DNA of 64,000 bases from a virus (lineage: Duplodnaviria; Heunggongvirae; Uroviricota; Caudoviricetes): IMG/VR virus record IMGVR_UViG_3300022660_003821; one strand, written 5' to 3'. A program made the position numbers and the translations under genes. How positions within the stretch are numbered: position 1 is the first letter of the stretch; each line of letters starts with the position of its first letter. The notes beneath the pieces are model-generated. The model had not been told where the DNA came from. It was given only the letters and a program-made list of their open reading frames with translations, and ran no database searches. Positions 1 through 64,000 of this stretch are shown here, in pieces.

Positions 1-2
1 CG

Positions 3-1475
3 CTCTCCAAAGGAGATTTTGAAACGCTGGAAGATTTGGGTTTTGAAGAGTTAACTAATGGGAATGAATGTCTCACTGCACAAGAAGGGGTTATACTAAA
101 TAGCAGAACCCTCTGTCAAATAGCAGAACCCTCTGCTAAAAGGCAGAACCCTCTGCTAAATAGCACAACCTTCTGTCATATAGCAGAACCCTATGCTAAA
201 AAGCAGAAGGTTCTGTTAAAAAGCATAACTATTTTTGAGGAAATTCAGCGAACAATACGCGAAAACTACGAAAAAATAGACTTTATCGAGGAATTTAGAG
301 ACGAATTTCTGGAATATTTCTCAGAAGAAGAGTTCGGCGAATTGGTTTTTTCAATTTTTGACGAAACAAACCTGGAAAATGTGAAATTTGGCCCCGAATT
401 GTTGGTGTTTTTGTGTTCCGGGGTTCTGTCATTTAGCAGAAGGGGGTTCTGTCATTTAGCAGAAGGGGTTATGCTAAATAGCAGAACAGTAAATAAAGAA
501 ATAAATATAAATAAAGAAGAAAGTCGGAATAACGAAGTTATTCCTCCCAAAGAAAAAGAAAAAGATATTTTTGAACTCGATAAAACAAGTTTAGAACAAT
601 CTCTCTCAGGTTATCAACAAACCAAAAGAAAACAGTCGCTTCCATTCTTCCCAGTTAACGAAGTTGAAGAATATATTGCAAACATTCGCAACTGTCTTGA
701 CCGGGCAGATAAAATTTACATCAATCAGGTTTGGGAAATAGCACATGAATGTTTCGATCAAGATGCGGTACTTGATGAAGACGGTCAAGAAATCATTCCA
801 GCCAATACCAATCTGGAAAATATCGGGGTAAGCAAAGAACGCCTCATGAAAGACATTTTGCTTCCAGCCTTTGATCAGACACAGGCAATTATTGAATCAG
901 GTAGCGTAATGGTAGATGGTGAGGAACTTCCAGTAACAGCAGTTATAGACAACCCAGAAGATTTTGAGAACATCATTGACTGGGAGATTCAGACTATACT
1001 TGATGGAGACAATTACATCATATCTACAAAGCGTGTCAGAAATATTTATGCTGAACAGGTAGAGCAGGTAGCACCCAGGTCAGTTAAAAGACACAACAGA
1101 GAGGATGATATGTCGTACATGCAGAAGATAGTCTTGATTGGAGATGATGATGCACGTTACTCCCAGTTAACCCCAATAGAGCTGGTGATATACAATTTCC
1201 TAAACGACAACTTCCAGATTGGAGAGCACGGAGAGATTGAAGAACCGAAACACGCTTTCGTCAATAGAACCGCTTTAGCAACATTCTATGTCGATGCAAA
1301 AGAAAAGGGCGTATCAGATACAGATTTCCTCAGTGTCCTTTCAAAAGACAAACCTGATGGCACCGGCAGCTTGAATATGAGGCAAAGAATGTTCAGTGCA
1401 GACAAAATTAGAAAATGGAACCGTCTGCATACGGCCACCAGCATTATTGATGAATTTGAAATTAATTATGACTGA
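3..1475 (+). CDS. hypothetical protein, 5'-partial (the ORF is open to the window edge); candidate replication initiator with ori iterons inside its own coding sequence
   Basis: The reading frame is open from position 3 through 1475; the track calls it 36..1475. The non-repeat parts look protein-like. The 20-bp iterons translate in frame. No domain recognised by eye. Confidence 0.4.
   Translation, partial: LSKGDFETLEDLGFEELTNGNECLTAQEGVILNSRTLCQIAEPSAKRQNPLLNSTTFCHIAEPYAKKQKVLLKSITIFEEIQRTIRENYEKIDFIEEFRDEFLEYFSEEEFGELVFSIFDETNLENVKFGPELLVFLCSGVLSFSRRGFCHLAEGVMLNSRTVNKEININKEESRNNEVIPPKEKEKDIFELDKTSLEQSLSGYQQTKRKQSLPFFPVNEVEEYIANIRNCLDRADKIYINQVWEIAHECFDQDAVLDEDGQEIIPANTNLENIGVSKERLMKDILLPAFDQTQAIIESGSVMVDGEELPVTAVIDNPEDFENIIDWEIQTILDGDNYIISTKRVRNIYAEQVEQVAPRSVKRHNREDDMSYMQKIVLIGDDDARYSQLTPIELVIYNFLNDNFQIGEHGEIEEPKHAFVNRTALATFYVDAKEKGVSDTDFLSVLSKDKPDGTGSLNMRQRMFSADKIRKWNRLHTATSIIDEFEINYD
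98..220. repeat. six head-to-tail 20-bp direct repeats (TAGCAGAACCCTCTGCTAAA-like), iteron-type
   Basis: Units start at 101, 121, 141, 161, 181 and 201 with an exact 20-bp period and 1-3 substitutions each. Confidence 0.8.
421..487. repeat. inverted-orientation copies of the iteron (GGGTTCTGTCATTTAGCAGAAG x2, plus one direct copy)
   Basis: These are the reverse complement of the 101-220 units, spaced about 22 bp apart. Confidence 0.65.
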
Positions 1476-1638
1476 GAATGAAGCAGACATCATTTCAGCC
1501 GTTAATCCAGATGCGCTGGCGTATTATAAAGCAATGGTGGAATTATTGGCTGGGATAGATGCAAGACCAAAAAGTGTGGAATATGTCGTCTTTCGAGACA
1601 ATAATAAAGAAGAAATAATTCTCCCGGTTGGAGACTGA
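1469..1638 (+). CDS. small hypothetical protein (56 aa)
   Basis: An internal ATG in ORF 1396..1638 lies just after the stop of the upstream gene. Confidence 0.25.
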
Positions 1639-1656
1639 AATAAGAAAACAGAGAGC

Positions 1657-2613
1657 TTAACGGCCCTCTGTTTCTTTTTCAGGCTGTGCAAGTCTATCCC
1701 GCAACAGCTCTGCAAATTTCCCCATATAGTCATGCGCCTCTTCTCGTGAGGTAAAGTAGTTTCCAGCTATGTAACGGAACTGCGATGTCGGCGTTCCTTT
1801 CTCGGTCTCCTGAACAACGTGCATTTTATCGTTGATGTACCAGTATTTCCCACCCTTCTCTGTTTTTACAACCAATGGTTCTATACGATGCAGTTTATCA
1901 TACCAGACCTTGCCGTGTTTCTCCAGTTCACGGTTCATTCGTCTCTGGCTGCTTATGGTCATGGGGAGGAAATTAAATTCATGAACTGTACAAATTCCCG
2001 TCTCGTGCATTGAATAACCAATTTGGCCATTGGTGTAGATATAGTAGCAATACAGCTCGATAAAGTTATCGGCTGGGCGTATCTCCCTAACAACACCAAG
2101 GCCACGTATAGAATCATTATAGAACTCGATACGGTCATTGATGGAAGGCATATATTTTTTGATGATTAGCTCCCTGTTACGATCATATTGCAACCCTTGT
2201 TCGGATAAATCCCTCAGAACTTCTTTAGAGCGTTCCTCAGATACTTTGGATAGTTTGGATATAGAAGTTACCGTTCTGGTCAAATCAAAGCCTCCTTCGG
2301 TCTTTATAGCTTCAATGTGAGCTTCGCTTAAATCGCAACGACCAAGAATAACCAAGTTACCATCAAGTTCTGCAACTTCTCCAGATGCAAAACCATTATT
2401 GTACCAATTAGTGAATGTCGAAATATCTATGCCGTGTTCGGAATAGGTTGGAGATATTGAAAGAGAATTTTTGTGCTGCTTAGAGAAGATAGCAATCATT
2501 TCCCAGTCTGCTTCAGATTTGAATGTTTGAGTGCTGAGAAAGTTTTGAATTTGAGATTCCGATTTCATAACTTGAAGATATACGTTGTCAATTGATGGAG
2601 CAAAGATAAGCAT
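1657..2613 (-). CDS. hypothetical protein (318 aa); a lone opposite-strand gene, moron-like
   Basis: Clean ORF on the minus strand between plus-strand blocks; about 870 bp of regulatory DNA lies upstream. Confidence 0.55.
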   Translation of the reverse strand: MLIFAPSIDNVYLQVMKSESQIQNFLSTQTFKSEADWEMIAIFSKQHKNSLSISPTYSEHGIDISTFTNWYNNGFASGEVAELDGNLVILGRCDLSEAHIEAIKTEGGFDLTRTVTSISKLSKVSEERSKEVLRDLSEQGLQYDRNRELIIKKYMPSINDRIEFYNDSIRGLGVVREIRPADNFIELYCYYIYTNGQIGYSMHETGICTVHEFNFLPMTISSQRRMNRELEKHGKVWYDKLHRIEPLVVKTEKGGKYWYINDKMHVVQETEKGTPTSQFRYIAGNYFTSREEAHDYMGKFAELLRDRLAQPEKETEGR

Positions 2614-2766
2614 ATTTTTTGAGATTGTGCAAATGCGATTAAATTTTTTGTAATCTTGCGGAAAATGAGACTGAAAAATTAGAGGCCCCGGAAAAAATTG
2701 GGGTTTTAGATATGTCGAATTTGTAAAAACGCCATAGAATTGATTTTAACGCATTTTATTTCTTGG

Positions 2767-2783
2767 GTGGATAAGTTGTCCAC
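2767..2783. promoter_or_regulatory. palindromic operator-like site GTGGATAAGTTGTCCAC
   Basis: Perfect 5-bp arms GTGGA/TCCAC around a 7-nt spacer. The arms have the same GTGG..CCAC character as the downstream motif array. Confidence 0.35.
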
Positions 2784-3033
2784 CTCAGCTAAGAAAGTGT
2801 CTCAGAAAGGCTTGGAGGTGGCAAAAACAGGGTGTTCCGATATGGGGTTGTTGTGACGGTTTTGAGGACATGATGCGGACCTGTCGGAAACAAGAAGGTG
2901 GCTGGGAGACCTCCAGTTATATATAAGGTATAAAATCTGCCCAAAAATGAGACTTAAATTTTGAGGCCAGAAATTATATATGGTATTCGCACCACAAGGC
3001 ACACCCTCCCTCGTATTTTATTTTTCGTAAGTC

Positions 3034-3114
3034 GCTGAAAATCAACGATTTAGCACTTTCACTTTTGTAGTAAGTGAAACACAAAGGTGCTGAAAATCAA
3101 TGATTTAGCACTTT
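3034..3114. promoter_or_regulatory. two 26-bp direct repeats, GCTGAAAATCAA(C/T)GATTTAGCACTTT, flanking a short inverted repeat; operator-like
   Basis: Copies at 3034-3059 and 3089-3114 with one mismatch. A second repeat pair, AAATGAGACT(G/T)AAA..GAGGCC, sits near 2666 and 2945. Confidence 0.45.
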
Positions 3115-3489
3115 TTTGATGCCAAACGGCAATTTTTCTCGCGGTTAGAAATACAGGCGTGTGGATGGGTGTCTGGGCACGCACACGTAGACTCCCGTCC
3201 ACGCAGGTCTGGGCACGCTCGCAGACTTGACACACGAGGCTTTGCCCACACGTGAAGTCCACGCCGACAAGTGGGCGGGAGCAGGTCTGGGCACGTGATG
3301 CACAGCCACACACGCAGGGAAACTCCCGCTGGACGCGCTAAGACTCTGCCGCGCTCTTTCTCCTGCGCATAATGCTCGTGGAAACAGGCGAAGAGACAGG
3401 CACGTAGCACCCACCGTTTCAGCCGTAACTTTGCAGCGTCAATTCCGACAAAGACGACCCGTCTGTCAGGGTAAAAATCTTCGATTTTT

Positions 3490-4035
3490 ATGAAAACTTC
3501 AAGCAACATCAACGCAACAAGTGCTAACGTAGTTAGCAAGTCATCAACCCTCGCAACCGAGCAGAAGCCGGTTAAAACCCAAAGGGTTTTAGAAACTCGT
3601 GAACAGTGGGGTGTGATTTTCAATCACACAGTCAGCCTCGTGGTAGCATACACGAAGGGCGAAGCCCTACCCGAAGACTCTCGCAAAGGCTTTGCCTTTG
3701 GCACAACCAAAGATGCACCCCACTGCCGAGGTTATGCCCAATCTTTGATTGGGGGCTTCGTGAGCAAGAAAGCCAACAAGTTCTTCGCTCAAACCGTAGG
3801 TTTGCAGACCGTTGAGGAGCGAACCAAGATAGCTATTGCTATCTTGCTGAAAACCAAGTTGGGCGGTGCGGACGAGAGCAAGGCACGTAGCATTCTCGGC
3901 AAAGCCGAGCCAAAGCAAGCGAAGACCTTTGCCGAGGCGGTTTTGAACGGAGTTCAAACAAGCAAGCCAACCGCTGAGGTTGCTCCAAAGGAGCAAAAGG
4001 CGAAACCCAAGAAGACTGCGAAAAAAGCCAACTAA
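3490..4035 (+). CDS. hypothetical protein with a lysine-rich, histone-H1-like C-terminal tail; possible DNA-binding protein
   Basis: 181-aa ORF with a protein-like sequence and a KEQKAKPKKTAKKAN tail, followed by a strong terminator. Confidence 0.5.
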   Translation: MKTSSNINATSANVVSKSSTLATEQKPVKTQRVLETREQWGVIFNHTVSLVVAYTKGEALPEDSRKGFAFGTTKDAPHCRGYAQSLIGGFVSKKANKFFAQTVGLQTVEERTKIAIAILLKTKLGGADESKARSILGKAEPKQAKTFAEAVLNGVQTSKPTAEVAPKEQKAKPKKTAKKAN

Positions 4036-4065
4036 CCCGTAGGGTTAACACCTCGCTCCGAAAGT

Positions 4066-4093
4066 CCTCTCCCCTTTGGGGAGGGGATTTTTT
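4066..4093 (+). terminator. rho-independent terminator
   Basis: CCTCTCCCC-TTT-GGGGAGGGG followed by ATTTTTTG. Confidence 0.7.
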
Positions 4094-4094
4094 G

Positions 4095-5165
4095 TTGCCC
4101 TATTACGTGGGCGCACATAATTACGCAGATGGGCGTACACGCGCAAAAATACGCGCCTCCACACAACACGCTGGGCACAGATGGGCACGCACGCAAAACA
4201 CGTGGGCTTGCACATAACACACGTGGCACCACGCAGCACTCTCTCGTGGGCTGTTGTGGGAGTGCGTGGAACTTGGTGGACGGGTGTGGACTTCCAATGC
4301 GTGAAAGTTGCCGATTTTTTGGGGGTCCACACGTAGCCGTAATGGGTGCGCACGATAGTCGCGTGGCTTTCCACCCATGAACCTGGGCGTACACAATCTG
4401 CACGTGGCTACCCAACGCATATTCGTGGACACCCAGCAACAACACGTGGACATCCAACGCATAACTATGGGTGCCCAACCGTAAGCCTTGGGTGTCCATA
4501 CGCAACAAATGGGTGCCCAAGCCAAACACGTGACAGCCCACGCAAATATCTGGGTGCCCACAAAACCTCGTGGGTGCCCAATCTCATCGTGTGGGCATCC
4601 AGCCAAAACACCTGACCGCCCACTATACAACACGTGGACACCCAATTCAGCATTGCCTTGGACCTCCACGCAAAAATGTGGGCATCCAATTTGTCGCGTG
4701 GCTTTCCACGAAACATTGTGGACACCCAAAGACCTCGTGGATGCCCGTAAGACTTCGTGGACACCCAATCAATATCGTGGAAGCCCACCGCAAATGGTGT
4801 GGCAGTCCAGTAGCGTCCACCCTCCTAAAGCGTGGAGTTCCACCGCATGTTTGTGGAGGTCCACGAAGTAACAACACGTGGCTCCACGTTGAGCATTGTG
4901 TGGACATTCAGGTGCTTGAAACGTGGGAGTCCGTGCGCAACAACGTGAGCACCCATATAACAAGCGTGTGGCTGTCCACGACATGTTGGGTGGGTGTCCA
5001 ATTTCGTGGGAGTGCGTGGAAGCAGGTGGGTGTCCACATGTGTCCAGTGTGGAGGTGTCTGGACGAGGCGTGGGTGCCCAGTGTGGACGCTGTGGGCGAG
5101 CGCATAATAGGCATCCACGTTACCTGTCCACATACCGGTCCATGTGGACACTCGATGGCGTGTTA
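4095..5165. repeat. dense array of about 45 degenerate GTGG-N3-5-CCA(C/A) half-palindromic motifs at roughly 20-24-bp spacing; GC-rich, non-coding
   Basis: Recurring GTGGACACCCAA, GTGGGTGCCCAA, GTGGGCATCCAA, GTGGAGGTCCAC and similar. The period is not a multiple of 3. The many mutually overlapping ORFs on both strands are stop-poor composition artefacts. Confidence 0.75.
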
Positions 5166-5209
5166 CAATTACGCTCGCCCAAGCCTGCCCATTAGTATTA
5201 AGCCGAGCC

Positions 5210-5236
5210 TTCTCCCTTTGGGAGAAAGTTTTTTTA
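5210..5236 (+). terminator. rho-independent terminator closing the array segment
   Basis: TTCTCCC-TTT-GGGAGAA followed by AGTTTTTTT. Confidence 0.7.
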
Positions 5237-5691
5237 ATAAATTTTTTTTCGCTAAATTGTTGTGTGTCAATTTGTTGCGGAATACCTTTGCAATGTTTTC
5301 AGTTCTGTCGTTGGCGAATGACAAAACAATGAAAATGCACCGATGTGGTGCTCGCTCTTTGACATACGGAGTTGTTTGACAAGTACAAATGCACACTTGC
5401 GTCTGACGCACTTTATGAGTGTGTGTTATACGAGCAACACGGATAAGTGGCGTGTATGTCTGACATACACAAAACGATGCCAACAAAGCAACAAAGGATT
5501 GACACTTAACTACCCCATACACACATAGTGTATGCTCGTGACAAGGCGAGAAAAATGGGTTTGCTTACATAAGCTATAAGTATGCCCAAAAAGTAGGAGT
5601 CAAGTGAGTAAAAATTTCGTTTAACTTGCTCACATACGGAAGGCGGTGTGTGAGTGTAACAGACACGTTAAGGGCGTGAGCCGACAGAATT

Positions 5692-6315
5692 ATGGCTAAA
5701 ACAAATAGCAACAATCAGAGTGTAGCAACAAAGTTCAACGTAACTTTCGGTGTTCAGGGTTATGACGTGATACCCGCAAATGCAGCCGTGTTGCTCAATG
5801 AGCGCAAGATGCGTATTGACGGCGAACTCAAAAGCGTAACTGAGTTTATGGCTGTTGAGGGTGTAAAAAGCACCAAGAACACAGACCTCGTGCTTCCTGT
5901 ACTCGCCATTATGCTGGCAGATGCACGTACAAGAGGCGGTTTTGCAAGCGACTTCAAGGTGTGCGTAGTAGGCAGTCAGACCGTTGAAACCAAACTTACC
6001 GCCAAGAGTGCGTTTACCAAGTGGCTCAAAGGCAATGTCGTGTACAAGAGCAATAGCGAGGGTGTGCTCAACAAGGCACTCGTACTCGATGAGGGCTTGT
6101 ATCTCCGCAATACGGCTCTGCGTGTTAGCGAAAAGCAACCCATCTACTCTGCAACCGGAGATACCTTGCGTGTGTTGCTCTTCAAGACCGCTGAGGCTAT
6201 TACCAAGCAAGCGACAATGTTCAAGGACATCGTAGGTCAGGCAAAGAGCATCTTCAACGCTGCCTACACAGAGGCGAAACCTGCAACCAAGAGCGAGGAT
6301 AAAAACGCCGCATAA
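5692..6315 (+). CDS. hypothetical protein (207 aa)
   Basis: Clean ORF with a 450-bp leader carrying repeated GACATAC motifs, followed by a terminator. Confidence 0.55.
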   Translation: MAKTNSNNQSVATKFNVTFGVQGYDVIPANAAVLLNERKMRIDGELKSVTEFMAVEGVKSTKNTDLVLPVLAIMLADARTRGGFASDFKVCVVGSQTVETKLTAKSAFTKWLKGNVVYKSNSEGVLNKALVLDEGLYLRNTALRVSEKQPIYSATGDTLRVLLFKTAEAITKQATMFKDIVGQAKSIFNAAYTEAKPATKSEDKNAA

Positions 6316-6337
6316 CATACACATCTGCATAGCGACA

Positions 6338-6370
6338 CCGCCCAGCCTACACAGGTTGGGCGGTTTGCTT
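6338..6370 (+). terminator. rho-independent terminator
   Basis: CCGCCCAGCC-TACACA-GGTTGGGCGG followed by TTTGCTT. Confidence 0.65.
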
Positions 6371-6523
6371 ATATAACGTGTGGGCGCACATTATGTTACG
6401 TGTCCACACGCTTGTATGTGTAATATGTGCGTCCACATAAATAGGTGCGTGCGTATAATTGCGTCTTGTCGCTAATGCGTGAGTTTTCTCCACATTTTCC
6501 CGAACCCTCAAAAATGCTCAAAA

Positions 6524-7150
6524 ATGAAAATAGCCGATATATTATCTTCTGCCCAATTTACGGCAATGTATGACGTTGCCAACACGCAATCAGACGCGGA
6601 CAAACACGCTCCTGAATTGTCGCTTATCCACGAATTTCTTTACGCATTTGCGGCTCAACGCTCTTGCGTGTATTCCGCAGGCTTCTGGAGGGATTTGCAC
6701 GAGGAGCACTCATCTTCTGCCGATGTTATGGTGTGTATCAAGAACCGAAAAGCGACTATTATGCCTGTAATGCGGACACGTATCTTTGCCCGTCATCTGG
6801 GCGAGATGTTGAAAGAGGGTGTGTCGGTGTGTTGGATTGTCAAAGGCAGGGCGAAACAGGTAGATTGGGAGAACTGGAAGGTGGTGTATGCACAACTCAC
6901 AGCGGACACAACCGTTAAATGCGAGTATGATGAGCAGATTTCCAGACGTGAAATACGCAGAATACGTGTCAACGAGAAGCGCGAGCGTATGTTCAGCGAT
7001 GCAGCTCTTTCGGAACGATACAAAAAGATGAGTAAGCGTGGCTATAATCTCGCGTTTGACGAGATGCGTGCTATGCAACGTCAGGAAGAGTACGAGAGAA
7101 AACTGCGGAAAGTCGTGAACGAGGCAGAGAAAATTTTGCAAGTGTTGTGA
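6524..7150 (+). CDS. hypothetical protein
   Basis: ORF 6479..7150; start moved to the internal Met (MKIADIL). Confidence 0.45.
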   Translation: MKIADILSSAQFTAMYDVANTQSDADKHAPELSLIHEFLYAFAAQRSCVYSAGFWRDLHEEHSSSADVMVCIKNRKATIMPVMRTRIFARHLGEMLKEGVSVCWIVKGRAKQVDWENWKVVYAQLTADTTVKCEYDEQISRREIRRIRVNEKRERMFSDAALSERYKKMSKRGYNLAFDEMRAMQRQEEYERKLRKVVNEAEKILQVL

Positions 7151-7174
7151 AGTTAAAATAAAAATCGAAACGTG

Positions 7175-7211
7175 AGCCGTAATCGGAGCAATCTGGTTAC
7201 GGCTATTTTTA
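7175..7211 (+). terminator. rho-independent terminator
   Basis: AGCCGTAA..TTACGGCT followed by ATTTTTAT. Confidence 0.6.
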
Positions 7212-7223
7212 TACCCATTCGTT

Positions 7224-7730
7224 ATGAAATCATTAAAAAGCAAAGATGTGAAGTGTGCAATTTTTGAAACGCTCAACAAAGAGCCACGCTTCCAGCATAT
7301 ACTGAAGACGGTCACTGACTGCATAAAACGCGGTCAAGAACCAGTAGTTTTGGAGAATTGGAACTCATATTTCCGTAAGCTCAAACCTAACGATCCTTTC
7401 TGGGAGAATATATTGACTGAAGCGGAGTTCACACATTTAGCCCCATTTTGGGACGATAAAGATGTAGAGATAAAATCTCGTGTATCGTTAAACGCGAAAA
7501 GTGATACGCCATTCCGGGAGGCTTCTGTGTCTATTACGTTTTCCAGAGGAGATAAAACGCTATTCAAAACTCAGTTTAATGCGCCTGAATGGTTGATGAA
7601 ATCCCAGGTGTATTTTGGTTATCGTGACCACAATTATTTCAGGATATTCTTCAAGTCCCTGGGGTATCATGTGGAGGACGGTAATGTAGCCGATAGACAA
7701 GGGTTGTTAATCAGACTTGGAGATGAGTAA
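7224..7730 (+). CDS. hypothetical protein (168 aa)
   Basis: ORF. Confidence 0.5.
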   Translation: MKSLKSKDVKCAIFETLNKEPRFQHILKTVTDCIKRGQEPVVLENWNSYFRKLKPNDPFWENILTEAEFTHLAPFWDDKDVEIKSRVSLNAKSDTPFREASVSITFSRGDKTLFKTQFNAPEWLMKSQVYFGYRDHNYFRIFFKSLGYHVEDGNVADRQGLLIRLGDE

Positions 7731-7992
7731 GCGTATGGAAAAGAATGATGTTTCCAGTTATTTCTTCTACATGTGGAATGCCTGGTGTGAGGAAGAGTGT
7801 CAAGCTGCTTTTGCCCATTCGTTATGTGGGTGGAGACACTTTTGGGAGAAATGGGGCGGTATCTGCAACAAACACGGTATTTGGGGAGCCGCTGAAAGAT
7901 TTTATGCAGAACTAAGCGAGAGTAACCGAGACCTTTTGGTGAAACGAGCCTGTGCTGTGTATGACCGTAATCGTAGAATCAAAAAAGACTAA
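7717..7992 (+). CDS. hypothetical protein (91 aa), Cys/Trp-rich
   Basis: ORF overlapping its neighbours by a few bp, operon-style. Confidence 0.4.
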   Translation: MEMSKRMEKNDVSSYFFYMWNAWCEEECQAAFAHSLCGWRHFWEKWGGICNKHGIWGAAERFYAELSESNRDLLVKRACAVYDRNRRIKKD

Positions 7993-7996
7993 TGTT

Positions 7997-8275
7997 ATGC
8001 GAAAAAGAATAATCAACGTAAAAGGTACGAAATATATCCGAGTTGCCTCTTGCAAAGCGGGACTTTTGAGATTTGCAATGCCCAGAGTAGTTGTTGCAAT
8101 TCTTTTGTGTGTTGTAATGTGCGCTTGCGCTACAAGTAATGAACATTCACGTAGCTGGCAGGTGTACTGTGCCAAATATAACGTGAACCCAGACCATCCA
8201 ACTGTTGAACAGGAGAACTTTTGGCTTGACTGTTATGCTGGAAGCGTGGAAGAAGAACAGGATTTGGGGTTGTAA
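7997..8275 (+). CDS. hypothetical secreted protein or lipoprotein candidate
   Basis: Hydrophobic stretch VVVAILLCVVMCACATS near the N-terminus; start uncertain. Confidence 0.35.
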   Translation: MRKRIINVKGTKYIRVASCKAGLLRFAMPRVVVAILLCVVMCACATSNEHSRSWQVYCAKYNVNPDHPTVEQENFWLDCYAGSVEEEQDLGL

Positions 8276-8280
8276 AATAA

Positions 8281-8541
8281 TTGTTGAACATTCAAAAATC
8301 AAATAAAATGAAAGAGTGTAAGGAATTTGCATGGTACTTATTGTGCCTGCTGGGAAAGTTGTTAGAGTGGTGTATCAAGAAGTCAATCCGCTTTTGTTTG
8401 TGGATAGATCGCTTTATTGTTAAGCGTTATTTCAATCTGGAAACCCCTATATATAAATTATGGTGGCGCAATCATGCTCTTGCGATTCAAAAGAAGTTGG
8501 ACAAAATTCATAACACGAACTATGCTGAAAATTCATTGTAA
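8281..8541 (+). CDS. hypothetical protein (86 aa)
   Basis: ORF. Confidence 0.3.
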   Translation: MLNIQKSNKMKECKEFAWYLLCLLGKLLEWCIKKSIRFCLWIDRFIVKRYFNLETPIYKLWWRNHALAIQKKLDKIHNTNYAENSL

Positions 8542-8824
8542 AGAAAAGTGGTGCAAGGCTCTTACTGCATCACGTGAGCATTATGATAAGACATTCGCAG
8601 AGTGCATAATGCGCTTAATGGGATTTTATTCCTGGGAAGGTGTGGCTGAAGTAAACGTCTATTCTGACCATGCAGAGCATAGTTTTTACTTTGAGGTAAT
8701 CCGAGAGGATGGCAGCAGATCCATGAACGGCGGCATGATATTTCACGGGTTCCCAGGAGAAGGCTATCAGCAAAATGGCAGTGTTCAATTAAGCCGTTCA
8801 TACGGCTGGAGTATTCACACTTAA
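8474..8824 (+). CDS. hypothetical protein
   Basis: ORF 8417..8824 with the start moved to an internal Met; overlaps the previous ORF. Confidence 0.3.
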   Translation: MLLRFKRSWTKFITRTMLKIHCKEKWCKALTASREHYDKTFAECIMRLMGFYSWEGVAEVNVYSDHAEHSFYFEVIREDGSRSMNGGMIFHGFPGEGYQQNGSVQLSRSYGWSIHT

Positions 8825-8834
8825 TGCCATATTT

Positions 8835-9098
8835 ATGCTTACCAAGGAACAACAAGCAGTCATTCTTGAAGAACACCACAAACAATGTCTTGCATTTTGG
8901 AAGCGCGAGAAACATTCTGATGTTTTTGCGAGTGCTATGGCATTGGTTGACATTGTACGTACTAAGCATAATCCAGTTGTACCCAAAGGTGAGGTATTGG
9001 ATGCAGAAGTACGCAAAGAAGTGGTGGAAAAACATCTTCAGGAGTTTTGCGAGATTATAAGAACTGAGTTAGAAACATCAATAGAAACGGAGGAATAA
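8835..9098 (+). CDS. hypothetical protein (87 aa)
   Basis: ORF. Confidence 0.4.
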   Translation: MLTKEQQAVILEEHHKQCLAFWKREKHSDVFASAMALVDIVRTKHNPVVPKGEVLDAEVRKEVVEKHLQEFCEIIRTELETSIETEE

Positions 9099-9289
9099 TG
9101 GATAGAATACAACATCATATTTGGGACAAATTGTGTGAAATGTCTGGAGAGGACGTAGCGCGTGCTTTCACTGACTATCACGGTAACGATTTATTGAATG
9201 AAGGCTTTTATCATCACTTGGTTGATGAAGGTATGATTGAGGATGATTTAGGTCTTCAAGAGTCTGATGATGAGGAAGAAGATGATTAA
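9098..9289 (+). CDS. small acidic protein (63 aa, DDEEEDD tail)
   Basis: ORF with an ATGA stop/start overlap with the upstream gene. Confidence 0.4.
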   Translation: MDRIQHHIWDKLCEMSGEDVARAFTDYHGNDLLNEGFYHHLVDEGMIEDDLGLQESDDEEEDD

Positions 9290-9327
9290 AGCGTGAGCAA
9301 ATGAAAATTTTTGCCACGCTTTTTTCT
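9289..9327 (+). terminator. rho-independent terminator
   Basis: AAGCGTG..CACGCTT followed by TTTTC. Confidence 0.6.
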
Positions 9328-9395
9328 TGAAAATTTTTCATCAAGTGGACAACATTGGACACCTCGACTTTCTATTCTTCACAAAGCGATAGATT

Positions 9396-9653
9396 ATGAA
9401 TGTACAAATTTCAACTCGTGTTAAGTCATTGTGCTTGGCAGTCAAAGCCTTTGTTGTGAGCATGTCTGAGGATATGAAGCACAGCAATCTCGACATACGT
9501 TTCAATAATGAAACAGACTCTTTCAACGCATTCACCCAGTTAAGAGAAATGGGTGTTAAGTGCTATCACGCCGGCAAGAATGCGCCTAATGGTGCGGCTG
9601 TTATGGTGTATAATTGTGACAGAAATGATTTTCAACTTCAAATACGCGATTAG
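9396..9653 (+). CDS. hypothetical protein
   Basis: ORF. Confidence 0.4.
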   Translation: MNVQISTRVKSLCLAVKAFVVSMSEDMKHSNLDIRFNNETDSFNAFTQLREMGVKCYHAGKNAPNGAAVMVYNCDRNDFQLQIRD

Positions 9654-10070
9654 ATGAAAACACCAATTCCTGTAATGTATTCTGTATATGGCAATCCTCA
9701 AGGACCTTGGTATTTTGGATATTGTATTGATAACACAGTTCAATATTCAACAATTGCTGTTGTAAGTAACACCATTGATAGTTTGCCTACTTATGCGAAG
9801 TTAGTTGTGCCTTTCACTCAGTTTAATCCTTTCAACTTAACTGCGAACATAAAGATCAATTTAGTTAATCAAACAGAAATTGTAAACAATCAAGTGACAA
9901 TTCAGGAGATTAAAAAGGGCGATTATTTTCGTTTCAAGGACGATGAAAATGCGCCTATCTGGGTGCGTTCTGAATATAATCGGAGCACTAAGAAATACGA
10001 GTGTTATAAATACGAAGATGTAAACCATTTTTTAGAGTGTAAAGGAGACCGAAAAGTATGGCTACTATAA
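9654..10070 (+). CDS. hypothetical protein
   Basis: ORF. Confidence 0.45.
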   Translation: MKTPIPVMYSVYGNPQGPWYFGYCIDNTVQYSTIAVVSNTIDSLPTYAKLVVPFTQFNPFNLTANIKINLVNQTEIVNNQVTIQEIKKGDYFRFKDDENAPIWVRSEYNRSTKKYECYKYEDVNHFLECKGDRKVWLL

Positions 10071-10333
10071 CGACACCAGAAATGAAAATACCTGCTGGAC
10101 TAAGCGGTATTATGAGTTACGCTCACGTAAAGGTTGGGCGTTATCCAATTCAAATGAAAAATCCTGAGCATAGTTGCACTGTCATTGTTAATGAAGCAAC
10201 TGACCAGTATCTTGCTGTGGCATTGGAAGTATCTGACAATTTATCTGATGTATGTAATAAGTTTTTATTCCATATTCAGGCTATTGAAGCAAGCGGCATT
10301 CTGCAAAGGAAATTAGTGTATTACAAAGATTAA
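10058..10333 (+). CDS. hypothetical protein
   Basis: ORF. Confidence 0.4.
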   Translation: MATITTPEMKIPAGLSGIMSYAHVKVGRYPIQMKNPEHSCTVIVNEATDQYLAVALEVSDNLSDVCNKFLFHIQAIEASGILQRKLVYYKD

Positions 10334-10343
10334 AAGTGATGTT

Positions 10344-11342
10344 ATGAACAAAAAAGTGAAAAAATATATGCCCGAATACGTGTGCTTGTATTACGTGGAT
10401 TATAACAGCAATTTGAACAACGAAACAAAAACTTTGCAGTCGTGTTTGACGCAAAATTCGCTGTACCCGTTAACTGAAAGCGTATTCGATTGGTGGGATT
10501 TCCCAGAAGAACATTATCTGGACGAAATCAAAGAGAAAATGCGTAAAGATGGCGTTGAGCATTTATTTGACGAGCATCTTGATGATATTCGTGATTGGCT
10601 ATACGACAATGACAAGTCCACACCTGTAGAAGATTTGTTGAGAAATACAGGTAGAATTGCATGTTTCTACGATTTAGGTGTAGAGCTGGATTGTGGGTGG
10701 CATGAAGCATTTATGTGTACGCCTTGGAGAAACGAATCCATTGCCTCTTGTGCATATAAAGTTCGCCGTAAGCTCGGCATTAAGAAAGGTACTCCAGAAG
10801 CAGAACAAATCTATAACATTTTGTGCAATGCAAGTTATGGTGGCTCTTTACGCATTTATTTCAATGGGGATATTGAATCACTCATTTCTGGAGATGAATA
10901 CCAAAGCGCGGACAATAAAAAAGATTTCCAGCAGATTCGCTTTAATGGTCGAGTTGCATTGGCAGTATATGACCCCACTAATGGTGCAGGTGATTTTGAA
11001 TACATGAATATTGATTGTGTATTCCCGTTTTTACGTGACAATCTATCTGTTTCCGATACTGATAAATACAGTTTGGAGCAATGTTTCGGTATGTGCGGAG
11101 ACTGGTTGGACAAATGTGTAAAGCCTGAGTTGTCAGTCGAGCCTCTGAAGAAAAAGCGTACAATGGAGAAATCTCCGGCAGCGGAATTGAGAAAGCGTGA
11201 AGCTGAACTTGATGCAGTTTTCAAAGCTGGAGGATGTACTGCCGGCGATATGGATATGCGCCGTCATAGAGATGTGTACTATGACAACAATATTCCATGC
11301 GGCCATCATTGTCCTCATTGTGGAACATTCTGGATTGATTGA
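10344..11342 (+). CDS. hypothetical protein (332 aa) with a Cys/His-rich C-terminus
   Basis: ORF two genes upstream of the reverse transcriptase, in the same operon. Confidence 0.5.
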   Translation: MNKKVKKYMPEYVCLYYVDYNSNLNNETKTLQSCLTQNSLYPLTESVFDWWDFPEEHYLDEIKEKMRKDGVEHLFDEHLDDIRDWLYDNDKSTPVEDLLRNTGRIACFYDLGVELDCGWHEAFMCTPWRNESIASCAYKVRRKLGIKKGTPEAEQIYNILCNASYGGSLRIYFNGDIESLISGDEYQSADNKKDFQQIRFNGRVALAVYDPTNGAGDFEYMNIDCVFPFLRDNLSVSDTDKYSLEQCFGMCGDWLDKCVKPELSVEPLKKKRTMEKSPAAELRKREAELDAVFKAGGCTAGDMDMRRHRDVYYDNNIPCGHHCPHCGTFWID

Positions 11343-11349
11343 TACGATT

Positions 11350-11835
11350 ATGACACAAAAAGATAACGGATACAAGTGGAATGCCGGAACTCAACCTTTA
11401 GAGAAATTGGTTGAGCCGAAGTTTAAGATTGAAAAAGGCAAATGGTATGTATGCATAAAAGACCTACTCGATAATTATGCAAACAAAGCATTTTGTAAAG
11501 GTGATACCTACTTATCTACACAAGACGGAAGTTTAATTCCATCAAATAGCAATGTTCCCTTTGAAGTAGTTTGTGATAGTACATATTTCAGAGATTGGAC
11601 TATCAATGATGCAAAGGATGGTGATGTGCTTGCCGCTCATGAATGTCTTGTGTTGTTTAAGAAACTTGATGGACTTAACATTAAATGTTATTGTACTTAT
11701 CATTTTATGGGTCATCAAAGTTTTTATGTAGATACATTGCAAAATAAGGATGCTTTTCATCCAGCTACCAAAGAACAACGTGACCTCTTGTTTCAAAAGA
11801 TGAAAGAAGCGGGTTATTATAAAACTTGGGAATAA
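11350..11835 (+). CDS. hypothetical protein (about 161 aa)
   Basis: Start taken from the ATG just after the upstream stop. Its 3' end overlaps the RT start by 10 nt, indicating translational coupling. Confidence 0.45.
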   Translation: MTQKDNGYKWNAGTQPLEKLVEPKFKIEKGKWYVCIKDLLDNYANKAFCKGDTYLSTQDGSLIPSNSNVPFEVVCDSTYFRDWTINDAKDGDVLAAHECLVLFKKLDGLNIKCYCTYHFMGHQSFYVDTLQNKDAFHPATKEQRDLLFQKMKEAGYYKTWE

Positions 11836-13100
11836 CTATGGCAGATATAATTTTACAAAAATTCTTCGAGATTGAACGCTGGGAGAAAGCGATTGAAAAG
11901 GGTGTTGTAAAAGACATTCGCAAGGATCAACTTATTAAGTTAACAAGCGAAGAAACTCGCATCCAGATGTATCGCGCTATGTATAACGGAACGTATGAAA
12001 TATCGCCTCCTCATACGGCAAAGATACCGAAGGATAACGGCGATTTTCGTACAGTTTATGTGAACGAACCTATTGACCGTATCGTTCTCAGCATAGCAAA
12101 TGACTTGCTGTTTGAACTTATGCCTGAAATGGTGCATAAGACATGTAAATCATATCAGACAGGTATTGGTTGTGGCAAGGTGGTACTGGAGGTTAGCAAC
12201 ACGATTGTAAGCGCGAACACAACAGACATTTTGGGGTGGAAAGCGGACCTTAGCAAGTATTTTGACAGCGTACCTATCAGATATATAGACGAGGCTTTTG
12301 ACAGAGTAGAAAAGAAATATGGTTACTCAGCATTAATACATGTCCTACGCAAGTATTATCATTGTGACTTGTATTTTGATGAAGATAATCAATTACATTC
12401 TGCTTATCAATCCTTAAAACAAGGTTGCGCGGTTGCCAGTTGGCTTGCAGATGTGTTATTATACAATCTGGATGAAGAGTTGTCCAAACTTCCAGGATAT
12501 TATGTTCGATATTCTGATGATATGCTGTATATCGGTTCTGACTATCAATGGGCAATGGAGTTGTTGCAACGCAGATTGTCCGAGATGGAAATGTCTTTGA
12601 ACCCCAAGAAAGTAGAATATCTGTCGGTCAATCAGTGGTTCAAGTTCTTAGGGTTTAGTATTAAAGGCAAAGACATTTCATTGTCTTCCAGTCGAATTAA
12701 AACATTTCAAAAAGAGGTTGAAGCACGTACAATAAAGAAACCGAAAGTGTCGCTTGACAAGGCAGTCCATTCAGTTAATCGTTATCTATACAAGGGTAAC
12801 GGTGAATTTAGTTGGGCTACTCAAATATTGCCGGTTTGTAATGTACAAAAGGACATTGATGAATTGAATAAATTCGTCATGGATTGTCTGAGGGCGGTGT
12901 CAACTGGAAAACGAAAAGTCGGTGGTCTTGGTTATGTAAAAAACAAAACAGATGGCTGCATCGTGCGAGGGCGAGGAAAGAATGTTACAGCAAACCGTAA
13001 CAAAACAGGTAAAATTGAGGGGTATTTAACTATCGGTTGTATGAGAAATGCCCTAATTACGAGCAGATCGGTATATAACACACTGGTCTTGTCTCTATAA
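11826..13100 (+). CDS. reverse transcriptase (424 aa), unclassified prokaryotic RT
   Basis: RT motifs 1-7 are readable: IPKDNGDFRTVYV, IDRIVLSIANDLL, ADLSKYFDSV, QGCAVASWLADVLLYNL, YVRYSDDMLYIG, LNPKK..FLGF. There is a basic 130-aa C-terminal extension. Confidence 0.85.
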   Translation: MGITMADIILQKFFEIERWEKAIEKGVVKDIRKDQLIKLTSEETRIQMYRAMYNGTYEISPPHTAKIPKDNGDFRTVYVNEPIDRIVLSIANDLLFELMPEMVHKTCKSYQTGIGCGKVVLEVSNTIVSANTTDILGWKADLSKYFDSVPIRYIDEAFDRVEKKYGYSALIHVLRKYYHCDLYFDEDNQLHSAYQSLKQGCAVASWLADVLLYNLDEELSKLPGYYVRYSDDMLYIGSDYQWAMELLQRRLSEMEMSLNPKKVEYLSVNQWFKFLGFSIKGKDISLSSSRIKTFQKEVEARTIKKPKVSLDKAVHSVNRYLYKGNGEFSWATQILPVCNVQKDIDELNKFVMDCLRAVSTGKRKVGGLGYVKNKTDGCIVRGRGKNVTANRNKTGKIEGYLTIGCMRNALITSRSVYNTLVLSL

Positions 13101-13139
13101 AGTGTAAATTGAGTATGCAATTGTGAATGAAGATACGAG

Positions 13140-14200
13140 CATTTATTCGACAGGTCTATTAACCAGAGTCCAGGAACCATTCATCCGGTATATCAACCGG
13201 ATTCAAGGTGCCAGGATTCTGGCATTAACCTGTCCATATCGAAAGAGTAAAGTTTCATACCATTCGTATGACATTCACACAAAGCACATTGTGTAGGTTC
13301 AAGGAATAAGGATTAAATATCCCGCGTTTAAGCAGCTCTACTGCGAGTCTGAAGGCCCTCTAACGATACGCCTTCGGACTCGATTATAGCTGATATACGC
13401 TGGAAATATCAACACAATAAAGGAATGTGCCAGTTATTATGAGAACCGAACAAACACTTAGCATAAAAGCGTGATTCAAGAGAATGAACTTCAATTTGCC
13501 GTCTGAATATGACGTTTCATGGCACGAGATTTCCACATCCTATCAGATGTTCCATCTCGTGATGGCGCACGTCATCTCTTACGACTAATATCTAATTCGT
13601 ATAGTGATATGCCAGCATTCCTGAGAATTACAAAAAGTTAGCATAAACGTATGGTTCAAGATGTGGAAAGTTTAATATTCAGAATGTAAGTCGATTCACA
13701 GCATCTGAATCCAGTTTATCTACTGGAATAAGATGCTGTTAATCAACATATTCTGAATTATATCAAAGCGATACAGTAATATGCCAACCGCATAGAGAAC
13801 CGTAAAAATAATCAGTATAGAATGGCAGTTCAAGTAATACATCTTCAATAACCCCGTGTCTAAGGACGGATTACCATCTCTCCATCACCCATATCTGGGT
13901 GATTCCTTGATGGTGAGCCGTCCAAGCACGGGCAATATCAAGACACTACAGAGATATACCGGTATTTTGAGATCTGCCGAAAAGCACGTATTGCAATACA
14001 AGGAGAAACCCTGATTTAATAGGCCGCGTTGCTAAATAAGCCCGCTGCCGGCGTGCAGTCTCCGTTATTACCGAGATGCACGCCGGCTACATGCTTCTTA
14101 ACGCGGCATATATCATACGATTATAGGAACGTGCCATTTCTATGAGTATTGCAGAACTTAACACAAAGTGAGAAGTCAAGATTAGAGGCTTCATTGTGCA
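13140..14200. repeat. at least 6 degenerate tandem repeat units of about 170-190 bp, sharing the consensus ATATGCCA..TGAGAA..AAAAA..AGCATAAA..GTATGGTTCAAG
   Basis: Hand alignment of the units keyed near 13235, 13423, 13607, 13777, 13960 and 14133 gives roughly 60-70% identity. There are no ORFs of 60 aa or more in any frame. Confidence 0.6.
14047..14087. other. GC-rich perfect hairpin with an 11-bp stem, GCCGGCGTGCA/TGCACGCCGGC
   Basis: Perfect inverted repeat around a 19-nt loop. Confidence 0.6.
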
Positions 14201-14365
14201 GCTTCAGATTACAAGGGCACCACGCATTCACCAGCCGATCGAGCTGGTTCTACAGGTGCCCACTGTAACAAAGCTGCATACATCGAATAACTATAGTCAT
14301 GTGTCATTCTAATTGAGACTTCATGGTAACGCAACCGATTCTTACACAAGCAATCAACATTTAAG

Positions 14366-14430
14366 ATACAGTATTATACCTGGATCCTGAAGTAATTAAC
14401 ATGGACTTCAGGATCCAGGACATACTGTAT
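14366..14430. other. 65-nt near-perfect hairpin with a 24-bp stem
   Basis: ATACAGTAT-TATA-CCTGGATCCTGAAGT on the 5' side, loop AATTAACATGG, ACTTCAGGATCCAGG-AC-ATACTGTAT on the 3' side. Confidence 0.75.
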
Positions 14431-14494
14431 ATATCAAGTATGTAAAGCAATGCGTCAATGATTTGAGTGTGAATTATTTAATAACATTTTAAGT

Positions 14495-14953
14495 ATGAGT
14501 AACATCTATCAAAATGCGATTTCTGCCGTTGAGAACGGTGCGAAATTCAAGGTCAATTTTCAAGAGCGAAGTCTGAAGATTGACGGTAAGTACATCATCG
14601 AAAACGGTGTGTATGAAGGTGAACTGGGAGTAGCGAAAGCGGATGAGCGAGAATGTTTGTCGGAGGTGGAAATGTTGTACCAACGATACAAGCATTCTGT
14701 CCCGTCAGAGCGTAGTGAAAGTAAAGCGCGACAATACTTCAGAACCTTGTCAGAGCTTGATTTGAGCGATGACGATATGATGTTTGGTGAACGAAGAGAC
14801 AAAGCGCAAATCGAACTGGAATTGTATTTCTTATGCCAAATCATTCTTGGCTTCCAGTGGAATGCTGAAACAATGGGTAATTGGTTTTGGCAAAGTGGTA
14901 ATGACAAAGACTTGGTGATACTCAAAGATTGGGTGGAGCCTACAAATAAATAA
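14495..14953 (+). CDS. hypothetical protein
   Basis: ORF. Confidence 0.5.
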   Translation: MSNIYQNAISAVENGAKFKVNFQERSLKIDGKYIIENGVYEGELGVAKADERECLSEVEMLYQRYKHSVPSERSESKARQYFRTLSELDLSDDDMMFGERRDKAQIELELYFLCQIILGFQWNAETMGNWFWQSGNDKDLVILKDWVEPTNK

Positions 14954-14985
14954 CTGTTTTTCAATAACTTTTAATTCTATCAATT

Positions 14986-16068
14986 ATGGCTAAAAAGAAG
15001 TCAAACGAGACAAAGGTGTTGTGCCCTAACTGCGGCACAGAGTTGGCAATCCCCGCACAGTCATCTATTGCTGTCGGTGTAATCATTGGTAAGGACGCTG
15101 GTCTGGGTACTGTATATGCTCCTGCTGCTGATAAGCAAAAGCGTAGCGCACAGGAACGTATCGAGGCATTGCGAGCTGCTGGGGTTGACGTAAGTAATCT
15201 ATTCGCTATGCAGGGTGCAAATGGCGGTGAGTGTATCGCTTGCAACAAGGATGGCAAACTCTCTATCTTGGACGATGACGATCCAATCTTCCAGTACATT
15301 TTGACGAATGGTACTATACCTAACCGAAAGTTGTTCAGACGCTGGGTGATGGCGCAGATGTTTTACATGATGGCCGCTGAAGACTATAAGACACATCAGC
15401 GTTATGGCGTAACTGCTATGATTCATCGTCTTGGTTACGAGTACACCTGGAAGATGTTATTGAACGAGTTGCACGCTCAGGTCAAGATGGCAAAGCACAA
15501 TGACCGTGAGAACTTTGAGGACCGCCATCGTTGGTTCAATCAGGCGGTAGTAATGCAGATGGCAAAGCATTATATCAGTGAGTTGCAGAAGTTTGTAGAC
15601 CGTAAACCTGAGAAGAGATGTAAAGGTGTGCCATACAAGACAATTGGCGGCAAGCATATCTTCGTGTCTGATTTGCGTAGTAAACTCTATAACAAGTTCT
15701 GGATGGGTCTTGGACAAATCCGTAATGCGAAGACAATTGAGCAGTTGTATGTGGCTACAAAGAATTTCAACGACAAGCGTTTGAAGTTGGATTGGGACAC
15801 TCCTCAGTGCTGTGAGTGGATTGACGCTTACAAGGGTTCTGGTGCCTACTTTACACTCCAGAACATGATTCGTTTCCACAATTGCCACATCATTGATGAT
15901 GCCGGAAAGAAGTTGGATAAGGAATTGTCTTTACAGTTCATCAAGGCCAAAGTAACTATGTATTGCAACGGTGATGGATGGAGAATGTTGGCGGTTCTGA
16001 AGAAATGTCTGGAAGATAACAATATTGACATCCGTGCCAAAATTAAGTCATGGAGAAAGCGTAAGTAA
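14986..16068 (+). CDS. hypothetical protein with an N-terminal zinc ribbon (CPNCGTE)
   Basis: 360-aa ORF. Confidence 0.5.
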   Translation: MAKKKSNETKVLCPNCGTELAIPAQSSIAVGVIIGKDAGLGTVYAPAADKQKRSAQERIEALRAAGVDVSNLFAMQGANGGECIACNKDGKLSILDDDDPIFQYILTNGTIPNRKLFRRWVMAQMFYMMAAEDYKTHQRYGVTAMIHRLGYEYTWKMLLNELHAQVKMAKHNDRENFEDRHRWFNQAVVMQMAKHYISELQKFVDRKPEKRCKGVPYKTIGGKHIFVSDLRSKLYNKFWMGLGQIRNAKTIEQLYVATKNFNDKRLKLDWDTPQCCEWIDAYKGSGAYFTLQNMIRFHNCHIIDDAGKKLDKELSLQFIKAKVTMYCNGDGWRMLAVLKKCLEDNNIDIRAKIKSWRKRK

Positions 16069-16241
16069 CCTCAAATACTTGGGAGGTATTTGTGTGATGG
16101 GTTGATAATATTTATATACCCTCCAGGTAGAAGGGACCGATGCCAGGCTACCACCTGGCCTGGTCCCTTCACGTAAGGAGGCTATAAATCATCACAGTAA
16201 AGTTATCCCCCTAATCAATAATCACACTAAATATTATCACT

Positions 16242-16832
16242 ATGAGCAAGAAGAAGTATGACCCGAAATATATAGAAGATGCTAACAAGCGTCTTTGGAA
16301 TATCTTGAATGACAAGAAAGAATTTGACGATTGGACTCAGATTTCATTGTCAGTACAAAACGCGGTACAAGCCGCCGCTAATGTCTGGGGTACGTCCAGC
16401 GATGAACAAATACACAATTTAGCGAAGTTTATTCGAGAGATTGTGGAGTCTGAACTTCATAACTTGCTTCGTTTCGATATTACGTTTGCCGACAAAAAGA
16501 CGAAGACTACAAGACAGTCTGTAGAATGGTGGCACAAGCATAATTACGGCAATCTTCAAGCATTGCTCAAACAGTTGATTAAAGAGTATGGTGGTCGTAT
16601 CGAATTAACTGATTGCCACTCTATTATTCGCGGTAGTGATGAAGCTGGGAACGATTGTGAGTGTCCTGTTATCATTAAAGCATTGTCGCTGAAAGAAAAG
16701 GATTTGATCGAAATCACATACATGGACAAAGATCAAGAGTTTGTGGATGCTTCAGACCTCTTCACATACGATGAATTATATGACATTTTATGTAACGCTT
16801 GTCAATCTTTGAACTTATGGCTGAACAAATAA
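16242..16832 (+). CDS. hypothetical protein
   Basis: ORF. Confidence 0.5.
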   Translation: MSKKKYDPKYIEDANKRLWNILNDKKEFDDWTQISLSVQNAVQAAANVWGTSSDEQIHNLAKFIREIVESELHNLLRFDITFADKKTKTTRQSVEWWHKHNYGNLQALLKQLIKEYGGRIELTDCHSIIRGSDEAGNDCECPVIIKALSLKEKDLIEITYMDKDQEFVDASDLFTYDELYDILCNACQSLNLWLNK

Positions 16833-17128
16833 CACATTATCAGAAATGTGCATGTGGAGCAATTACCGTATGGTTTGAAAATAACGCTTCCAGTAGCATG
16901 TTTATGGAGACTTTTGAGAATCTTCAATTAGACATTTCTGATGCAGAGCAATTGCCAGATTCATGTTGTTGCGACCATTGTGTAAACCATTGGGGAATTG
17001 ATTTATGTGAATGTGGCTCAGGCTCACCGGTAGGAAAATGTGAATGTGGCTCCAAACAATCGCATGATACATTAGGTGTGCAGTTTGATTCATTTGGAGC
17101 ATTAGTACGAACTTTTCAACAATGCTAA
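16799..17128 (+). CDS. small Cys-rich protein (CxxC/CC clusters; likely metal-binding)
   Basis: Contains CACGA..CCCDHC..CECGSGSPVGKCECGS. Confidence 0.4.
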   Translation: MSIFELMAEQITHYQKCACGAITVWFENNASSSMFMETFENLQLDISDAEQLPDSCCCDHCVNHWGIDLCECGSGSPVGKCECGSKQSHDTLGVQFDSFGALVRTFQQC

Positions 17129-17129
17129 T

Positions 17130-17549
17130 ATGGAAAAATCGCTAAATGACATACAAAAAGAACTGGAGGCTTTAGAACAGCAAAAGCGGGCACTTGAAAT
17201 AGAAATTGAGCATGTAATCAATACTGCAATGCAACGTGTTGCAGCCTCCCAGAACCTTAATCGTATCAGTGAACATATATTTACTATACGATTTTCAGAC
17301 ATGATTGGACAGCCTTGGGAACCTCGTTATTATGACTGGAAACAATCTGTCACAATTATCAAAAAGTTCCTCCAATCAAAACCTGCCGTACAGTGGAAAA
17401 GTGCGTTACAGAAAAAGTTACATGAGACAAAACCTGGAAATCCTGTTATTTTCACATTCACACATGGCGGGTCATGGTACAATAAGGTAACAGAGAGGAT
17501 CCCTATCTCATATCAATTCATACAAGAAATAGTTAATCAGTTAATTTAA
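17130..17549 (+). CDS. hypothetical protein with an N-terminal coiled coil
   Basis: ORF. Confidence 0.45.
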   Translation: MEKSLNDIQKELEALEQQKRALEIEIEHVINTAMQRVAASQNLNRISEHIFTIRFSDMIGQPWEPRYYDWKQSVTIIKKFLQSKPAVQWKSALQKKLHETKPGNPVIFTFTHGGSWYNKVTERIPISYQFIQEIVNQLI

Positions 17550-17555
17550 TCATAT

Positions 17556-18431
17556 ATGGAAGCTCATAAATTAGTCTACAATAAAGAAAAACGTGTCGGG
17601 AATATGCTCTATGTTGCACACGTGTCTCTTAATGATGACTGCAAAAACGGTCATATTGATTTTCATTGCACTGGCGATGTATATGAAATTACTCCAGATG
17701 GACGAAAAGTGTGGTCAAGCGGAGGTTGTTGCCACGACATGATACTAAAACGCTTTCCAGAGTTCAAGTGCTTTGTTGATTTGCATTTGTCTAACTGCGA
17801 GGGAACGCCAATGTATGCGGTGGAAAATGGTTTTTACTTTTTGCGCAACGGTAAGCGAGATGCGTTGATGAATTTATTGCGCATTTCAGCAGATGAGTAC
17901 GATTTTATTTCCCGTCATACTTGTGATGAAACGCATTTTACATACTTAATCATTACAATGGGGTTGCCGAAACGCTGGAAAGAAGAAGCAGAGGCGGCGA
18001 TCAAAGAGTTGGAAAAATTGACTGGAAAGAAATTTATTGACAATTCCACTAAACTCTACAAAATTGAGATTACTCCAGAAGAAATGTATGAGATGCAAAA
18101 TCGAGTTTCAACTGGGTATTACTCATTGGAGAATATTGAAAAGCGCAAGAAAGAAGAAATGGATGCTGCAAAGCAAGCGTTAATCAAAGAACTGGTTGAA
18201 AAATGTGAAACTGGAAAAGCCAAATATGACAGAGAGTTGGCGGTGCAGCTTTACATAATTAACTACGGACTCTCAATTGATAATTTCATTTATTACGACC
18301 ACACTCGCACAGGCGTATTCAATTGGATGGGACATAGAAATCACATCAGTGTTGAAGAGTTTGAAAAATTCATTCAATCTCTGGATAAAACAGCATTGCC
18401 AGATGGTATTAAATTTGAATTAAAGCGATGA
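17556..18431 (+). CDS. hypothetical protein
   Basis: ORF. Confidence 0.5.
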   Translation: MEAHKLVYNKEKRVGNMLYVAHVSLNDDCKNGHIDFHCTGDVYEITPDGRKVWSSGGCCHDMILKRFPEFKCFVDLHLSNCEGTPMYAVENGFYFLRNGKRDALMNLLRISADEYDFISRHTCDETHFTYLIITMGLPKRWKEEAEAAIKELEKLTGKKFIDNSTKLYKIEITPEEMYEMQNRVSTGYYSLENIEKRKKEEMDAAKQALIKELVEKCETGKAKYDRELAVQLYIINYGLSIDNFIYYDHTRTGVFNWMGHRNHISVEEFEKFIQSLDKTALPDGIKFELKR

Positions 18432-19159
18432 AACATACAGATTTTCGCTCTCTTGTGCATGACATTAAGCGCAAAGAGCAACAAGAACTTTGCCGAGCAT
18501 TAGAAGCTCATGGTGGAAATTATTCGTGGTGGGATGCAAAAGAGGAGTGCTTTGTGGAAGACGAGCATCCAATTATAGCTGTGAATGTCAATAGCATGTT
18601 CCCTAACCCTACTGATGTAGAAATTAGATCTGTGTCAGTTGACAATGGCCATCTAATATTCGTTGGCGAAGACAAGGAAAGCGGAGAGTTGGTGGATTTT
18701 CAGGCTTGGGATACGTTTGCCGGGCATCTCGGCTACATCATTGACCTAATCCCTGACTCAGAATGGGTAGATGATGTCACCACAATGCCAGAAGATTTCG
18801 CGGTTCCAGTATCTATATCTCGTAAAGATTTGGAAGATATTGGGTTTGATGCGGATAATATTTCAATTAAAGACATGGAGAATATCGCCAGATGTATGAG
18901 CGATTTGTATTCTGAATACAACTATTCAGAGGATTTGAAAATGTCCGCAGAAAAATTATCTGTACCACGACTTAATTCTCAAAAGTACGATGAATGGTTT
19001 GGCAATCTTGATTTCCCTTCACTTGAACGGGTAACAGGGTTTGTGCAAACTGATTATTCCCAAGAAGACGGGTATCAAGATTTTGTTGATGCTTGTGAAG
19101 ATTGGTGGGCAGATTTAACCCCAAGCCAAAGAAAGGAGGTTTATGAAAGTCACTCTTAA
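18428..19159 (+). CDS. hypothetical acidic protein
   Basis: ORF with an ATGA overlap with the upstream gene. Confidence 0.5.
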   Translation: MKHTDFRSLVHDIKRKEQQELCRALEAHGGNYSWWDAKEECFVEDEHPIIAVNVNSMFPNPTDVEIRSVSVDNGHLIFVGEDKESGELVDFQAWDTFAGHLGYIIDLIPDSEWVDDVTTMPEDFAVPVSISRKDLEDIGFDADNISIKDMENIARCMSDLYSEYNYSEDLKMSAEKLSVPRLNSQKYDEWFGNLDFPSLERVTGFVQTDYSQEDGYQDFVDACEDWWADLTPSQRKEVYESHS

Positions 19160-19364
19160 AAATGGTAGTATCACATTGACAGTTGAATGTGAGACATATT
19201 CCATTACTCCTAAATATACAAATATCTGGGTGGAGAATTTTGAGCAAGTTGCAGAAATCCTCCAGCATCGAATTTGTGAAGCTGTTCGTGTGTCTGTTTT
19301 GAATTGCAATTATGATATTTGGCAAGTTGGATTCAAGACAGAAGACATAAAGATTGAAATATAG
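19143..19364 (+). CDS. hypothetical protein
   Basis: ORF. Confidence 0.4.
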   Translation: MKVTLKNGSITLTVECETYSITPKYTNIWVENFEQVAEILQHRICEAVRVSVLNCNYDIWQVGFKTEDIKIEI

Positions 19365-19384
19365 TTTTTCAATTCCCCTATTGC

Positions 19385-19424
19385 AAGGCCACTTTGACTT
19401 AGTGTTGAAGTGGCCTTGTTCATT
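19385..19424 (+). terminator. rho-independent terminator
   Basis: AAGGCCACTT..AAGTGGCCTT followed by GTTCATT. Confidence 0.5.
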
Positions 19425-19515
19425 AAAGCGCAAAAAAGTGGACAACTTTTCACACCACTCTTTTAGCATTTTCCTATTCATAATAAACAATTGACAAATC
19501 TTAAAACAGTAAATT

Positions 19516-21231
19516 ATGGCATCTTATTCAGATATAGCTCATAGATGGGCCAACCAAGACTTTGGTCGAAATGGCTCATTGGTTGCAGGCAACTGTTCCT
19601 GCGATGAGTACAGTTTCAAATCTTACAATACGGTTATCGGTCAATGGCTCGACAAGGATAAAAATGTGATGGTTATTATAGATGAAAATCTGAGTCCATC
19701 AACATCAAAACACATAAGCGCATTATGTGGTGCAGTTCCTGGCAGGGTTCACGTTTTCCGTTGCCATTTATTAGCAACATATTGGGAATGGGACAACGTA
19801 CATTTTATTGACAGACATACGCCTTTCGATAAGAAGGTGCGTATGCAGATGGTTGAAGTGTTTATCAACAATCTTTATCAAGATTTCCTGAAAATCACTA
19901 CTTCACGCTCATTAAAAGATGGTGAGATTTCATTGAAGTGTTGGAGATACATAAAAGAGTTGAACGAACTGTATAATAACGATGCTTCACCTCAAAAATG
20001 GCTGAAACAGAAGCTGGGAACAAATCTCACAAAGAAGTCTCGTGCCTGGATTATGAGAAAGCGCAAGATGGTGAAAAGTTTACTGGAGGGATTGTCTATT
20101 CAAGAGGTAACTGATGCAGTATTCGGTGCCGGCACTTGGGATGCGTATGAGGAACGTGTTGCTCCACTCAAAAAAGCTGCAAATGCAAGAGAGTTTGCAG
20201 AAAAAGTCAATAGGTATTTAATGACGAGCAATGGATGGAGCCGTAAGCCTTTGTATTCTTATAAGGAAATACAGGCGATGACCCCCTCCCAGCGCATTGC
20301 AATCAAATTTGCCAATTTCGAGAAACGTCAGGTCAAATACAAAAAGCAGCTTGAACATCGTGAACAGTCAATGGATAGAGCGAAGCGATACATTGGCATC
20401 GTTTCACCAAATAGATATGGGAGCAATGAGGATGTTGCTGAAGTCATCAATCACTTTACTGGTGAGAAGATTTATTTCATGGAGCGTCCTTCGTATTTTT
20501 ATGATTACCATGAAAATGTTGGAATAACATTTGGTGTCAAAGAATTTAAGGCATTCTGTGAAGCATCTGATAAGAAGCATTGGTTGAAGAGATTTTATGA
20601 TATGTGTACGGTAAAACGTAACCGTATCATTGCAATGAACTTGTATAATCAAATCAAAAATGGAAGGCTTTCTATTGAAGAGTTAACTCCCTCTGAAATT
20701 GCTTTGTACGATGGGTATCTAAAACGTAAAGAGCAATATGAAAAAGATGATGAGTTGCGCAGAGCAAAAGAGGCTGAGGAACGAGCTGCAAGATTAGCTG
20801 AAATTGAGGCCCGTAAGCGTGCAGAACGTGAAGAAAAGTTACAAAAACTGGCCGCATACCGTGAAAACGGAATGGAAGGCTTGCGTAATATTTGGCGTGA
20901 CCATTTTGATGCAATTCCATCAGAGTGTCGTAATGACGATGAATACTACTATGGCGGCAATGTTCTTTTGAGATTTGAGAACGAGGATATTGTTGGCACC
21001 AGTAAGGGTATCAAACTATCTATCAAAATGTGTAAGGTGTTGTTTCGTACAATCAAGAAATGGCACGATGACCCTGTTCAATTCTCCCAGACTGAGGTAA
21101 GGACAGAAAACTGTGGAATATTCCGCATCACAGAATATAAAGATGACATTTTAGTTGCTGGATGTCATCGTATTGCATACACCGAAATGGAGCGTATGTA
21201 CAATGCAATCATGAATAAGCAAGTCGCTTAA
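19516..21231 (+). CDS. hypothetical protein (571 aa) with a Glu/Arg-rich coiled-coil segment
   Basis: ORF. Confidence 0.55.
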   Translation: MASYSDIAHRWANQDFGRNGSLVAGNCSCDEYSFKSYNTVIGQWLDKDKNVMVIIDENLSPSTSKHISALCGAVPGRVHVFRCHLLATYWEWDNVHFIDRHTPFDKKVRMQMVEVFINNLYQDFLKITTSRSLKDGEISLKCWRYIKELNELYNNDASPQKWLKQKLGTNLTKKSRAWIMRKRKMVKSLLEGLSIQEVTDAVFGAGTWDAYEERVAPLKKAANAREFAEKVNRYLMTSNGWSRKPLYSYKEIQAMTPSQRIAIKFANFEKRQVKYKKQLEHREQSMDRAKRYIGIVSPNRYGSNEDVAEVINHFTGEKIYFMERPSYFYDYHENVGITFGVKEFKAFCEASDKKHWLKRFYDMCTVKRNRIIAMNLYNQIKNGRLSIEELTPSEIALYDGYLKRKEQYEKDDELRRAKEAEERAARLAEIEARKRAEREEKLQKLAAYRENGMEGLRNIWRDHFDAIPSECRNDDEYYYGGNVLLRFENEDIVGTSKGIKLSIKMCKVLFRTIKKWHDDPVQFSQTEVRTENCGIFRITEYKDDILVAGCHRIAYTEMERMYNAIMNKQVA

Positions 21232-21258
21232 TAAATAACATTTTTAATTTTTCAAACT

Positions 21259-21945
21259 ATGGAACATAAAATTTCTGTAAAGACATTCGACAACGGCGTA
21301 ATGTCAGTAAGTGAGTTCAAAAATGCAGGTCTCAACAAAAGAGAGGTTGTGGGTATTGTGTTGCAAACCGAGACAATCGGATTAATTCTCGCACTTCCGT
21401 CTTGGGAAGAGAAATGGGGTGATAAGGAGATTTGTGTAGATGTCAAGGATAGCAATGACTATATAGGTGAAGCTACCGCTTTGACAACATTGTGTGGCCT
21501 GGAAGCAACTCAGCGTATTGTAAAAGCACATGAAGACTACGAAGGGATGTATGCAGCAAAGCGTTGTCTGGAGTACGATTGCGCCGGCCTCCAGTGGTAT
21601 CTTCCATCTTTGTACGAACTTGGTATGTTGCAGGCTTTCAAAAGCGAAATCAACGCAGCATTGGATGAACTTGGATTGTCAGATGCCAAGTTAAAAGACG
21701 AGTGGAGCTGGAGTAGTTCAGAGTACTTCCAGACTGGCGCATGGAACGTCTACTTCTCCAATGGTTACTTCAACCTCTACAACAAGTACTACAGTAACGT
21801 GGTTAGGGCTGTGTGCGCATTTGAGCCATTGCGAGGCGTTCTTTCAACGCCGAGCGAAAATAAAGAGTTAACCGATGATGCTCTTATCACTCTCCTAAGA
21901 CAGCGTGGCTATAAGGGTGAAATCACTAAAACATTCAAGTTGTAA
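21259..21945 (+). CDS. hypothetical protein
   Basis: ORF. Confidence 0.5.
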   Translation: MEHKISVKTFDNGVMSVSEFKNAGLNKREVVGIVLQTETIGLILALPSWEEKWGDKEICVDVKDSNDYIGEATALTTLCGLEATQRIVKAHEDYEGMYAAKRCLEYDCAGLQWYLPSLYELGMLQAFKSEINAALDELGLSDAKLKDEWSWSSSEYFQTGAWNVYFSNGYFNLYNKYYSNVVRAVCAFEPLRGVLSTPSENKELTDDALITLLRQRGYKGEITKTFKL

Positions 21946-22205
21946 TGGAAAAATATAGTATTAATTGGCTGGGTAAAGAGTACCCGGCCATTGATATTGT
22001 CATTTTCGCTGGTACTGATAATGAGCAACAGGTAACAATTTCATCAACTGAATTGGATGCCATATTATTGGAAGATATGGATGGCAGCATTGCTTCTAAT
22101 GAGGCGATGAAATTAGATGAAACCATTGCTTATTACATTGAGCCGGAAGAGTTCGACTTAACAGAAGAGGAAATCATTAAAATTGTAGAAGCAAGTTATA
22201 ATTAA
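21945..22205 (+). CDS. hypothetical acidic protein
   Basis: ORF. Confidence 0.4.
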   Translation: MEKYSINWLGKEYPAIDIVIFAGTDNEQQVTISSTELDAILLEDMDGSIASNEAMKLDETIAYYIEPEEFDLTEEEIIKIVEASYN

Positions 22206-22206
22206 T

Positions 22207-22533
22207 ATGCCTTATAAAAGTGAGCGAATACCTATTTCGGGTACAGTTTACGATAAGCGTAGAAAACTTTCTTCAGAGCAAATTCAGGCTATTAAAATTT
22301 TGAATGAGCGAGGCTACAGTCAGCGCAAGTTGGCAACTATGTTTGGGTGCAGTAAGCGTTCAGTACAGAACATACTGCACCCTCAAAAACGTAGCAAGCC
22401 TAAGAAACGCTCTACGGCTTATTGGACTGAAGCGAAAAAGCAATACAGAAAACGTAAGCAAGAGTTATATTCAACTGGTAAAATCAATGAAAACAGGAAG
22501 AGAAAATATAGAACTTCAGACAAACCACCCTAA
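22207..22533 (+). CDS. helix-turn-helix DNA-binding protein (sigma-70 region-4-like)
   Basis: The segment SEQIQAIKILNERGYSQRKLATMFGCSKRSV reads as a helix-turn-helix. Confidence 0.45.
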   Translation: MPYKSERIPISGTVYDKRRKLSSEQIQAIKILNERGYSQRKLATMFGCSKRSVQNILHPQKRSKPKKRSTAYWTEAKKQYRKRKQELYSTGKINENRKRKYRTSDKPP

Positions 22534-22918
22534 TTATGGTAAGGTTGTCAAAACAGCTGATGGCAGACTTGTTTGTCATATTTGTGGAAAGCCGTTTCGT
22601 AAGTTAGGTGCTCATGTAGTTCAAAAGCACGGAATAACGGCTTGGGAATACAAAGTAATGTTTGGCCTTGATGTTATCAGGGGGCTGATAAGTGATGAAC
22701 ATCGACAACATTTATCAGATTGTGTTACTCGCAATTATGATGTAGTGGTAAAACAAAATCTAATCGAATGTGGTGCAGCTACACGTTTCTCCTTGCATTC
22801 CAAGGGGCGTGTAAAAGCTGTAGTGTCAGAACAAACAAGGTTGCGCCTTATTGAGCAGGGGAAAAGAACAATTCACAATACAAGAACGCATGAAAAGAAA
22901 ATACATCGAGGAGAGTAA
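22490..22918 (+). CDS. hypothetical protein with a C2H2-like Cys/His pair (CHICGKPFRKLGAHVVQKHG)
   Basis: Frame of ORF 22304..22918; the start is uncertain. Confidence 0.35.
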   Translation, partial: KTGRENIELQTNHPNYGKVVKTADGRLVCHICGKPFRKLGAHVVQKHGITAWEYKVMFGLDVIRGLISDEHRQHLSDCVTRNYDVVVKQNLIECGAATRFSLHSKGRVKAVVSEQTRLRLIEQGKRTIHNTRTHEKKIHRGE

Positions 22919-23120
22919 TGAGATTCCAATCCATAGCTTTCTAAAATGTATCATGACTTTTACTGGCTTAAAGCGAGGTAAAGATTATGTAGTGCGTGCG
23001 AATCATTTACATATCAATAAACATCCAATCAGGGGCAAAGTCCTCACACTTCTAAAAGAGTGCTATCCAGAATATCATTATTACTGGGAGACTCCCAAAT
23101 TATTAACATGGTTCAAATAA
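22890..23120 (+). CDS. hypothetical protein
   Basis: ORF 22851..23120 with an internal start chosen. Confidence 0.3.
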   Translation: MKRKYIEESNEIPIHSFLKCIMTFTGLKRGKDYVVRANHLHINKHPIRGKVLTLLKECYPEYHYYWETPKLLTWFK

Positions 23121-23127
23121 GAAAGTT

Positions 23128-23970
23128 ATGAGTAAATATGATTTTATTGGAATGGGCCAAAAGGTATGGTATGACCCATTTAATGACAATAATTGTCGCT
23201 TGATGCAGGTATGTACAAAGGTGCCTGAAATCATTAAAAATGATACAAGAATTTCGCTGATCCCTGTAGATTCAGATGCCTATGAAGAAGAGTTATCGTG
23301 CGAGTATGCCAGAGCCGATGAATTGAAGCCATACCTTAATGACTTCTCTAAAGGTTATTGGTGTGCTGTACAGAACGCTGTCGCAAATGGCGCAAGCGAT
23401 ACAACTGTGAGCGATATGATAAAGGCAGCTGGTTTTTCTTACAATGAGTGTATATACCTTATGGAAGACAGCGATTTCCAGAGTGACAAGTTAAGTGACA
23501 TTGTAGAAACCACTTTCCCGATGACTTTGGGGAGGCTGGTCGATAGCTTAGAGTTTGAGCCGCAATTCTTAATGTTGGAATTGTCTAACGGTGATGTGAT
23601 ACGCGGTATCGTGATTGATGAACACATTGATCATAAGCGCGACACATTTGGGCGTTACATTTACGATGTACGCCATTCCGATGATACAGATGCACTTGCT
23701 ACATTGGAAAACATTGTGCGTGTAAATCGAGAATGCACTATCGCGGTAGATAAACCCATTGAAGAGTTAGAGAACGGAGAATATTTGGAGATTGTAGATT
23801 GGAGTTACGAAAGCTGGGAAGAAGCAGCTGAGAACGTACTCTTGGAGGAGGTTGATTTGGCCGCTACTGCTGATATTCAGACATTCATTTCTGACTACTG
23901 GGAGAACTTAGAGACATTTGAAAGAAATATCGCCACATTCAAACAATGGATCGGTCAAGAAATTCCATAA
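23128..23970 (+). CDS. hypothetical acidic protein
   Basis: ORF. Confidence 0.5.
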   Translation: MSKYDFIGMGQKVWYDPFNDNNCRLMQVCTKVPEIIKNDTRISLIPVDSDAYEEELSCEYARADELKPYLNDFSKGYWCAVQNAVANGASDTTVSDMIKAAGFSYNECIYLMEDSDFQSDKLSDIVETTFPMTLGRLVDSLEFEPQFLMLELSNGDVIRGIVIDEHIDHKRDTFGRYIYDVRHSDDTDALATLENIVRVNRECTIAVDKPIEELENGEYLEIVDWSYESWEEAAENVLLEEVDLAATADIQTFISDYWENLETFERNIATFKQWIGQEIP

Positions 23971-23982
23971 TTAGATAAAACT

Positions 23983-25617
23983 ATGCAATTACTATATATT
24001 GATTTGTTTTGTGGTGCCGGTGGAACAAGTACGGGAGTTGAAACCGCCCGTATGAACGGAGAGCAATGTTCAAAGGTGATAGCTTGTGTAAATCATGACA
24101 AGAATGCTATCGCCTCTCACGCCGCCAATCATCCAGATGCGTTACACTTTACAGAGGATATTCGCACATTGGAACTTTCGCCACTGGAAGAGCATTTGAA
24201 GAAATGCCGGGCGCAATACCCCGATGCTTTGGTAGTATTATGGGCTTCTTTGGAATGCACAAACTTCAGTAAGGCCAAAGGAGGGCAACCGAGAGATGCT
24301 GACAGTAGAACTCTTGCTGAGCATCTATTTCGCTACATCGAAGCAATTAACCCCGACTACATTCAGATTGAGAATGTAGAGGAGTTTATGAGCTGGGGAC
24401 CGTTGGATGAAAACGGAAAACCTGTGAGTAAATATAAAGGGGAATCATATACTCGATGGATTGAGAATGTTTGTGCTTATGGATATAGGTTTGACCACCG
24501 TATTCTTAATTCAGCTGATTTCGGAGCGATTACAAGCAGAAAACGATTCTTTGGAATATTTGCGAAAGGTGATTTGCCGATTGTGTTCCCATCATCAACA
24601 CATTCAAAGAAACCGTGTCCTGGAAAGAAAAACTGGGGTGCAGTAAGAAGTGCGTTGGATTTTGAGGATAAAGGGAAAAGTATGTTTGGGCGAAAGAAAC
24701 CTTTGGTTGACGCTTCTCTTAGACGTATTTACGCTGGACTTATCAAGTTTGTTGCTGGTGGTAAGGATGCGTTTCTTGTGAAGTATAATTCTATGAACCA
24801 AGCAGGCAAATACGTACCGCCCAGCATTGATGAGCCATGCCCTACCGTTGCGACTCAAAATAGATTAGGACTTGCTTCAGTGTGCTTTTTATCAAAAGCA
24901 TATAGCGGGGACCCTATGAGCAAAAATTCGAGTATAGACGAACCTGCTGGCACTATTACTACAATTGACCATCATCAATTCATATCTGTGCATTACGGAA
25001 ATGGTTTTGTCAAGTCTATTGATGAGCCAGCTCCAACTATAACTACGAAAGATAGATGTGCGCTTGTCAATCCAACTTTCATTGTTAACCAATATTCTGG
25101 AGGCGGGCAGCTGTCAAGTTGTGATGATCCATGTCCAGCAATTACAACTAACCCAAAGCAGAATGTAGTACAATGCGTAATGCCGAGTGATTACTTTTTG
25201 ATGAATCCTCAATATTCCTCTCCTGGCGGTTCTATAGAGAATCCGTGCTTTACTCTGATAGCTCGGATGGATAAGATGCCACCTTATTTGATTGAAGCCA
25301 CCCATTCTGGAGTATTGCATGACTTCATAACTATGTCTGACAAAGGTTTGGTATATCACATTTACAATACAGACTCGGAGCCAATGAAGCAAATCAAAGA
25401 GTTTATGGCATTGTATAACATTGTTGACATTAAGGTTCGCATGTTAAGGGTGGGAGAACTCAAAAAAATTATGGGCTTCCCAGATGATTATGTTTTGATA
25501 GGTACACAAGCCGAGCAAAAGAAATATATCGGTAATGCTGTTGAGGTAACAATGGCCCGTGTGCTTTGTGAAGCATTATGTAACACATTATCAACCATGC
25601 AGCGTAAAGTTGCGTAA
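23983..25617 (+). CDS. DNA (cytosine-5)-methyltransferase
   Basis: Motif I LYIDLFCGAGG, motif IV region LECTNFS, and an ENV-like IENVEEF. Confidence 0.8.
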   Translation: MQLLYIDLFCGAGGTSTGVETARMNGEQCSKVIACVNHDKNAIASHAANHPDALHFTEDIRTLELSPLEEHLKKCRAQYPDALVVLWASLECTNFSKAKGGQPRDADSRTLAEHLFRYIEAINPDYIQIENVEEFMSWGPLDENGKPVSKYKGESYTRWIENVCAYGYRFDHRILNSADFGAITSRKRFFGIFAKGDLPIVFPSSTHSKKPCPGKKNWGAVRSALDFEDKGKSMFGRKKPLVDASLRRIYAGLIKFVAGGKDAFLVKYNSMNQAGKYVPPSIDEPCPTVATQNRLGLASVCFLSKAYSGDPMSKNSSIDEPAGTITTIDHHQFISVHYGNGFVKSIDEPAPTITTKDRCALVNPTFIVNQYSGGGQLSSCDDPCPAITTNPKQNVVQCVMPSDYFLMNPQYSSPGGSIENPCFTLIARMDKMPPYLIEATHSGVLHDFITMSDKGLVYHIYNTDSEPMKQIKEFMALYNIVDIKVRMLRVGELKKIMGFPDDYVLIGTQAEQKKYIGNAVEVTMARVLCEALCNTLSTMQRKVA

Positions 25618-25630
25618 TCATAGAAATAAC

Positions 25631-25825
25631 ATGAAGCACTATATTCCAACAACAAGGGGTTTACGCTGTATAGATGACGGTGAATTGCAATGCTGGGTGG
25701 TATGGCACTCCCCAGATGGAGGTTCATACAATGAGTTTACCGGTAGCGAATCAGAATGTCAAGAGTATATCAAACAGCAGTGTAACCCTAATGAATATTC
25801 AATTAGTTATTCAGAATTTGATTAA
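25631..25825 (+). CDS. small hypothetical protein
   Basis: Internal Met of ORF 25559..25825, which otherwise overlaps the methyltransferase 3' end. Confidence 0.35.
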   Translation: MKHYIPTTRGLRCIDDGELQCWVVWHSPDGGSYNEFTGSESECQEYIKQQCNPNEYSISYSEFD

Positions 25826-25828
25826 GAG

Positions 25829-26251
25829 ATGAATACAACAGTTATGTTTTCTTCAGCAACTGATTTGTGGGCAACGCCACAGGCTTTCTTCGATCAGTTA
25901 AATGCTGAATTTCACTTCAATTTAGACCCTTGTGCAACTCCAGAAAACGCGAAGTGTCGTAAGTTTTTTACGAAAGAGATTGATGGCTTACGCCAAAACT
26001 GGGGGGGGTATAACGTATTTTGTAACCCGCCATACGGTAGAGAACTTCCGTTATGGGTGCAGAAGGCTTATGAAGAGAGCAAGAAGCCTAATACTACGGT
26101 GGTCATGCTTATTCCGGCTCGAACAGATACCCGGTATTTCCATGAATACATCTATCATAAAGCAAAAGAGATTCGCTTTCTAAAAGGCAGGCTTAAATTC
26201 GGAGATTCTAAAAATTCTGCACCATTCCCATCAATGGTGGTGGTGTTCTAA
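25829..26251 (+). CDS. phage-type DNA N6-adenine methyltransferase (Dam family)
   Basis: NPPY motif (FCNPPYGRE); small phage-Dam-like architecture. Confidence 0.75.
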   Translation: MNTTVMFSSATDLWATPQAFFDQLNAEFHFNLDPCATPENAKCRKFFTKEIDGLRQNWGGYNVFCNPPYGRELPLWVQKAYEESKKPNTTVVMLIPARTDTRYFHEYIYHKAKEIRFLKGRLKFGDSKNSAPFPSMVVVF

Positions 26252-26262
26252 ATCTAAAAAGT

Positions 26263-26775
26263 ATGGCAAAGAGATTAACAAGAGAAATGGCCGATGACGC
26301 TGCTGATAAATTGGCAGCTTTGGCTTTTGACAAGAAGATTGAGAAAATTAAATCAGAAATGACCAAGTTTGGAGATGTGTTGATAAATAAATATATACCT
26401 GCGCCTATTTTGGCATTGGGTGATGAGTATGCGCAATACTTTCCAGACAGAAACAATCACATACAGTTTACATCAGAAACTGCCCCAAGCTATCATTATT
26501 CTGCCCTTCCATGCACTGTTAGCAATCCTATTTATAGAAAAGTGTTTGTGTTGAGTGAGGAAGACTATAAAAAGGGGCACGGGTTAAAGAGGCGTTACGA
26601 TGATTTGTGCGGTGATAAAAGGAGATATAAAAGTGATGTGTCAGACGCTTTGATGCAACTAAAGAGTGAAAAACGCATACAAGAGCAGTTCCCTGAAGCA
26701 CTTCCATATTTGAACTTTTGCGAGACAACAGCTCTGGTTCCGCAATTCGTGGAATTACGAGCAATGCTTAAATAA
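26263..26775 (+). CDS. hypothetical protein
   Basis: ORF. Confidence 0.5.
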   Translation: MAKRLTREMADDAADKLAALAFDKKIEKIKSEMTKFGDVLINKYIPAPILALGDEYAQYFPDRNNHIQFTSETAPSYHYSALPCTVSNPIYRKVFVLSEEDYKKGHGLKRRYDDLCGDKRRYKSDVSDALMQLKSEKRIQEQFPEALPYLNFCETTALVPQFVELRAMLK

Positions 26776-26791
26776 TTAACACTTAATCATT

Positions 26792-27532
26792 ATGTCCAAG
26801 ACAGACTATCAAAAAATCAACACGCTGTTTATGCGTGACGAAAACAGTATCATCATGCCAAACAACATGACGTGTGATGAGTTTGAGTATTTGAAATCTC
26901 TTAAATGGGAATGCACTGAGAAAATTGACGGTACGAATATCCATTGCGACATCTTTTGTGATGGCAACAATGTAGAAATTTCGATTCATGGCCGCACGGA
27001 AAAAGCTAACATTCCCACTCATTTGCTGGAGAAGTTAAAGACAATCTTTACAGTGTATCACATTGGCACTGTATTCAACAAGCAAATCGAAGCAGCAACG
27101 CCGGAGACCCCCTTCCAGGCTTCCATCTATGGCGAGGGATATGGGGTTAAAATTCAAAAAGGTGGTAATTACATTAAAGATGGAGTTGGTTTCATCTTGT
27201 TTGATGTAAAAGTTGGCCGCTGGTGGCTGAATCGTGAAGCATGTGAAGACATTGCTAAGGCATTCGAGATTCCAATTGTGCCACTTATCGGCTACATGAC
27301 CATTCCAGAGGCAATTGAATTTGTCAAAGCGGGATTCAAGTCAACAATTGCCGAGAATAAGGATTATGACGCTGAAGGTTTGGTGCTCAAAACTCCTTGT
27401 GGACTCCTATTCCGTAATGGTGAACGTATTATCGCCAAAATAAAAACATGTGACTTCCAGAAATACCACGCTAAATATGGCGATGGCCCTGTTGAACAAA
27501 AAGTAAATCCACACTACAAGAGCAATGAGTAA
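26792..27532 (+). CDS. ATP-dependent RNA ligase, Rnl2-like nucleotidyltransferase domain
   Basis: Motif I EKIDGT (KxDG), motif IV-like EGYGVKI, motif V IIAKIK. Confidence 0.65.
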   Translation: MSKTDYQKINTLFMRDENSIIMPNNMTCDEFEYLKSLKWECTEKIDGTNIHCDIFCDGNNVEISIHGRTEKANIPTHLLEKLKTIFTVYHIGTVFNKQIEAATPETPFQASIYGEGYGVKIQKGGNYIKDGVGFILFDVKVGRWWLNREACEDIAKAFEIPIVPLIGYMTIPEAIEFVKAGFKSTIAENKDYDAEGLVLKTPCGLLFRNGERIIAKIKTCDFQKYHAKYGDGPVEQKVNPHYKSNE

Positions 27533-27725
27533 ATCGAAATTCAAGACTGGAGATAGAGTTAAGATTATCGCCAATGACATCCAATCTAACATGGTTGGTA
27601 AGATTGGAAAAATCAAGAAAGTGTACGCTATATTCAATGACCACCATCAATACGTATATCGAGTTGAAGTTGGTGAGGTGACATTGAAAGGTGTTGCTTT
27701 GGAAACAGATTTGGAATTGGTATGA
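27525..27725 (+). CDS. small KOW-like protein
   Basis: GDRVKII..GKIGKIKKV resembles a KOW motif. Confidence 0.35.
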   Translation: MSKSKFKTGDRVKIIANDIQSNMVGKIGKIKKVYAIFNDHHQYVYRVEVGEVTLKGVALETDLELV

Positions 27726-28054
27726 CAAAGGACATAAAGGTGGAAGATCAGATAGGAAACCACGATCTGAAACTATTTCGCTCCACATATTTACGCTATA
27801 TCGCACTTAGCAAATACTTATTTGCCAGTGGCGAAAAGGCTATTTATGACATCAACGAAATTCCAAAAGACAATGAGTTCTATCAGGCTGCTAAGACAAC
27901 TGCAAAATCATTAGGTGTCAACTGGAAGAAGATGACACACGAAGAAAGCAATCGAGTCATGTTAGCTTTGCTTGAAGATACTTACAATGCTATGGCAGCG
28001 GTAGGTGACAAATCCAACTTGGTTGTGGAAGTGAAGCTGAAAATTGTCAAGTAG
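27722..28054 (+). CDS. hypothetical protein
   Basis: ORF. Confidence 0.45.
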   Translation: MTKDIKVEDQIGNHDLKLFRSTYLRYIALSKYLFASGEKAIYDINEIPKDNEFYQAAKTTAKSLGVNWKKMTHEESNRVMLALLEDTYNAMAAVGDKSNLVVEVKLKIVK

Positions 28055-28121
28055 CTATTAGCCCAAATGCGTTAGCCGGCCATCGCATCCGGCTGGGCAC
28101 AAATAATTAAATGGTAGTAAT

Positions 28122-29288
28122 ATGGAAAATAAATGGATTCGAGGAGCAATCCCCGCATTGCTCATACACTGCTCTATTGGGACTGTGTATTGCTGGTCTT
28201 TATTACGGAACAGCATTTGTGAGAGTTTAGGATGTCAGCCACACGTCATTGAATGGGCGTTTTCTTTGGCTATATTCTTTTTAGGTATGTCTGCTGCATT
28301 TGGTGGCAACCTTGTAGAAAAGAATGTAGGAAAGTCCGCTAAAGCGTCTGCAATATGTTTTGGTTGTGGCATGGTTGGAACTGGCCTATCTATCGCTGCC
28401 GGAAGCACGTTGGGGGTGATGTTATGCTACGGTGTTTTGATGGGAATTGGACTTGGTATAGGTTATCTCACCCCTGTTAAAACACTGATGATGTGGTTTG
28501 CGAAACACAAAGGGCTGGCAACTGGAATTGCAATTACAGGGTTTGGATTAGCGAAAGTGATTGCAGCTCCTATTATAACATATTTTCTTTCCAGATTTAC
28601 GATTGCGCATACGTTTTACATACTGGGTGGCGCATACTTCTTTTTGATGTGTATTGGCGCGATGTTAATTAGAAAACCAGAAGGCCGTGAAGAGTGGAAA
28701 GGTGTTGCGTTTAATCTTAAAGATAGTTTGAAATTTATTATCAATAAACAATACCTGGCTATATGGTTCGTGTTCTTTATAAATATAACATGCGGACTGG
28801 CTTTGATTTCTCAGGAAAAAACAATTTTGACAATAAGCGGACTCGGAGCATCGGTTGCAATCATTGCAAGTTGTACTGCGGCCCTGAATGCTATTGGTAG
28901 ATTTGGGTATTCTACATTGTCCGACAAGATAAAGGATAGAGCATCTGTGTATTTATCAATATTTTTCAGTTCTATAATTGTCCTATCATGGAATTGGCTG
29001 GGATTCAGTAGTGTGTTTGTAGTTGTAAGCGTATTGCTAATGTGTAATGCTGGGTATGGTGGAGGATTCTCTGTTCTTCCATCATTGCTCAGTGATAAGT
29101 TCGGGATGCAAAATGTGTCTGTCATTCATGGATTCGCACTAAGTGCTTGGGCATGGGCTGGCTTAATAGGAAATCACATGGGACACTATCTGCTAACCTC
29201 ACATGGAATTAGCGCATTATTTTTCGTGTTGCTTCTTTTGTATGGCATTGCAGCAATAATAACAAATAAATATATTTTAAGTAGATGA
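28122..29288 (+). CDS. MFS transporter (oxalate:formate-antiporter-like)
   Basis: About 12 predicted transmembrane segments with glycine-rich MFS-like loops. Confidence 0.7.
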   Translation: MENKWIRGAIPALLIHCSIGTVYCWSLLRNSICESLGCQPHVIEWAFSLAIFFLGMSAAFGGNLVEKNVGKSAKASAICFGCGMVGTGLSIAAGSTLGVMLCYGVLMGIGLGIGYLTPVKTLMMWFAKHKGLATGIAITGFGLAKVIAAPIITYFLSRFTIAHTFYILGGAYFFLMCIGAMLIRKPEGREEWKGVAFNLKDSLKFIINKQYLAIWFVFFINITCGLALISQEKTILTISGLGASVAIIASCTAALNAIGRFGYSTLSDKIKDRASVYLSIFFSSIIVLSWNWLGFSSVFVVVSVLLMCNAGYGGGFSVLPSLLSDKFGMQNVSVIHGFALSAWAWAGLIGNHMGHYLLTSHGISALFFVLLLLYGIAAIITNKYILSR

Positions 29289-29842
29289 GTATGAAATTAG
29301 CAGAAATTGTACGTAGAAGTCAGGGTGAACGATATGCGTACCCGGATATTTTTACAGATAATTGCGGACTTGATATTGTTTGGCCAGAAGGTAAGCTGCA
29401 CGCAGTTCCTTCATGGGGTCATCGTCCATCTAATAAAGTAAGGCGAGTAACAGTACAGGTGTCAAGTTTTCGAGGAGTAAGCATTGGAGCCATTCATTAT
29501 TATGGTATGTTGTCTGTGCAAGGTGTTAATATGGCACATGACGATAAGCCATCTTGTTCTACAATGAATTGTGACTGTGAGAAACAAAATCCATTATCGT
29601 GCTATACCTATAAACTACGTCTTACGAGACCCATTACACAGGAAGAGATTGATATTGACCAGGAGTTAGGACATCATTTGGCAAGATTTCCTTATCAAGA
29701 TGTGGGTGACTTAACGCCATGCTGGAATACTGAAGAGGAAATTTTGGAATTTGCCAAGGAAGTATTTAAGGCACGTTTTCAAGGCAAGTGGGAATTATAT
29801 ATGGAATATTGGGATGGACACGTTGAGAAGATTGATGTATAA
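29285..29842 (+). CDS. hypothetical protein
   Basis: ORF. Confidence 0.5.
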   Translation: MSMKLAEIVRRSQGERYAYPDIFTDNCGLDIVWPEGKLHAVPSWGHRPSNKVRRVTVQVSSFRGVSIGAIHYYGMLSVQGVNMAHDDKPSCSTMNCDCEKQNPLSCYTYKLRLTRPITQEEIDIDQELGHHLARFPYQDVGDLTPCWNTEEEILEFAKEVFKARFQGKWELYMEYWDGHVEKIDV

Positions 29843-29928
29843 TATGTATATGTCACTATTTTCAAGTTTTTGTCCACCATACATTCTTAAAAATATTAAA
29901 TGTAGTATCTTTGCAGAAAATTTAAGTC

Positions 29929-30177
29929 ATGAATAAAGAACGAAGACAGGAACTTGGTGAAGTAATTGATTATTTAGACGATGCAATTGTTCGCCTCGAA
30001 GAAATTAGAGATGATGAGCAAGACTCTTATGACGATCTTTCTGAAGGGTTGCAAAATTCACGTACTGGGGACAGTATGCTTAATGCGATTGACCAGCTCA
30101 ATGGATTTTGTGATGATATTTCAAAGGTGAAAGATAAGGTCTCTGATATGATGCTGAACAAGAAAAAGAAGAAATAA
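29929..30177 (+). CDS. small acidic protein
   Basis: ORF. Confidence 0.4.
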   Translation: MNKERRQELGEVIDYLDDAIVRLEEIRDDEQDSYDDLSEGLQNSRTGDSMLNAIDQLNGFCDDISKVKDKVSDMMLNKKKKK

Positions 30178-30199
30178 GTATATTAATTGCATAACAACT

Positions 30200-30415
30200 G
30201 TGCTTATGAATCAAAATATTAAGAAATATATTGCATCTATAATGTCCACAAATGGATATAAAAAAGATGTAGATTATAGCGTTAGTACGTCATGTTTGTA
30301 TTTAAGTGAGCGACTGATCCCTTCCAGGAATAAAATAAAATCTTCACTACAAGCTGCATTTCCGAATGTTGATTTCATTTGGGATAAAGGCAACAAACTC
30401 ATTTGGTTGTTATGA
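30200..30415 (+). CDS. small hypothetical protein
   Basis: ORF. Confidence 0.3.
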   Translation: MLMNQNIKKYIASIMSTNGYKKDVDYSVSTSCLYLSERLIPSRNKIKSSLQAAFPNVDFIWDKGNKLIWLL

Positions 30416-31185
30416 ATAAGCAATATATTATTTTCCAAGATAAAAACATCAAAGTCCCACTGTTAGCTTACAATGGGGTTTGGAAATTTAAGGTGTCTGA
30501 TATAAATTGGCGTTTATCTGATAGCTTAGAGAGGTATTACGCATATCTTATATTTTGTGAACCGAATCATAGCGAATTAAGTTGTGCGTTACGACTGATG
30601 GATAAACATATTACCACAGTTGAGATAGATGATTTTATCCATTATTTTCGCAAAATGCACCCTGTTGAAGAAGAGTGTTTTAATTGGGGTAAGATTCAAA
30701 CATACGCAACTGATGTTGCTCCTTTGAAATTTCCAACTCCATTTGGATATGATGTAGATTTAACTATCAGTCAGGAATCAGAGTTGTTATCTAAAATTAA
30801 AAGACAAACTGGCAATGTCGTAGGGGAATTAGAATGTTGGTTTAATTGGTATATTAGACATTATGGGCTGTCTCCTAAATTAAAACGAGATATTCCAATT
30901 CAAGGATGGGAGATAGCTCGTATGTTTTGCATACAACATGGAATCAATATAAAAAAATTACCTAACACATTATCTTTGGACTTAACAACTCGTAAAAAGA
31001 CAGTGGCATGGGGCTTTCAAATCAAAGTGATAATTTGTGTATTGTGTTATATTGCATTGGCTATATGGTTAATTGCGGACAATGATAAAATAACAGATTC
31101 TTTCAATTTTCAAACTCTTTTAATGACTATTGGGTGGCTTATGTTGGGCATACCATTAGCGATTATTTTTAATAAAACAAAATGA
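30403..31185 (+). CDS. hypothetical protein with C-terminal transmembrane helices
   Basis: ORF. Confidence 0.5.
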   Translation: MVVMNKQYIIFQDKNIKVPLLAYNGVWKFKVSDINWRLSDSLERYYAYLIFCEPNHSELSCALRLMDKHITTVEIDDFIHYFRKMHPVEEECFNWGKIQTYATDVAPLKFPTPFGYDVDLTISQESELLSKIKRQTGNVVGELECWFNWYIRHYGLSPKLKRDIPIQGWEIARMFCIQHGINIKKLPNTLSLDLTTRKKTVAWGFQIKVIICVLCYIALAIWLIADNDKITDSFNFQTLLMTIGWLMLGIPLAIIFNKTK

Positions 31186-31538
31186 TACGATTAAGAGAAA
31201 AGGATATTGAGAAACTTTCAATCATCCTTCAGCTGCCGCAATACACCATTGAAAAAATGGCTGCTATGAATCTAATAAATGATTCTCTTGCGGTTGATAT
31301 GCTGATGGTGTATGATTGGAAAAAGCTCAAAAACACTAAAAAATACACAGTTAAGCAAATCCTTCAGGCAATAATGGATGAGTATCAAGTGTCCAAGACA
31401 AAGGTACAAGCCGCTGTGTATGGAAAACGTAAGCGCACATATTCTTGTCAACAATGTGGTAAGCGCATAACTAAAAGCGAAAGTACCCGGAACTCTGGAA
31501 TATGTGACGCATGTGTGTCGAAATCTATTGAATTATAG
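31182..31538 (+). CDS. hypothetical protein with a C-terminal zinc ribbon (CQQCG..CDAC)
   Basis: ORF. Confidence 0.45.
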   Translation: MIRLREKDIEKLSIILQLPQYTIEKMAAMNLINDSLAVDMLMVYDWKKLKNTKKYTVKQILQAIMDEYQVSKTKVQAAVYGKRKRTYSCQQCGKRITKSESTRNSGICDACVSKSIEL

Positions 31539-31569
31539 AATATCGAGTATTCACCAAAATATTATAATT

Positions 31570-31878
31570 ATGAACGAAAGAGTAATAGAGGTTTATAAGC
31601 ATTATAAGTCATTGTATGGCTCAATGCTATTACTATTCCGTGTGCGAAATAATTATGAGGCATATTTTGATGATGCTAAAAGTATTTCTACAATGCTAAA
31701 TATTCCATTGCGCACGGAAGATAACATTTGCATTCCAGCTTCAGATGTATTAGATATTATCAGCGAGTTGTCTGGAGATGGTGCGGAGTTCAAGTTGATT
31801 CAACAACGTAATAACGATGGAGAATTTGATTTGCCAGACATTCAACTGATGGCTGAAGAGAAAATTATGGATTTTTAA
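31570..31878 (+). CDS. small protein resembling MutS N-terminal mismatch-binding domain I
   Basis: YKHYKSLYGSMLLLFRVRNNYEAYFDDAKSISTMLNI follows the YPDxLLFFRxGDFYExFxxDA pattern of MutS domain I. Confidence 0.4.
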   Translation: MNERVIEVYKHYKSLYGSMLLLFRVRNNYEAYFDDAKSISTMLNIPLRTEDNICIPASDVLDIISELSGDGAEFKLIQQRNNDGEFDLPDIQLMAEEKIMDF

Positions 31879-32030
31879 GAAAAATTTTTCAAACTCCTAT
31901 TTTGAGATTTATAAGAATTTTATTTAAGCATTGATTATCAGTTAGTTATGTAGTTTATTTGCAAATATTCAAATTTACGCTAAAAGCATTGATATTCAAT
32001 GAGTTAGCAAAATTTTTATCTCAAAAATAC

Positions 32031-32061
32031 TTTGTCGTTTACAGACATAATGCTATATTTG
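32031..32061 (+). promoter_or_regulatory. candidate Bacteroidetes-type promoter (-33 TTTG, 19 nt, -7 TATATTTG)
   Basis: TTTG at 32031-32034 and TATATTTG at 32054-32061, upstream of gene 32132. Confidence 0.4.
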
Positions 32062-32131
32062 CATCGTCATTCACAACAATAATGTGTTTGACGATGCTTT
32101 TTTCATGTGATAATCTTAAACAAATTTAGAT

Positions 32132-32671
32132 ATGGAGAGTAATAAAATCGAAAAGGAACAGCCTAAAAGGGTGCATACCAAGTTAAAGTTCATCAAGTCA
32201 GAAAAGACTGGTGCTTATGTCTCTTTTGTATCGCAAAACCCTAAAACTGGCAGAATCTGTGGTGTACGTCAAGATTCAGAATACCCTAAGAAAATCTGCA
32301 TCTTGGACAAAAAACTGATGTGTGACGTGTTGTTGAATGTGTTGTATGATGCAACATTGATTCCTATGGCAGAGAAGAACGGATACGTTGTGATTGAGGT
32401 TAACCCTGTCCAATTCAAAGCCACTATTGAAACTACTTATGTACCCAAGGCAGTGTATGTAGTAGAAGTGAAGTTTGGCAATAAGGTAATCCGTTTTGAT
32501 CCTATGGATGGTCGCAAAGACACAATTCGCACAATCGAGGGATGCAAGAGTGTTTTGGAAAAGCGCGTAGACATCAAGGACGTAACACAAGTAGTGGAGG
32601 ATTTTGTTGATGCGGCTACAGACATTATCCGCAAATTCAGGAACGATGGATTCTATGCAAAGGCCGTATAA
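32132..32671 (+). CDS. hypothetical protein
   Basis: ORF. Confidence 0.55.
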   Translation: MESNKIEKEQPKRVHTKLKFIKSEKTGAYVSFVSQNPKTGRICGVRQDSEYPKKICILDKKLMCDVLLNVLYDATLIPMAEKNGYVVIEVNPVQFKATIETTYVPKAVYVVEVKFGNKVIRFDPMDGRKDTIRTIEGCKSVLEKRVDIKDVTQVVEDFVDAATDIIRKFRNDGFYAKAV

Positions 32672-32891
32672 GAAGGCAAAACTTCCCAGAAAGCGAAAGA
32701 AGCAGGCAATAAAAGCGCAGGGTCGCAAATGGTACTATGATACTATTCGACTTTATTACATCACTCAAAAGTCTGGGCGTTTTTATGAACCTGTATGTAA
32801 GTTCTGGAAGCATTCAAGCCTAAAGCCGTCTGTATTTGTAGGACCTAAAGGACAGGTAGGGTCAATAATGGCACCAACTCAATATTGGTAA
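32646..32891 (+). CDS. small basic (Lys/Arg-rich) protein
   Basis: ORF 32604..32891 with an internal start. Confidence 0.3.
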   Translation: MDSMQRPYKKAKLPRKRKKQAIKAQGRKWYYDTIRLYYITQKSGRFYEPVCKFWKHSSLKPSVFVGPKGQVGSIMAPTQYW

Positions 32892-32892
32892 T

Positions 32893-33288
32893 ATGAAACG
32901 CCCAATTGAAGGAATTGCCACTGATGCCGCACACTCAACAAAGCGTTTAGTAACTGAATATCAAGGTATAAATTTAGCTACTGGAGAACGCATTTTCTAT
33001 AGAAACCTTGGCGAACAAACTGTTAATATCGGAGAGTTTCTTGGAGTTGTTGAAGCAGTAAAATACATTATAGAACACGACTTCCAGCCTCGTATAATCT
33101 ATACAGACAGTATTACTGCTATTAGTTGGTTCTACAATAAACGGACCGCCTCAAAAAAGAAAAATAAAGAGCTGCAAAAAGCTGAAATATTCCTAAAAGC
33201 ATTTGCTTCTGATGTAGATACCATCGAAGTTGTGCATTGGAACAATAAGCAATGGGGCGAAACTCCAGCTGATTTCGGAAATAAATAA
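32893..33288 (+). CDS. RNase H-like protein
   Basis: IATDAAHS..E..YTDS has an RNase HI-type acidic residue pattern. Confidence 0.5.
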   Translation: MKRPIEGIATDAAHSTKRLVTEYQGINLATGERIFYRNLGEQTVNIGEFLGVVEAVKYIIEHDFQPRIIYTDSITAISWFYNKRTASKKKNKELQKAEIFLKAFASDVDTIEVVHWNNKQWGETPADFGNK

Positions 33289-33360
33289 ATTGATCGCAGA
33301 AAAATCTGCAAATATCTTCAACCATATTTTCTTAGTTTCCCTATTCATTGGGGAACACAT

Positions 33361-33433
33361 CGCGGGATAGAGAAGTGGCCATCTCGCTTGGCTCATTACC
33401 AAGAAATCGTGGGTTCGAGTCCCACTCCCGCTA
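33361..33433 (+). tRNA. tRNA-Met (CAT), with a C1:U72 mismatch
   Basis: Hand-folded cloverleaf: D stem GAGA/TCTC, anticodon stem CTTGG/CCAAG with loop CTCATTA, T arm GTGGG-TTCGAGT-CCCAC. Confidence 0.7.
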
Positions 33434-33447
33434 CTAAACAAACAACA

Positions 33448-33951
33448 ATGAGGAACTACGGACCAGTTAGCAAAATGAATCTATTGTCTTCTGACGAGTT
33501 TAGAGAGGTTGTTAAGAAAGGACATACTTGGGTGGAGATTTCTGAATTGCTTGGTTATAAACACACCATCTCTTCTAATCTCAAAACTACGTTCTTAAAA
33601 AGATGTAATGAACTTCAGGTATTTCCAACATTCATCTCTAAAAGAGTGAAAACAATGGATGAAACCAAAGGACGGCTCTTCAAAAAGAGAAAGAATTGGT
33701 GGAGTGCAGCAGCTGGTATTAGAAAGGCCGCGAGACAAGTCTATATAGAATCTGGAAAGCCATTGTGCTGTGCGGTGTGTGGATATTCGCATTATTTTGA
33801 AGTTGCGCATATCAAACCTGTTTCAGCATTTAGTGATGACACTCCAGTGTCAGAAATAAATCATCCAGATAACCTAATAGGTTTATGTCCAAACCATCAT
33901 TGGGAATTTGATAATGGATTATTAAAATTAACGATAAACAAACAATTATGA
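33448..33951 (+). CDS. HNH endonuclease
   Basis: CCAVCGY..H..N..CPNHH is an HNH motif. The start is placed after the tRNA; the track ORF 33388 overlaps the tRNA. Confidence 0.65.
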   Translation: MRNYGPVSKMNLLSSDEFREVVKKGHTWVEISELLGYKHTISSNLKTTFLKRCNELQVFPTFISKRVKTMDETKGRLFKKRKNWWSAAAGIRKAARQVYIESGKPLCCAVCGYSHYFEVAHIKPVSAFSDDTPVSEINHPDNLIGLCPNHHWEFDNGLLKLTINKQL

Positions 33952-34157
33952 ACGATTTTAAGCAACGTAGAGAAGGCATTCTCAGTGTATTCAATCAGGC
34001 AAAGCAAGATTTGGAGACTTTGAATGCTGACATTCAAACTAAGATTGAAGCAAACCAAGCACAGATTGCTTCACTTGCAAGCCAAAATACCGAGTTGGCC
34101 GCACTTAAAAGTAGCAACGAATCGTCAATCAAGACATTCAGCAAATTCTTTAAGTAA
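33948..34157 (+). CDS. small coiled-coil protein
   Basis: ORF. Confidence 0.35.
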   Translation: MNDFKQRREGILSVFNQAKQDLETLNADIQTKIEANQAQIASLASQNTELAALKSSNESSIKTFSKFFK

Positions 34158-34166
34158 TTAAGGTGC

Positions 34167-34246
34167 GTCCCAGTGGTGAAATGGTAAACACATTGGGTTT
34201 AAGCCCCAACGCCTTTGGCTTGTAGGTTCGAGTCCTATCTGGGACA
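34167..34246 (+). tRNA. tRNA-Leu (TAA), type II
   Basis: Acceptor GTCCCAG/CTGGGAC, anticodon loop TTTAAGC, long variable arm, T arm GTAGG-TTCGAGT-CCTAT. Confidence 0.7.
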
Positions 34247-34279
34247 CAATGCTGGGAAGAGCCAGCAGAAATTAGTTCT

Positions 34280-35128
34280 TTGACATTAAAAATGATTAAC
34301 AGCATGAAGAAATTTATGTATTTATTGATTGCGCTATTTGCTTGCGTATCATTTACAAGTTGTCATGGCGTTATGCCTGGTGCAGATGAAGAAGCAGTGT
34401 TGGTTCATAAGCCTTGGTTCTTTGGACATGGAGGCGTTGATAAGGAGCCTGTGACTACCGGGTGTACATGGTGTTGGTGGAGTACAAGTTCGGAGACGTT
34501 CAAGATTATCCCGGTTAAATATACCGAGAAGTTGGATGACATTATCTCAAACGAGAACACACCATTGGACTTCAACACTATGATTACACTTCAAGTCCAA
34601 AAAGGTAAATCTCCCCTATTGCTTGAAAACTACGGTGTGAATTGGTATGATAATAACATCAAGGAAACGTACAATAACCTTACACGACATTATGTTTCCC
34701 AGTATTCGCCATTCGATTTAACAAGTAACCGAGAAGTCATCGCACATATAGACTCTTGTGTAAAAGCAGATATGGTTAAATATATTGCCAAGCTATCTGA
34801 AAGCAAAGAGTTCCCAGTCACGGTGGTTAATGTAATTACAGGACGAGCGATTCCTAATAACGCTCAGTTAGCTGAAATGAATAATACCGCAGCTCAAATA
34901 CAGGCCAGACAGACTCAGGAACGAAGATATGAAATGGAGTTAGCACGAGAGAAGGCTGAGAGCCAGCGTGCGATTTCAGATAAAGCATATCAGCAAAAGA
35001 TGGGTTTGACTGCCGAACAGTTCATCAGTCTGAAGGCTTGGGATGTTATCAGTGAAAAACAGGGTGCTAATATTGATGTCCTATTCAATGCTGATGCGAC
35101 CAGTAAAATGTGGAATGTCCGGCGATAA
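34280..35128 (+). CDS. SPFH/Band-7 domain lipoprotein
   Basis: Signal peptide with a Cys (LFACVSFTSC). The C-terminal helical segment ...QARQTQERRYEMELAREKAESQRA... is stomatin/HflC-like. Confidence 0.55.
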   Translation: MTLKMINSMKKFMYLLIALFACVSFTSCHGVMPGADEEAVLVHKPWFFGHGGVDKEPVTTGCTWCWWSTSSETFKIIPVKYTEKLDDIISNENTPLDFNTMITLQVQKGKSPLLLENYGVNWYDNNIKETYNNLTRHYVSQYSPFDLTSNREVIAHIDSCVKADMVKYIAKLSESKEFPVTVVNVITGRAIPNNAQLAEMNNTAAQIQARQTQERRYEMELAREKAESQRAISDKAYQQKMGLTAEQFISLKAWDVISEKQGANIDVLFNADATSKMWNVRR

Positions 35129-35165
35129 CGCAAATCATAAATCAAACGAGGCGTAACAGCCTCAT

Positions 35166-35238
35166 GGAGCCTTAGCTCAGTTGGGAGAGCGTCTGCTTTG
35201 CACGCAGAAGGTCGTGAGTTCGACTCTCACAGGCTCCA
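35166..35238 (+). tRNA. tRNA-Ala (TGC)
   Basis: Acceptor GGAGCCT/AGGCTCC, anticodon loop TTTGCAC, T arm GTGAG-TTCGACT-CTCAC. Confidence 0.75.
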
Positions 35239-35243
35239 CATTC

Positions 35244-35315
35244 GCCCGATTCGTCTATCGGTTAGGACGCAAGATTTTCATTCTTGAAAGAGGAGTTCGA
35301 CTCTCCTATCGGGTA
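35244..35315 (+). tRNA. tRNA-Glu (TTC)
   Basis: Anticodon stem CAAGA/TCTTG with loop TTTTCAT, T arm AGGAG-TTCGACT-CTCCT. Confidence 0.7.
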
Positions 35316-35620
35316 CATTAGCCCTAAGTACACGGGATCGAAACCTCTCAGGCCCCGTCTCTGAGACCAGATCGTTAGCTGGGTGGTTGCTGCGCCATGA
35401 CAGAAGCAGCACTTAGATATAAGCCTGAATGCGCACAGGAACGAAGACACTGCACACTTAAAAAGTTCTGAAAAGAGAAGTGTAAAGGGCGGTCCAAATC
35501 GTAGGTTGGCGAGTGTTTACCGAGCTGGGTATTTTGTCGGTTCCAGGTGTTGAATTGGGGTTCAAATCCTTACATACCAGCGAAAGCCGGTATGCCATCA
35601 GGGGAAGTTTAGCACCACTT

Positions 35621-35694
35621 GTCTTGGTAGCTCAGTAGGTTAGAGCACTGCCCTGATAAGGCAGAGGTCGCAAGTTCAAGTCTTGCCTGAGACA
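35621..35694 (+). tRNA. tRNA-Ile (GAT)
   Basis: D stem GCTC/GAGC, anticodon stem CTGCC/GGCAG with loop CTGATAA, T arm GCAAG-TTCAAGT-CTTGC. Confidence 0.7.
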
Positions 35695-35763
35695 CAACCA
35701 TTAAAAATGGCTTAATTGATTGACAATTCCAGTGTGTTCTTGTGAAAGCTCATGCTGGAGAAT

Positions 35764-35847
35764 GGAAGGTAAAGTAGCGAGGTCGCTGCAACGGTCTTGA
35801 AAACCGATTGTCCTTTACGGGATTCTCTTCGAGTGGGATGCCTTCCG
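35764..35847 (+). tRNA. tRNA-Ser (TGA)-like, type II, with weak anticodon-stem and T-stem pairing
   Basis: Anticodon loop CTTGAAA in an E. coli Ser(UGA)-like context, with a long variable arm and an imperfect T stem. Confidence 0.5.
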
Positions 35848-35851
35848 CAAT

Positions 35852-35938
35852 GGTAGATTGACAGAGTGGACGAATGTGACGGTCTGCAAAACCGTATGAG
35901 TTAAATCTCACGCGCTGGTCCGAATCCAGCATCTACCT
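35852..35938 (+). tRNA. type II (Ser-like body) tRNA with anticodon GCA
   Basis: Acceptor GGTAGAT/ATCTACC, D stem ACA/TGT, anticodon stem ACGGT/ACCGT with loop CTGCAAA, variable-arm stem TGAG/CTCA, T arm GCTGG-TCCGAAT-CCAGC. Confidence 0.55.
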
Positions 35939-36003
35939 CATCGCTGTAGGATAATTTCGTTCCCCTTCCTATTCTACAGCATCGCCCCAATCGTGGGGCA
36001 CTT

Positions 36004-36076
36004 ATGGGTGTAGCACAGTTGGTAGTGTTCTTGGTTTGGGACCAAGAGGTCGCAGGTTCGAGTCCTGTCATCCATA
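36004..36076 (+). tRNA. tRNA-Pro (TGG)
   Basis: Anticodon stem CTTGG/CCAAG with loop TTTGGGA, T arm GCAGG-TTCGAGT-CCTGT. Confidence 0.6.
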
Positions 36077-36093
36077 CAAGAATTTATTAGACG

Positions 36094-36279
36094 ATGGATG
36101 ATAAAATAGTTAAAGCTATTGACAAATTATTTGCAGAAGCTCGCCAAGGCAATAAAGAGTCTTTTGAAATTATTGGTGAAATATTTAGTAAAGTAACCCA
36201 TGAAATGATAGTATCTCAAAGTTGTACTGAACAAATGAGACGAAATTATTCACGGTTCAAAAGATATAACATGAAATAA
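36094..36279 (+). CDS. small hypothetical protein (61 aa) between tRNA genes
   Basis: ORF. Confidence 0.3.
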   Translation: MDDKIVKAIDKLFAEARQGNKESFEIIGEIFSKVTHEMIVSQSCTEQMRRNYSRFKRYNMK

Positions 36280-36291
36280 TAATTTGTATAT

Positions 36292-36366
36292 GGGTTAATT
36301 AGTTCAATGGTCAGAACGCCTGTTTGTGGCACAGGAGACGGCAGTTCGATTCTGTTATTAGCCCCA
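36292..36366 (+). tRNA. tRNA-His (GTG) with G-1 and an encoded CCA
   Basis: D stem GTTC/GAAC, anticodon stem CCTGT/ACAGG with loop TTGTGGC, 3' end ATTAGCC-C-CA. Confidence 0.7.
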
Positions 36367-36368
36367 AA

Positions 36369-36429
36369 GGAACTGGTAGCTCAGTTGGCAAGAGACTTGG
36401 GTCGGTGGTTCGAGTCCACCTCAGTTCCC
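36369..36429 (+). ncRNA. tRNA-like element of about 61 nt without a proper anticodon arm; possibly a tRNA pseudogene
   Basis: Acceptor GGAACTG/CAGTTCC, D-loop-like AGCTCAGTTGGCAAGAG and T arm GGTGG-TTCGAGT-CCACC are all present. Only a 3-bp GAC-TTGG-GTC mini-hairpin stands where the anticodon arm should be. Confidence 0.4.
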
Positions 36430-36540
36430 TCAAAACCATTCGGGGTTAAGTGGAAGCCCGCCCCTGCGCATGAGTTTATGAGTACCTTGAACTCAACAAA
36501 CACTTATCGGGACATGGTGGTTAGGGTTGATCCATCACAT

Positions 36541-36613
36541 AGTGCATTAGTTCAGTGGTTAGAACGCCTGCCTGTCACGCAGGAGGTCACGGGTTCGAGT
36601 CCCGTATGCACTG
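36541..36613 (+). tRNA. tRNA-Asp (GTC)
   Basis: Perfect acceptor AGTGCAT/ATGCACT, anticodon loop CTGTCAC, T arm ACGGG-TTCGAGT-CCCGT. Confidence 0.75.
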
Positions 36614-36618
36614 CAATT

Positions 36619-36705
36619 GGAGGCGTGGGTGAATTGGTAAAACCACCACACTGCTAACGTGGCTGTCGTGAAAGCGGCTTGCAGGTTCGAAACCTGCCGC
36701 CTCCG
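36619..36705 (+). tRNA. tRNA-Ser (GCT), type II
   Basis: Acceptor GGAGGCG/CGCCTCC, anticodon loop CTGCTAA, long variable arm, T arm GCAGG-TTCGAAA-CCTGC. Confidence 0.7.
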
Positions 36706-36727
36706 CAATAACTTAATAGAAACAATT

Positions 36728-36952
36728 ATGAGCAACAAAACAACAACATCTGGAACAGGCATATCTTTTTTAGGTTTGCTTGCTATCGTTTTCATTACAT
36801 TAAAATTATGTAACGTCATCACTTGGTCATGGTGGTGGGTAACTGCTCCATTATGGGGAGGACTTGCTTTTTGGTTGGCCATTACTATTATTGCAATGGT
36901 ATGTTACGTGTTGATGTTACTGATTAAATGTATGGCAAAACGTAAGTCATAA
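36728..36952 (+). CDS. small two-transmembrane-helix protein (75 aa)
   Basis: Internal Met of ORF 36659..36952, placed after the tRNA-Ser. Confidence 0.4.
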   Translation: MSNKTTTSGTGISFLGLLAIVFITLKLCNVITWSWWWVTAPLWGGLAFWLAITIIAMVCYVLMLLIKCMAKRKS

Positions 36953-36958
36953 ATAGAT

Positions 36959-37029
36959 TGCTCTGTGGTGTAATGGTAACACATTAGATTTTGGTCCTGA
37001 GATTCCAGGTTCGACCCCTGGCAGAGCAA
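36959..37029 (+). tRNA. tRNA-Gln (TTG)
   Basis: Perfect acceptor TGCTCTG/CAGAGCA, D stem GTGT/ACAC, anticodon loop TTTTGGT, T arm CCAGG-TTCGACC-CCTGG. Confidence 0.65.
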
Positions 37030-37072
37030 CTAATCATTTTACGTAAAGCCTCAATTCGCATCTTTCTCGATA

Positions 37073-37378
37073 TTGGAGAGATTTGAATTGAGGCTTTGTT
37101 GTCTAAAAATCATCAGTATGGCACATAATAAAATTTCTTTGGACAGATTTTTTGAAGTTGGTGGGTGTTGTGAAGTGCATTGTATATTACGACATGAAAC
37201 GGAATGGAGAATAAAATATCCTAAAAATATATATGAGTTTAATGATCTAATGTACAATGTTGCTGTGCAACGTACTAATTTCTTTTGGAACGGATGGGCG
37301 TACACACCCTTCATTGTAAAAGAAGGCAATCGCAAAACATTCCATTACTTAATTGCAACCCAGTCATTAAAGATATGA
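37073..37378 (+). CDS. hypothetical protein
   Basis: ORF. Confidence 0.4.
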   Translation: MERFELRLCCLKIISMAHNKISLDRFFEVGGCCEVHCILRHETEWRIKYPKNIYEFNDLMYNVAVQRTNFFWNGWAYTPFIVKEGNRKTFHYLIATQSLKI

Positions 37379-37629
37379 AACACTATACAGAAACTGACCA
37401 TGACAAGATTGTGCTTCACATAATGTCTGCAATTTTAACAGGGCATGAGTTGGACACTCCTGTATGCCCACCTCGTAATGACGGTACGCGAATCGTGTGC
37501 CTGTACATAAGTATTGAAGAAGGCTTCCTGATAGATGGTGCCATATTTCGCCAACTATATGATGAAGGGTTAAGATTAGCAGTACAAAGAGCACATGCAA
37601 TTATTGAACTATACGGTAAATTAAATTGA
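37375..37629 (+). CDS. hypothetical protein
   Basis: Internal ATG of ORF 37285..37629. Confidence 0.4.
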   Translation: MKHYTETDHDKIVLHIMSAILTGHELDTPVCPPRNDGTRIVCLYISIEEGFLIDGAIFRQLYDEGLRLAVQRAHAIIELYGKLN

Positions 37630-38351
37630 AATACATCATCTTCTTAAAACTTACATTTTATGATTTCAACATGAAAGATTTTGTTGTGTCTGTTAGAAAG
37701 CTAACAGATGTAGAACTTATGCGTGAGGCTTGTGAAATGACATTTCTTGGCACAAGCAAGCAGTCATTGTTGAGCATTTACAAAGCGGAGCATTCGCCAG
37801 TTAGAACTCAATTGTTTTGGGTTACGGCAAAGCAAATTCCCTTGTTTATTGCAACACACTTATTACGCCACCATGTAGGTTCTGTTCCTTTCCAGTTGAC
37901 TTGTCGTAATGATAGACAAGGCGGCAATCCTGGACTGATTGATAAGTTAAATACAGTCATCAGTCAACTTAAAGGTGAGATTACGGAAAGCACTTTAGAA
38001 ACTGTGATTGGAGAACTTGAATGGTTGCAAGAAAATTCTGACCGTTACACACCTGTCAATCTTGGACTGTTGGTAAATGCCCAGTCATTGATTGATATGT
38101 CGAAACTGAGATTGTGTACTGGTCAGGCACACAAAGAAACTGTGGCTGTGTTTGAGAAAATCAAACAGGCTATCTCTGAGGTTGATCCTGATTTAGCGTG
38201 TATGATGGTCCGTAAATGTGTGTATCGCGGTGGTATCTGTGGTGAACCTCGCTGTTGCGGATTTAACCATTCGCCAAAATTCCAACAAGAAATGACTGAG
38301 TATCTTCGATATTTTTCTGATAAACAAATCGGATGTTATATTAAGGACTAA
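37626..38351 (+). CDS. hypothetical protein with a C-terminal Cys cluster
   Basis: TTG-initiated ORF; an alternative ATG is at 37671. Confidence 0.45.
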   Translation: MKYIIFLKLTFYDFNMKDFVVSVRKLTDVELMREACEMTFLGTSKQSLLSIYKAEHSPVRTQLFWVTAKQIPLFIATHLLRHHVGSVPFQLTCRNDRQGGNPGLIDKLNTVISQLKGEITESTLETVIGELEWLQENSDRYTPVNLGLLVNAQSLIDMSKLRLCTGQAHKETVAVFEKIKQAISEVDPDLACMMVRKCVYRGGICGEPRCCGFNHSPKFQQEMTEYLRYFSDKQIGCYIKD

Positions 38352-38352
38352 T

Positions 38353-40548
38353 ATGGTACAGAAAGTAGAAAAACGAGATGGCAGAATCGTGGATTTTGAC
38401 CACAACCTCATTTGCCGGGCGATATGCAAAGCGATGAATGAATGTGAAATATCTGATAAAGAAGTGGCCTATCAGATAGCTCTGGAAGTTCGTAATAGTA
38501 GCAATAAGGAATGCTTGACTGTTGACGAGATTCAGATAATGGTAGAAAATCAGTTAATGAAGACTGACCTGCCAGATGTTGCACGTGCTTACATCATCTA
38601 TCGTCACAAACGCGACAAGGCTCGTAAAAGCGAAAGCAACCAGATTATTTCTGATATTATCGCAGCAAAGAAAAATGAGATTACTCGTGAGAACGCCAAC
38701 ATGAATGCCGACACACCAGCAGGCATGATGATGAAAGTTGCAAGTGAGCGAACAAAAGAGTTTACAGATGATTATTTGGTTTCTGATGATGTACGTGCAT
38801 TAATGGATGCAAACATTCTTCACGTTCACGACAAGGACTATTATCCTACTAAATCATTAACCTGTTTGCAACACCCTGTTCAAAAAGTTTTGTCTGAAGG
38901 CTTTCGTGCTGGGCATGGCGAATCTCGTGCCGCTAAGCGTATTGAGACAGCAAGTATTCAGGCTTGCATTTCAATGGAGGCTATTCAAAATGAAATGCAC
39001 GGTGGACAAGCAATTCCAGCATTTGATTTCTACTTGGCTCCTTATGTGCGTAAAACGTATATAGAAGAGGTTAAGAAGTTAGAGGCAATCGTTGGCGATA
39101 TGAGCGATTTGTACAACGCACCAATTTCTGACTATTTGTATAAAGATATATCTGCACTGTCTGGGTTGGCAAAATACAAACAACACGCTATCAATATGAC
39201 TATCAATCGTGTTCATCAAGCTATGGAGGCATTTATCCATAATATGAATACCATTCATAGTCGTGGAGGTAATCAGGTTGTGTTCAGCTCTATCAACTAT
39301 GGTACAGATATTTCACCAGAAGGCCGTTGTATCATTCGTGAGACACTTAATTCGACATACGATGGTGTTGGTAATCATTCTACTGCTATTTTCCCAATTC
39401 AAATCTGGAAAAAGAAACGTGGGGTGAACTTCTTACCAGGCGATCCAAATTATGATTTATATTTGCTCGCTTGTAAGGTAACAGCAAAGCGATTCTTCCC
39501 CAATTTCGTAAATCTGGATGCGCCGTTTAATCGTCATGAAAAATGGTCCGCTACAGATCCTGAGCGATACAAGTATGAGGTTGCGACAATGGGATGCAGG
39601 ACACGTGTGTTTGAAAATCGTTTTGGTGAAAAGACTTCAATTGCTCGCGGAAATCTATCTTTCTCAACATTGAACCTTCCAGGATTGGCATTGTCAGTAC
39701 AAAATAGTCCTAATCCTGTTGAAGATTTTATGCTAAAACTTGACCAAGCTGTCGTTGTTGCAGGTAAGCAATTGTATGAACGATACAAATTCCAGTGTAC
39801 CGCCTTGGCAAAACAGTTCCCATTGTTGATGTCTGGTATGTGGATTGGCTCTGAGACTTTATCATCAGAAGATGAGGTTCGCCCGGTATTAAAACATGGT
39901 ACTCTCGGAATTGGATTTATCGGTCTTGCAGAAGCATTGGTTGCTTTAACAGGTAAGCATCATGGAGAATCCGCTGAGTCGCAAGAATTAGGTCTACGTA
40001 TTATTTCCAGATTACGTGAACAAGTTGGTAAATTAGCAGACTACTATGACTTGAACTATTCTGTTTTGGCAACGCCAGCAGAAGGATTGGCTGGTAAGTT
40101 TACAGCAAAAGATAAGGTTAAATATGGCATTATCGAAGGCGTAACCGATAGAGAGTATTATACCAATTCTAACCATATTCCGGTTTATTACAAGTGTAGT
40201 GCCGCGCATAAGGCTCAAATAGAGGCTCCATACCATGCTTTAACTGGTGGTGGCCATATCTTCTATGTTGAGATGGATGGTGATGCTACTCATAATGTAG
40301 AAGCCATTATGGATATTGTCAATTTGATTGACAAGTATGATATTGGTTATGGCTCTATCAATCACAATCGAAATCGTTGCTTGAATTGTGGATATGAGGA
40401 TGCTTCCAAAGATTTGAAAATATGTCCAAACTGCGGAAGCAAGGCTATTGATAAATTGCAGCGTATTACTGGGTATTTAGTCGGAACTACTGACAGATGG
40501 AATGCTGGTAAACGTGCTGAATTGGAAGACCGCGTAACTCACGACTAA
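38353..40548 (+). CDS. nrdD: anaerobic ribonucleoside-triphosphate reductase (class III)
   Basis: N-terminal ATP cone, a Zn ribbon (CLNCG..CPNCG), and the C-terminal glycyl-radical motif RITGYLVG. Confidence 0.85.
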   Translation: MVQKVEKRDGRIVDFDHNLICRAICKAMNECEISDKEVAYQIALEVRNSSNKECLTVDEIQIMVENQLMKTDLPDVARAYIIYRHKRDKARKSESNQIISDIIAAKKNEITRENANMNADTPAGMMMKVASERTKEFTDDYLVSDDVRALMDANILHVHDKDYYPTKSLTCLQHPVQKVLSEGFRAGHGESRAAKRIETASIQACISMEAIQNEMHGGQAIPAFDFYLAPYVRKTYIEEVKKLEAIVGDMSDLYNAPISDYLYKDISALSGLAKYKQHAINMTINRVHQAMEAFIHNMNTIHSRGGNQVVFSSINYGTDISPEGRCIIRETLNSTYDGVGNHSTAIFPIQIWKKKRGVNFLPGDPNYDLYLLACKVTAKRFFPNFVNLDAPFNRHEKWSATDPERYKYEVATMGCRTRVFENRFGEKTSIARGNLSFSTLNLPGLALSVQNSPNPVEDFMLKLDQAVVVAGKQLYERYKFQCTALAKQFPLLMSGMWIGSETLSSEDEVRPVLKHGTLGIGFIGLAEALVALTGKHHGESAESQELGLRIISRLREQVGKLADYYDLNYSVLATPAEGLAGKFTAKDKVKYGIIEGVTDREYYTNSNHIPVYYKCSAAHKAQIEAPYHALTGGGHIFYVEMDGDATHNVEAIMDIVNLIDKYDIGYGSINHNRNRCLNCGYEDASKDLKICPNCGSKAIDKLQRITGYLVGTTDRWNAGKRAELEDRVTHD

Positions 40549-41009
40549 TGGCAACGAACTTATTTATAGCCAAAATTGCGTACTCAACCTCTGTTGATGG
40601 GGTTGGGTTACGCAATGCCTTATATGTTTCGGGATGCCCTATACGATGTGCAGGGTGTCACAACAAACAGTTATGGGATATTAATTCCGGCCTCCAGATG
40701 TCTGTAAAAGATGTGTGTGATAGTTTGAATGTGGATAATTTCAACATCTCCATACTGGGAGGTGAGCCTTTAATGCAATATGAAGGTATTTTGGAATTAT
40801 GCAAGATGATTAAGGCACAATATCCACATAAAACTATCTGGATGTGGTCAGGTTACACAATCGAGCATATAAAGGAGCATTTTGAAGAAGTGTTGCATTA
40901 TGTTGACGTAATAGTTGATGGCCCATATATGGAGCAGTTCGCGGTTCCAAATTTGAAATGGCGAGGATCTACTAATCAACGCATCATAGAAACCAAAACA
41001 CTATTTTAA
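40548..41009 (+). CDS. nrdG: anaerobic ribonucleotide reductase activating enzyme (radical SAM)
   Basis: CPIRCAGC is a CxxxCxxC radical-SAM motif, and the gene is coupled to nrdD. Confidence 0.8.
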   Translation: MATNLFIAKIAYSTSVDGVGLRNALYVSGCPIRCAGCHNKQLWDINSGLQMSVKDVCDSLNVDNFNISILGGEPLMQYEGILELCKMIKAQYPHKTIWMWSGYTIEHIKEHFEEVLHYVDVIVDGPYMEQFAVPNLKWRGSTNQRIIETKTLF

Positions 41010-41134
41010 TATATGTGCAAATAGATTATATATTTTTGTAATATATTGAATTATAGTATTATAAAAATGTATAGCAAATTTAAGTGTAAAATGTTTGCCA
41101 TTTATTAGCATAGTTTGAAATAAAATATGTACCT

Positions 41135-41632
41135 TTGTCTCACAATTTAATCAACGCGCTCTATGTAATGATTAAGATTAAGGGCATTGTCACGGTCCGA
41201 GAAGGCGATGCCGACACCCATGAGTTAGATTCGCTGGACAATTTGCCAGATGGAGAATATGGATTTCTAATATTTGACAAACAAAAGAATCGCTCTTTAC
41301 CTCAATTGAAGTATCTATTTGGGGTTGTGTTAAAAACCATTTCTGATGGTTTACCTGACCACCCTCCAGTAGATGCCCTATACAGGTACTTTGAAGAAGT
41401 ATATGCACCAATTCATACCTGTACAATCGAAGGCGAAAAGTACGAATATTTCGACCTTAAAAACGACAAATCAATTGAGATGGATGATGTTATTGAGAAA
41501 ATCATTCATCACGCTGCAACTCAGTGGAATATCAAAATCCCAACAAGGGAGGAGATTAAAGAAGCCGAAGCAAGAGAACTTTATGCTGAAGCATACGCTG
41601 AAATGTGGAAAAATCATTCTCGAAAAATTTAA
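41135..41632 (+). CDS. hypothetical protein
   Basis: ORF. Confidence 0.45.
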   Translation: MSHNLINALYVMIKIKGIVTVREGDADTHELDSLDNLPDGEYGFLIFDKQKNRSLPQLKYLFGVVLKTISDGLPDHPPVDALYRYFEEVYAPIHTCTIEGEKYEYFDLKNDKSIEMDDVIEKIIHHAATQWNIKIPTREEIKEAEARELYAEAYAEMWKNHSRKI

Positions 41633-41646
41633 CATCATCAACTCTT

Positions 41647-43023
41647 ATGAGTACGGAACAAGTAAAAATGATGTCCGCTATGGACATTTTTGCCCTTCAC
41701 CAAGAGACATTTGAAGAGGCAAAGAAGAAGTCAAATGACGAAAGTGGTAACAGAGCAGCGTATCTTCGCTTTTCACAGGATGGCACATACACTGTGCGTA
41801 TTCTTCCTTTGGCTCCAGTAATTGACGCAGAAGGTAACGCGACATTGGAACGTAAGGGTTACGAGTACCCTGTTAAGGAACTTGTGCTGAAGATTGAGGA
41901 CAGCAAGAAAGACGCTAAGGGTAAGCCAAAAATCACATTCGTCAATGTTTGTAACGCAAAATATGCGTTCCCCAACCTCCCAGCTGACCTTATTGACACA
42001 TACGTTTCAACAGCTTGCGATTTGTATGCTGATGACGAAGCCTTGTGCAAGAAATTGAAGGAGTCAAGTTTCAACGGTGGTTTGAAGTGGGATTCTAAGC
42101 GTTGTATGTACGTGTATGATTTGGATAAGCGTGGCGATGGCCTGCAAATCCTTCAGCTTTCATACGCACAGTATAAAGAGCTGGAAGATCGCAAGTTGAA
42201 GCTATGGGCTAAACTGTCTAAGAACGGCCAAGTTCCTTGTCCTATTTCATCTATCACAGGTGCATACGCTTTAGAGATTACACGTAAGACTGAGAAAAAG
42301 AAGACCGAGTATTCTTTCAATATCGACACACTCTCAGAAACAGATTCATTGAGTGAGAACGAATTGCAGACCTTGTTGGATGCACCAAGATTGCCGGAGG
42401 TATTGTACCGTTATAACCGTTTCCACTTGGAGGCTACTATCGCATTCTTGAAGCAGATGGACGAGAAACTGGGAATTGAAGTCATGAAAGAAGAGGCTAT
42501 TAAAGAATGTATTGAGACTATCAAACTTGCATTGCCGGCTGATGACCAGTCTCACTTCACTCTTGGTGGTGGCGATGCTAAAAACGCTTCTGCTAATAAT
42601 GACGAGAATGGTCTTGACGCTCTTTGGAACGAGTGGCAGCAGTTGGATGACGAAGGTCTTGATGATAAGTCAGATGAGGGCCGCAATCTCCGCGTGTCAA
42701 TCAAGGAGTACATTGAGGATAACGGCTTGAACATCACATTGGGCCGCACCAAGACTAATCTTGACCTCTTGAACGAAATTGAAGACGCATTGGCTGGTGA
42801 TAGCGGTGCTGCTCCTGCTGAGAAAGAAGAGGAGGAAGAGGAAACTCCAGCTCCTGCTCCTTCAAGACGTTCTGCTCCTGCTCCTGCAAAAGAGGAGGAA
42901 GAGGATGACGATGAACCAGCAGATACAGCTCCTGCTCCTACACGCAGACAACGTAGTGATGATACTAACGAACCCGCTGTCCGTACAGAAAGACGTGCTG
43001 CACGTCCAGCGAGAAGACGATAA
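41647..43023 (+). CDS. T4 gp32-like single-stranded DNA-binding protein with a long acidic, Pro/Ala-rich tail
   Basis: YLRFSQDGTYTVRILPLAP parallels the gp32 RFLP segment; Cys/His zinc-site candidates are present; the C-terminus reads EEEEEETPAPAPS..EEEEDDDE. Confidence 0.5.
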   Translation: MSTEQVKMMSAMDIFALHQETFEEAKKKSNDESGNRAAYLRFSQDGTYTVRILPLAPVIDAEGNATLERKGYEYPVKELVLKIEDSKKDAKGKPKITFVNVCNAKYAFPNLPADLIDTYVSTACDLYADDEALCKKLKESSFNGGLKWDSKRCMYVYDLDKRGDGLQILQLSYAQYKELEDRKLKLWAKLSKNGQVPCPISSITGAYALEITRKTEKKKTEYSFNIDTLSETDSLSENELQTLLDAPRLPEVLYRYNRFHLEATIAFLKQMDEKLGIEVMKEEAIKECIETIKLALPADDQSHFTLGGGDAKNASANNDENGLDALWNEWQQLDDEGLDDKSDEGRNLRVSIKEYIEDNGLNITLGRTKTNLDLLNEIEDALAGDSGAAPAEKEEEEEETPAPAPSRRSAPAPAKEEEEDDDEPADTAPAPTRRQRSDDTNEPAVRTERRAARPARRR

Positions 43024-43037
43024 CCACATTATTCATC

Positions 43038-43069
43038 GGGCACGTCATTAAGTTGGCGTGCCCTTTAAT
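43038..43069 (+). terminator. rho-independent terminator
   Basis: GGGCACG..CGTGCCC followed by TTTAATA. Confidence 0.5.
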
Positions 43070-43078
43070 ACTTGAATT

Positions 43079-44125
43079 ATGTCAGTTAGTAAAATTCCAT
43101 GTGCGTTGTTAATCAACGACATACACGCATCTAAAGATAACATTGCTGAATTTCATGCAAACTGGGATGAGGCAGTTGAAATCTGTCAAAAGCGTGATAT
43201 TCCAGAAATTATAGTTGGAGGCGATTTGTGGCTTTCTCGTTCTTCTCAAACTCTCAGTACATTATTAGCGGTTCGCCAGGCTATTATCAAGGCTACAAAT
43301 GCTGGCATAGACGTTACGTTGGCTGAAGGTAATCACGATAAGGTAGATCAAGAATCGCTGCTTGGTTATAGCCATATATTTAGTGAATACCCACATGTAT
43401 ATATTGTGGATGATTATACAGCACTTGAATATGGTGATAATCTGACATTATATGTCATGAGCTACTTCCCAGAAGACGGCAGCTTCATTAAACGCCTTAA
43501 TGAAATTCTGGAAAATGATTTCGATCATAGGAGGCATAATGTGCTGTATATTCATGAAGGTATAAATGGCGCATTGGCAACTGCAAACGAAAAAGAACTT
43601 CCCAGTAAAATATTCAAAGACTTTGATGCTGTATTGGTAGGGCATTACCATAACCGTTGCAAAATTCAAGGAACTAATATCGAATACATTGGCAGTTCTC
43701 GTCAACACAATTTCGGAGAGGACGAAGCGAAAGGCTACACGATTCTCTATACTGATGGTAGTTATGAGTTTGTGGAAAATCAGGCGAACACCAGATATAA
43801 GGTAATGGACCTTTCTTTATCTCAGGTAAATGTTCAATTACTGGAGCAATTGTCCGAACTGAAAGAATCAGGCAAATATAAGGTTAAAGCTCGTATCAAC
43901 TGTGACACGACAGAAGTGTCCAGTATCGACAAGCAGAAACTTATTGAAGCTGGTGCTACGAAGGTAGAAATTGTGACAGAGCGCATTGAAATCACAGAAG
44001 TAGACTCTCATAGTTTGGATCAAAAATTTGATAAAAACGGAATTAAAAAAGAGTATGTAGGCTTTTGTGACGGTAAAGAGATTTCTTCTGAAATGGGATT
44101 AAAGTACCTTGATAAAATTGATTGA
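43079..44125 (+). CDS. Mre11/SbcD-like nuclease (T4 gp47-like)
   Basis: Phosphoesterase motifs DIH, GGDLW and GNHD. Confidence 0.75.
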   Translation: MSVSKIPCALLINDIHASKDNIAEFHANWDEAVEICQKRDIPEIIVGGDLWLSRSSQTLSTLLAVRQAIIKATNAGIDVTLAEGNHDKVDQESLLGYSHIFSEYPHVYIVDDYTALEYGDNLTLYVMSYFPEDGSFIKRLNEILENDFDHRRHNVLYIHEGINGALATANEKELPSKIFKDFDAVLVGHYHNRCKIQGTNIEYIGSSRQHNFGEDEAKGYTILYTDGSYEFVENQANTRYKVMDLSLSQVNVQLLEQLSELKESGKYKVKARINCDTTEVSSIDKQKLIEAGATKVEIVTERIEITEVDSHSLDQKFDKNGIKKEYVGFCDGKEISSEMGLKYLDKID

Positions 44126-46448
44126 TATGTGGACATTAAGACATATACACGCTAAAAATCTCTGTGCGTTTAGGCAACTTGATTACGATGTTCAACAGCA
44201 ACGAACCACATTGATTTTTGGCAACAACTTAGACAACGACTCCCAGGCTTCTAATGGATCTGGGAAATCAGCTCTTATAGAGGCGATTGCAATTGTATTG
44301 ACTGGAAGCCCGTTGCGTAAGGTTGGCGTTGATGAAATCATTAACGACAATGAAAACGAGGCTGTTATTTCTGCGATTCTCAAAAATGATATGCTGGGTG
44401 AACAACTTACCATTTATCGCCAGTTATCAAGAAAGCAACCGCAGGTCATTCAAGTCATCAAGCAGACAGGTCCTTATGATACTGACTGTGAAGATGTAGC
44501 TCAGGCTTCTGTTGCAGATTATAACAAATACATCCTTGACACTATTGGACTCACAAAAGAAGAGATTTATGCCAATTTTATTTTATCTAAGCATAAATAC
44601 ACTTCTTTCCTTTCCAGTTCTGATAAGGACAAAAAGGAAATCATTAATCGTTTTAGCAACGGTATTTTGGTTGACGAGTCTTTAGCAATTCTACAAGCAG
44701 ATATGGCTCCTATACAAGAAGAGTTAAAATCTGCTGAAGGCAATGTAGCGATGGCTTCTGGTAAAGTATCGGCAATCAGTGAACAGATTGCAACTGAGTT
44801 GGCTGAGGCTACTGAAAAGTCACAGAATAAGAGCAAACGTATTGCAGAATTGAAAGACAAGATTGCAAACAAGCGCGAATACATCCGTGAACAAAATAGC
44901 ATCATTAGCAAGAATAATGAGCGTTTGGATGCACTGGATATAGTAGATGCTAAATTGCAGAAGCTGGAGAAATCAAGTAAAGTGATTGAAGAACTGCAAA
45001 TTCAAATAAACACATTGTTTGGACAACACGGATTATCCAGTTTGCCAGATTATGTGAAGCGAGTTGAAAGTTTGATTACTCAAATTGATTCACTTCATGC
45101 AACACATAAGCAATTGCAAAAGGACGCTAAAGCTAAAGAAAAGGAATTGGCAGCAATAACCAAGTCGCTTAATAGCATCAAAGCGCAGTATGAGCAATTT
45201 GAAGCAACATACAATTCTCAGTCAAGCACTCTAAAAGCAGAAATGCAACGGTTGGCTCGTTCTGTTGAGGAGTTGCAAGAAGAGCAAGCAAAGCTGCAAC
45301 GAAAGCGTCAGCAAATTGAGCGAACTATTGCGTCATTGCAAGCGCAGTTGGCAGGAGTGATCATGTGCCCTAAATGTTCACATGAGTTTACTTTGGCTGG
45401 AGATGTTGATATTGAAGGTGTGCGCAAGCAGGTGTCAGACAAGCAAGATGAGCTGGAGGACACGAAGCAAGAGTTTGATGATAAATGCAAGCAAGTTGAT
45501 GACATTACAGAACAAGGTCGTAACAAACGTAAATCATACAATGCTCTCGCTGAACAGAAAGCTACTATGAGTGCAGAGGTAAATAATGCACAAGTATTAG
45601 TGAACAATGCTCAGGCTGAATTAAACCGTATCTCTTCTTCGTTGCTCTCTATTACTGGAAGCATCGACAAAATAACAAAGGAGATTACTGATATTCGTCT
45701 TGAACTATTCGACAAAGCATTCGAGATTCTTGATATTGCAATCAAAGGTTGTGAAACAGAATCTCAGAATGCAGAAATCAATCGCCAGAATGCTGATGGT
45801 GCCATTAAGTCATACGAAGAGGCAATCAAGGATATTGAAGAATCTTCCGCAACTGATTTGATTGACAACTTGAAAGCAAGCAAGGAGCGTTATGAGGAAG
45901 AGTGGAATAAGGCGATTGCGCACCAAGAAGAGGTTGCAGCAAAGTTGGCAGATTATAAAGCTCAGGAAGCTACTTTCATTGAGTTCAAAACCCATTTGGC
46001 GAATACAAAGATCAATGACCTTAGTAGAATTACGAATGAGTTTCTTGAACGTATTGGTAGCGATATACGAATTGCATTTTCAGGTTATACTGTTTTGAAA
46101 TCCGGTAAAATTAGAGATAAGATTTCTATTTCACTGATTCGAGACGGAGTTGATTGTGGCTCGTTTGATAAATTCTCTGAAGGTGAGAAAGCACGAGTAA
46201 ACTTGGCCAATATTTTGGCAATGCACAAATTGACTAACGTAAACTGTGCAGAAGGTAAGGGCCTTGATTTGCTCGTATTAGACGAGATCTTAGATGCCAC
46301 CGATGAATCAGGATTGGCAAATATCTTTGAGGCACTTAACTCACTCCAGATTACGTCACTGGTGGTTAGTCACGGTAATATTGCTGAGAACTATCCATAC
46401 AAATTGGTAGTCAACAAACAAAACGGTGTATCATTTATTAATGGTTAA
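44109..46448 (+). CDS. Rad50/SbcC-like ATPase (T4 gp46-like)
   Basis: Walker A GSGKSALIEA, long coiled coil, CPKC zinc hook, and a D-loop at VLDEILDATD. Confidence 0.8.
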   Translation: MIKLIDMWTLRHIHAKNLCAFRQLDYDVQQQRTTLIFGNNLDNDSQASNGSGKSALIEAIAIVLTGSPLRKVGVDEIINDNENEAVISAILKNDMLGEQLTIYRQLSRKQPQVIQVIKQTGPYDTDCEDVAQASVADYNKYILDTIGLTKEEIYANFILSKHKYTSFLSSSDKDKKEIINRFSNGILVDESLAILQADMAPIQEELKSAEGNVAMASGKVSAISEQIATELAEATEKSQNKSKRIAELKDKIANKREYIREQNSIISKNNERLDALDIVDAKLQKLEKSSKVIEELQIQINTLFGQHGLSSLPDYVKRVESLITQIDSLHATHKQLQKDAKAKEKELAAITKSLNSIKAQYEQFEATYNSQSSTLKAEMQRLARSVEELQEEQAKLQRKRQQIERTIASLQAQLAGVIMCPKCSHEFTLAGDVDIEGVRKQVSDKQDELEDTKQEFDDKCKQVDDITEQGRNKRKSYNALAEQKATMSAEVNNAQVLVNNAQAELNRISSSLLSITGSIDKITKEITDIRLELFDKAFEILDIAIKGCETESQNAEINRQNADGAIKSYEEAIKDIEESSATDLIDNLKASKERYEEEWNKAIAHQEEVAAKLADYKAQEATFIEFKTHLANTKINDLSRITNEFLERIGSDIRIAFSGYTVLKSGKIRDKISISLIRDGVDCGSFDKFSEGEKARVNLANILAMHKLTNVNCAEGKGLDLLVLDEILDATDESGLANIFEALNSLQITSLVVSHGNIAENYPYKLVVNKQNGVSFING

Positions 46449-46926
46449 TCAACATGAAAGTGAAGAAAGAGTGACAAGAGAAAATGTGCTGGCATTAGAT
46501 ATTGCCACACATACAGGATATTACTCAATGCACGGTAGCGGCACATGGAATTTTACCGAATCTATGCGGCGAAACAACAACAAACAACACGCTGCATTCC
46601 GCAACACATTAATTGAGTTTATCACAAAGCATAACATTAAAGTGATAGTTGCTGAGGATGTGAGCGTCAATAATCACTTCACAGACACCAGAAAACTATC
46701 TGAGTTCAGAGGCATACTGATGGAAATATGCGACACATTGGATTTACCAGAGCCAACCTTCATTAATCCAAAAACAGTAAAAAAATGGGCTACTGGAAAT
46801 GGCAATGCGACTAAAGAAATGATGATGAAGTTCTGTCAATTACGCTGGAAGACCACTCCAGTTGATGATAATGAGGCAGATGCAACACATATCTTTTTTT
46901 ATTATATCAAGAAATTTAATTTATAA
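46426..46926 (+). CDS. RuvC-like Holliday junction resolvase
   Basis: LALDIATHTGYY and EDVS..DATHI are RuvC-type acidic motifs. Confidence 0.6.
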   Translation: MYHLLMVNQHESEERVTRENVLALDIATHTGYYSMHGSGTWNFTESMRRNNNKQHAAFRNTLIEFITKHNIKVIVAEDVSVNNHFTDTRKLSEFRGILMEICDTLDLPEPTFINPKTVKKWATGNGNATKEMMMKFCQLRWKTTPVDDNEADATHIFFYYIKKFNL

Positions 46927-46937
46927 GAATAATCGTT

Positions 46938-47219
46938 ATGAGTAAAGCGAGACGTATTAGAAGACAGCAAGAACGGGCTGTCGCACAGCATGTATCAGTG
47001 CTTGGTGAATTGCTTGGAAGGTTTTACACGTTCTTAGAGAAAAAACCAAAACCATCCGATGATGAAGTAAGGTCTGAATTTATTAGACAGGAACAAAAAT
47101 GGAAATTGTATTGCTTGAATAATCACTTGAATCCACGTGCATCTTTATTGTTTAATCAAGAAGTTGCACAGTCGTGGAAAAGCCGATATGCGAAGCAGAA
47201 TACACAGATCCAGAATTAG
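46938..47219 (+). CDS. hypothetical protein
   Basis: ORF. Confidence 0.4.
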   Translation: MSKARRIRRQQERAVAQHVSVLGELLGRFYTFLEKKPKPSDDEVRSEFIRQEQKWKLYCLNNHLNPRASLLFNQEVAQSWKSRYAKQNTQIQN

Positions 47220-47794
47220 ATCCTAAAGTTGCTTCATTAAGAAATGAACTATATGAAAAATACGTAGCTCCTTATTATAACATGATCTATAAGTTATGTA
47301 TGAACTACACTTATGATCCAGCTAACGTACAAGAAAACTATAATGAAGTTTTAATAAATTTTTTCAGAAGAATTGAAACTTATGACCCAAATAGGTCTAT
47401 TCATACATGGCTACATATCGTAACCAAACGACAAATTGCAGAACTCGAAAGAAGACGCAATCGTCACAATAACAAAAACGATGACCATGATATTGAAGAC
47501 TTTTGTAACTACGCACAAGACTCAGAGCCGAGTGCTAATGTAATGGGGATTGACAATTATCGTGAATTGTACAACGATGACATACTTGCAGTCTTGGATT
47601 CAATGAAGCCGATTCACAAAGACGCTTTGTTACTCCAGGAGGCCGGGTACTCATTAAAAGAAATAGCTGATATTGAATATAATAAGGGCACGCTAAAATC
47701 TCGCAATATTGAAACGGTTAAAAGTAGATTATTTCTTGCCCGTCAGTATCTAAAAAAACACCTTACGAGAGATGGCAAGCGAAAATTTGATTAA
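47174..47794 (+). CDS. sigma-70 family sigma factor (ECF-like or phage late sigma)
   Basis: Region-2-like IHTWLHIVTKRQI and a region-4 helix-turn-helix SLKEIADIE..KSRL; the start is uncertain. Confidence 0.6.
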   Translation: MEKPICEAEYTDPELDPKVASLRNELYEKYVAPYYNMIYKLCMNYTYDPANVQENYNEVLINFFRRIETYDPNRSIHTWLHIVTKRQIAELERRRNRHNNKNDDHDIEDFCNYAQDSEPSANVMGIDNYRELYNDDILAVLDSMKPIHKDALLLQEAGYSLKEIADIEYNKGTLKSRNIETVKSRLFLARQYLKKHLTRDGKRKFD

Positions 47795-48365
47795 ACAAAC
47801 AGTTACCGTTTTCACTGAGATACAAAGAAGATTAGTAGACCCCACCTTTAAGTTTTCACAAGGTGGGGCTACAATCAGAACTCTATCAAACTTTTTAGAC
47901 TTGTTTGAAAAAGAGTTTGGATCCGTAACAAAGGAACGACTTGTTGATTTTTGCGTCTGCACAGCTTATACTTATCGCAATCGCCAGAACTGGACCGTAA
48001 AACAAGCATTCGGGCCATCTTCAATTAAGCGATTGAAAGAAAGTAAGCAAGGTAAAGCCTATTATGAGAACTCATGGTTATCAAGTGCTCAATTGAGCAG
48101 AGAATATCTTGTAAATCTTATAATTGATAGAAGGGAGCACCCGCAGGCTAAGTACATTTATGTACATTCTGAGGAGGCTTCTAAAAAAAGGCTATTAAAC
48201 CAAGAGGTTGGGTATTTGCTTTGTCAGACTTCTACATTGGGCTGGTCCCCTGTATCAGACGCATGTAAGCAATGTAACTATACGGAAAAGTGTAAGAAAG
48301 CAACACAAAGCAAATTCCCAGAACTCTACCGAATACGTGTAGAATATGGCGAAGCAAACAAGTAA
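47772..48365 (+). CDS. hypothetical protein
   Basis: ORF. Confidence 0.5.
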   Translation: MASENLIKQTVTVFTEIQRRLVDPTFKFSQGGATIRTLSNFLDLFEKEFGSVTKERLVDFCVCTAYTYRNRQNWTVKQAFGPSSIKRLKESKQGKAYYENSWLSSAQLSREYLVNLIIDRREHPQAKYIYVHSEEASKKRLLNQEVGYLLCQTSTLGWSPVSDACKQCNYTEKCKKATQSKFPELYRIRVEYGEANK

Positions 48366-49704
48366 TGTCTTAACAGAAGAATTTTTAATGGACCTGTTTT
48401 ATACCTGCATGGAAAATGACTATATCCTTGCAGTTGTTATGGAGCATGTTCGTAAGGAATATCTGCCGGACAGAGATTTTATTACATTGCATAGTTGCTT
48501 ACGTTCTTATTACAAGGATTACAAGAAAGCACCAACTTTTAGCATCCTAAAACAGATGATTGCAAACAACAAAAGCGCAGTCTCTTTATTGGATGATATT
48601 TATGATAGTGCTTCTGTGATTGAAACTGAACAAATCTTGGAGCAACTGGAGAACTACATTAAACAGGTGCGTTTCCAGAAAATCTACAAGGAGGTAGGCG
48701 AACTGTACAATAAATCGGGGCATGAAGAAGCCTCAAAGAAATTACAGGAATATACTGAGTGGGCATCTACGTTTAATCTTCGTTCATCAGAGTTTGTAGA
48801 CGTAATCGACACATTCGGCATTCGTTTCAAGGCAAATCGCCAGAAACATAATGCTGACAATAAAATGTTGCCGATTACTCGATTCTATATAGACGAACTT
48901 GATGCAATGAACAATGGACGTGATTTGCGCACCCAGTTAACGTGTTTTATGGCACCTACCGGCGTTGGTAAGAGTCATGCAGCACGTTGGATAGGTAAAA
49001 ATGCCTGTCAAATAGATGGATTGAATGTACTGCACTTTCAGTTAGAGGGTAGTAAAGATGAGGTAGTTAATGCGTATTCTGCCTCTTTGGTATCTTGTAG
49101 TACATATCGTTATGAGACAGGCACAATTAGAGATGTTGATATTGCGCGAATGGAGGCTATGCTCAAAGCGGTGTCCGGCAAACTATATGTAAAATCATAC
49201 CCTAAATTTAATGCGCATGTATCAACCATTGATATTAGAAATGGCATTCAAGATTTTAAGAAACGCTACGGTATCAATCCTGATGTAGTAATTATAGACT
49301 CAATCGACCTTCTTACTGACTCTTCTGGCCGTAAATACGGTGAAAATGGAGAGCGTCACAAACGTATTGCAGTAGCCAATGATCTTAAAGATTTGGCAGC
49401 TGATGAAAACGTATGGATGGTTGGCACTTACCAGTCTACAATTGAAAATAGAGACTGGTTAAATGATGAGAAGAATGTGCTTACAGAGTTTAATACAGCT
49501 GAAGCTAAAGGTCTTGCAAGACCAATGACACATTTGATTACCTTAAATCAATCTGACAGAGAACGCAAGGAACACACCATGCGTCTGAATGTTGCTAAGA
49601 GCCGCTTCTTTGAAAAGGGAGAACCATTCAAAATTGCCACAGACTATGACAATGAGCAATTTTATGATCAAGTGAGGACTATGAATATCAATAAAGTTGG
49701 GTAA
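48346..49704 (+). CDS. DnaB-like replicative helicase (T4 gp41-like)
   Basis: Walker A APTGVGKS and Walker B VVIIDSIDLL. Confidence 0.75.
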   Translation: MAKQTSNVLTEEFLMDLFYTCMENDYILAVVMEHVRKEYLPDRDFITLHSCLRSYYKDYKKAPTFSILKQMIANNKSAVSLLDDIYDSASVIETEQILEQLENYIKQVRFQKIYKEVGELYNKSGHEEASKKLQEYTEWASTFNLRSSEFVDVIDTFGIRFKANRQKHNADNKMLPITRFYIDELDAMNNGRDLRTQLTCFMAPTGVGKSHAARWIGKNACQIDGLNVLHFQLEGSKDEVVNAYSASLVSCSTYRYETGTIRDVDIARMEAMLKAVSGKLYVKSYPKFNAHVSTIDIRNGIQDFKKRYGINPDVVIIDSIDLLTDSSGRKYGENGERHKRIAVANDLKDLAADENVWMVGTYQSTIENRDWLNDEKNVLTEFNTAEAKGLARPMTHLITLNQSDRERKEHTMRLNVAKSRFFEKGEPFKIATDYDNEQFYDQVRTMNINKVG

Positions 49705-50740
49705 TATGTATATAAGTAGAGAAGATAAAGAGTTCTTGATTAAAGAACTTATGATAGAACTCAAAGCTAAGCCAGATGGCGGCAATAAGAACTTAATTGT
49801 TCCACGTTGCCCCTACTGTGGTAAAGAGGGTGGAAAGTTTGGAATTTATATCGGTAAAGAGACTGATAAAAAGAAACTTTTCATGAGCCATTGCTTCTCA
49901 TGTCATCATACGACAAAAGATATTAACCAACTTTTAGATGACATAGGCCGACCCGATTTGAAATTGGAAGACACAGCTTCGTTTCAGCCTTTGGAGATCC
50001 CTCAATTCTTCTCACTGGAAGAGGAGGAAATTGATGATGAGTTGTCAATTGTGGAAATGCCTGAAGGCTGGAAGCGGTGTTTTAGGAACTCTTATTTACA
50101 CAGCAGGGGATTTACATTTGATGATTACGAATACTTCCCTGTTGGTACCACAAGAGGTCTTAACTTTAAGTTCGACAATTATGTAGTATTCCCAATTATT
50201 GACAATGGCGATACAGTTGGGTATATCTCTCGACATATTTGGGATAAGTCTGAAATAGATGAATACAATAAGAAAGCAAGGCGTAACGGTAAATATGAGA
50301 TAAGGCGTTACAATAACAGCATAGAAAACGACTTCGTAAAATTACTGTATAACTATGACTCTATTATTGAAGATGAGACTGATACAGTAATAATTGTAGA
50401 AGGGATTTTTGATGTTATTGCTCTTACTCGGAAATTGGATTTGTACGACAATACTCGTATTGCAGTTGTTGCGACCTTCGGCAAAAAGATTTCCAATACG
50501 CAGATTTGGAAATTGCAAAGCAAGGGGGTAAAAACGGTCATATTGGGTTATGACGGTGATGCCGTAGATGCTATAAATACAGCAGCCATACAACTCAATG
50601 ATTATTTTGATGTTTTTATCGCCTACATAGAAGACCCGGATGCAGATTTTGATAGTATGGATTTCTGGGAAATTTTCGATGTGTTTTCTATGTCTTTGAA
50701 GACCCCAGTAGAATATAAACTTAATACAGTGCAGATATGA
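49697..50740 (+). CDS. DnaG-like primase (zinc finger plus TOPRIM)
   Basis: CPYCG..CFSCHH zinc site; TOPRIM residues at IIVEGIFD and GYDGDAVD. Confidence 0.75.
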   Translation: MGNMYISREDKEFLIKELMIELKAKPDGGNKNLIVPRCPYCGKEGGKFGIYIGKETDKKKLFMSHCFSCHHTTKDINQLLDDIGRPDLKLEDTASFQPLEIPQFFSLEEEEIDDELSIVEMPEGWKRCFRNSYLHSRGFTFDDYEYFPVGTTRGLNFKFDNYVVFPIIDNGDTVGYISRHIWDKSEIDEYNKKARRNGKYEIRRYNNSIENDFVKLLYNYDSIIEDETDTVIIVEGIFDVIALTRKLDLYDNTRIAVVATFGKKISNTQIWKLQSKGVKTVILGYDGDAVDAINTAAIQLNDYFDVFIAYIEDPDADFDSMDFWEIFDVFSMSLKTPVEYKLNTVQI

Positions 50741-52443
50741 AAGAATTGATTACATGGCTCCAAAACAATAAAATATCCTTCAATGAAATTGACAATGAGG
50801 TAATAGAGGTTGTTGGGATGGGTAAGATGTTTCTGGAAAATACTGAAAAGATAAATTCCATCTTCAGAACTGATAAAGAAGGTAATCTGATTTTTAATGG
50901 CAGTGAGGACCCGGAGGCATTGATGGAAGAAGGTATCAACTATATTGCCTTTAAGTTCGGAGACAACTGGTACTATTATGATTTACGAAAGGACTTCGCA
51001 TTGAATATCCTAAAGTATGTTGGTACGCGCGTGCAAACTACACATGATTTCCAGTTCGTGAACCTCGGTGTACATACTCCGTTTGAGTTATTGAATGGAA
51101 GTTTTATGCCGAAGTTATGGGTTAAGAAAGCAGCTTACTGTGGTCATAAGGCAATTGGTATATGTGACAGGAATACGATGGCAGCTTGCTACAATCTTCA
51201 AAAGGAATGCGCTAATGCTGGAATAAAACACATATTTGGTTATTCATTAACTTTTGTTGAGGGAGATAATAAAGTAGGAGCAAAAGTTTATGTTCAGTCT
51301 CAATCAGGATTACGTAACCTGTTGAGAATCCAAAAGGCAATTATGGTTGATAGTGAAGATAAAACTATTGGATGGAATGAATTGCTTAATCGTGGTGCCG
51401 GCAATGTGTTGGTGCTGGACAAGTATTCATCTTATTGGATAAAGGAAAATCCTGATTTAGTGAATGACTTGTTAGATGCGTTTGAACATGTATTCTACCA
51501 GGTAGACTTGTCTGAATATAAGGCTGAACGCATTGACATTAAAGTGCTGGAGGCCACTAAATACTATTTTGATAATTTGTATGACGATTCTGAAGTTCGC
51601 CCAATCTTGTTGTGCGACTGTTATTATCTCGACAAGGATAATGCTAAAAATAAAATCATACTGAATAAGGTGGCTGAGGGTGCTGCACATGAGCAGAGTG
51701 ATGATCAATATTTCAAAGATGTTGATGAACATTATGCTGTATTTGAGCAACTATTTGATGCCGATGTGTGGGATGTTGAGGTCTTGTTTCAAGAATGTTG
51801 CGATAACACATTAGTGGTTTCTGATGGTGCCGTTGCGCAATTTGAAAACACACGAAACTTCATGCCGAAATACACCATGCTTCCAGAAGAGGAAAAGAAA
51901 TATGGCACCGTGCATAACATGTTTAATCAATTGCTCGAAGATGGATTAAAACGCTTGGTGCCGGAAGACAAGCAAGAAGAATACAGGAAACAGATGGAAT
52001 ATGAAAAATATATTATTGAATCAACCAATAATGTAGATTACCTCCTTGTCCAATATGACACTTGCAATTGGAGCCGACAAAACAACATATTGGTTGGTTG
52101 TGGTCGTGGTTCTGCTGCCGGTTCTCTACTGTTGTACTTGCTTGGCATTACATTGATTGACCCTTTACAGTATGGTCTCATTTTCGAGCGTTTCTTGCTT
52201 CCAGAACGTGCTGGCTTATATAAAGCTGACACTACCATTATCGGTGAAGACATTGAAACCGATGAGTATGTAGAGATTGAACTGGAAGATGGTCACACGC
52301 TAAAGGTTTTCAAGGATGCAGAGCTGATCGTAAAACGGGAGGGATCTGAAAAACCAATCATTGTATATGCAGACGAACTGCAAGAGAATGACGATATACT
52401 ATTTGATAACAAGGACGTGCTATTCACTATAAATGAATTGTAA
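50737..52443 (+). CDS. dnaE: DNA polymerase III alpha (DnaE) N-terminal fragment: PHP domain and the start of the palm, ending in an intein-N-like tail
   Basis: PHP-like VNLGVHT..GHKAIGICDRN; then GCGRGSAAGSLLLYLLGITLIDPLQYGLIFERFLLPER matches the canonical DnaE segment; a 79-aa extra tail follows. Confidence 0.75.
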   Translation: MKELITWLQNNKISFNEIDNEVIEVVGMGKMFLENTEKINSIFRTDKEGNLIFNGSEDPEALMEEGINYIAFKFGDNWYYYDLRKDFALNILKYVGTRVQTTHDFQFVNLGVHTPFELLNGSFMPKLWVKKAAYCGHKAIGICDRNTMAACYNLQKECANAGIKHIFGYSLTFVEGDNKVGAKVYVQSQSGLRNLLRIQKAIMVDSEDKTIGWNELLNRGAGNVLVLDKYSSYWIKENPDLVNDLLDAFEHVFYQVDLSEYKAERIDIKVLEATKYYFDNLYDDSEVRPILLCDCYYLDKDNAKNKIILNKVAEGAAHEQSDDQYFKDVDEHYAVFEQLFDADVWDVEVLFQECCDNTLVVSDGAVAQFENTRNFMPKYTMLPEEEKKYGTVHNMFNQLLEDGLKRLVPEDKQEEYRKQMEYEKYIIESTNNVDYLLVQYDTCNWSRQNNILVGCGRGSAAGSLLLYLLGITLIDPLQYGLIFERFLLPERAGLYKADTTIIGEDIETDEYVEIELEDGHTLKVFKDAELIVKREGSEKPIIVYADELQENDDILFDNKDVLFTINEL

Positions 52444-52445
52444 CT

Positions 52446-53747
52446 ATGACAATAACCGATGAAATGAAGAAAGCCATTGAGTTGATAGAAACAACCAATG
52501 AGAGTGTGTATATTACAGGTAAGGCTGGTACGGGAAAGACCACATTCCTTAAATGGCTGGTTTGTAACTGTAAGAAAAAATTTGTTGTTACCGCTTCCAC
52601 TGGCATTGCCGCCATTAACGCTGGAGGTGTGACGTTGCATAGTTTTTTGAATATTCCTTTTGGAGTTCATAATCCTAACTCTGCTGTCACTCAATTTAAT
52701 CATTCAAAAATTGAGTTGATGAATACAATAGATGCTCTAATCATTGACGAAATAAGCATGGTGCGTCCAGATACCATAGATTACATTGACCAAAAATTAC
52801 GCATGTATAGAAATAGTGACGAGCCATTTGGGGGCGTACAAATCATCATGTTTGGCGATTTGTATCAACTGCCACCTGTTGTTACAAACAATGAAAAAGA
52901 CATCCTTCTCCAGTTCTATCGTGGCGTGTACTTTTTCTATGCGTATGTATTCAGAAAGCATGGATTTCATATTGTTGAATTAAATCATATCTTCAGGCAA
53001 ACTAATCCAAGGTTCATTGAAATATTGAATAACATCCGTTCTTATAAGTTGACACAAGAAGATATTGAGGATCTGGAGGTGTTACGAGATAGAAAGTTAA
53101 GTGAGGAGTACGATAATCAGTATATTCATATTTGCTCATATCGTAAAGATGTTCAACGTATAAATGAGGAGCTATTGGGAACACCAACCCACACCTATTA
53201 TGCTACAATTGAAAAAGATTTCAATTTAAGTTCCGCACCATGTGATAGAAAATTGTCATTACGTGTTGGCGCACGGGTGATGATGTTAATCAATGACAAG
53301 GCTCACGTCTACTGCAATGGCTCTCTGGGCGTAGTTGTAGGATTGGATGATAAAGTAGTCAAGGTGCAGTTAGATAATGGCTGTACGGTGGCCGTAGAGC
53401 GTTGTGAATGGTCTGCACAAGAATATAAGATGAAGAATGGTAAAATTGTAAGTGAAATTAAAGGAACTTGTAAACAATTTCCTCTAACATTAGCGTGGGC
53501 AATTACTATTCATAAAAGTCAAGGCTTAACATTTGACCATGTAGTAGTTCATACAAAAGGAGTGTTTTGTCCCGGACAGGTATATGTTGCGTTAAGCCGA
53601 TGTACATCACTTGAAGGCATAATTTCCGATGTTTTTATCGACCATCGTCATATCCTCCCAGATGACGAATTATTAGCATTTGAAAAGGCTTATAATGCCA
53701 CGCACAACTTCTTTAATAGAGAGACTTATAAATTGATGAGACAATGA
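52446..53747 (+). CDS. Pif1/RecD-family helicase, encoded between the two DnaE fragments
   Basis: GKAGTGKTT, LIIDEISMV, GGVQIIMFGDLYQLPPV, ITIHKSQGLTFDHV and YVALSRC. Confidence 0.8.
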   Translation: MTITDEMKKAIELIETTNESVYITGKAGTGKTTFLKWLVCNCKKKFVVTASTGIAAINAGGVTLHSFLNIPFGVHNPNSAVTQFNHSKIELMNTIDALIIDEISMVRPDTIDYIDQKLRMYRNSDEPFGGVQIIMFGDLYQLPPVVTNNEKDILLQFYRGVYFFYAYVFRKHGFHIVELNHIFRQTNPRFIEILNNIRSYKLTQEDIEDLEVLRDRKLSEEYDNQYIHICSYRKDVQRINEELLGTPTHTYYATIEKDFNLSSAPCDRKLSLRVGARVMMLINDKAHVYCNGSLGVVVGLDDKVVKVQLDNGCTVAVERCEWSAQEYKMKNGKIVSEIKGTCKQFPLTLAWAITIHKSQGLTFDHVVVHTKGVFCPGQVYVALSRCTSLEGIISDVFIDHRHILPDDELLAFEKAYNATHNFFNRETYKLMRQ

Positions 53748-55915
53748 AAGTTGTTAGTGTACAAACTAAAAAAAGCACAAAGCCAATTCCCGTGATAGAT
53801 TGCTTTGTTGACTCTGGATATTTACAAGGGCCAGGTGGACAGCTCCCAGATGTGGATGTCGATTATCAATCAGATAAACGTCAAGAGGTTAAGGAGTATA
53901 TAGAACATCGTTATAACCACGACAACAAACAAAGGGTATTCTCTGCTGGTACTGTAACTACATTAAAAGTAAAGGCTGTGATTAAAGACGTGGCCCGTAC
54001 TATGCGTATTCCACCAGCATTGGTCAATTATCTGACAGCAATTTTTGATGATGATAAGATGACCTATACAGACATTTTCAAATTGGCAGCACAGAACAAA
54101 AAGGTGGCAAAGTTTATTGCTGACTATCCGCAGTTATTTGAAGATATACGCACACTTATGTTTCAACCGCGCTCAGGTTCAATTCACGCTTCGGCATTGC
54201 TGGTTACACCTGATGAAAAAGATGGAGAAGATGTTGAGTGCTTTGATTTTGTTCCAATAAAAAAGGTGGACAATATTCTTGTGTCTGAGAATGACGGTTA
54301 TGAACTTGATGAACTCGGTCTTCTGAAGAATGACTGCCTTGCAACAAAAGAGTTATCTAAACTTCAAGCAACGATGGCTATCTGCAATCAAGAGTATGGC
54401 ACTAACTTATCGCTTGAATCTTTGGCTACTGGTGCGCTTGATGATGAAAGAGTGTACCAATTGCTTGGACAAGGTTATACACAAAATGTCTTCCAGTTCT
54501 CTTCTCGTGGTATAACTAAGTTTCTCACGCAGTTAAAGCCTACTTGTATAGGAGACCTTATTGCGGCAAATGCTTTGTATCGTCCGGCAACAATGGGAAA
54601 CTTGGATGAATTTGTTAATAGAAAAGATAAACTGGTCGCGCCCACTTATCTTTGGGGAACGTACAATGCTCTCAAAGACACATTTGGAGTTGTGGTGTAC
54701 CAGGAACAGATTGTTCACATGGCCCGTGAGGTTGGTAATTTCAGTCTTGGAGAGGGCGTAAATCTTGTGAAGTTCATTTCAAAAAAGAAGACTGACAAGA
54801 TTTTGGCAATGAAAGACAAATTCATGACTGGAGCAAAAGAAAATGGGTGCCCTAAAGAAGATGCAGATGCTATATGGGCGCAAATCGAAGCTGCTGGAGC
54901 ATATTGTTTTAACAAGAGCCACGCTACTGCTTATGCCGTTACATCATACGTTGGTGCATATTTGAAGGCTAATTATCCAACTGCATTCTATACTGTGGCA
55001 TTACAATGGGCAGATGACGATGAACTTGTTACATTGATGGGAGAGATGGAAGCATGTAGCAATGCAAAGGTTGTTCCTCCAGATATTAATGTAAGTGAAG
55101 ACGCTTTTCATACAGATTATGCAACGGATTCGATATTCTGGTCCTTATCACGTGTCAAGCAACTCGGAACTAAGGCTGTGCAATGGATTATGGAAGAACG
55201 CCGTAAGAATGGAGATTTCACAAGCATCAACAACTTCATTGACCGAATATTCAAATACAAACTGAAAAAGTATGAATATTGGGATGATCCTGATAATGCA
55301 GAAGAAGCTACTCGATGTCCAGTAAATGCGAGATGTGTCCTAAACTTGATTCTTGCCGGGTGTTTCGATAAGGTTGAACATGCTGAATCAGTAGTAGAAC
55401 GATATGCTATTATTGAAAAAGCTGCTGAACATTTAGGGTTTGAAATTAAAGAAAAAGACTTTCCAGCAGATATGATTAACAAGCATTATTTCTGGAGTCA
55501 GCAGCAAATCGTGGTGTCTGGCATTGGTGCCATAGATTATAAAAGAATATATGATAACTCTGAAGCAAAGGCTCAATTGAAAGGTAAGGCTTCCTATGCA
55601 ACTTTAAGAGACGTTGCTCCTTTGGAAGCAGAAGATAAGAAAGTGGCAATTTGCGCTACGGTTGTTGATGTTGAAGAACGCAAATTCACAAGTAAAAAGA
55701 CAGGTGATATTGAAGTTTTCTGTAAAGTCACGCTCCAGCAAAACAATGATATTTGCGAATGTGTGATTTGGCCGGAAGAATACGCTCAACATCGTGGTGC
55801 GTTAATGAATGCCAAAAATAAATTGATCATTTTCTCTGCAACTATCAAGTACAGTGATTATGAAGGCAAAAATAATCTTCAATTTAACAAACGTAGTGTA
55901 TTAGAAGTTGTGTAA
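53744..55915 (+). CDS. dnaE: DNA polymerase III alpha (DnaE) C-terminal fragment: polymerase core and OB fold, with an intein-C-like N-terminal extension
   Basis: PDVDVDYQSDKRQEVKEYIEHRY resumes the DnaE sequence immediately after FERFLNPER; FNKSHATAYA is the DnaE signature. Confidence 0.8.
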   Translation: MKVVSVQTKKSTKPIPVIDCFVDSGYLQGPGGQLPDVDVDYQSDKRQEVKEYIEHRYNHDNKQRVFSAGTVTTLKVKAVIKDVARTMRIPPALVNYLTAIFDDDKMTYTDIFKLAAQNKKVAKFIADYPQLFEDIRTLMFQPRSGSIHASALLVTPDEKDGEDVECFDFVPIKKVDNILVSENDGYELDELGLLKNDCLATKELSKLQATMAICNQEYGTNLSLESLATGALDDERVYQLLGQGYTQNVFQFSSRGITKFLTQLKPTCIGDLIAANALYRPATMGNLDEFVNRKDKLVAPTYLWGTYNALKDTFGVVVYQEQIVHMAREVGNFSLGEGVNLVKFISKKKTDKILAMKDKFMTGAKENGCPKEDADAIWAQIEAAGAYCFNKSHATAYAVTSYVGAYLKANYPTAFYTVALQWADDDELVTLMGEMEACSNAKVVPPDINVSEDAFHTDYATDSIFWSLSRVKQLGTKAVQWIMEERRKNGDFTSINNFIDRIFKYKLKKYEYWDDPDNAEEATRCPVNARCVLNLILAGCFDKVEHAESVVERYAIIEKAAEHLGFEIKEKDFPADMINKHYFWSQQQIVVSGIGAIDYKRIYDNSEAKAQLKGKASYATLRDVAPLEAEDKKVAICATVVDVEERKFTSKKTGDIEVFCKVTLQQNNDICECVIWPEEYAQHRGALMNAKNKLIIFSATIKYSDYEGKNNLQFNKRSVLEVV

Positions 55916-56427
55916 TGAAACCAACCATTTTAGCAATTGTAGGGCCGTCAGGAAGCGGTAAAACGTCATTGGCCGAATATCTAAAGAAAATGCTGGATAT
56001 TCCAGTCATCGTTTCATATACCACTCGCCCAATCAGAGAGGGTGAAGTTGACGGTGTAGACCATCATTTTGTGTCTGAGTGTGATATGCCTCCAAAAGAA
56101 CAGATGTTAGCTTATACTAAGTTTGGTGGCTTTCATTATTGGTCACAAACAAGCCAAGTTCCCGAAAATGGAGCGTGTAGTTATGTGATTGATGAAAAGG
56201 GGTTACTGAAACTGTGGGAAAAATTTGATCAACAATATCGAATCGTGCCAATCCTTATCAAAAGAGACATTGAGTTATTGCGTAAAACTGTCTCTCCAGA
56301 GAGATTAAAACGCGATAAAGTTCGAGTTACTATTGAAGATGCAGCTTACAATGCGATTATAGAAAACAATGGTACACTGCAAGAGTTTCTGACAAAGGCA
56401 TTACAAATAATACAAAAATTGATATAA
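55915..56427 (+). CDS. guanylate-kinase-like nucleoside monophosphate kinase
   Basis: GPSGSGKTS P-loop and TTRPIREGEVDGVDHHFVS. Confidence 0.7.
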   Translation: MKPTILAIVGPSGSGKTSLAEYLKKMLDIPVIVSYTTRPIREGEVDGVDHHFVSECDMPPKEQMLAYTKFGGFHYWSQTSQVPENGACSYVIDEKGLLKLWEKFDQQYRIVPILIKRDIELLRKTVSPERLKRDKVRVTIEDAAYNAIIENNGTLQEFLTKALQIIQKLI

Positions 56428-56428
56428 T

Positions 56429-57208
56429 ATGGCAGCACCAAAAGAAGAGAATCCAATTCTCGTAGCATTCACTTTAGACTTTGAGACTGGTGGGTTAAAA
56501 TGTCAAACATCAGCCTGCACCCAGATTGCAATTCATGCAACTCGTTTGGACACATTTGAACGTCTCGGTTCGTATGTGAAATATATTTATCCATACAACC
56601 AAAAAGAAATCAAAGGCGTTACTGCAAAACGCAAAGTGCTTAAAAACAAACATGACATTGAAGAAGAGAAGCCTATGGATTACGAATCAAAGGCTCTGGA
56701 ATATTCCGCTATTACTATGGACATGCTCTATAATATGGGTGTGGATATTGTAACGGTAGCAAATGAGGTGGTCCAATTTATTGCCGACCATACTCCTAAA
56801 ACTCCAAAGAATATGAAACCGTTTCTAATCGGACAGAATGTTGATTTTGATAAAGGTTTCTTTATGCAAATGATGGAATATGCTGGTCTTGTCAAAGAAG
56901 TTTCCAAACATCTTAGAGGACACGAAGACTTCTATGGGCATTGGCAACCAGATGTGCTTGACACAATAATTTTAGGACAGTTGGCGATGTGTGCGACCCC
57001 AAATACATCATCATATAAACTTGAATTGATGTGCGAAAGACTTGGTGTTGAACTCGATGATGCTCACGATGCAGACGCGGACGTTTCGGCAACTACCAAT
57101 GTTGTCGCAGTTCTCACACAAAGAATGAGAAGTGTTGGTGGTGTTATTGAGGGTGGCGAAATTGCAATGACTAAAACAGAAAAAAGTAGGAAACATTTTA
57201 AGATATAA
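56429..57208 (+). CDS. DEDD-family 3'-5' exonuclease (DnaQ-like)
   Basis: Exo I LDFETGG, with acidic motifs near FDKGF and H..DADAD. Confidence 0.6.
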   Translation: MAAPKEENPILVAFTLDFETGGLKCQTSACTQIAIHATRLDTFERLGSYVKYIYPYNQKEIKGVTAKRKVLKNKHDIEEEKPMDYESKALEYSAITMDMLYNMGVDIVTVANEVVQFIADHTPKTPKNMKPFLIGQNVDFDKGFFMQMMEYAGLVKEVSKHLRGHEDFYGHWQPDVLDTIILGQLAMCATPNTSSYKLELMCERLGVELDDAHDADADVSATTNVVAVLTQRMRSVGGVIEGGEIAMTKTEKSRKHFKI

Positions 57209-57212
57209 GGAT

Positions 57213-57473
57213 ATGGCAGAAGAAACAGTACAAACGGTTGATGAACCACGTGTAGAGTTTAAGATGATTTCGGACAGATCGGTGTGTAAAATAGTCAACG
57301 AAGACATCAATAAAACACTGGTAGAAATATCTGGATATGACCTGCAAATCAACTTCAATATGGAGTATCTAAACAGTATTGAAGACGTTGAAGCAGCGGT
57401 TACTGGAATCGGCAACTTGTTCAGAGATGTCATTATGGAGAAATTGCTTGAACATAAAAAACAAAATGAGTAG
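57213..57473 (+). CDS. hypothetical protein
   Basis: ORF. Confidence 0.45.
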   Translation: MAEETVQTVDEPRVEFKMISDRSVCKIVNEDINKTLVEISGYDLQINFNMEYLNSIEDVEAAVTGIGNLFRDVIMEKLLEHKKQNE

Positions 57474-57496
57474 AATATCTCTATTCATATTAAACA

Positions 57497-57524
57497 AAAG
57501 CCCTGTTTTGCAGGGCTTTTTAAC
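57497..57524 (+). terminator. rho-independent terminator
   Basis: AGCCCTG-TTTTG-CAGGGCT followed by TTTTAAC. Confidence 0.75.
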
Positions 57525-57534
57525 TAAATAAGTA

Positions 57535-58008
57535 ATGGACTCAAAATTAACCGAAAATGAAATTTTGTTTTGTGAGCTGTACGTAAATGGTAGTGCGCCA
57601 TACGCCGGCAACGCTGCAAAGTGTTATTCTGAGGTTTTCAAATGTGACTCTAAACATACAAAGCATTTAGCTAAAACCCTCTTAATGCGTGAGGACATCC
57701 AGGCGTATCTAAAAGAACTGGAGGATATGACGTATGAGGAGGCTAAATATATGAAGAAATTTCTAACCGAGAATCTTGTTCACATTATAGAAGAAACCTC
57801 TACAGCGGAATATCGAGATAGACGCGGCACAAGGCTCTCTCCAGCTCCATTAAGAAGTGTGGCCGTTAGTGCAACTAAAGCATTGATGGAAATGTACCCA
57901 GTAAAAGAAGCGCAAGTTAGTAAGTTGAACATTGAAGGTGGTGGTGAAGGCGGTATCACATTCAATGTAATTGTACCTGAACAGTCTAAACCAGAATCTA
58001 ACTCTTAA
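57535..58008 (+). CDS. terminase small subunit
   Basis: FCELYVNGSAPYAGNAAKCYSEVF resembles the helix-turn-helix segment of phage small terminases (F..Y...NATQAAIRAGYS). Confidence 0.55.
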   Translation: MDSKLTENEILFCELYVNGSAPYAGNAAKCYSEVFKCDSKHTKHLAKTLLMREDIQAYLKELEDMTYEEAKYMKKFLTENLVHIIEETSTAEYRDRRGTRLSPAPLRSVAVSATKALMEMYPVKEAQVSKLNIEGGGEGGITFNVIVPEQSKPESNS

Positions 58009-58016
58009 CAACTTTA

Positions 58017-58370
58017 ATGCTTGAACAAATAATCACTGCCTTGGTTGGCATGGTGTGTGGAAATATCATGATGTTTTTATTGCTTCCTCAGAAACGTAAA
58101 TCTGAAGATCTAAAAAATGAAGCTCAAAATATTGAAAACGAAGCCAAACAGTCCGATGAATGGCATAAGTTGTATGAAGAGGCTCATAACGAGAATAAAG
58201 AACTAAACAAAAAAATTGATTCATTGTATGTTGATGTAGCAAAACATAGAGATGAAAAGGCTCAATTACATATTCAGATAACAGAACTTAGTGTGGAAAA
58301 CACTCGTTTGAAAATCTTGAAATGTGAAAAGCCATCTTGTCCTCACCGTCAACCGCCTACTGGCTATTAA
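58017..58370 (+). CDS. membrane and coiled-coil protein; holin or spanin candidate
   Basis: N-terminal transmembrane helix followed by a coiled coil; sits upstream of an amidase. Confidence 0.4.
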   Translation: MLEQIITALVGMVCGNIMMFLLLPQKRKSEDLKNEAQNIENEAKQSDEWHKLYEEAHNENKELNKKIDSLYVDVAKHRDEKAQLHIQITELSVENTRLKILKCEKPSCPHRQPPTGY

Positions 58371-58371
58371 T

Positions 58372-58578
58372 ATGAAGAACGGACAAACCATATATATCAT
58401 ACCCTCTGTTGCATTGACAGAAATGAAAATGGAGGGGTTAATTGGAAGAAGCGCAAAGGTAAGTGAAATCATTAAACGCACAGACGGTTCCATTAGAGGC
58501 TGCTGGGCTGTTCTTGATGGTTCCCCGTATGAGGGCGAACAAGAATGGTATTTACCTTTCAGTTCTTTCGTTGAATGA
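58372..58578 (+). CDS. small hypothetical protein
   Basis: Internal start of ORF 58324..58578, immediately after the upstream stop. Confidence 0.35.
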   Translation: MKNGQTIYIIPSVALTEMKMEGLIGRSAKVSEIIKRTDGSIRGCWAVLDGSPYEGEQEWYLPFSSFVE

Positions 58579-59069
58579 ATAAGATTGACTCTATTATAAT
58601 TCACTGCTCAGCCACTAAAGAAGGAGTGAATTTCAAAGCTAAAGATATTGATAGAATGCACAAGCAACGTGGATTCAATCAAATCGGCTATCATTACGTA
58701 ATTGATTTAGATGGTACCATAGAACCAGGCAGACCACTTAATAAATATGGTGCTCACTGCAACACAAAAGGTTTCTCTGGTCAATCATATAATAAGCACA
58801 GTATCGGTATTTGCTATATTGGTGGACTGGACTCAAATGGTAAACCGGCAGATACACGAACTGAAGCGCAAAAACAGGCTCTACATAACTTAGTATCTGA
58901 GATTTGTCAAAAGTATCAAATCTTTGAAATACTTGGGCATAGAGATACCTCACCAGATTCTGATGGAGACGGAGAGGTCGAGCCAGCAGAGTGGATTAAA
59001 TCATGCCCTTGTTTTGATGTAGGAGCTGAGTTCCCTAATTTCTTAAAGACAGTTGTTGTTCATCCATGA
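58575..59069 (+). CDS. N-acetylmuramoyl-L-alanine amidase (Amidase_2/PGRP-type endolysin)
   Basis: IIHCSAT, GYHYVI and HRD motifs. Confidence 0.7.
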   Translation: MNKIDSIIIHCSATKEGVNFKAKDIDRMHKQRGFNQIGYHYVIDLDGTIEPGRPLNKYGAHCNTKGFSGQSYNKHSIGICYIGGLDSNGKPADTRTEAQKQALHNLVSEICQKYQIFEILGHRDTSPDSDGDGEVEPAEWIKSCPCFDVGAEFPNFLKTVVVHP

Positions 59070-59584
59070 AAAAGTTACCTTGGATTTTAGTTGTGATTTT
59101 GTCAGTTGCATTGATGTTTTCTATAAACAAAAATGTGCAACTGACAAATTATAGTAATGTGTACACAGATACTTTAACGGTAAGAGACACTATCCCCTAT
59201 CCAGTGCCTGTGCCACGAGACAGCGTTGTACTGCGTTATCGGTATGTTACTATACCAACCACTCCCGAAACGCCTGACTCAACGAAAACAGAGGATAAGC
59301 AACCAGAAATACAAGTTGTAGAATCTACGCCTGACTCAACGAAATTATCTATACCAATAACCCAGCGAAAATATGAAACGGAATCTTTTACTGCGTGGGT
59401 AAGTGGTTATAATCCTCAATTAGATAGTTGCTGGGTATATCCTAAAACAACAACCATAACAAAAGTACAAAAATTAAATACTGGCCGTTGGGGTCTGGGT
59501 GTGCAAGTTGGTATGGGTGTATGTGGTAATAAGGTCAGCCCTTATATTGGAGTTGGTGTTAGCTATAATTTATTTACTTGGTAA
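59066..59584 (+). CDS. membrane-anchored protein; lysis accessory or spanin candidate
   Basis: N-terminal transmembrane helix; follows the endolysin. Confidence 0.4.
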   Translation: MKKLPWILVVILSVALMFSINKNVQLTNYSNVYTDTLTVRDTIPYPVPVPRDSVVLRYRYVTIPTTPETPDSTKTEDKQPEIQVVESTPDSTKLSIPITQRKYETESFTAWVSGYNPQLDSCWVYPKTTTITKVQKLNTGRWGLGVQVGMGVCGNKVSPYIGVGVSYNLFTW

Positions 59585-59588
59585 TTTT

Positions 59589-59633
59589 AGAGCCTGTCTA
59601 ACAAACTAAAAAGTTAGACAGGCTCTTTATTTA
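59589..59633. terminator. bidirectional rho-independent terminator between convergent operons
   Basis: 14-bp perfect stem AGAGCCTGTCTAAC/GTTAGACAGGCTCT flanked by T/A runs. Confidence 0.75.
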
Positions 59634-59649
59634 TAAACAAGAAAAGAAA

Positions 59650-60678
59650 TTAGATTTGCCAAGGATTTTGGTACGGGTCATAGTCACGCATGAAGGTGGC
59701 GATTGCATATTCCGTAACTGGCTTATGCTCATCATCCAGTTTGCGTGGTATTTGTGGATTTATTTTCATCCTTGCAGCATCTCTTAACCACATGATAGAA
59801 GTCTCATAATCTGTGATACGGGCAGAACTTACGTTGTTTGGTGAAATGAGCTTGTGTAACTCATAAATAGCCAGACGAAGCATGTGTTTCTTTACATTTC
59901 CATTTCTGGGGTCATGCTGACGAATGTTGTAGCCTTCTTTAAGCTCGTCTGCATTGACATCCATCGTAGGAGCATATACCTTATCTTTGTAAACCACATA
60001 TTCTGTTTCTGAGAACTGATATTGGTATTCTGGATCATAGTCTCCGATAAGACCCCAATTATCAGAATCGAATGGGTTCATAGTCCAATCCGCATCATCC
60101 AGTTTCATTAGGGTGTAGAATTTACCTTCCCATTTCACTACATTCCATAACTCGTATTCAAAATTCGCTTGCCATTCATAAGACATCACTTCCTCCCAAG
60201 CATTTATACCGGGTACACGAATATCATTAAAGTCTAATCCGTGTGGTTCAAGACAAATATAGTATGAACCGTTAATATGTACGATGTCACCAGGCTGATA
60301 ATTGCGCAATTGGGAATACTCAATTACTGCGGTTTCATCATATATATAGTCTGTGTATTCTTGCCAATAAACCACATCTGAAGGGGCTTTATAGCCATTG
60401 ATGGAACGCAACGCTTCCCAAACTTTCCCTTCATTATAAAAATGGGCACCTACCGGGTAAATAATTTGAGGATTATACCCCATCAAATTTTTACCGATTG
60501 TCAATACTTTTTCAATTTCATAGTTGTCAATGAGGTATTCAATGATAGATGATTCAGCAGCTTCTTCTGCCTGTGCAAGACGCTCCTCATTGCCTCGAAT
60601 CAGTTGCAATAATGCCTCTTCGGTAATGATGCCGATATAGTCATTGTTGTTAAGAAAACGCTTATACATTATTATCAA
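59650..60678 (-). CDS. hypothetical protein (342 aa), downstream of the large terminase
   Basis: ORF. Confidence 0.5.
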   Translation of the reverse strand: MIIMYKRFLNNNDYIGIITEEALLQLIRGNEERLAQAEEAAESSIIEYLIDNYEIEKVLTIGKNLMGYNPQIIYPVGAHFYNEGKVWEALRSINGYKAPSDVVYWQEYTDYIYDETAVIEYSQLRNYQPGDIVHINGSYYICLEPHGLDFNDIRVPGINAWEEVMSYEWQANFEYELWNVVKWEGKFYTLMKLDDADWTMNPFDSDNWGLIGDYDPEYQYQFSETEYVVYKDKVYAPTMDVNADELKEGYNIRQHDPRNGNVKKHMLRLAIYELHKLISPNNVSSARITDYETSIMWLRDAARMKINPQIPRKLDDEHKPVTEYAIATFMRDYDPYQNPWQI

Positions 60679-62258
60679 AAATTAAAGGTTCCGTAAATTG
60701 GTGTTGCCGTTGTTTCCAATACTTTTCTTGAACTGCGGAATTTGTTCCAGCTTTCATTTATACAAAGACATAACGCATAGTCAAAACAGTCTGACAAGTG
60801 ACCGTACTTCTCATACTTAACGCCTGATTTCGGGTCTGTAACCTTTGACTTATTTTTTGTACCATCTGCATTTTTCTTCTGGTACACCAAGTCTTCTGTA
60901 AATTTGCGACAACGCATATCAATTAATATCTCCCAGCCATCATATCCTTCAAACAGACTATTTATAAACTCCAATCTGGCCACTTGTGGTGGTTGTTTGT
61001 TAAGAAGTTTTTTATGTGCTCTTAATATAGGATTATTCATATTGCTAAGGATAATCGTATAATTGTTCACCCCTTCTTCTGTTTGGGTAGAACGAGCTAA
61101 ACCTGCCGGGTCTCCAGTAATTAATAGACCTCCCGTATGTTTTTCGGTTAAATACTTGTCTTTAACCTTTTGAGATAGTTTAGGAGTATTATTGTCCTTG
61201 TTCTCTGGTTTGCCAAGTATCTCTTCCAATACATATATTTTCTTTTTGTCATAATCAATCTGGAGTGATAGCGTACTCATAAATGGAGATACGTTAAAGT
61301 CCCAGCTACTGACAATTGGCTTTAGAGGATTATATACCTTCTCTTTTAAGTTGGAAACAAGATGTTTCTCTCCATCAAAAGAGCTATATGCTGCCATAAT
61401 ATTAGTATCAACGAAATCCCAGTTGCCATACAATAAGCGTTCACGTGTCGCGCGATCTCTAATCTTATTAAGAGACGCTTCGTATGTTTGACGGAATTTA
61501 ATATCTGGGTTATCAAATATACTAAATGGTACGTATGCTTCGCCTTCTTTACATACAATTGGATTTCCTTCATCATCTTGAACGAATCTGGAACGTACCC
61601 ATGTGATACAGGGGTTAGTAGACATAAACATACGCGGAGTTTTGAAAGTCTCGTGCGTTCTCCAACGAAGACGAGAAAACAAGACTTCTATTGCGCGTTC
61701 TGAAATTTCTGACACCTCGTCTACAAATGCAATTGTGTATTCGGATGAACCAAAACGCTCGAAATTAGGGTCAGATGGTAAGTCCACCATTTCTTTCAAT
61801 AGAATCACTGAATCATTCCAGAAAGTCACAGTGCCCTCCAGGTTATTGATTTTATAGTTAATTCCTTCTTTGAGACCCCATGTTTTTAGAATTGTCTTAA
61901 TAGTATTAAATGTAGACTCCTTTAATGACTTGATTGTTTTACGGGCAACTACTGCGCGGATGTTTTCAAATCGAATACAACTGCTAATAATCCAACAACT
62001 GCCTAAATATGATTTACCACCACCAGCAGCTCCACCACCAAGAATAAGCTGAGGCAAATCCTGGGATTGACATTTATTACATTGTGGTTTATATTGCGCA
62101 TTGCCTTTAGCGTCATATCCAATCAAAACCTGTTCAATCTGGCCGCCACAATGAGGACAATAATCAGGTTGCAACAATTTCCAAAGTTCATATTGCTTAG
62201 GAGATGGTTGCAAATTGATTACAAGATTTTTTGGAGCCTTTAATACGCCGTATGCCAT
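60675..62258 (-). CDS. terminase large subunit with an N-terminal zinc ribbon
   Basis: Walker A GGGAAGGGKS, Walker B IAFVDEVSE, and a C-terminal nuclease-like region. Confidence 0.75.
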   Translation of the reverse strand: MAYGVLKAPKNLVINLQPSPKQYELWKLLQPDYCPHCGGQIEQVLIGYDAKGNAQYKPQCNKCQSQDLPQLILGGGAAGGGKSYLGSCWIISSCIRFENIRAVVARKTIKSLKESTFNTIKTILKTWGLKEGINYKINNLEGTVTFWNDSVILLKEMVDLPSDPNFERFGSSEYTIAFVDEVSEISERAIEVLFSRLRWRTHETFKTPRMFMSTNPCITWVRSRFVQDDEGNPIVCKEGEAYVPFSIFDNPDIKFRQTYEASLNKIRDRATRERLLYGNWDFVDTNIMAAYSSFDGEKHLVSNLKEKVYNPLKPIVSSWDFNVSPFMSTLSLQIDYDKKKIYVLEEILGKPENKDNNTPKLSQKVKDKYLTEKHTGGLLITGDPAGLARSTQTEEGVNNYTIILSNMNNPILRAHKKLLNKQPPQVARLEFINSLFEGYDGWEILIDMRCRKFTEDLVYQKKNADGTKNKSKVTDPKSGVKYEKYGHLSDCFDYALCLCINESWNKFRSSRKVLETTATPIYGTFNF

Positions 62259-62323
62259 TAATTAAAGAAAAAGACGCACCATTGGAAGGCACGTCTTGAT
62301 TATATAGTTACGAAACAAGATAT

Positions 62324-62650
62324 TTACGCATTTGCTGCGTTATAGATTTTCTCGACTGTTGCCCATAGGTCATCTGGATAAGCAGACTCTGCAAGGGCTT
62401 CGCAGGATTTCTTCAGGTAATCAATTTCTTGCTTGCTGAACTCAACAACCAATGGCTGTTCCATGTCCTTCTTGCTATCCCAAGTTACCTTACCGGCCTG
62501 CTGGTCTTCTACAATCGCATACTCATCTTTATCCTTTTCAGTGAGAGCGACCTTCTTGATAATCTCACGTTTCAAATTGTATTCCATAAACGAGTTCTGC
62601 GCTGGCAGAAGCTGTGGAATGTAGATTCTGTCCTTAATGTGTAGTTCCAT
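62324..62650 (-). CDS. hypothetical protein
   Basis: ORF. Confidence 0.45.
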   Translation of the reverse strand: MELHIKDRIYIPQLLPAQNSFMEYNLKREIIKKVALTEKDKDEYAIVEDQQAGKVTWDSKKDMEQPLVVEFSKQEIDYLKKSCEALAESAYPDDLWATVEKIYNAANA

Positions 62651-62722
62651 ATTGTTATTCTTTTATCGTTTTAATAAGAATAGGAAACATACGATGATAG
62701 GGTTTATAAAGTCTCTCACTTT

Positions 62723-64000
62723 TTACATTGCAGCCTTCATAAAAGCCATCTGTAGTTTCTGCTGATTGATTATACTATCACCATTGTAGTAATGCTCCTG
62801 AATCATCTCTATGCTCGTTCCAGCGGCCATTGCAACGTATGAGATAGGCAAACCGCTATCTAAGGCTACGGTAATGGCTGTATGGCGAAATACATAAGCA
62901 TATAAGCTGTAATCCAATCCCAGTTCTTTCCCTACACACTTCAACCATATATTAAGTTTCTCGCGGAACTTCTTGAATAAATAGTCGGCTGTTGTGTATG
63001 CCGCTTCTTTCTTGTCATCCATAATCGGGAACACATATCCATCAACCGTTTGCCCCTTATACTTCGCTATGATATTTGCCATTGCTGGAGATACCGGCAC
63101 TTCTACAGGCTGATGGGTCTTCTTTCGTTTTACACGGATTGTATTGGCTCTGGTGATGTCTGAATACTTCAGCTTGATTACATCACAAGGCGCGAAGAAG
63201 GAATGGAACATGAATACGCAAAAGTCATGATACAGTTCAACTTGTTTGCGGTCCTTATATGTAGGTGTAAAAGTTTTCAAATCCGCATTAAGGAATTGCT
63301 TCAGTTGCTCGGTTGTAAGCACATCGGGCTTCCTGTCATCGACACAATGCTTTTTCGGATTGTAATCGGCAAATACAAAGTCTCCTATCTGGGTAAGAGA
63401 AAACGGGACCTCATGGTCCTTACTTGCTTTGCCCAGTACATTCCTGAAAGCCTTGGTTGTGCCTTTATAGCCGTCATATTTAGCAAACGTATGAGCCAGT
63501 CGCACACAAGTCTTGTAATCGAGTAACTGGAAGGTTAATGACGAGAAGCCTTTGATGATTTTGCGACACTTGCTCAGTAGCTTGGAGTACGTCTCAAAAT
63601 TACAGCCTTGTTTCGCCTTCTCGCGCACGATAATCTCTTCCAGGTATTTCTCCACAAAGTTGAACTCCAAAGCCTCTGTAGTCTCTTCTGTTGGCTTCTG
63701 AGGGGCAATGGTGCCGACCTGTTTGATAGGCTGGAAGTATGATGCCACCTGTCGCGCAGTAAGTTCGGGGTGTTCAAACAGCAGCTTTGTATAGGTACTC
63801 TTGAACTCCTCCAGTGCCTTATTATTCTCGGAATAGGAAACAGCATTGGCAGAGAATCGCTCTTTATCAGCGTTCCAATGCTTTGCCAGATTCGGACTGC
63901 CGGTCAAAAGATGTTTGACGGACTTATAATATCTCTCTTTTCCCTCACTTATTCTTAGGACGAGGGAATTGTCCTTAATAATGAATTTTAGCTTCACCAT
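62723..64000 (-). CDS. tyrosine-type site-specific integrase
   Basis: C-terminal catalytic region YAYVFRHTAIT..EHYY; Bacteroidetes-type integrase architecture. Confidence 0.75.
   Translation of the reverse strand: MVKLKFIIKDNSLVLRISEGKERYYKSVKHLLTGSPNLAKHWNADKERFSANAVSYSENNKALEEFKSTYTKLLFEHPELTARQVASYFQPIKQVGTIAPQKPTEETTEALEFNFVEKYLEEIIVREKAKQGCNFETYSKLLSKCRKIIKGFSSLTFQLLDYKTCVRLAHTFAKYDGYKGTTKAFRNVLGKASKDHEVPFSLTQIGDFVFADYNPKKHCVDDRKPDVLTTEQLKQFLNADLKTFTPTYKDRKQVELYHDFCVFMFHSFFAPCDVIKLKYSDITRANTIRVKRKKTHQPVEVPVSPAMANIIAKYKGQTVDGYVFPIMDDKKEAAYTTADYLFKKFREKLNIWLKCVGKELGLDYSLYAYVFRHTAITVALDSGLPISYVAMAAGTSIEMIQEHYYNGDSIINQQKLQMAFMKAAM

What the first reader, a model, noticed from the sequence alone, without database searches (positions are those of the whole stretch)
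11826..13100. Orphan reverse transcriptase inside a phage early/accessory operon, with no canonical DGR, retron or group II intron context
All seven RT motifs are readable in the 424-aa product, including YSDDML and a motif-4 QGCAVASWLADVLLYNL. That motif 4 reads S-W..AD, which is neither the retron/group II QGxxxSP form nor the DGR SQ..AN form. A basic 130-aa C-terminal extension follows. The RT start overlaps the upstream gene by 10 nt (ATG inside ..AAAACTTGGGAATAA), so it is co-transcribed with two unknown genes (10344..11342 and 11350..11835). No Avd-like helical protein is present, there is no space for a template repeat upstream, and no intron-like RNA flanks it. Phage-borne RTs outside DGRs are rare and often belong to defence or superinfection-exclusion families (UG/Abi/DRT-like), several of which work with a non-coding RNA.
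Basis: partly seen in the sequence, partly recalled or inferred. Interest (0 to 1): 0.75.

Follow-up and report, generated by a model that had tools for sequence, protein, structure and literature searches.

The report
UG27 phage reverse transcriptase, hairpin-RNA array
The "orphan" reverse transcriptase is a member of the already described UG27 family of gut-phage reverse transcriptases, and it sits in a fixed four-part cassette with eight tandem structured-RNA modules and two unknown proteins whose biological role is still unknown.

Summary
The ORF is real and is a reverse transcriptase (RT). The likely start is ATG 11838 (420 aa), not 11826. It matches the PADLOC UG27 profile end to end (E 2.5e-228). 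It is not orphan. In all 17 viral relatives the order is RT, a non-coding array, RTas346 (14495-14953), RTas337 (14986-16068). UG27, both partner genes, the phage context and a putative ncRNA were published by Mestre et al. 2022. A September 2026 preprint that I could not read mentions UG27 74 times, with "ncRNA array", "hairpin" and "cDNA".

The 1.4-kb ORF-free stretch (13101-14494) holds eight tandem modules. Each module has a small stem-loop, a 65-86-nt hairpin and a 3' block complementary to the stem-loop's loop. That complement is exact in 151 of 180 modules, against 22.5% after permutation. Relatives carry 3-8 modules. Near-identical phages differ by replacement of one hairpin's mid-stem.

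DGR, retron and group II intron memberships fail. The most likely mechanism is inferred, not shown: the RT copies the module hairpins into single-stranded hairpin DNA. The family is known and its function is open.

The parts
11838..13100 (+). UG27 reverse transcriptase, 420 aa from ATG 11838. Catalytic YSDD at residues 225-228. Basic C-terminal region at residues 291-420, with an invariant Y413-N-T-L-V tail.
   Evidence: PADLOC RT_UG27 E 2.5e-228, aligned 1-420/420. Pfam RVT_1 8e-19. Conservation across 11 relatives. pI 9.9 for the C-terminal region.
13101..14494 (+). Non-coding array of eight tandem modules (H0-H7) between the RT stop and the RTas346 start.
   Evidence: Periodic leader motif every 150-182 nt. 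Module coordinates. Present downstream of the RT in viral and bacterial-genome relatives, with 3-8 modules. No Rfam match.
13108..13261 (+). Module H0. Stem-loop with loop X = GTATG (13113-13117), hairpin 13149-13234, X' block TCATACC (13255-13261).
13279..13431 (+). Module H1. X = GCACA (13284-13288), hairpin 13320-13404, X' = ATGTGCC (13425-13431).
13457..13613 (+). Module H2. X = GCATA (13461-13465), hairpin 13500-13583, X' = ATATGCC (13607-13613).
13637..13785 (+). Module H3. X = GCATA (13641-13645), hairpin 13677-13758, X' = ATATGCC (13779-13785).
13811..13960 (+). Module H4. X = GTATA (13815-13819), hairpin 13853-13932, X' = ATATACC (13954-13960). The mid-stem 13860-13918 is replaced in the near-identical arrays L023 and L028.
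13980..14135 (+). Module H5. X = GCACG (13984-13988), hairpin 14023-14107, X' = ACGTGCC (14129-14135).
14157..14305 (+). Module H6. X = ACACA (14161-14165), hairpin 14195-14280, X' = ATGTGTC (14299-14305). The mid-stem 14205-14270 is replaced in L017.
14325..14456 (+). Module H7. X = ACGCA (14329-14333), hairpin 14366-14430 with a perfect 15-bp inner stem, X' = ATGCGTC (14450-14456).
   Evidence: (I9).
14495..14953 (+). RTas346 (cluster 346 of Mestre et al.), 152 aa, acidic (pI 4.8), no recognisable fold.
14986..16068 (+). RTas337 (cluster 337), 360 aa, basic (pI 9.5). N-terminal CxxC zinc-ribbon-like motif followed by a helical domain. No confident fold match.

Best explanation
This is a complete UG27 system carried by a large phage of Bacteroidales.

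Shown:
- The cassette is RT, eight tandem RNA modules, RTas346 and RTas337, all on the + strand with no terminator-like signal between them.
- Each module folds in the + strand transcript as a small stem-loop, a long imperfect hairpin, and a 3' block that pairs with the stem-loop's loop. That pairing closes the module around its hairpin.
- The scaffold sequence is conserved. The hairpin sequence is free to change as long as it still pairs.

Inferred:
- The RT recognises the conserved scaffold of each module and copies the bracketed hairpin into single-stranded DNA. One phage would then make up to eight different hairpin DNAs. The topology resembles a retron msr-msd RNA, repeated in tandem.
- RTas337 (basic, zinc ribbon) and RTas346 (acidic) act with the RT-RNA or RT-DNA complex as partners or effectors.
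- The exchangeable mid-stems suggest that the double-stranded part of each hairpin is read in a sequence-specific way during phage-host or phage-phage conflict.

Whether the system defends a lysogen, counters host defence or serves the phage's own cycle is not known.
For: Family and cassette:
- Full-length UG27 profile match plus RTas346 and RTas337.
- Invariant synteny in 17 viral loci.
- Arrays also lie downstream of the RT in the bacterial-genome loci whose contig extends past the RT.
- Mestre et al. 2022 describe the same trio, plus a putative ncRNA, in gut phages.

Structure:
- Hairpin segments fold far better than shuffles (mean z -5.7 over 69 units). The leaders do not (mean z 0.1).
- Compensatory changes occur in 8 of 20 and 9 of 14 pairs of two orthologous hairpins.
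- The small stem-loop covaries: 96-97% canonical pairs, with 5-6 pair types.
- An exact 5-bp complement of the loop is found across the hairpin in 151 of 180 modules. Permutation gives 40.6 +/- 5.1, and pairing within the same leader gives 21%.
- Twelve block variants are each matched by their complement. All eight window modules are perfect.
- Among imperfect closing helices, 18 have G.U and 2 have A.C. This places the fold on the + strand RNA.

Template role (indirect):
- The nearest characterised relatives, DRT2, DRT9 and DRT10, all copy a partner ncRNA.
- A 2026-09-24 preprint that I could not open holds UG27 x74, 'ncRNA array' x10, hairpin x33, cDNA x24, ssDNA x5 and 'DNA hairpin' x1.
- The reverse complement of the hairpins is computed as more stable in 60 of 69 units.
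- Single mismatches are pyrimidine-pyrimidine on the + strand 96 times and purine-purine 24 times. They would be purine-purine in a cDNA. From my own knowledge, not tested here, purine-purine mismatches are the better tolerated kind in DNA.
Against: - No cDNA, transcript or protein data are available here. That the hairpin is the template is an inference.
- DRT9 and DRT10 copy only a short template next to a boundary stem-loop. The long hairpins could therefore be scaffold or boundary elements rather than templates.
- The strand-stability asymmetry persists without G.U pairs. It may simply reflect G-poor loops on the + strand (8.7% G).
- G.T and A.C single mismatches in the long hairpins are equal, 24 against 21.
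- The contents of the 2026 preprint are known only from word counts.
- Neither accessory protein has a recognisable fold.
- Mestre et al. found no defence-island association.
Confidence: 0.7

Rival explanations
1. The RT uses only a short template in the conserved linker or junction of each module, as in DRT9 and DRT10. It would make repetitive or homopolymeric, possibly protein-primed, DNA. The long hairpins would be structural or template-boundary elements and would not be copied.
For: After UG26, UG17 (DRT10) and UG28 (DRT9) are the next-best PADLOC profiles. DRT10 uses a stem-loop as its 5' template boundary and primes from a conserved C-terminal Ser or Tyr. UG27 has an invariant C-terminal Y413-N-T-L-V. 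The junction motifs A(T/C)ATC, TAAAG and TGAGA are the most conserved bases of the module.
Against: The C-terminal regions are not homologous at profile level. The UG17 and Drt9 hits stop near residue 296. It is hard to see why 3-8 different hairpins, with rapidly exchanged mid-stems, would be kept if they were only boundaries. The unread preprint has 'protein-primed' 0 times and 'hairpin' 33 times.
Confidence: 0.17
2. The array is an adaptive, CRISPR-like record. The hairpin mid-stems are acquired sequences, written in by the RT together with RTas337 acting as an integrase.
Confidence: 0.04
3. The region is a DNA-level element, such as a replication origin with iterons and cruciforms or a recombination site array. 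On this reading the RT is only a neighbour.
For: It is intergenic, A+T-rich and regularly repeated, and it sits upstream of the replication genes: SbcCD-like, DnaB, primase-like and DNA polymerase.
Against: Linkage to the RT and to the two RTas genes is strict across phages that share little else. The closing helix tolerates G.U but not A.C (18 against 2), which is a single-strand, + sense signature. Covariation keeps pairing while sequence changes.
Confidence: 0.03
4. It is a diversity-generating retroelement, a retron or a group II intron in an unusual arrangement.
For: It has an RT next to structured RNA. The module topology, a closing helix around a hairpin, recalls a retron msr-msd.
Against: Group II maturase model: 93.8 bits against a cut-off of 300. 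Retron St85 model: 36 bits against 235. No DGR-named model appears among the hits listed by PADLOC or NCBIfam; PADLOC lists only the best 25 of 61. There is no TR/VR-like repeat in the window and no intron RNA in Rfam. The best profile by 190 orders of magnitude is UG27.
Confidence: 0.02

Closest known systems
UG27 systems (class 2 UG/Abi reverse transcriptases; Mestre et al., NAR 2022, PMC9226505)
   Same: The RT profile matches full length. The cluster 346 and cluster 337 genes are present. There is a structured non-coding region between the RT and cluster 346. The carrier is a tailed phage of gut Bacteroidota. No defence-island context is reported.
   Different: Nothing differs at the level of membership. 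The 2022 paper describes the RNA only as a putative ncRNA with three long stem-loops. Here it resolves into 3-8 tandem modules, each with a covarying closing helix, and with exchangeable hairpin mid-stems. A September 2026 preprint (10.64898/2026.09.22.753630) apparently treats UG27 'ncRNA arrays', but I could not read it.
Retrons (msr-msd ncRNA plus RT)
   Same: A conserved RNA part and a variable long hairpin are bracketed by a short helix formed from the sequences on either side. The RT is encoded next to the RNA. Accessory proteins are present.
   Different: The RT belongs to a different clade: the retron model scores 36 bits against a cut-off of 235. The RNA lies downstream of the RT and is repeated 3-8 times. 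The closing helix is a loop-to-tail pairing of 5-6 bp, not a1/a2 terminal repeats. A branched msDNA has not been shown.
DRT10 (UG17) and DRT9 (UG28)
   Same: After UG26, these are the next-best profile matches and the nearest characterised ones. They are class 2 UG RTs that depend on a structured ncRNA. A conserved C-terminal hydroxyl residue could serve as a primer.
   Different: Their single ncRNA lies upstream of the RT and provides a short template for tandem-repeat or poly-dA DNA. They are bacterial defence systems, with a SLATT effector in DRT10. UG27 has a downstream multi-module array, different partner proteins, and lives in phages.
DRT2 (UG2)
   Same: A class 2 UG RT with a structured ncRNA that it reverse transcribes.
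   Different: DRT2 has one ncRNA upstream, copied in rolling-circle fashion to make a concatemeric gene, and no accessory proteins.
CRISPR arrays with RT-Cas1
   Same: Conserved repeats alternate with variable segments, the unit number varies, and an RT sits next to the array.
   Different: The variable segments are self-complementary stems, not unique spacers. No Cas1 or Cas2 homology was confirmed. No protospacers were found.

Membership tests
UG27 (UG/Abi class 2) | The RT matches the UG27 profile better than any other RT group, over its full length. | tested here: met
   PADLOC RT_UG27 E 2.5e-228, aligned 1-420/420. Next best is UG26 at 2.3e-34.
UG27 (UG/Abi class 2) | An associated cluster 346 gene is present. 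| tested here: met
   14495-14953 matches RTas346 at 3e-69. Syntenic in every relative whose contig reaches that far, 16 of 17; L013 ends before it.
UG27 (UG/Abi class 2) | An associated cluster 337 gene is present. | tested here: met
   14986-16068 matches RTas337 at 3e-141. Syntenic in the same relatives.
UG27 (UG/Abi class 2) | A structured non-coding region lies between the RT and the cluster 346 gene. | tested here: met
   1394 nt with eight hairpin modules. Hairpin mean z -5.7. Covariation in the hairpins, the stem-loop and the closing helix.
UG27 (UG/Abi class 2) | Carried by tailed phages of gut Bacteroidota or Firmicutes. | tested here: met
   The window encodes TerL, a DNA polymerase, DnaB, NrdD and 11 tRNAs. 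Relatives are IMG/VR contigs and loci in Alistipes, Bacteroides, Phocaeicola and Segatella genomes.
UG27 (UG/Abi class 2) | An intact RT catalytic motif (YxDD). | tested here: met
   YSDD at residues 225-228, invariant in 11 relatives.
Diversity-generating retroelement | A DGR-clade RT. | tested here: not met
   No DGR-named model appears among the families listed by PADLOC (best 25 of 61 shown) or NCBIfam. The motif QGCAVASW is the UG27 signature.
Diversity-generating retroelement | A template/variable repeat pair with adenine-specific differences, and a target gene. | tested here: not met
   No repeat of 13101-14494 elsewhere in the 64-kb window beyond 11-13-nt chance matches. The rest of the roughly 150-kb genome was not searched.
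Diversity-generating retroelement | An Avd-like accessory protein. | tested here: not met
   The neighbouring ORFs have no significant Pfam, PADLOC, NCBIfam or PHROG hit other than RTas346 and RTas337 (only DUF592 at E 0.024).
Retron | A retron-clade RT. | tested here: not met
   NCBIfam retron_St85 scores 36 bits against a cut-off of 235. PADLOC retron RT models reach 1.7e-11 at best.
Retron | An msr-msd RNA whose flanks pair (a1/a2) around a template hairpin. | tested here: inconclusive
   An analogous closing helix (X/X') brackets each hairpin. It is a loop-to-tail pairing, it lies downstream of the RT, and it is repeated in tandem.
Retron | A 2'-5' branched multicopy single-stranded DNA. 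| not testable with these tools
   This needs nucleic-acid extraction from expressing cells.
Group II intron | An intron-encoded RT/maturase. | tested here: not met
   TIGR04416 scores 93.8 bits against a cut-off of 300.
Group II intron | Intron RNA domains flanking the ORF. | tested here: not met
   A permissive-threshold Rfam scan of 9000-17000 returned only a chance mir-580 hit on hairpin H7.
DRT9 / DRT10 (UG28 / UG17) | The RT belongs to that UG group. | tested here: not met
   Drt9 6.7e-22 and UG17 2.7e-24, both covering only the RT core, against UG27 2.5e-228.
DRT9 / DRT10 (UG28 / UG17) | Protein-primed synthesis of repetitive DNA from a short template. | not testable with these tools
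   Only a conserved C-terminal Tyr413 can be pointed to.
CRISPR-Cas adaptation module | A Cas1-like integrase. | tested here: not met

The most novel reading that the evidence does not exclude
The 12-25-bp mid-stems of the hairpins are exchangeable specificity cassettes. On this reading, each phage carries a small library of hairpin DNAs or RNAs whose double-stranded segments are read by sequence-specific proteins. They could act as decoys for, or sensors of, restriction-modification or other DNA-recognising systems of the host or of rival phages. Diversifying selection would then drive the clean allele swaps seen between otherwise 98-99% identical arrays. If the unread 2026 preprint does not already show this, it would be a new kind of nucleic-acid-based specificity array outside CRISPR.
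Probability: 0.15. Interest if true: 0.85.

Novelty: already known. Interest (0 to 1): 0.4.

Why it matters
UG27 is one of the few UG/Abi reverse transcriptase groups that live in phages rather than in bacterial defence islands. It is abundant in human-gut Bacteroidales phages, and its function is unknown.

This analysis gives a concrete, testable anatomy:
- discrete RNA modules, each closed by its own covarying helix;
- hairpins whose mid-stems are swapped between near-identical phages;
- two partner proteins without known folds.

That tells an experimenter what to mutate (X/X', YSDD, Y413, the mid-stems) and what to sequence (RT-dependent DNA from 13101-14494). For the genome scan itself the lesson is modest. 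The finding is a correct detection of a published family, not a new kind of element.

Tried and rejected
1. A megablast of 10300-16100 against GenBank phages found no match, so no annotated close relative could be used.
2. The Rfam scan found nothing real.
3. Sigma-70 promoter and intrinsic terminator scans gave counts at shuffle level. A hand scan for the Bacteroides -7 box TAnnTTTG found nothing near the array. The transcription unit is therefore inferred only from gene order.
4. Fold searches of RTas337 and RTas346 found no credible match. I considered the Cas1 resemblance of RTas337 and dropped it.
5. Protospacer-like matches of two hairpin mid-stems in IMG/VR returned none outside their own contig. 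An exact 43-mer from a conserved leader found nothing in JGI metagenome contigs.
6. My first reading put the pairing of the ATGTGCC block with the AGCACA loop inside one leader. That gave only a weak signal, 74.6% against 72.9% shuffled. It is replaced by the cross-hairpin pairing.
7. I tried to infer the folded strand from stability. The reverse complement is computed as more stable, but the effect survives removal of G.U pairs and tracks loop composition. It is suggestive only.
8. The 2026 preprint could not be opened. Only term counts were obtained.
Full report
**Observation.** The + strand ORF 11826-13100 exists. Pfam RVT_1 matches at E 8e-19. The last 130 residues are basic, with pI 9.9.

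The start needs correction. Codon 11826 is TTG, and the quoted string contains no ATG. ATG 11838 lies two bases after the upstream stop. It gives a 420-aa protein that aligns 1-420/420 to its family profile. It also matches the N-termini of all relatives. So there is no overlap with the upstream gene.

**Identity.** Against PADLOC the protein hits RT_UG27 at E 2.5e-228. The next best profiles are UG26 (2e-34), UG17 and Drt9. The two ORFs after the non-coding gap hit RTas346 (14495-14953, 3e-69) and RTas337 (14986-16068, 3e-141). These are the models built for the genes that accompany UG27.

Models for group II maturases, retrons and DRT2-4 all score far below their cut-offs. Rfam finds no intron or other family. 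Nothing in the window repeats the non-coding region. DGR, retron and intron readings are therefore rejected.

**Literature.** Mestre et al. 2022 (PMC9226505) defined UG27 as a class 2 UG/Abi RT. They found it in 1447 dereplicated gut-phage genomes, including Crassvirales and their proposed Astarteviridae and Habisviridae. It always occurred with clusters 337 and 346 of unknown function. They reported a putative ncRNA "with three long stem-loops" between the RT and the next gene. They found no defence-island enrichment and suggested anti-defence or addiction roles.

A bioRxiv preprint dated 2026-09-24 (10.64898/2026.09.22.753630) is indexed but could not be opened. Term counts show UG27 x74, "ncRNA array" x10, hairpin x33, cDNA x24, ssDNA x5, "DNA hairpin" x1, pseudoknot x12, Bacteroides x8 and "protein-primed" x0. 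I treat this as a sign that the array, and probably a hairpin cDNA product, are already described. I do not treat it as evidence for any detail.

**Context.** The window belongs to a large tailed phage. It encodes TerL, a DNA methyltransferase, NrdD, an SbcCD-like pair, DnaB, a Toprim protein, a DNA polymerase and eleven tRNAs. The exact RT protein is on at least 24 public contigs, including two of 147 and 162 kb whose arrays are identical to the window.

In 17 IMG/VR relatives (RT 73-78% identical, plus the close relative L017, whose RT is 97.7% identical at the nucleotide level) the order RT, array, RTas346, RTas337 never changes wherever the contig extends that far. The upstream gene 11350-11835 is absent from all of them, and 10344-11342 is only sometimes present.

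Sixty-four further relatives lie in Bacteroidales genome assemblies. These include the complete chromosomes of Alistipes sp. i18-0019-D1 (two copies) and Segatella copri HDD04. At least some carriers are therefore integrated.

**The non-coding region.** The stretch 13101-14494 is a tandem array. A leader motif recurs every 150-182 nt: A(T/C)ATC..TA(A/T)AG..ATGTGCC..TGAGA..AGCACA..TCAAGG..TTnAAT. Between successive leaders lies a 65-86-nt imperfect hairpin with a different sequence each time.

Over 69 distinct units the hairpin parts fold with a mean z of -5.7 against shuffles. The leaders fold at z 0.1. Orthologous hairpins from different phages show compensatory changes in 8 of 20 and 9 of 14 predicted pairs.

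**The small stem-loop and the closing helix.** Inside the leader, a 3-5-bp stem with a 6-nt loop of the AGCACA type covaries strongly. Pairs are 96-97% canonical, with five or six pair types.

The key result is the phase of the module. The loop 5' of a hairpin is exactly complementary, over five Watson-Crick pairs, to the A-NNNNN-C block about 25 nt 3' of the same hairpin. This holds in 151 of 180 modules. Permuting the blocks gives 40.6 +/- 5.1, and the block in the same leader matches in only 21%.

Twelve block variants each have their matching loop. In the window all eight modules are perfect: GTATG/CATAC, GCACA/TGTGC, GCATA/TATGC twice, GTATA/TATAC, GCACG/CGTGC, ACACA/TGTGT and ACGCA/TGCGT. 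With this phase the array contains eight complete modules (H0-H7) and no orphan halves. H0 begins just after the RT stop.

Where the closing helix is imperfect, the exception is G.U 18 times and A.C twice. The fold therefore belongs to the + strand RNA, the sense of the RT gene.

**Dynamics.** Relatives carry 3-8 modules, and close relatives differ by one module.

Arrays that are 98-99% identical to the window differ by replacement of a single hairpin's mid-stem on both arms, with the base and apex kept:
- H6 (14205-14270) in L017.
- H4 (13860-13918) in L023 and L028. In L023, 25 of the 35 differences fall in those 59 nt.

The new mid-stems are still self-complementary. Several metagenome contigs end inside the array, as expected if populations are heterogeneous there. 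Two mid-stem 20-mers have no match elsewhere in IMG/VR.

**Proteins.** The RT has an invariant C-terminal Y413-N-T-L-V. DRT10 primes from a conserved C-terminal Ser or Tyr, and DRT9 from an internal Tyr (PMC12632851), so protein priming is possible but untested.

**Mechanism.** What is shown is a conserved cassette whose RNA folds into independent modules, each closed around a variable hairpin.

What is inferred is that the RT binds the conserved scaffold and copies the hairpin into single-stranded DNA, as a retron RT copies msd. The support for this is indirect:
- The characterised class 2 relatives all copy their partner RNA.
- The vocabulary of the unread preprint points the same way.
- There are two strand asymmetries in the hairpins. 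The reverse complement is computed as more stable in 60 of 69 units. Single mismatches are pyrimidine-pyrimidine on the + strand 96 times against 24 purine-purine.

The first asymmetry may be only a loop-composition effect. G.T and A.C mismatches are balanced. The alternative, that only a short linker is templated, remains open. The biological role is unknown.

**Verdict.** The detection is correct and the family-level guess was good, but the element is a published family with many public copies. Interest is moderate. It rests on the unresolved function and on the module and allele-swap anatomy documented here, part of which may already be in the 2026 preprint.

Noticed in passing
window 50737-55915: The DNA polymerase is split into two ORFs, 50737-52443 and 53744-55915. 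They match positions 36-441 and 442-1062 of one PHROG polymerase profile. A PIF1-like helicase gene (52446-53747) sits exactly between them.
   Followed up: partly
window 43079-46448: An SbcD-like phosphoesterase and an SbcC-like protein (a 'palindrome-specific endonuclease' family) are encoded by the same phage that carries eight long hairpins. Any link to hairpin DNA was not examined.
   Followed up: no
window 33361-37030: A cluster of 11 tRNA genes, with an SPFH/Band 7 family gene (34280-35128) inside it.
   Followed up: no
window 28122-29288: A major facilitator superfamily transporter gene (Pfam MFS_1, 7e-26) inside a phage genome.
   Followed up: no
L018-L021, L023 (window equivalents 13767-13845): Five independent metagenome contigs from different samples end inside the array, close to module H4. 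This suggests assembly breaks caused by within-sample variation or by the repeats.
   Followed up: partly
L017 versus window: Mosaic relatedness. The RT is 97.7% identical at the nucleotide level, with a one-base frameshift in the IMG/VR contig. The array is about 99% identical apart from H6 and the H0 region. RTas346 and RTas337 are only 84% and 80% identical in protein.
   Followed up: partly
L051 and L055 (NZ_AP031424.1): One complete Alistipes chromosome carries two UG27 loci about 1 Mb apart, with 7 and 5 leader motifs. I did not check whether both sit in prophages.
   Followed up: no
long hairpins of 166 modules (window 13149-14430 and relatives): Isolated mismatches inside the stems are strongly biased on the + strand. 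C.C, U.U and C.U total 96. Purine-purine mismatches total 24. No explanation has been established.
   Followed up: partly
P0053, P0083 (relatives of window 14986-16068): NCBI names some RTas337 homologues 'ubiquitin carboxyl-hydrolase' in Bacteroides xylanisolvens and Phocaeicola dorei. No Pfam or NCBIfam model supports that name here.
   Followed up: partly
window 13123-13296, 13519-13641, 13856-14014: Short ORFs of 40-57 aa lie inside the array, and one of this size is called as a gene in a metagenome record (L028). They overlap hairpins, and I take them to be spurious; I did not test their conservation.
   Followed up: partly

Follow-up and report, generated by a model that had tools for sequence, protein, structure and literature searches.

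The 64-kb stretch of DNA analysed here (the window) comes from a temperate-looking phage that encodes an integrase and a terminase, a helicase, primase and polymerase of its own, and 11 tRNAs. It carries a complete UG27 layout, in which the RT gene, a non-coding array, RTas346 and RTas337 follow one another on the + strand. The RT gene occupies 11826..13100 (424 codons when read from a TTG, with a probable ATG start at 11838). Its product matches the PADLOC profile RT_UG27 at E 2.6e-228, from residue 5 to 424 of 424 and over profile positions 1-420 of 420, while the runner-up PADLOC profile, UG26, reaches E 2.4e-34; Pfam RVT_1 is matched at E 8.4e-19, and the catalytic YSDD can be read in the translation. 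Downstream of the array lie the two UG27-associated genes, RTas346 at 14495..14953 (+ strand, 152 aa; PADLOC E 3.1e-69) and RTas337 at 14986..16068 (+ strand, 360 aa; PADLOC E 2.9e-141). RTas337 has an N-terminal CxxC, is helical over its C-terminal two thirds, and has recorded homologues (n=1442). Searches with the accessory proteins yielded no clue to function, the AF2 model of RTas337 (pLDDT 72.6) matching generic helical bundles only. Elsewhere in the window, the replisome genes (helicase, primase and polymerase) occupy 48-56 kb, with the terminase (TerL) gene following at 60-62 kb. The phage also encodes SbcCD-like hairpin nucleases. Of the named relatives, Bacteroides phage BS-TP1 (PQ571274) is the closest, with an RT that is 69% identical; further relatives occur in a human faecal contig, in IMG/VR contigs and in Bacteroides and Alistipes genomes.

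The RT and RTas346 are separated by a 1394-nt non-coding gap that is dense in inverted repeats. A preliminary description of this region had called it free of ORFs of 60 aa or more, and between 13101 and 14494 there is indeed none of that size, the largest being 57, 52 and 50 aa. The UG27 system was defined as one belonging to phages of Bacteroidota and Firmicutes in the human gut, found in 1447 dereplicated gut viral genomes, with a predicted conserved ncRNA "with three long stem-loops" in the RT-cluster 346 gap and with CRISPR spacers directed against the ncRNA region (Mestre et al., 2022; NAR 50:6084, PMC9226505). On the strength of the profile matches of the RT, RTas346 and RTas337, the non-coding gap with its long stem-loops, and the gut-phage relatives, the present locus is a member of this system, with its class 2 UG/Abi RT. 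It shares with the published description the RT group, both accessory genes, the intergenic position, the long stem-loops and the gut Bacteroidota phage hosts, and it differs in that an array of eight units, and of 5-8 in relatives, stands where three long stem-loops were described. The earlier statement that the region matches no described RT-RNA pair therefore does not hold: the RT is UG27, the system and its intergenic ncRNA have been known since 2022 (PMC9226505), and the present finding rediscovers a described system and not a new kind of element. The concept of an array has apparently also been known since a preprint of 24 September 2026 entitled [quoted passage not shown] (bioRxiv 10.64898/2026.09.22.753630), to judge from counts of terms in its text, which include UG27 (74 times), "UG27 ncRNA" (11), "UG27 ncRNA array" (2), "ncRNA array" (10), "cDNA hairpin" (2) and "pseudoknot" (12). 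The re-phased unit, the clamp, the tip motif and the length ruler worked out below may or may not be new. UG27 is of interest as the only UG/Abi RT group found mainly on phages, not in bacterial defence islands, and it is widespread.

Eight units in the intergenic array

The repeats were captured with a profile HMM and a covariance model, starting from a shared core that was obtained by aligning segments chosen by eye. Although only three of the 23 modules in its seed come from the window, and five of the window's eight modules thus lie outside the seed, the modules that the covariance model recognizes in the window number exactly eight, each of them on the + strand, and together they span 13232-14516 (E 5e-15 to 2e-4); no modules occur elsewhere in the 64 kb, where the next best covariance-model match has E = 5.6. 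By profile HMM and covariance model the modules start at 13232, 13402, 13584, 13756, 13931, 14106, 14276 and 14427; their spacing in the profile HMM is ~150-185 nt, and their mean column identity is 41-63%. Six tandem units had been recognized before. These are real, with all six positions (13235, 13423, 13607, 13777, 13960 and 14133) falling inside modules 1-6, but the count is eight, modules 7 and 8 having been missed. The motifs of the earlier consensus (ATATGCCA, TGAGAA, AGCATAAA and TTCAAG) are all present. A tandem-repeat tool, which had been proposed for delimiting the units, did not serve this purpose: Tandem Repeats Finder returned 0 rows for the region, the units being too degenerate, and the HMM and covariance model defined them instead.

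Where a unit begins became apparent when the arrays of several phages were placed side by side. Here, the first element of an array is a hairpin and the last is half a module, the centre of the module is a variable A-rich linker, and the sequence right after the RT stop codon resembles the 3′ half of a module. The natural unit is therefore phased differently from the unit first described, beginning and ending in the A-rich linker that lay at the middle of the latter. In its re-phased form, the 5′ half of the unit consists of a small stem-loop with a six-base loop of the A-GCACA type, TTCAAGG, TTYAAT and the long hairpin, and the 3′ half consists of AYATC-N7-TAAAG-N2-A, a pentamer of the TGTGC type, a C, a YTGAG motif and the A-rich linker.

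So defined by the covariance model, the array comprises eight tandem units of ~170 nt at 13108..14471 on the + strand, beginning 8 nt past the RT stop codon and ending 24 nt before the next start codon. All eight units lie on the + strand, and in all of them the loop pentamer and the pentamer downstream of the long hairpin form 5/5 Watson-Crick pairs; the z-scores given for the hairpins are relative to dinucleotide shuffles. Unit 1 (13108..13275) opens with a stem-loop at 13108-13121 whose loop holds GTATG (13113-13117), followed by ATGAAG (13127-13132), a hairpin at 13150-13235 (z -6.7), ATATC (13236-13240) and CATAC (13256-13260). Unit 2 (13279..13447) has its stem-loop at 13279-13292 with GCACA at 13284-13288, TTCAAG at 13298-13303, a hairpin at 13324-13400 (z -6.5) that has the "AGTCTTGAAGG" hairpin as its homologue in relatives, and TGTGC at 13426-13430. 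Unit 3 (13456..13628; module E 6e-13) contains the loop GCATA (13461-13465), TTCAAG (13475-13480), TTCAAT (13490-13495), a hairpin at ~13496-13582 and TATGC (13608-13612), and its pentamer pair carries a compensated G-C to A-U change. The same two pentamers recur in Unit 4 (13636..13800), with GCATA at 13641-13645, TTCAAG at 13655-13660, TTTAAT at 13671-13676, a hairpin at 13681-13754 (z -5.8) and TATGC at 13780-13784. Unit 5 (13810..13975) combines the loop GTATA (13815-13819), TTCAAG (13829-13834), TTCAAT (13844-13849) and a hairpin at 13855-13930 (z -7.0) with TATAC (13955-13959). In Unit 6 (13979..14150), the loop GCACG (13984-13988) is followed by ACAAG (13998-14002), TTTAAT (14015-14020), a hairpin at 14025-14105 (z -5.6) that includes an 11-bp GC stem, and CGTGC (14130-14134). 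Unit 7 (14156..14320) has ACACA at 14161-14165, GTCAAG at 14175-14180, a hairpin at 14197-14274 (z -3.6) and TGTGT at 14300-14304. Lastly, Unit 8 (14324..14471) has the loop ACGCA (14329-14333), ACAAG (14346-14350), TTTAAG (14360-14365), a hairpin at 14366-14430 (z -6.8), TGCGT (14451-14455) and a TTTGAG tail.

Stem-loop, clamp and long hairpin

When mutual information was computed over 212 distinct modules, the small stem that bounds the AGCACA loop stood out; 82.6-88.8% of its cells are paired, and double changes are abundant at every pair. In 139 distinct model-aligned modules the stem is 88.8% paired and all four pairs are doubly changed in 55-69 sequences, a signal that is lost on sliding the partners. 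The covariation score of the stem is 0.67, against at most 0.17 for slid partners. A second small stem, at the YTGAG motif, is 68% paired.

The five bases in the loop of this stem are complementary to the pentamer 3′ of the same unit's long hairpin, so that the two would clamp the hairpin between them. The clamp is, as predicted from sequence, an H-type pseudoknot that carries the long hairpin in its connecting loop. In the window, the clamps are perfect in 8/8 units while occurring in seven sequence variants (GTATG/CATAC, GCACA/TGTGC, GCATA/TATGC twice, GTATA/TATAC, GCACG/CGTGC, ACACA/TGTGT and ACGCA/TGCGT), with the partners 122-147 nt apart; 2/40320 permutations of the partners do as well as the cognate arrangement, and 2-5 of the 5 positions match in the neighbouring register. 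Across loci, perfect cognate pairings number 140/182, compared with 51/209 and 39/131 in two neighbouring control registers. In 60 whole units from related phages, pairing of the clamp reaches 99.7%; each of the 5 pairs has compensatory changes, and the exceptions comprise 11 G-U pairs and 1 non-standard pair. BS-TP1, with eight units of its own, has 6/8 perfect clamps, one with a G-U and one with a terminal C-A, and adds the variants GTGCA/TGCAC, GTGTA/TACAC and ACGTA/TACGT. RNAalifold on MAFFT-aligned modules had placed the TGTGC/GCACA pairing inside a single module; this arrangement was set aside, as the register comparison shows the pentamer to pair across the hairpin with the loop that belongs to the preceding module. 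When formed, the pseudoknot should gather the invariant single-stranded motifs at the base of the hairpin.

The long hairpins themselves are ~30 bp, imperfect and specific in sequence to their unit. Against dinucleotide shuffles, 7/8 of those in the window have z-scores of -3.6 to -7.0; that of Unit 3 (taken as 13482-13582) has z -1.95 with the boundaries chosen, and a long stem ATGACGT...ACGTCAT can be seen in it by eye. Three stems had been named in the preliminary description, and all are borne out: the 11-bp GC stem is GCCGGCGTGCA at 14047-14057 paired with 14077-14087, and within the stem at 14366-14430 a core of 15 bp (14379-14393/14405-14419) is perfectly paired. In a collection of 251 distinct hairpins, the median number of enclosing pairs is 31, and the apical loops are enriched ~25-fold for CTAAC and ~17-fold for CTATC. 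Hairpin length seems to be held constant, since in 51/67 cases the tip motif, where present, is 43-46 nt away from AYATC.

How the hairpins are inherited depends on their place in the array. Between phages whose RTs are ~75% identical, the first and last hairpins are homologous and covary, whereas the internal hairpins differ and vary in number. The family of the last hairpin (Unit 8), followed through 28 phages, has 7 pairs with double changes. Covariation, which had been suggested as a check in homologous phages, is thus seen in the small stem, the pseudoknot and the last-hairpin family. Units 3-5 of the window have a counterpart only in a near-identical relative (L019). The two arrays are ~100% identical over 13330-14200, while Unit 1 and the RT C-terminus are only 86-90% identical, and in the Unit 7 hairpin (14197-14274) the middle of the stem has been replaced on both arms with pairing kept. 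This combination shows mosaic exchange inside the array.

Linkage to UG27 genes and the case for single-stranded RNA

Related loci were sampled in three independent ways, by the RT, by a two-module DNA pattern and by RTas337. Selection by RT yielded 19 loci, 18 of which reach RTas346, and all 18 have a module-bearing gap of 811-1494 nt with 5-8 modules; the nineteenth lies on a contig that breaks off shortly beyond the RT. Selection by motif yielded at least 120 viral loci, with UG27 genes in every one that has flanking DNA, and 30 matches in bacterial genomes; one of these has no modules and arose by chance, and UG27 loci of Bacteroides, Alistipes, Phocaeicola, Butyricimonas and relatives account for the other 29. 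The RTas337-based sample covers 418 IMG/VR relatives, close ones only (56-80% identity), and here 76/76 loci with enough upstream DNA carry the RT, RTas346 and modules in between, with a median gap of 869 nt, equal to five units; the eight units of the window are at the top of the 5-8 range. In every informative locus sampled, the array lies only between the UG27 RT and RTas346, and among the informative loci of the sampled clade there is neither an array without the UG27 RT nor a UG27 RT without the array. The RT and the repeats, whose joint retention in homologous phages had been raised as a question, are therefore kept together throughout all three samplings.

With regard to strand, exceptions to pairing at the three best-paired positions of the model are G-U in 40 cases and A-C in 2, these pairs having been selected post hoc; pooled over all seven model pairs, the counts are 62 G-U and 74 A-C, which is not significant. 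The prevalence of G-U rather than A-C exceptions at the best-paired positions, together with the pseudoknot, points to the array acting as a + sense single-stranded RNA. Mismatch types in the hairpins are G-T 27 and A-C 42 (p 0.09). A strand signal in hairpin energy, with the minus strand better by 3.2 kcal/mol (63 vs 21, p 5e-8), was discarded, as composition-matched shuffles are equally biased (p 0.11). Its start, 8 nt past the RT stop codon, makes it most likely that the array is transcribed with the RT message. A scan for promoters of the sigma-70 type, as distinct from those of Bacteroidota and phages, and for terminators stayed at chance level.

These observations bear on whether the region acts at the level of DNA, either as a replication origin with iterons and cruciforms or as a packaging (pac/cos) region, as the preliminary description had offered as alternatives. 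Repeats and inverted repeats within an ORF-free stretch would suit such an element, as would a phage with SbcCD-like hairpin nucleases and its own replisome. Every module is on one strand, however, and the covarying pseudoknot between loop and strand is sensible only in a single strand, with exceptions that are G-U and not A-C. There is no turn in GC skew at 13-14.5 kb, the replication genes are 35 kb off and the terminase is at 60-62 kb, and the array moves only with UG27 genes, across phage families (several according to Mestre et al., PMC9226505). We give a DNA-level element next to no credence.

Proposed function and related systems

Our preferred reading, to which we assign a probability of roughly 80%, is that the region is a + strand ncRNA array of a phage UG27 RT system, with eight clamped units whose hairpins are proposed as templates. 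The two halves of this reading differ in strength. That the array is the RT's cognate RNA is well supported by strict co-occurrence, by covariation that includes the pseudoknot, and by the asymmetry of G-U and A-C exceptions. Its use as a template for hairpin cDNA is plausible, by analogy with retrons and with DRT2 and DRT9 and in view of the wording of the preprint (bioRxiv 10.64898/2026.09.22.753630), so far as isolated terms in that text can tell. The earlier proposal of a structured ncRNA used by the upstream RT accordingly stands as regards which RT the RNA belongs to and, as regards template use, is plausible. In the proposed mechanism, every unit would fold independently, with the A-rich linkers keeping the units apart, and the loop-pentamer pseudoknot would clamp the base of the long hairpin. 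The clamp and the base motifs would then dock the RT, while the tip motif, at its fixed distance, could be read by the RT or by RTas346/337. The RT would copy each hairpin into a discrete hairpin-shaped cDNA, one per unit, such that a single enzyme might give 5-8 different small DNAs, in the manner of tandem retron-like msr-msd units.

The likeness to retrons lies in the combination of a recognition part with a long template-type hairpin, in the short helix by which the 5′ and 3′ flanks close it, and in the adjacent RT. This likeness suggests a retron-like working principle, possibly with a hairpin cDNA product. In contrast to retrons, the RT here falls outside the retron clade (the best retron profile, RT_Ec107-like, has E 1.7e-11, against 2.6e-228 for UG27), the RNA lies downstream of the RT and not upstream, there are eight units and not one, and closure is by a 5-bp loop-strand pseudoknot and not by a1/a2 inverted repeats. 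The second comparison is with DRT2 (UG2) and DRT9 (UG28), which likewise pair a class 2 UG/Abi RT with a dedicated structured ncRNA beside the gene. In DRT2 and DRT9, the ncRNA serves as both scaffold and template. Their ncRNA, however, is single and 5′ of the RT, whereas here an array lies downstream; they are host defence systems that make a concatemeric gene (DRT2) or poly-dA (DRT9), whereas the genes here belong to a phage; and the Drt2 profile matches the present RT weakly (E 5.9e-12). A CRISPR array resembles the region in its variable unit number and in the alternation of conserved repeats with variable inserts, but the repeats here are ~80 nt and only 60-70% alike, and the inserts, which pair with themselves as hairpins, are passed on between phages and are not acquired protospacers. 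No Cas-specific profile matched in a search for cas genes, the CRISPR-library profiles matching only the RT domain of the RT. In Rfam 15, no family reaches its gathering score, either for the array of the window or for 15 related loci, and the retron families do not match the array. Rfam RT-16 was considered and dropped, as its score of 20.5 bits falls short of the gathering score (50) and the relatives lack it.

Many UG/Abi RTs make DNA without an RNA template, and this raises the question of whether the array is copied at all. The structured RNA might instead bind the RT, RTas346/337 or both without being copied, as a multivalent scaffold, a regulator or a decoy, with DNA synthesis that is untemplated or protein-primed, as in AbiK, Abi-P2 and DRT1. 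Invariant motifs at the base and tip, set at a fixed distance, are what would be expected of such a protein-binding RNA. Against this, the class 2 relatives that have both a known mechanism and an ncRNA (DRT2 and DRT9) use the RNA as template, the expression "cDNA hairpin" occurs in the preprint that discusses UG27 ncRNA arrays (bioRxiv 10.64898/2026.09.22.753630), and unit-specific hairpins are conserved between phages with RTs ~75% identical, an indication that the sequence of the hairpin is itself of importance. An uncopied RNA is in our judgement unlikely.

The tip motif and the linkers invite two further readings. One is a DRT2-like rolling-circle or template-jumping process that yields a concatemeric protein-coding cDNA: a TATC-type motif is found both at the tip and just 3′ of the hairpin, ~44 nt apart, and repeated jumping between the two is conceivable. 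However, the distance from tip to flank shows no multiple-of-three constraint (the counts by remainder mod 3 are 24, 12 and 31), and the Drt2 profile stands at E 5.9e-12 against 2.6e-228 for UG27. The other is a multi-guide array, for which the A-rich linkers could be processing sites and which would release small regulatory RNAs without reverse transcription; yet the hairpins are complementary to the rest of the 64-kb window no better than chance, by 11-13-mers only, and perfectly self-paired 30-bp stems are poor guides. Both of these we consider highly improbable.

Within the preferred reading of a template array, a more specific proposition can be made, which draws on the seven clamp variants in eight units and on the replacement of both arms of the middle of the stem in Unit 7. 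Individually addressed, clamped templates would each fold in register, the complex would measure the distance from base to tip, and phages would expand the array and swap its stems, making the whole a multi-product viral retroelement. This is tentative, and we regard it as unlikely. If true, one phage RT would produce a changeable set of hairpin DNAs, used by viruses and not by hosts; the proposition would be new only if its points are absent from the preprint (bioRxiv 10.64898/2026.09.22.753630). A role for the products in priming replication was also considered, and the phage's own primase argues against it. The unit model divides the array into testable parts, namely the clamp pentamers, the base motifs, the tip motif and the fixed arm length, and BS-TP1 (PQ571274), which has been isolated and whose array is likewise built of eight units, is an available experimental system.

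Stem replacement in the ncRNA array

The hairpin of the seventh of eight tandem units in the UG27 ncRNA array (14197-14274) was compared with its counterpart in a related phage locus, L019 (IMGVR_UViG_3300006747_000005). Both mid-stem arms (14205-14227 and 14243-14266) are wholly unlike those of L019, while base pairing in the mid-stem is retained despite the replacement, and the apex, CCAGCCGAT..GCTGG, is common to the two phages. The rest of the array is ~100% identical between them, with identity of only ~86-90% in unit 1 and the C-terminus of the UG27 reverse transcriptase (RT). The comparison points to mosaic or cassette-like exchange in the array.

In the first hairpin (13150-13235), the apical loop, TATATCAA, lies between CCGG and CCGG and is the same as the ATATCAA motif found 3′ of every hairpin. 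Here this loop motif is followed directly by TTCAAGG, the motif found 5′ of hairpins.

Flanking genes and RNAs

Immediately upstream of the RT gene are two overlapping ORFs of 332 and 212 amino acids (10344-11835), neither of which has a match in Pfam, PHROG or PADLOC; the 3′ end of the 212-aa ORF overlaps the listed RT ORF by 10 nt. Further upstream of the RT, by ~2.4-3.9 kb, three related phages carry a Bacteroidales-2 RNA (Rfam RF02943; 407-417 bits) on the minus strand (L007, 1203-1592; L016, 120-508; L017, 114-501), which has no counterpart in the window. On the other side of the array, the related locus L003 contains an extra small ORF (~6125-6372; ~80 aa by eye, start MTAKEIEIGKWYH) that separates the final array unit from RTas346, the gene downstream of the array; it is likewise found in L007 and L017 and is absent from the window.

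Wider gene content

The phage is probably temperate. The gene for the terminase large subunit (60675-62258) lies on the minus strand, as does that for a tyrosine integrase (62723-64000), and a sign change in GC skew coincides with this opposite-strand region (60675-64000). The phage that carries this hairpin-rich RT array also has paired genes for SbcD-like (Metallophos) and SbcC-like proteins (43079-46448), which encode a hairpin- and palindrome-specific nuclease; any functional link between the nuclease and the array is pure speculation. The DNA polymerase III alpha-like gene (50737-55915) is split into two ORFs (50737-52443 and 53744-55915), with the break falling within the NTPase domain and a PIF1-like helicase gene (52446-53747) lying between the halves. 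Eleven tRNA genes (Met, Leu, Ala, Glu, Ile, Cys, Pro, His, Asp, Ser and Gln) are clustered on the plus strand at 33361-37030.

Follow-up and report, generated by a model that had tools for sequence, protein, structure and literature searches.

The window analysed here, a stretch of 64,000 nucleotides from a virus of the Caudoviricetes, encodes the replicative polymerase of a gut phage, a DnaE-type (C-family) polymerase III alpha subunit, in two pieces, both on the + strand: an N fragment of 568 aa (50737..52443), which comprises a phage-specific N-terminal region, PHP, the palm as far as FERFLLPER and then a tail; and a C fragment of 723 aa (53744..55915), which comprises a leader, PDVDVD, the remaining palm, the thumb, the fingers, HhH and a C-terminal region. 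PHP, the palm with PDxDxD, the fingers and HhH are all present and follow the canonical order. Between the halves, on the same strand, lies the gene for a 433-aa Pif1/Dda-like SF1B helicase (52446..53747); all three reading frames have exactly the coordinates given in a preliminary description of this DNA. The genes are tightly packed: 2 nt separate the TAA stop codon of the N fragment from the helicase ATG, and the helicase TGA overlaps the C-fragment ATG. By PHROG matches, the upstream replication genes (48346..50740, + strand) encode a DnaB-like helicase (48346-49704) and a primase (49697-50740), and the downstream genes (55915..57208, + strand) a guanylate-kinase-like protein (55915-56427) and a DnaQ-like exonuclease subunit (56429-57208). 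Pfam and Rfam searches of the GC-rich 3-7 kb stretch gave no match.

The polymerase is broken exactly between FERFLLPER and PDVDVD, and the profile boundaries bear out the preliminary description on this point. Of the 260 positions of Pfam DNA_pol3_alpha, 3-99 are matched by the N fragment (aa 396-492) and 94-260 by the C fragment; on PHROG phrog_405, the N fragment runs to profile position 441 and the C fragment begins at 442. Pfam places PHP in the N fragment (aa 111-207) and the finger and HHH_6 domains in the C fragment. What separates the two conserved segments at the protein level is a pair of extra termini. The tail (AGLYKADTTII...LFTINEL; 52210..52440, + strand) amounts to 77 aa after PER; a non-DnaE tail of 79 aa had been described, and the tail itself stands, but two extein residues had been counted in its length. 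The leader (MKVVSVQTKKSTKPIPVIDCFVDSGYLQGPGGQL; 53744..53845, + strand) comprises the 34 aa claimed for it and directly adjoins the catalytic motif PDVDVD (53846..53863, + strand), the junction in the window being an ordinary, uninterrupted one. Natural split inteins have a C piece of ~35-37 aa, a length that the leader matches. Tail and leader are predicted to be the N-terminal and C-terminal parts, respectively, of a dead Hint domain. Among relatives, identity is 65% for the tail and 58% for the leader, compared to 69-70% for the exteins; the domain is almost as conserved as the polymerase core and is maintained.

The split is widely distributed. Homologues number 3231 for the N fragment and 7907 for the C fragment, and almost all of them are close to 568 and 723 aa long, respectively; the break falls at one common place in all 80 of the 80 IMG/VR loci compared; and thousands of proteins, with identities as low as 30%, share it. 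Megablast matched the region to nothing in the phage collection; a protein-mode search did reach relatives. Cultured phages with the split include Cellulophaga phi13:1 (gp038/gp039) and phiST, as well as Bacteroides BS-TP1. In the Cellulophaga phages and BS-TP1, the tail follows ...GR, and the leader begins MK[IV][IV].[IV] and precedes LPDID; the Cellulophaga version is minimal compared to that of the window, with a 53-aa tail and an 18-aa leader. The genes of the cultured Bacteroidota phages are annotated just as "DNA polymerase III alpha subunit" or "DNA polymerase", and we found no published analysis of their split in the literature. These phages show that two-chain enzymes of such kind support phage growth. 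Because it is common to thousands of homologues, to all 80 loci and to cultured phages, the split is neither chance nor an assembly error. That the locus is a pseudogene, an assembly or frameshift artefact, or a gene whose intron-like helicase region is removed as RNA has nothing beyond the unusual architecture in its favour, and its probability is negligible: the architecture is shared by thousands of independent assemblies as well as the cultured phages; conservation of the two fragments stands at 69-70%; the ORF between them encodes an intact, conserved helicase and has overlapping start/stop signals; and Rfam detected no family in the window except tRNA. We rule it out on the comparative data, the conservation and the tight operon taken together.

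The gene in the gap is a complete Pif1-family helicase, as the preliminary description had it: it matches PF05970 (PIF1, 7e-31), weakly Pif1_2B, and phrog_325 ("Dda-like helicase", 3e-81), and carries the P-loop motif GKAGTGKT. It had also been proposed that this helicase occupies a slot usually held by an endonuclease, and relatives agree with the proposal: their gap holds free-standing homing endonucleases, either NUMOD4+HNH_3 (L101, L029, L034) or GIY-YIG+NUMOD1 (L008). In the close relative L101, the 178-aa NUMOD4+HNH_3 gene stands at the point corresponding to 53741..53742 (+ strand), which is empty in the window; the gap of the window holds the helicase only and no free-standing homing endonuclease. 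The helicase is missing from the gap in L057, L061, L063 and L074-L080, all of which are still split, and identically so, which rules it out as the cause of the split. The helicase is cargo, incidental to the split, since relatives lacking it are split as well; as an ordinary replication gene, it would have entered a gap that in relatives also takes in homing endonucleases and other small genes.

The residues required for protein splicing are missing from both termini, in the window and, as alignments of tails and leaders show, across the family, and the preliminary description's claim to this effect is confirmed. Intein position 1 is Ala in the window; among 104 distinct tails, 103 begin AGL and one ASL; Cys occurs at this position only in the L074 clade, P0247, P0248 and P0260, and Ser only in P0249. 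In the tail alignment, the segment GHTLKVFKDAEL (52291..52326, + strand), which from its motif spacing we take to be block B, reads G..L..F..A.L in place of the canonical G..l..T..H.f, and the family consensus is GK..KID.DA.L; the T..H positions are thus F-K-D-A in the window and D-x-D-A in the family, Ala being nearly invariant at the His position. The leader lacks a terminal His-Asn: before PD it ends ...GPGGQL in the window, and before SLPD the leaders of relatives end GG or HG, never HN or Asn. The +1 residue, preceding LPD, is Gln in the window and S, Q, A or G across relatives.

Could the halves nevertheless be joined into a single chain by a non-canonical trans-splicing reaction, of class 2 or class 3 type or of a new one? 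Ala is first in some inteins, the leader often has a Cys in its block-F-like VIDCFVD, and the L074 clade, P0247, P0248 and P0260 begin with Cys. Against this, Asn, Gln and Asp are all missing from the C terminus, no +1 nucleophile is conserved, the block B His is replaced by the nearly invariant Ala, and even the clade with Cys1 has neither a block B His nor a terminal Asn. The leader Cys itself varies (C/T/M/L), which, with the missing terminal Asn, rules out a class 3 intein acting through it. The Ser before LPD is likewise ruled out as a +1 nucleophile; it is not conserved, and S-L-P-D is the native DnaE sequence in intact relatives. We therefore regard trans-splicing as very improbable, and the halves are probably unspliced.

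Structure prediction, performed on the two chains artificially fused, folds tail and leader into a Hint domain, in which the leader forms a long beta-hairpin (E221-246) paired with the tail, and rebuilds the palm around it; the fold and the rebuilt palm are predictions of this fused-chain model. The input alignments contained either N-fragment records only or N-fragment records together with natural intact DnaEs as bridges, and in both models the alignment was shallow or empty over the leader. Modelled on its own, the domain was predicted with low confidence (pLDDT 63). Profile comparison, which the preliminary description had proposed for both termini, gave nothing above threshold but did give a recurrent sub-threshold signal: neither tail nor leader reached the Pfam gathering score for Intein_splicing or Hint, yet Intein_splicing matched 17 and Hint 7 of 31 family members below threshold, being the first and third most frequent Pfam families among such matches. 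The intein profile scored 16 bits against a cut-off of 35.8, with E = 1.3e-4 for the best family member. A fused tail-plus-leader profile searched against PDB sequences returned noise at E about 0.5-1 and no intein. A positive control is provided by the same gene: in the close relatives P0126, P0150 and L057, a canonical HNH-containing intein of 280-282 aa is inserted between CFNK and SH, a second intein site that is empty in the window (54916..54917, + strand). This true intein has Cys1, a terminal Asn and Ser+1, and that of P0126 appears as Intein_splicing in the precomputed Pfam domain list.

These comparisons also bear on whether the insert was ever an intein. It might instead be an ordinary insertion domain of the lineage—a small beta-barrel that became enlarged, whose likeness to Hint arose by convergence or comes from the prediction itself, foreign genes having later inserted within it and so split the gene. 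Intact relatives have contiguous inserts of 11-95 aa at the split site; many distant relatives have shorter inserts (44-72 aa) or, where split, tails of just 46-68 aa, and these short forms show SH3-like noise and no Hint signal, so that a small beta insert could have been the starting point of the domain. At the split site, none of 150 representatives has a canonical intein, and for this reason intein ancestry rests on the fold and the weak profile signals; the sub-threshold status of the Pfam matches and the negative PDB sequence search also fit an ordinary domain. We consider this alternative unlikely. The preliminary description had counted an intact relative with the same internal segment as an argument against its reading, and P0260 is such a relative: this intact DnaE retains the homologous segment inside, without a C-terminal Asn. 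We read the P0260 insert as the domain retained unspliced and not as counter-evidence to a Hint fold.

We propose, with a probability of about two in three, that the polymerase encoded in the window consists of two chains joined by a split Hint domain that is dead but retained. A single, tightly packed operon would supply the DnaE-type enzyme as two polypeptides, with the break inside an extra domain of ~111 residues in the palm, between the FERFLLPER segment and the PDVDVD strand, to which the N fragment would contribute its last 77 residues and the C fragment its first 34. The domain, of predicted Hint fold, would remain in the mature enzyme because the residues needed for protein splicing have all been lost. 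Its two pieces would fold together by beta-strand complementation, as the halves of a split intein do, and would thereby unite the palm halves in a polymerase of two chains that are not covalently linked. We infer that the domain drives the assembly of the halves.

Some relatives carry an additional element that is not present in the window. L101, L029, L034, L087, L090 and L060 combine an HNH gene with a take-off codon followed by a stop and with an upstream stem-loop, the hairpin and a stop-containing insert of 7-12 nt lying at the junction of leader and PD. The stem occurs in 10 of 10 junction variants (9-10 bp; MFE -17.7 to -21.2), compared to MFE values of -1.3 to -9.0 for 39 ordinary junctions. 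Take-off and landing codons are both Pro codons in three of the ten variants (CCG/CCA in L101, CCG/CCG in L029 and L074); other variants have TCG, GCG or CTG. Judged by its sequence features, the junction suggests a ribosomal hop. In these relatives the leader may exist as a peptide of 35 aa on its own, which would weaken its proposed role as a tether of the C fragment. A more extended proposal is one that we hold only tentatively and consider somewhat doubtful as a whole: throughout a large radiation of Bacteroidota phages, the dead split intein would have been domesticated as an obligatory joint of the two-chain polymerase, and the DNA of the PDxD junction would be the homing site of an HNH cassette, which protects itself with the hairpin and the 7-12 nt stop insert over which ribosomes hop. 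If true, endonuclease-linked translational bypass would have a second natural family, whose gap is far shorter than that of T4 gene 60.

Fractured genes with split inteins have been described, including three DnaE loci, gp41-1 and NrdJ-1 (Dassa et al. 2009, PMC2677866); in these published cases all five catalytic residues are kept, and they are held to trans-splice (PMC2677866). The locus in the window resembles them in having a replication gene in two adjacent same-strand ORFs, ends that would form a Hint domain and a gene in the gap, and the relatives L101, L029, L034 and L008 share the free-standing HNH or GIY-YIG endonuclease as well; it is unlike them in that every catalytic residue is missing, across a large radiation, and in that the gap gene of the window is a helicase rather than an endonuclease. 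With the Ssp and Npu DnaE inteins it shares a Pol III alpha host, a natural split and a C piece of ~35 aa, whereas the genes for the cyanobacterial halves lie far from each other and the halves are catalytically active. The cyanobacterial split DnaE intein sits next to CFNKSH; the insertion site differs, the cyanobacterial one being close to the second site in relatives.

The split topoisomerase of T4 gene 39/gene 60 contains a mobA HNH cassette with a 50-nt translational bypass, and the mobA element adds extensions to both halves (10.1101/2022.08.31.505936). It is the relatives, and not the window, that resemble it: an HNH gene separates the two parts of a split replication gene, a codon and then a stop occur ~35 codons into the downstream half, a stem-loop lies upstream, and the landing codon, immediately ahead of the point where the frame resumes, matches in 3/10 variants. 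The gap differs (4-9 nt vs. 50 nt), as does the host gene, which is dnaE. Were the HNH-cassette junction of the relatives translated by hopping, it would broaden the range of natural bypass elements, which are very few.

Among vestigial or domesticated inteins, the yeast HO endonuclease is a degenerated intein (10.1101/2020.01.20.913210), the only case that our literature search on vestigial or domesticated split inteins returned; in the literature searched, no dead split Hint domain is described as joining the chains of a two-chain enzyme. Cultured phages (phiST, phi13:1, BS-TP1) carry the arrangement, and the prediction is therefore directly testable. Inteins are usually seen as selfish elements that splice out or kill the host protein. 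The Hint-like domain described here adjoins the catalytic aspartates of an essential polymerase, lacks the splicing residues and is conserved as strongly as the enzyme. If the joint does assemble the enzyme, it would be a clear natural example of a split intein that has become a permanent module for heterodimerisation, and a possible source of small, non-splicing protein-pairing tags; HO, the bacterial intein-like domains and Hedgehog, by comparison, are single-chain domains with other activities, unlike the tail and leader that would here be shared between two chains.

The dnaE gene of the window is divided between two plus-strand ORFs, an N fragment of 568 aa (50737-52443) and a C fragment of 723 aa (53744-55915), with a 433-aa helicase between them (52446-53747, plus strand); on rechecking, the three ORF positions in the preliminary description were exact, and Pfam and PHROG profile boundaries agree with the split point it placed between FERFLLPER and PDVDVD. 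In the N fragment lie the PHP domain and positions 3-99 of the 260 in the Pfam palm model; the palm match takes up again at position 94 in the C fragment, where the finger and HhH domains also lie. Against PHROG's full-length polymerase profile, the N-fragment match stops at 441 and that of the C fragment begins at 442. The extra residues are a tail of 77 after FERFLLPER and a leader of 34 before PDVDVD. The three genes are a tightly packed unit: 2 nt separate the N-fragment stop (TAA) from the start codon (ATG) of the helicase, whose own stop codon overlaps the ATG of the C fragment. Promoter- and terminator-like sites show no excess over the shuffled expectation. As the flanking genes encode a DnaB-like helicase, a primase, a kinase and a DnaQ-like exonuclease, the split dnaE belongs to a replication module. 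GC and AT skew flip sign near 60 kb (~59000-64000), which suggests a coding-strand switch ending the replication and packaging module. A GC-rich stretch at ~3000-7000 (up to 55% vs. ~38% background), with ORFs overlapping on both strands, gave no match in Pfam and Rfam searches.

Homologues number 3231 for the N fragment and 7907 for the C fragment, nearly all of ~568 and ~723 aa. The break lies at the identical place in 80 of 80 IMG/VR loci (phage contigs of ~100 kb) and recurs in proteins down to ~30% identity when 1.8 billion representatives are searched exhaustively. Cultured phages, too, have annotated split dnaE genes: that of Bacteroides phage BS-TP1 is 66% identical, and the halves in Cellulophaga phage phi13:1 are the adjacent gp038 and gp039; two-chain enzymes of this kind thus support phage replication. 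The deposited linear sequence of BS-TP1 (L081, PQ571274.1; 9025-10653) begins within the C fragment, residues 1-541 of which are present and unannotated, with a small “hypothetical protein” called on the opposite strand; the polymerase of this cultured phage is therefore annotated solely as its N half.

Profile matches confirm that the intervening gene, first described as a complete Pif1/RecD-family helicase, is complete and Pif1/Dda-like. The split does not depend on it, because in L057, L061, L063 and L074-L080 (relatives' loci) the C fragment directly follows the N fragment and the two are still separate ORFs. The gap is prone to gene insertion: some relatives have small extra ORFs there, and others a free-standing homing endonuclease just upstream of the C fragment, of the NUMOD4+HNH_3 type in L101 (3352-3888), L034 (11004-11549) and L029 (3233-3775) and of the GIY-YIG/NUMOD1 type in L008 (11017-12243). 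The earlier remark that homing endonucleases usually occupy this position is therefore apt, although the gap of the window has none. L101 and the window share 80-84% nucleotide identity, and the HNH gene of L101 is cleanly inserted at window position 53741/53742.

Judged by their residues, the tail and leader should not splice, and the catalytic residues reported missing are indeed absent. Of 104 distinct tails, 103 have Ala at position 1, as does the window, and one reads ASL; in the block-B-like segment (G-H-T-L-K-V-F-K-D-A-E-L in the window) the place of Thr is taken by Phe (in relatives by Asp) and that of His by an almost invariant Ala; leaders end in GG or HG, never His-Asn; and the residue preceding LPD is Gln in the window and S/Q/A/G among relatives. 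Since intact DnaEs carry S-L-P-D, this ending of most leaders belongs to the polymerase itself and does not supply an intein +1 residue. A class 3 intein mechanism is argued against by variation (C/T/M/L) at the Cys of VIDCFVD in the leader. Cys occupies position 1 in some clades (L074-L080 and protein representatives P0247, P0248 and P0260), where His and Asn are absent too, and may be left over from an ancestor that was active. Over 42 loci, identity to the window is 65% for the tail and 58% for the leader, against 69% and 70.5% for the flanking exteins, so neither tail nor leader is decaying.

A second site in the C fragment serves as control: in close relatives a true intein of 282 aa with HNH, beginning CISGKETI and ending GVVTCN, lies between AYCFNK and SHATAYA; Cys1, a terminal Asn and Ser+1 are all present, and the precomputed domain list for the intein's host protein includes Pfam Intein_splicing. 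The second site of the window (54916/54917, CFNK/SH) is empty. This intein (280-282 aa with HNH) is found in P0126, P0150, L057, L003, L005, L013 and L061, in relatives up to 98% identical; L061 is apparently broken by frameshifts around the site.

Among representatives that could be anchored at the tail/leader site, 47 are intact DnaEs with a mere 4-7 aa linker (e.g. FERFLNESRIQSSLPDIDTDF), a further 13, also intact, have 11-95 aa inserted contiguously, 42 are split and have tails of 46-84 aa, and none has a canonical intein. P0260 (1257 aa) is an intact DnaE whose insert, PER/CGLL...GYLLEGKPSMPDID, aligns over the entire tail and leader; the same domain thus occurs unsplit and unspliced.

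Intein signals in the sequences are weak but consistent. Pfam Intein_splicing is matched by the tail alone (E = 0.009); when tail and leader are fused, 17 of 31 sequences match it (best 1.3e-4) and 7 match the Hint module, which makes these families first and third in frequency, although every hit falls below threshold. A profile search with tail+leader among PDB sequences returned no intein. The leader length (34-35 aa) is the usual size of a split-intein C piece. MAFFT repeatedly matched tail aa 31-66 of the window, the tail's second half (LKVFKDAELIVKREGSEKPIIVYADE), with the leader (MKVVSVQTKKSTKPIPVIDCFVD; alignment A4), perhaps because Hint domains have an internal pseudo-twofold symmetry, perhaps by chance. 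Structure prediction is stronger evidence: a 428-residue construct with both palm halves, its alignment bridged by natural intact DnaE rows, gave a model of mean pLDDT 92.3 and pTM 0.84, in which the insert scores 88-97 throughout, the artificial joint excepted. The model predicts a Hint fold and a reconstituted palm, with long tail strands (144-166) pairing with a long leader hairpin (221-246) that runs directly into the catalytic DVDVD strand. The main rival reading, considerably less likely, is an insertion domain of non-intein origin that merely resembles Hint; in its favor, the short inserts of distant relatives give no Hint signal and the anchored representatives lack a canonical intein here.

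We favor, with a probability of roughly 0.65, a two-chain polymerase jointed by a dead, retained split Hint domain. The polymerase would be a non-covalent heterodimer; the Hint domain, one half per chain, would fold by strand complementation as split inteins do, hold both palm halves in register, and remain in the mature protein adjoining the active site. We infer that it acts as a clasp.

In at least 10 distinct variants among relatives, a stop codon follows ...S-L-P at the end of the 35-codon leader ORF, and the D.D.D frame restarts past a 7-, 8- or 12-nt insert, in a different or the same frame (CCG TGAG TCG GAT; CCG TAGGG CCG GAT; CCG TAAGGAAGA CTG GAT). These junctions (L014, L029, L032, L034, L054, L063, L074-L080, L084-L091, L095, L097, L098, L101) correspond to window 53845-53849, where the window has the ordinary form. 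Each is preceded by a perfect 9-10 bp stem from the QG..GSL codons, with compensatory changes between variants; minimum free energies are -17.7 to -21.2 kcal/mol, vs. -1.3 to -9.0 for 39 ordinary junctions including the window. HNH genes occur only beside stop/hairpin junctions (6 loci vs. 0 of 60 ordinary ones, the loci not being phylogenetically independent and some being truncated). In L101 the leader 3' end is rewritten as TCC CTG CCG TAA GG CCA GAT (CAG CTC CCA GAT in the window). The uninterrupted window junction is thus a candidate homing site.

At the stop junction, ribosomes may make a programmed hop or frameshift. A short hop is the only single mechanism fitting all three frame relations; alternatives are +1 or -1 shifts, or independent initiation (an in-frame ATG lies 14 codons upstream in L014, L032 and L034). 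Proline codons flank the gap on both sides in three variants. The window has 11 clustered tRNA genes (33361-37030: Met, Leu, Ala, Glu, Ile, Cys, Pro-TGG, His, Asp, Ser, Gln); as pure speculation, the phage tRNA-Pro(UGG) could in principle read both the flanking CCG and CCA in recoded relatives.

In a literature search we met no description of a split Hint domain that is catalytically dead and kept as the joint of a two-chain polymerase, a proposal that is directly testable. Degenerate single-chain inteins are known, such as HO (10.1101/2020.01.20.913210). The HNH gene and stop/hairpin junction of the relatives, with flanking Pro codons in three variants, parallel the T4 mobA/gene 60 cassette; that type has been reported so far solely in topoisomerase genes (Manning and Atkins 2022, 10.1101/2022.08.31.505936), whereas the host gene here is dnaE. 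Fractured DnaE genes are likewise already known, with split inteins that are active (Dassa et al. 2009, PMC2677866), whereas the putative Hint domain of the window would be catalytically dead.
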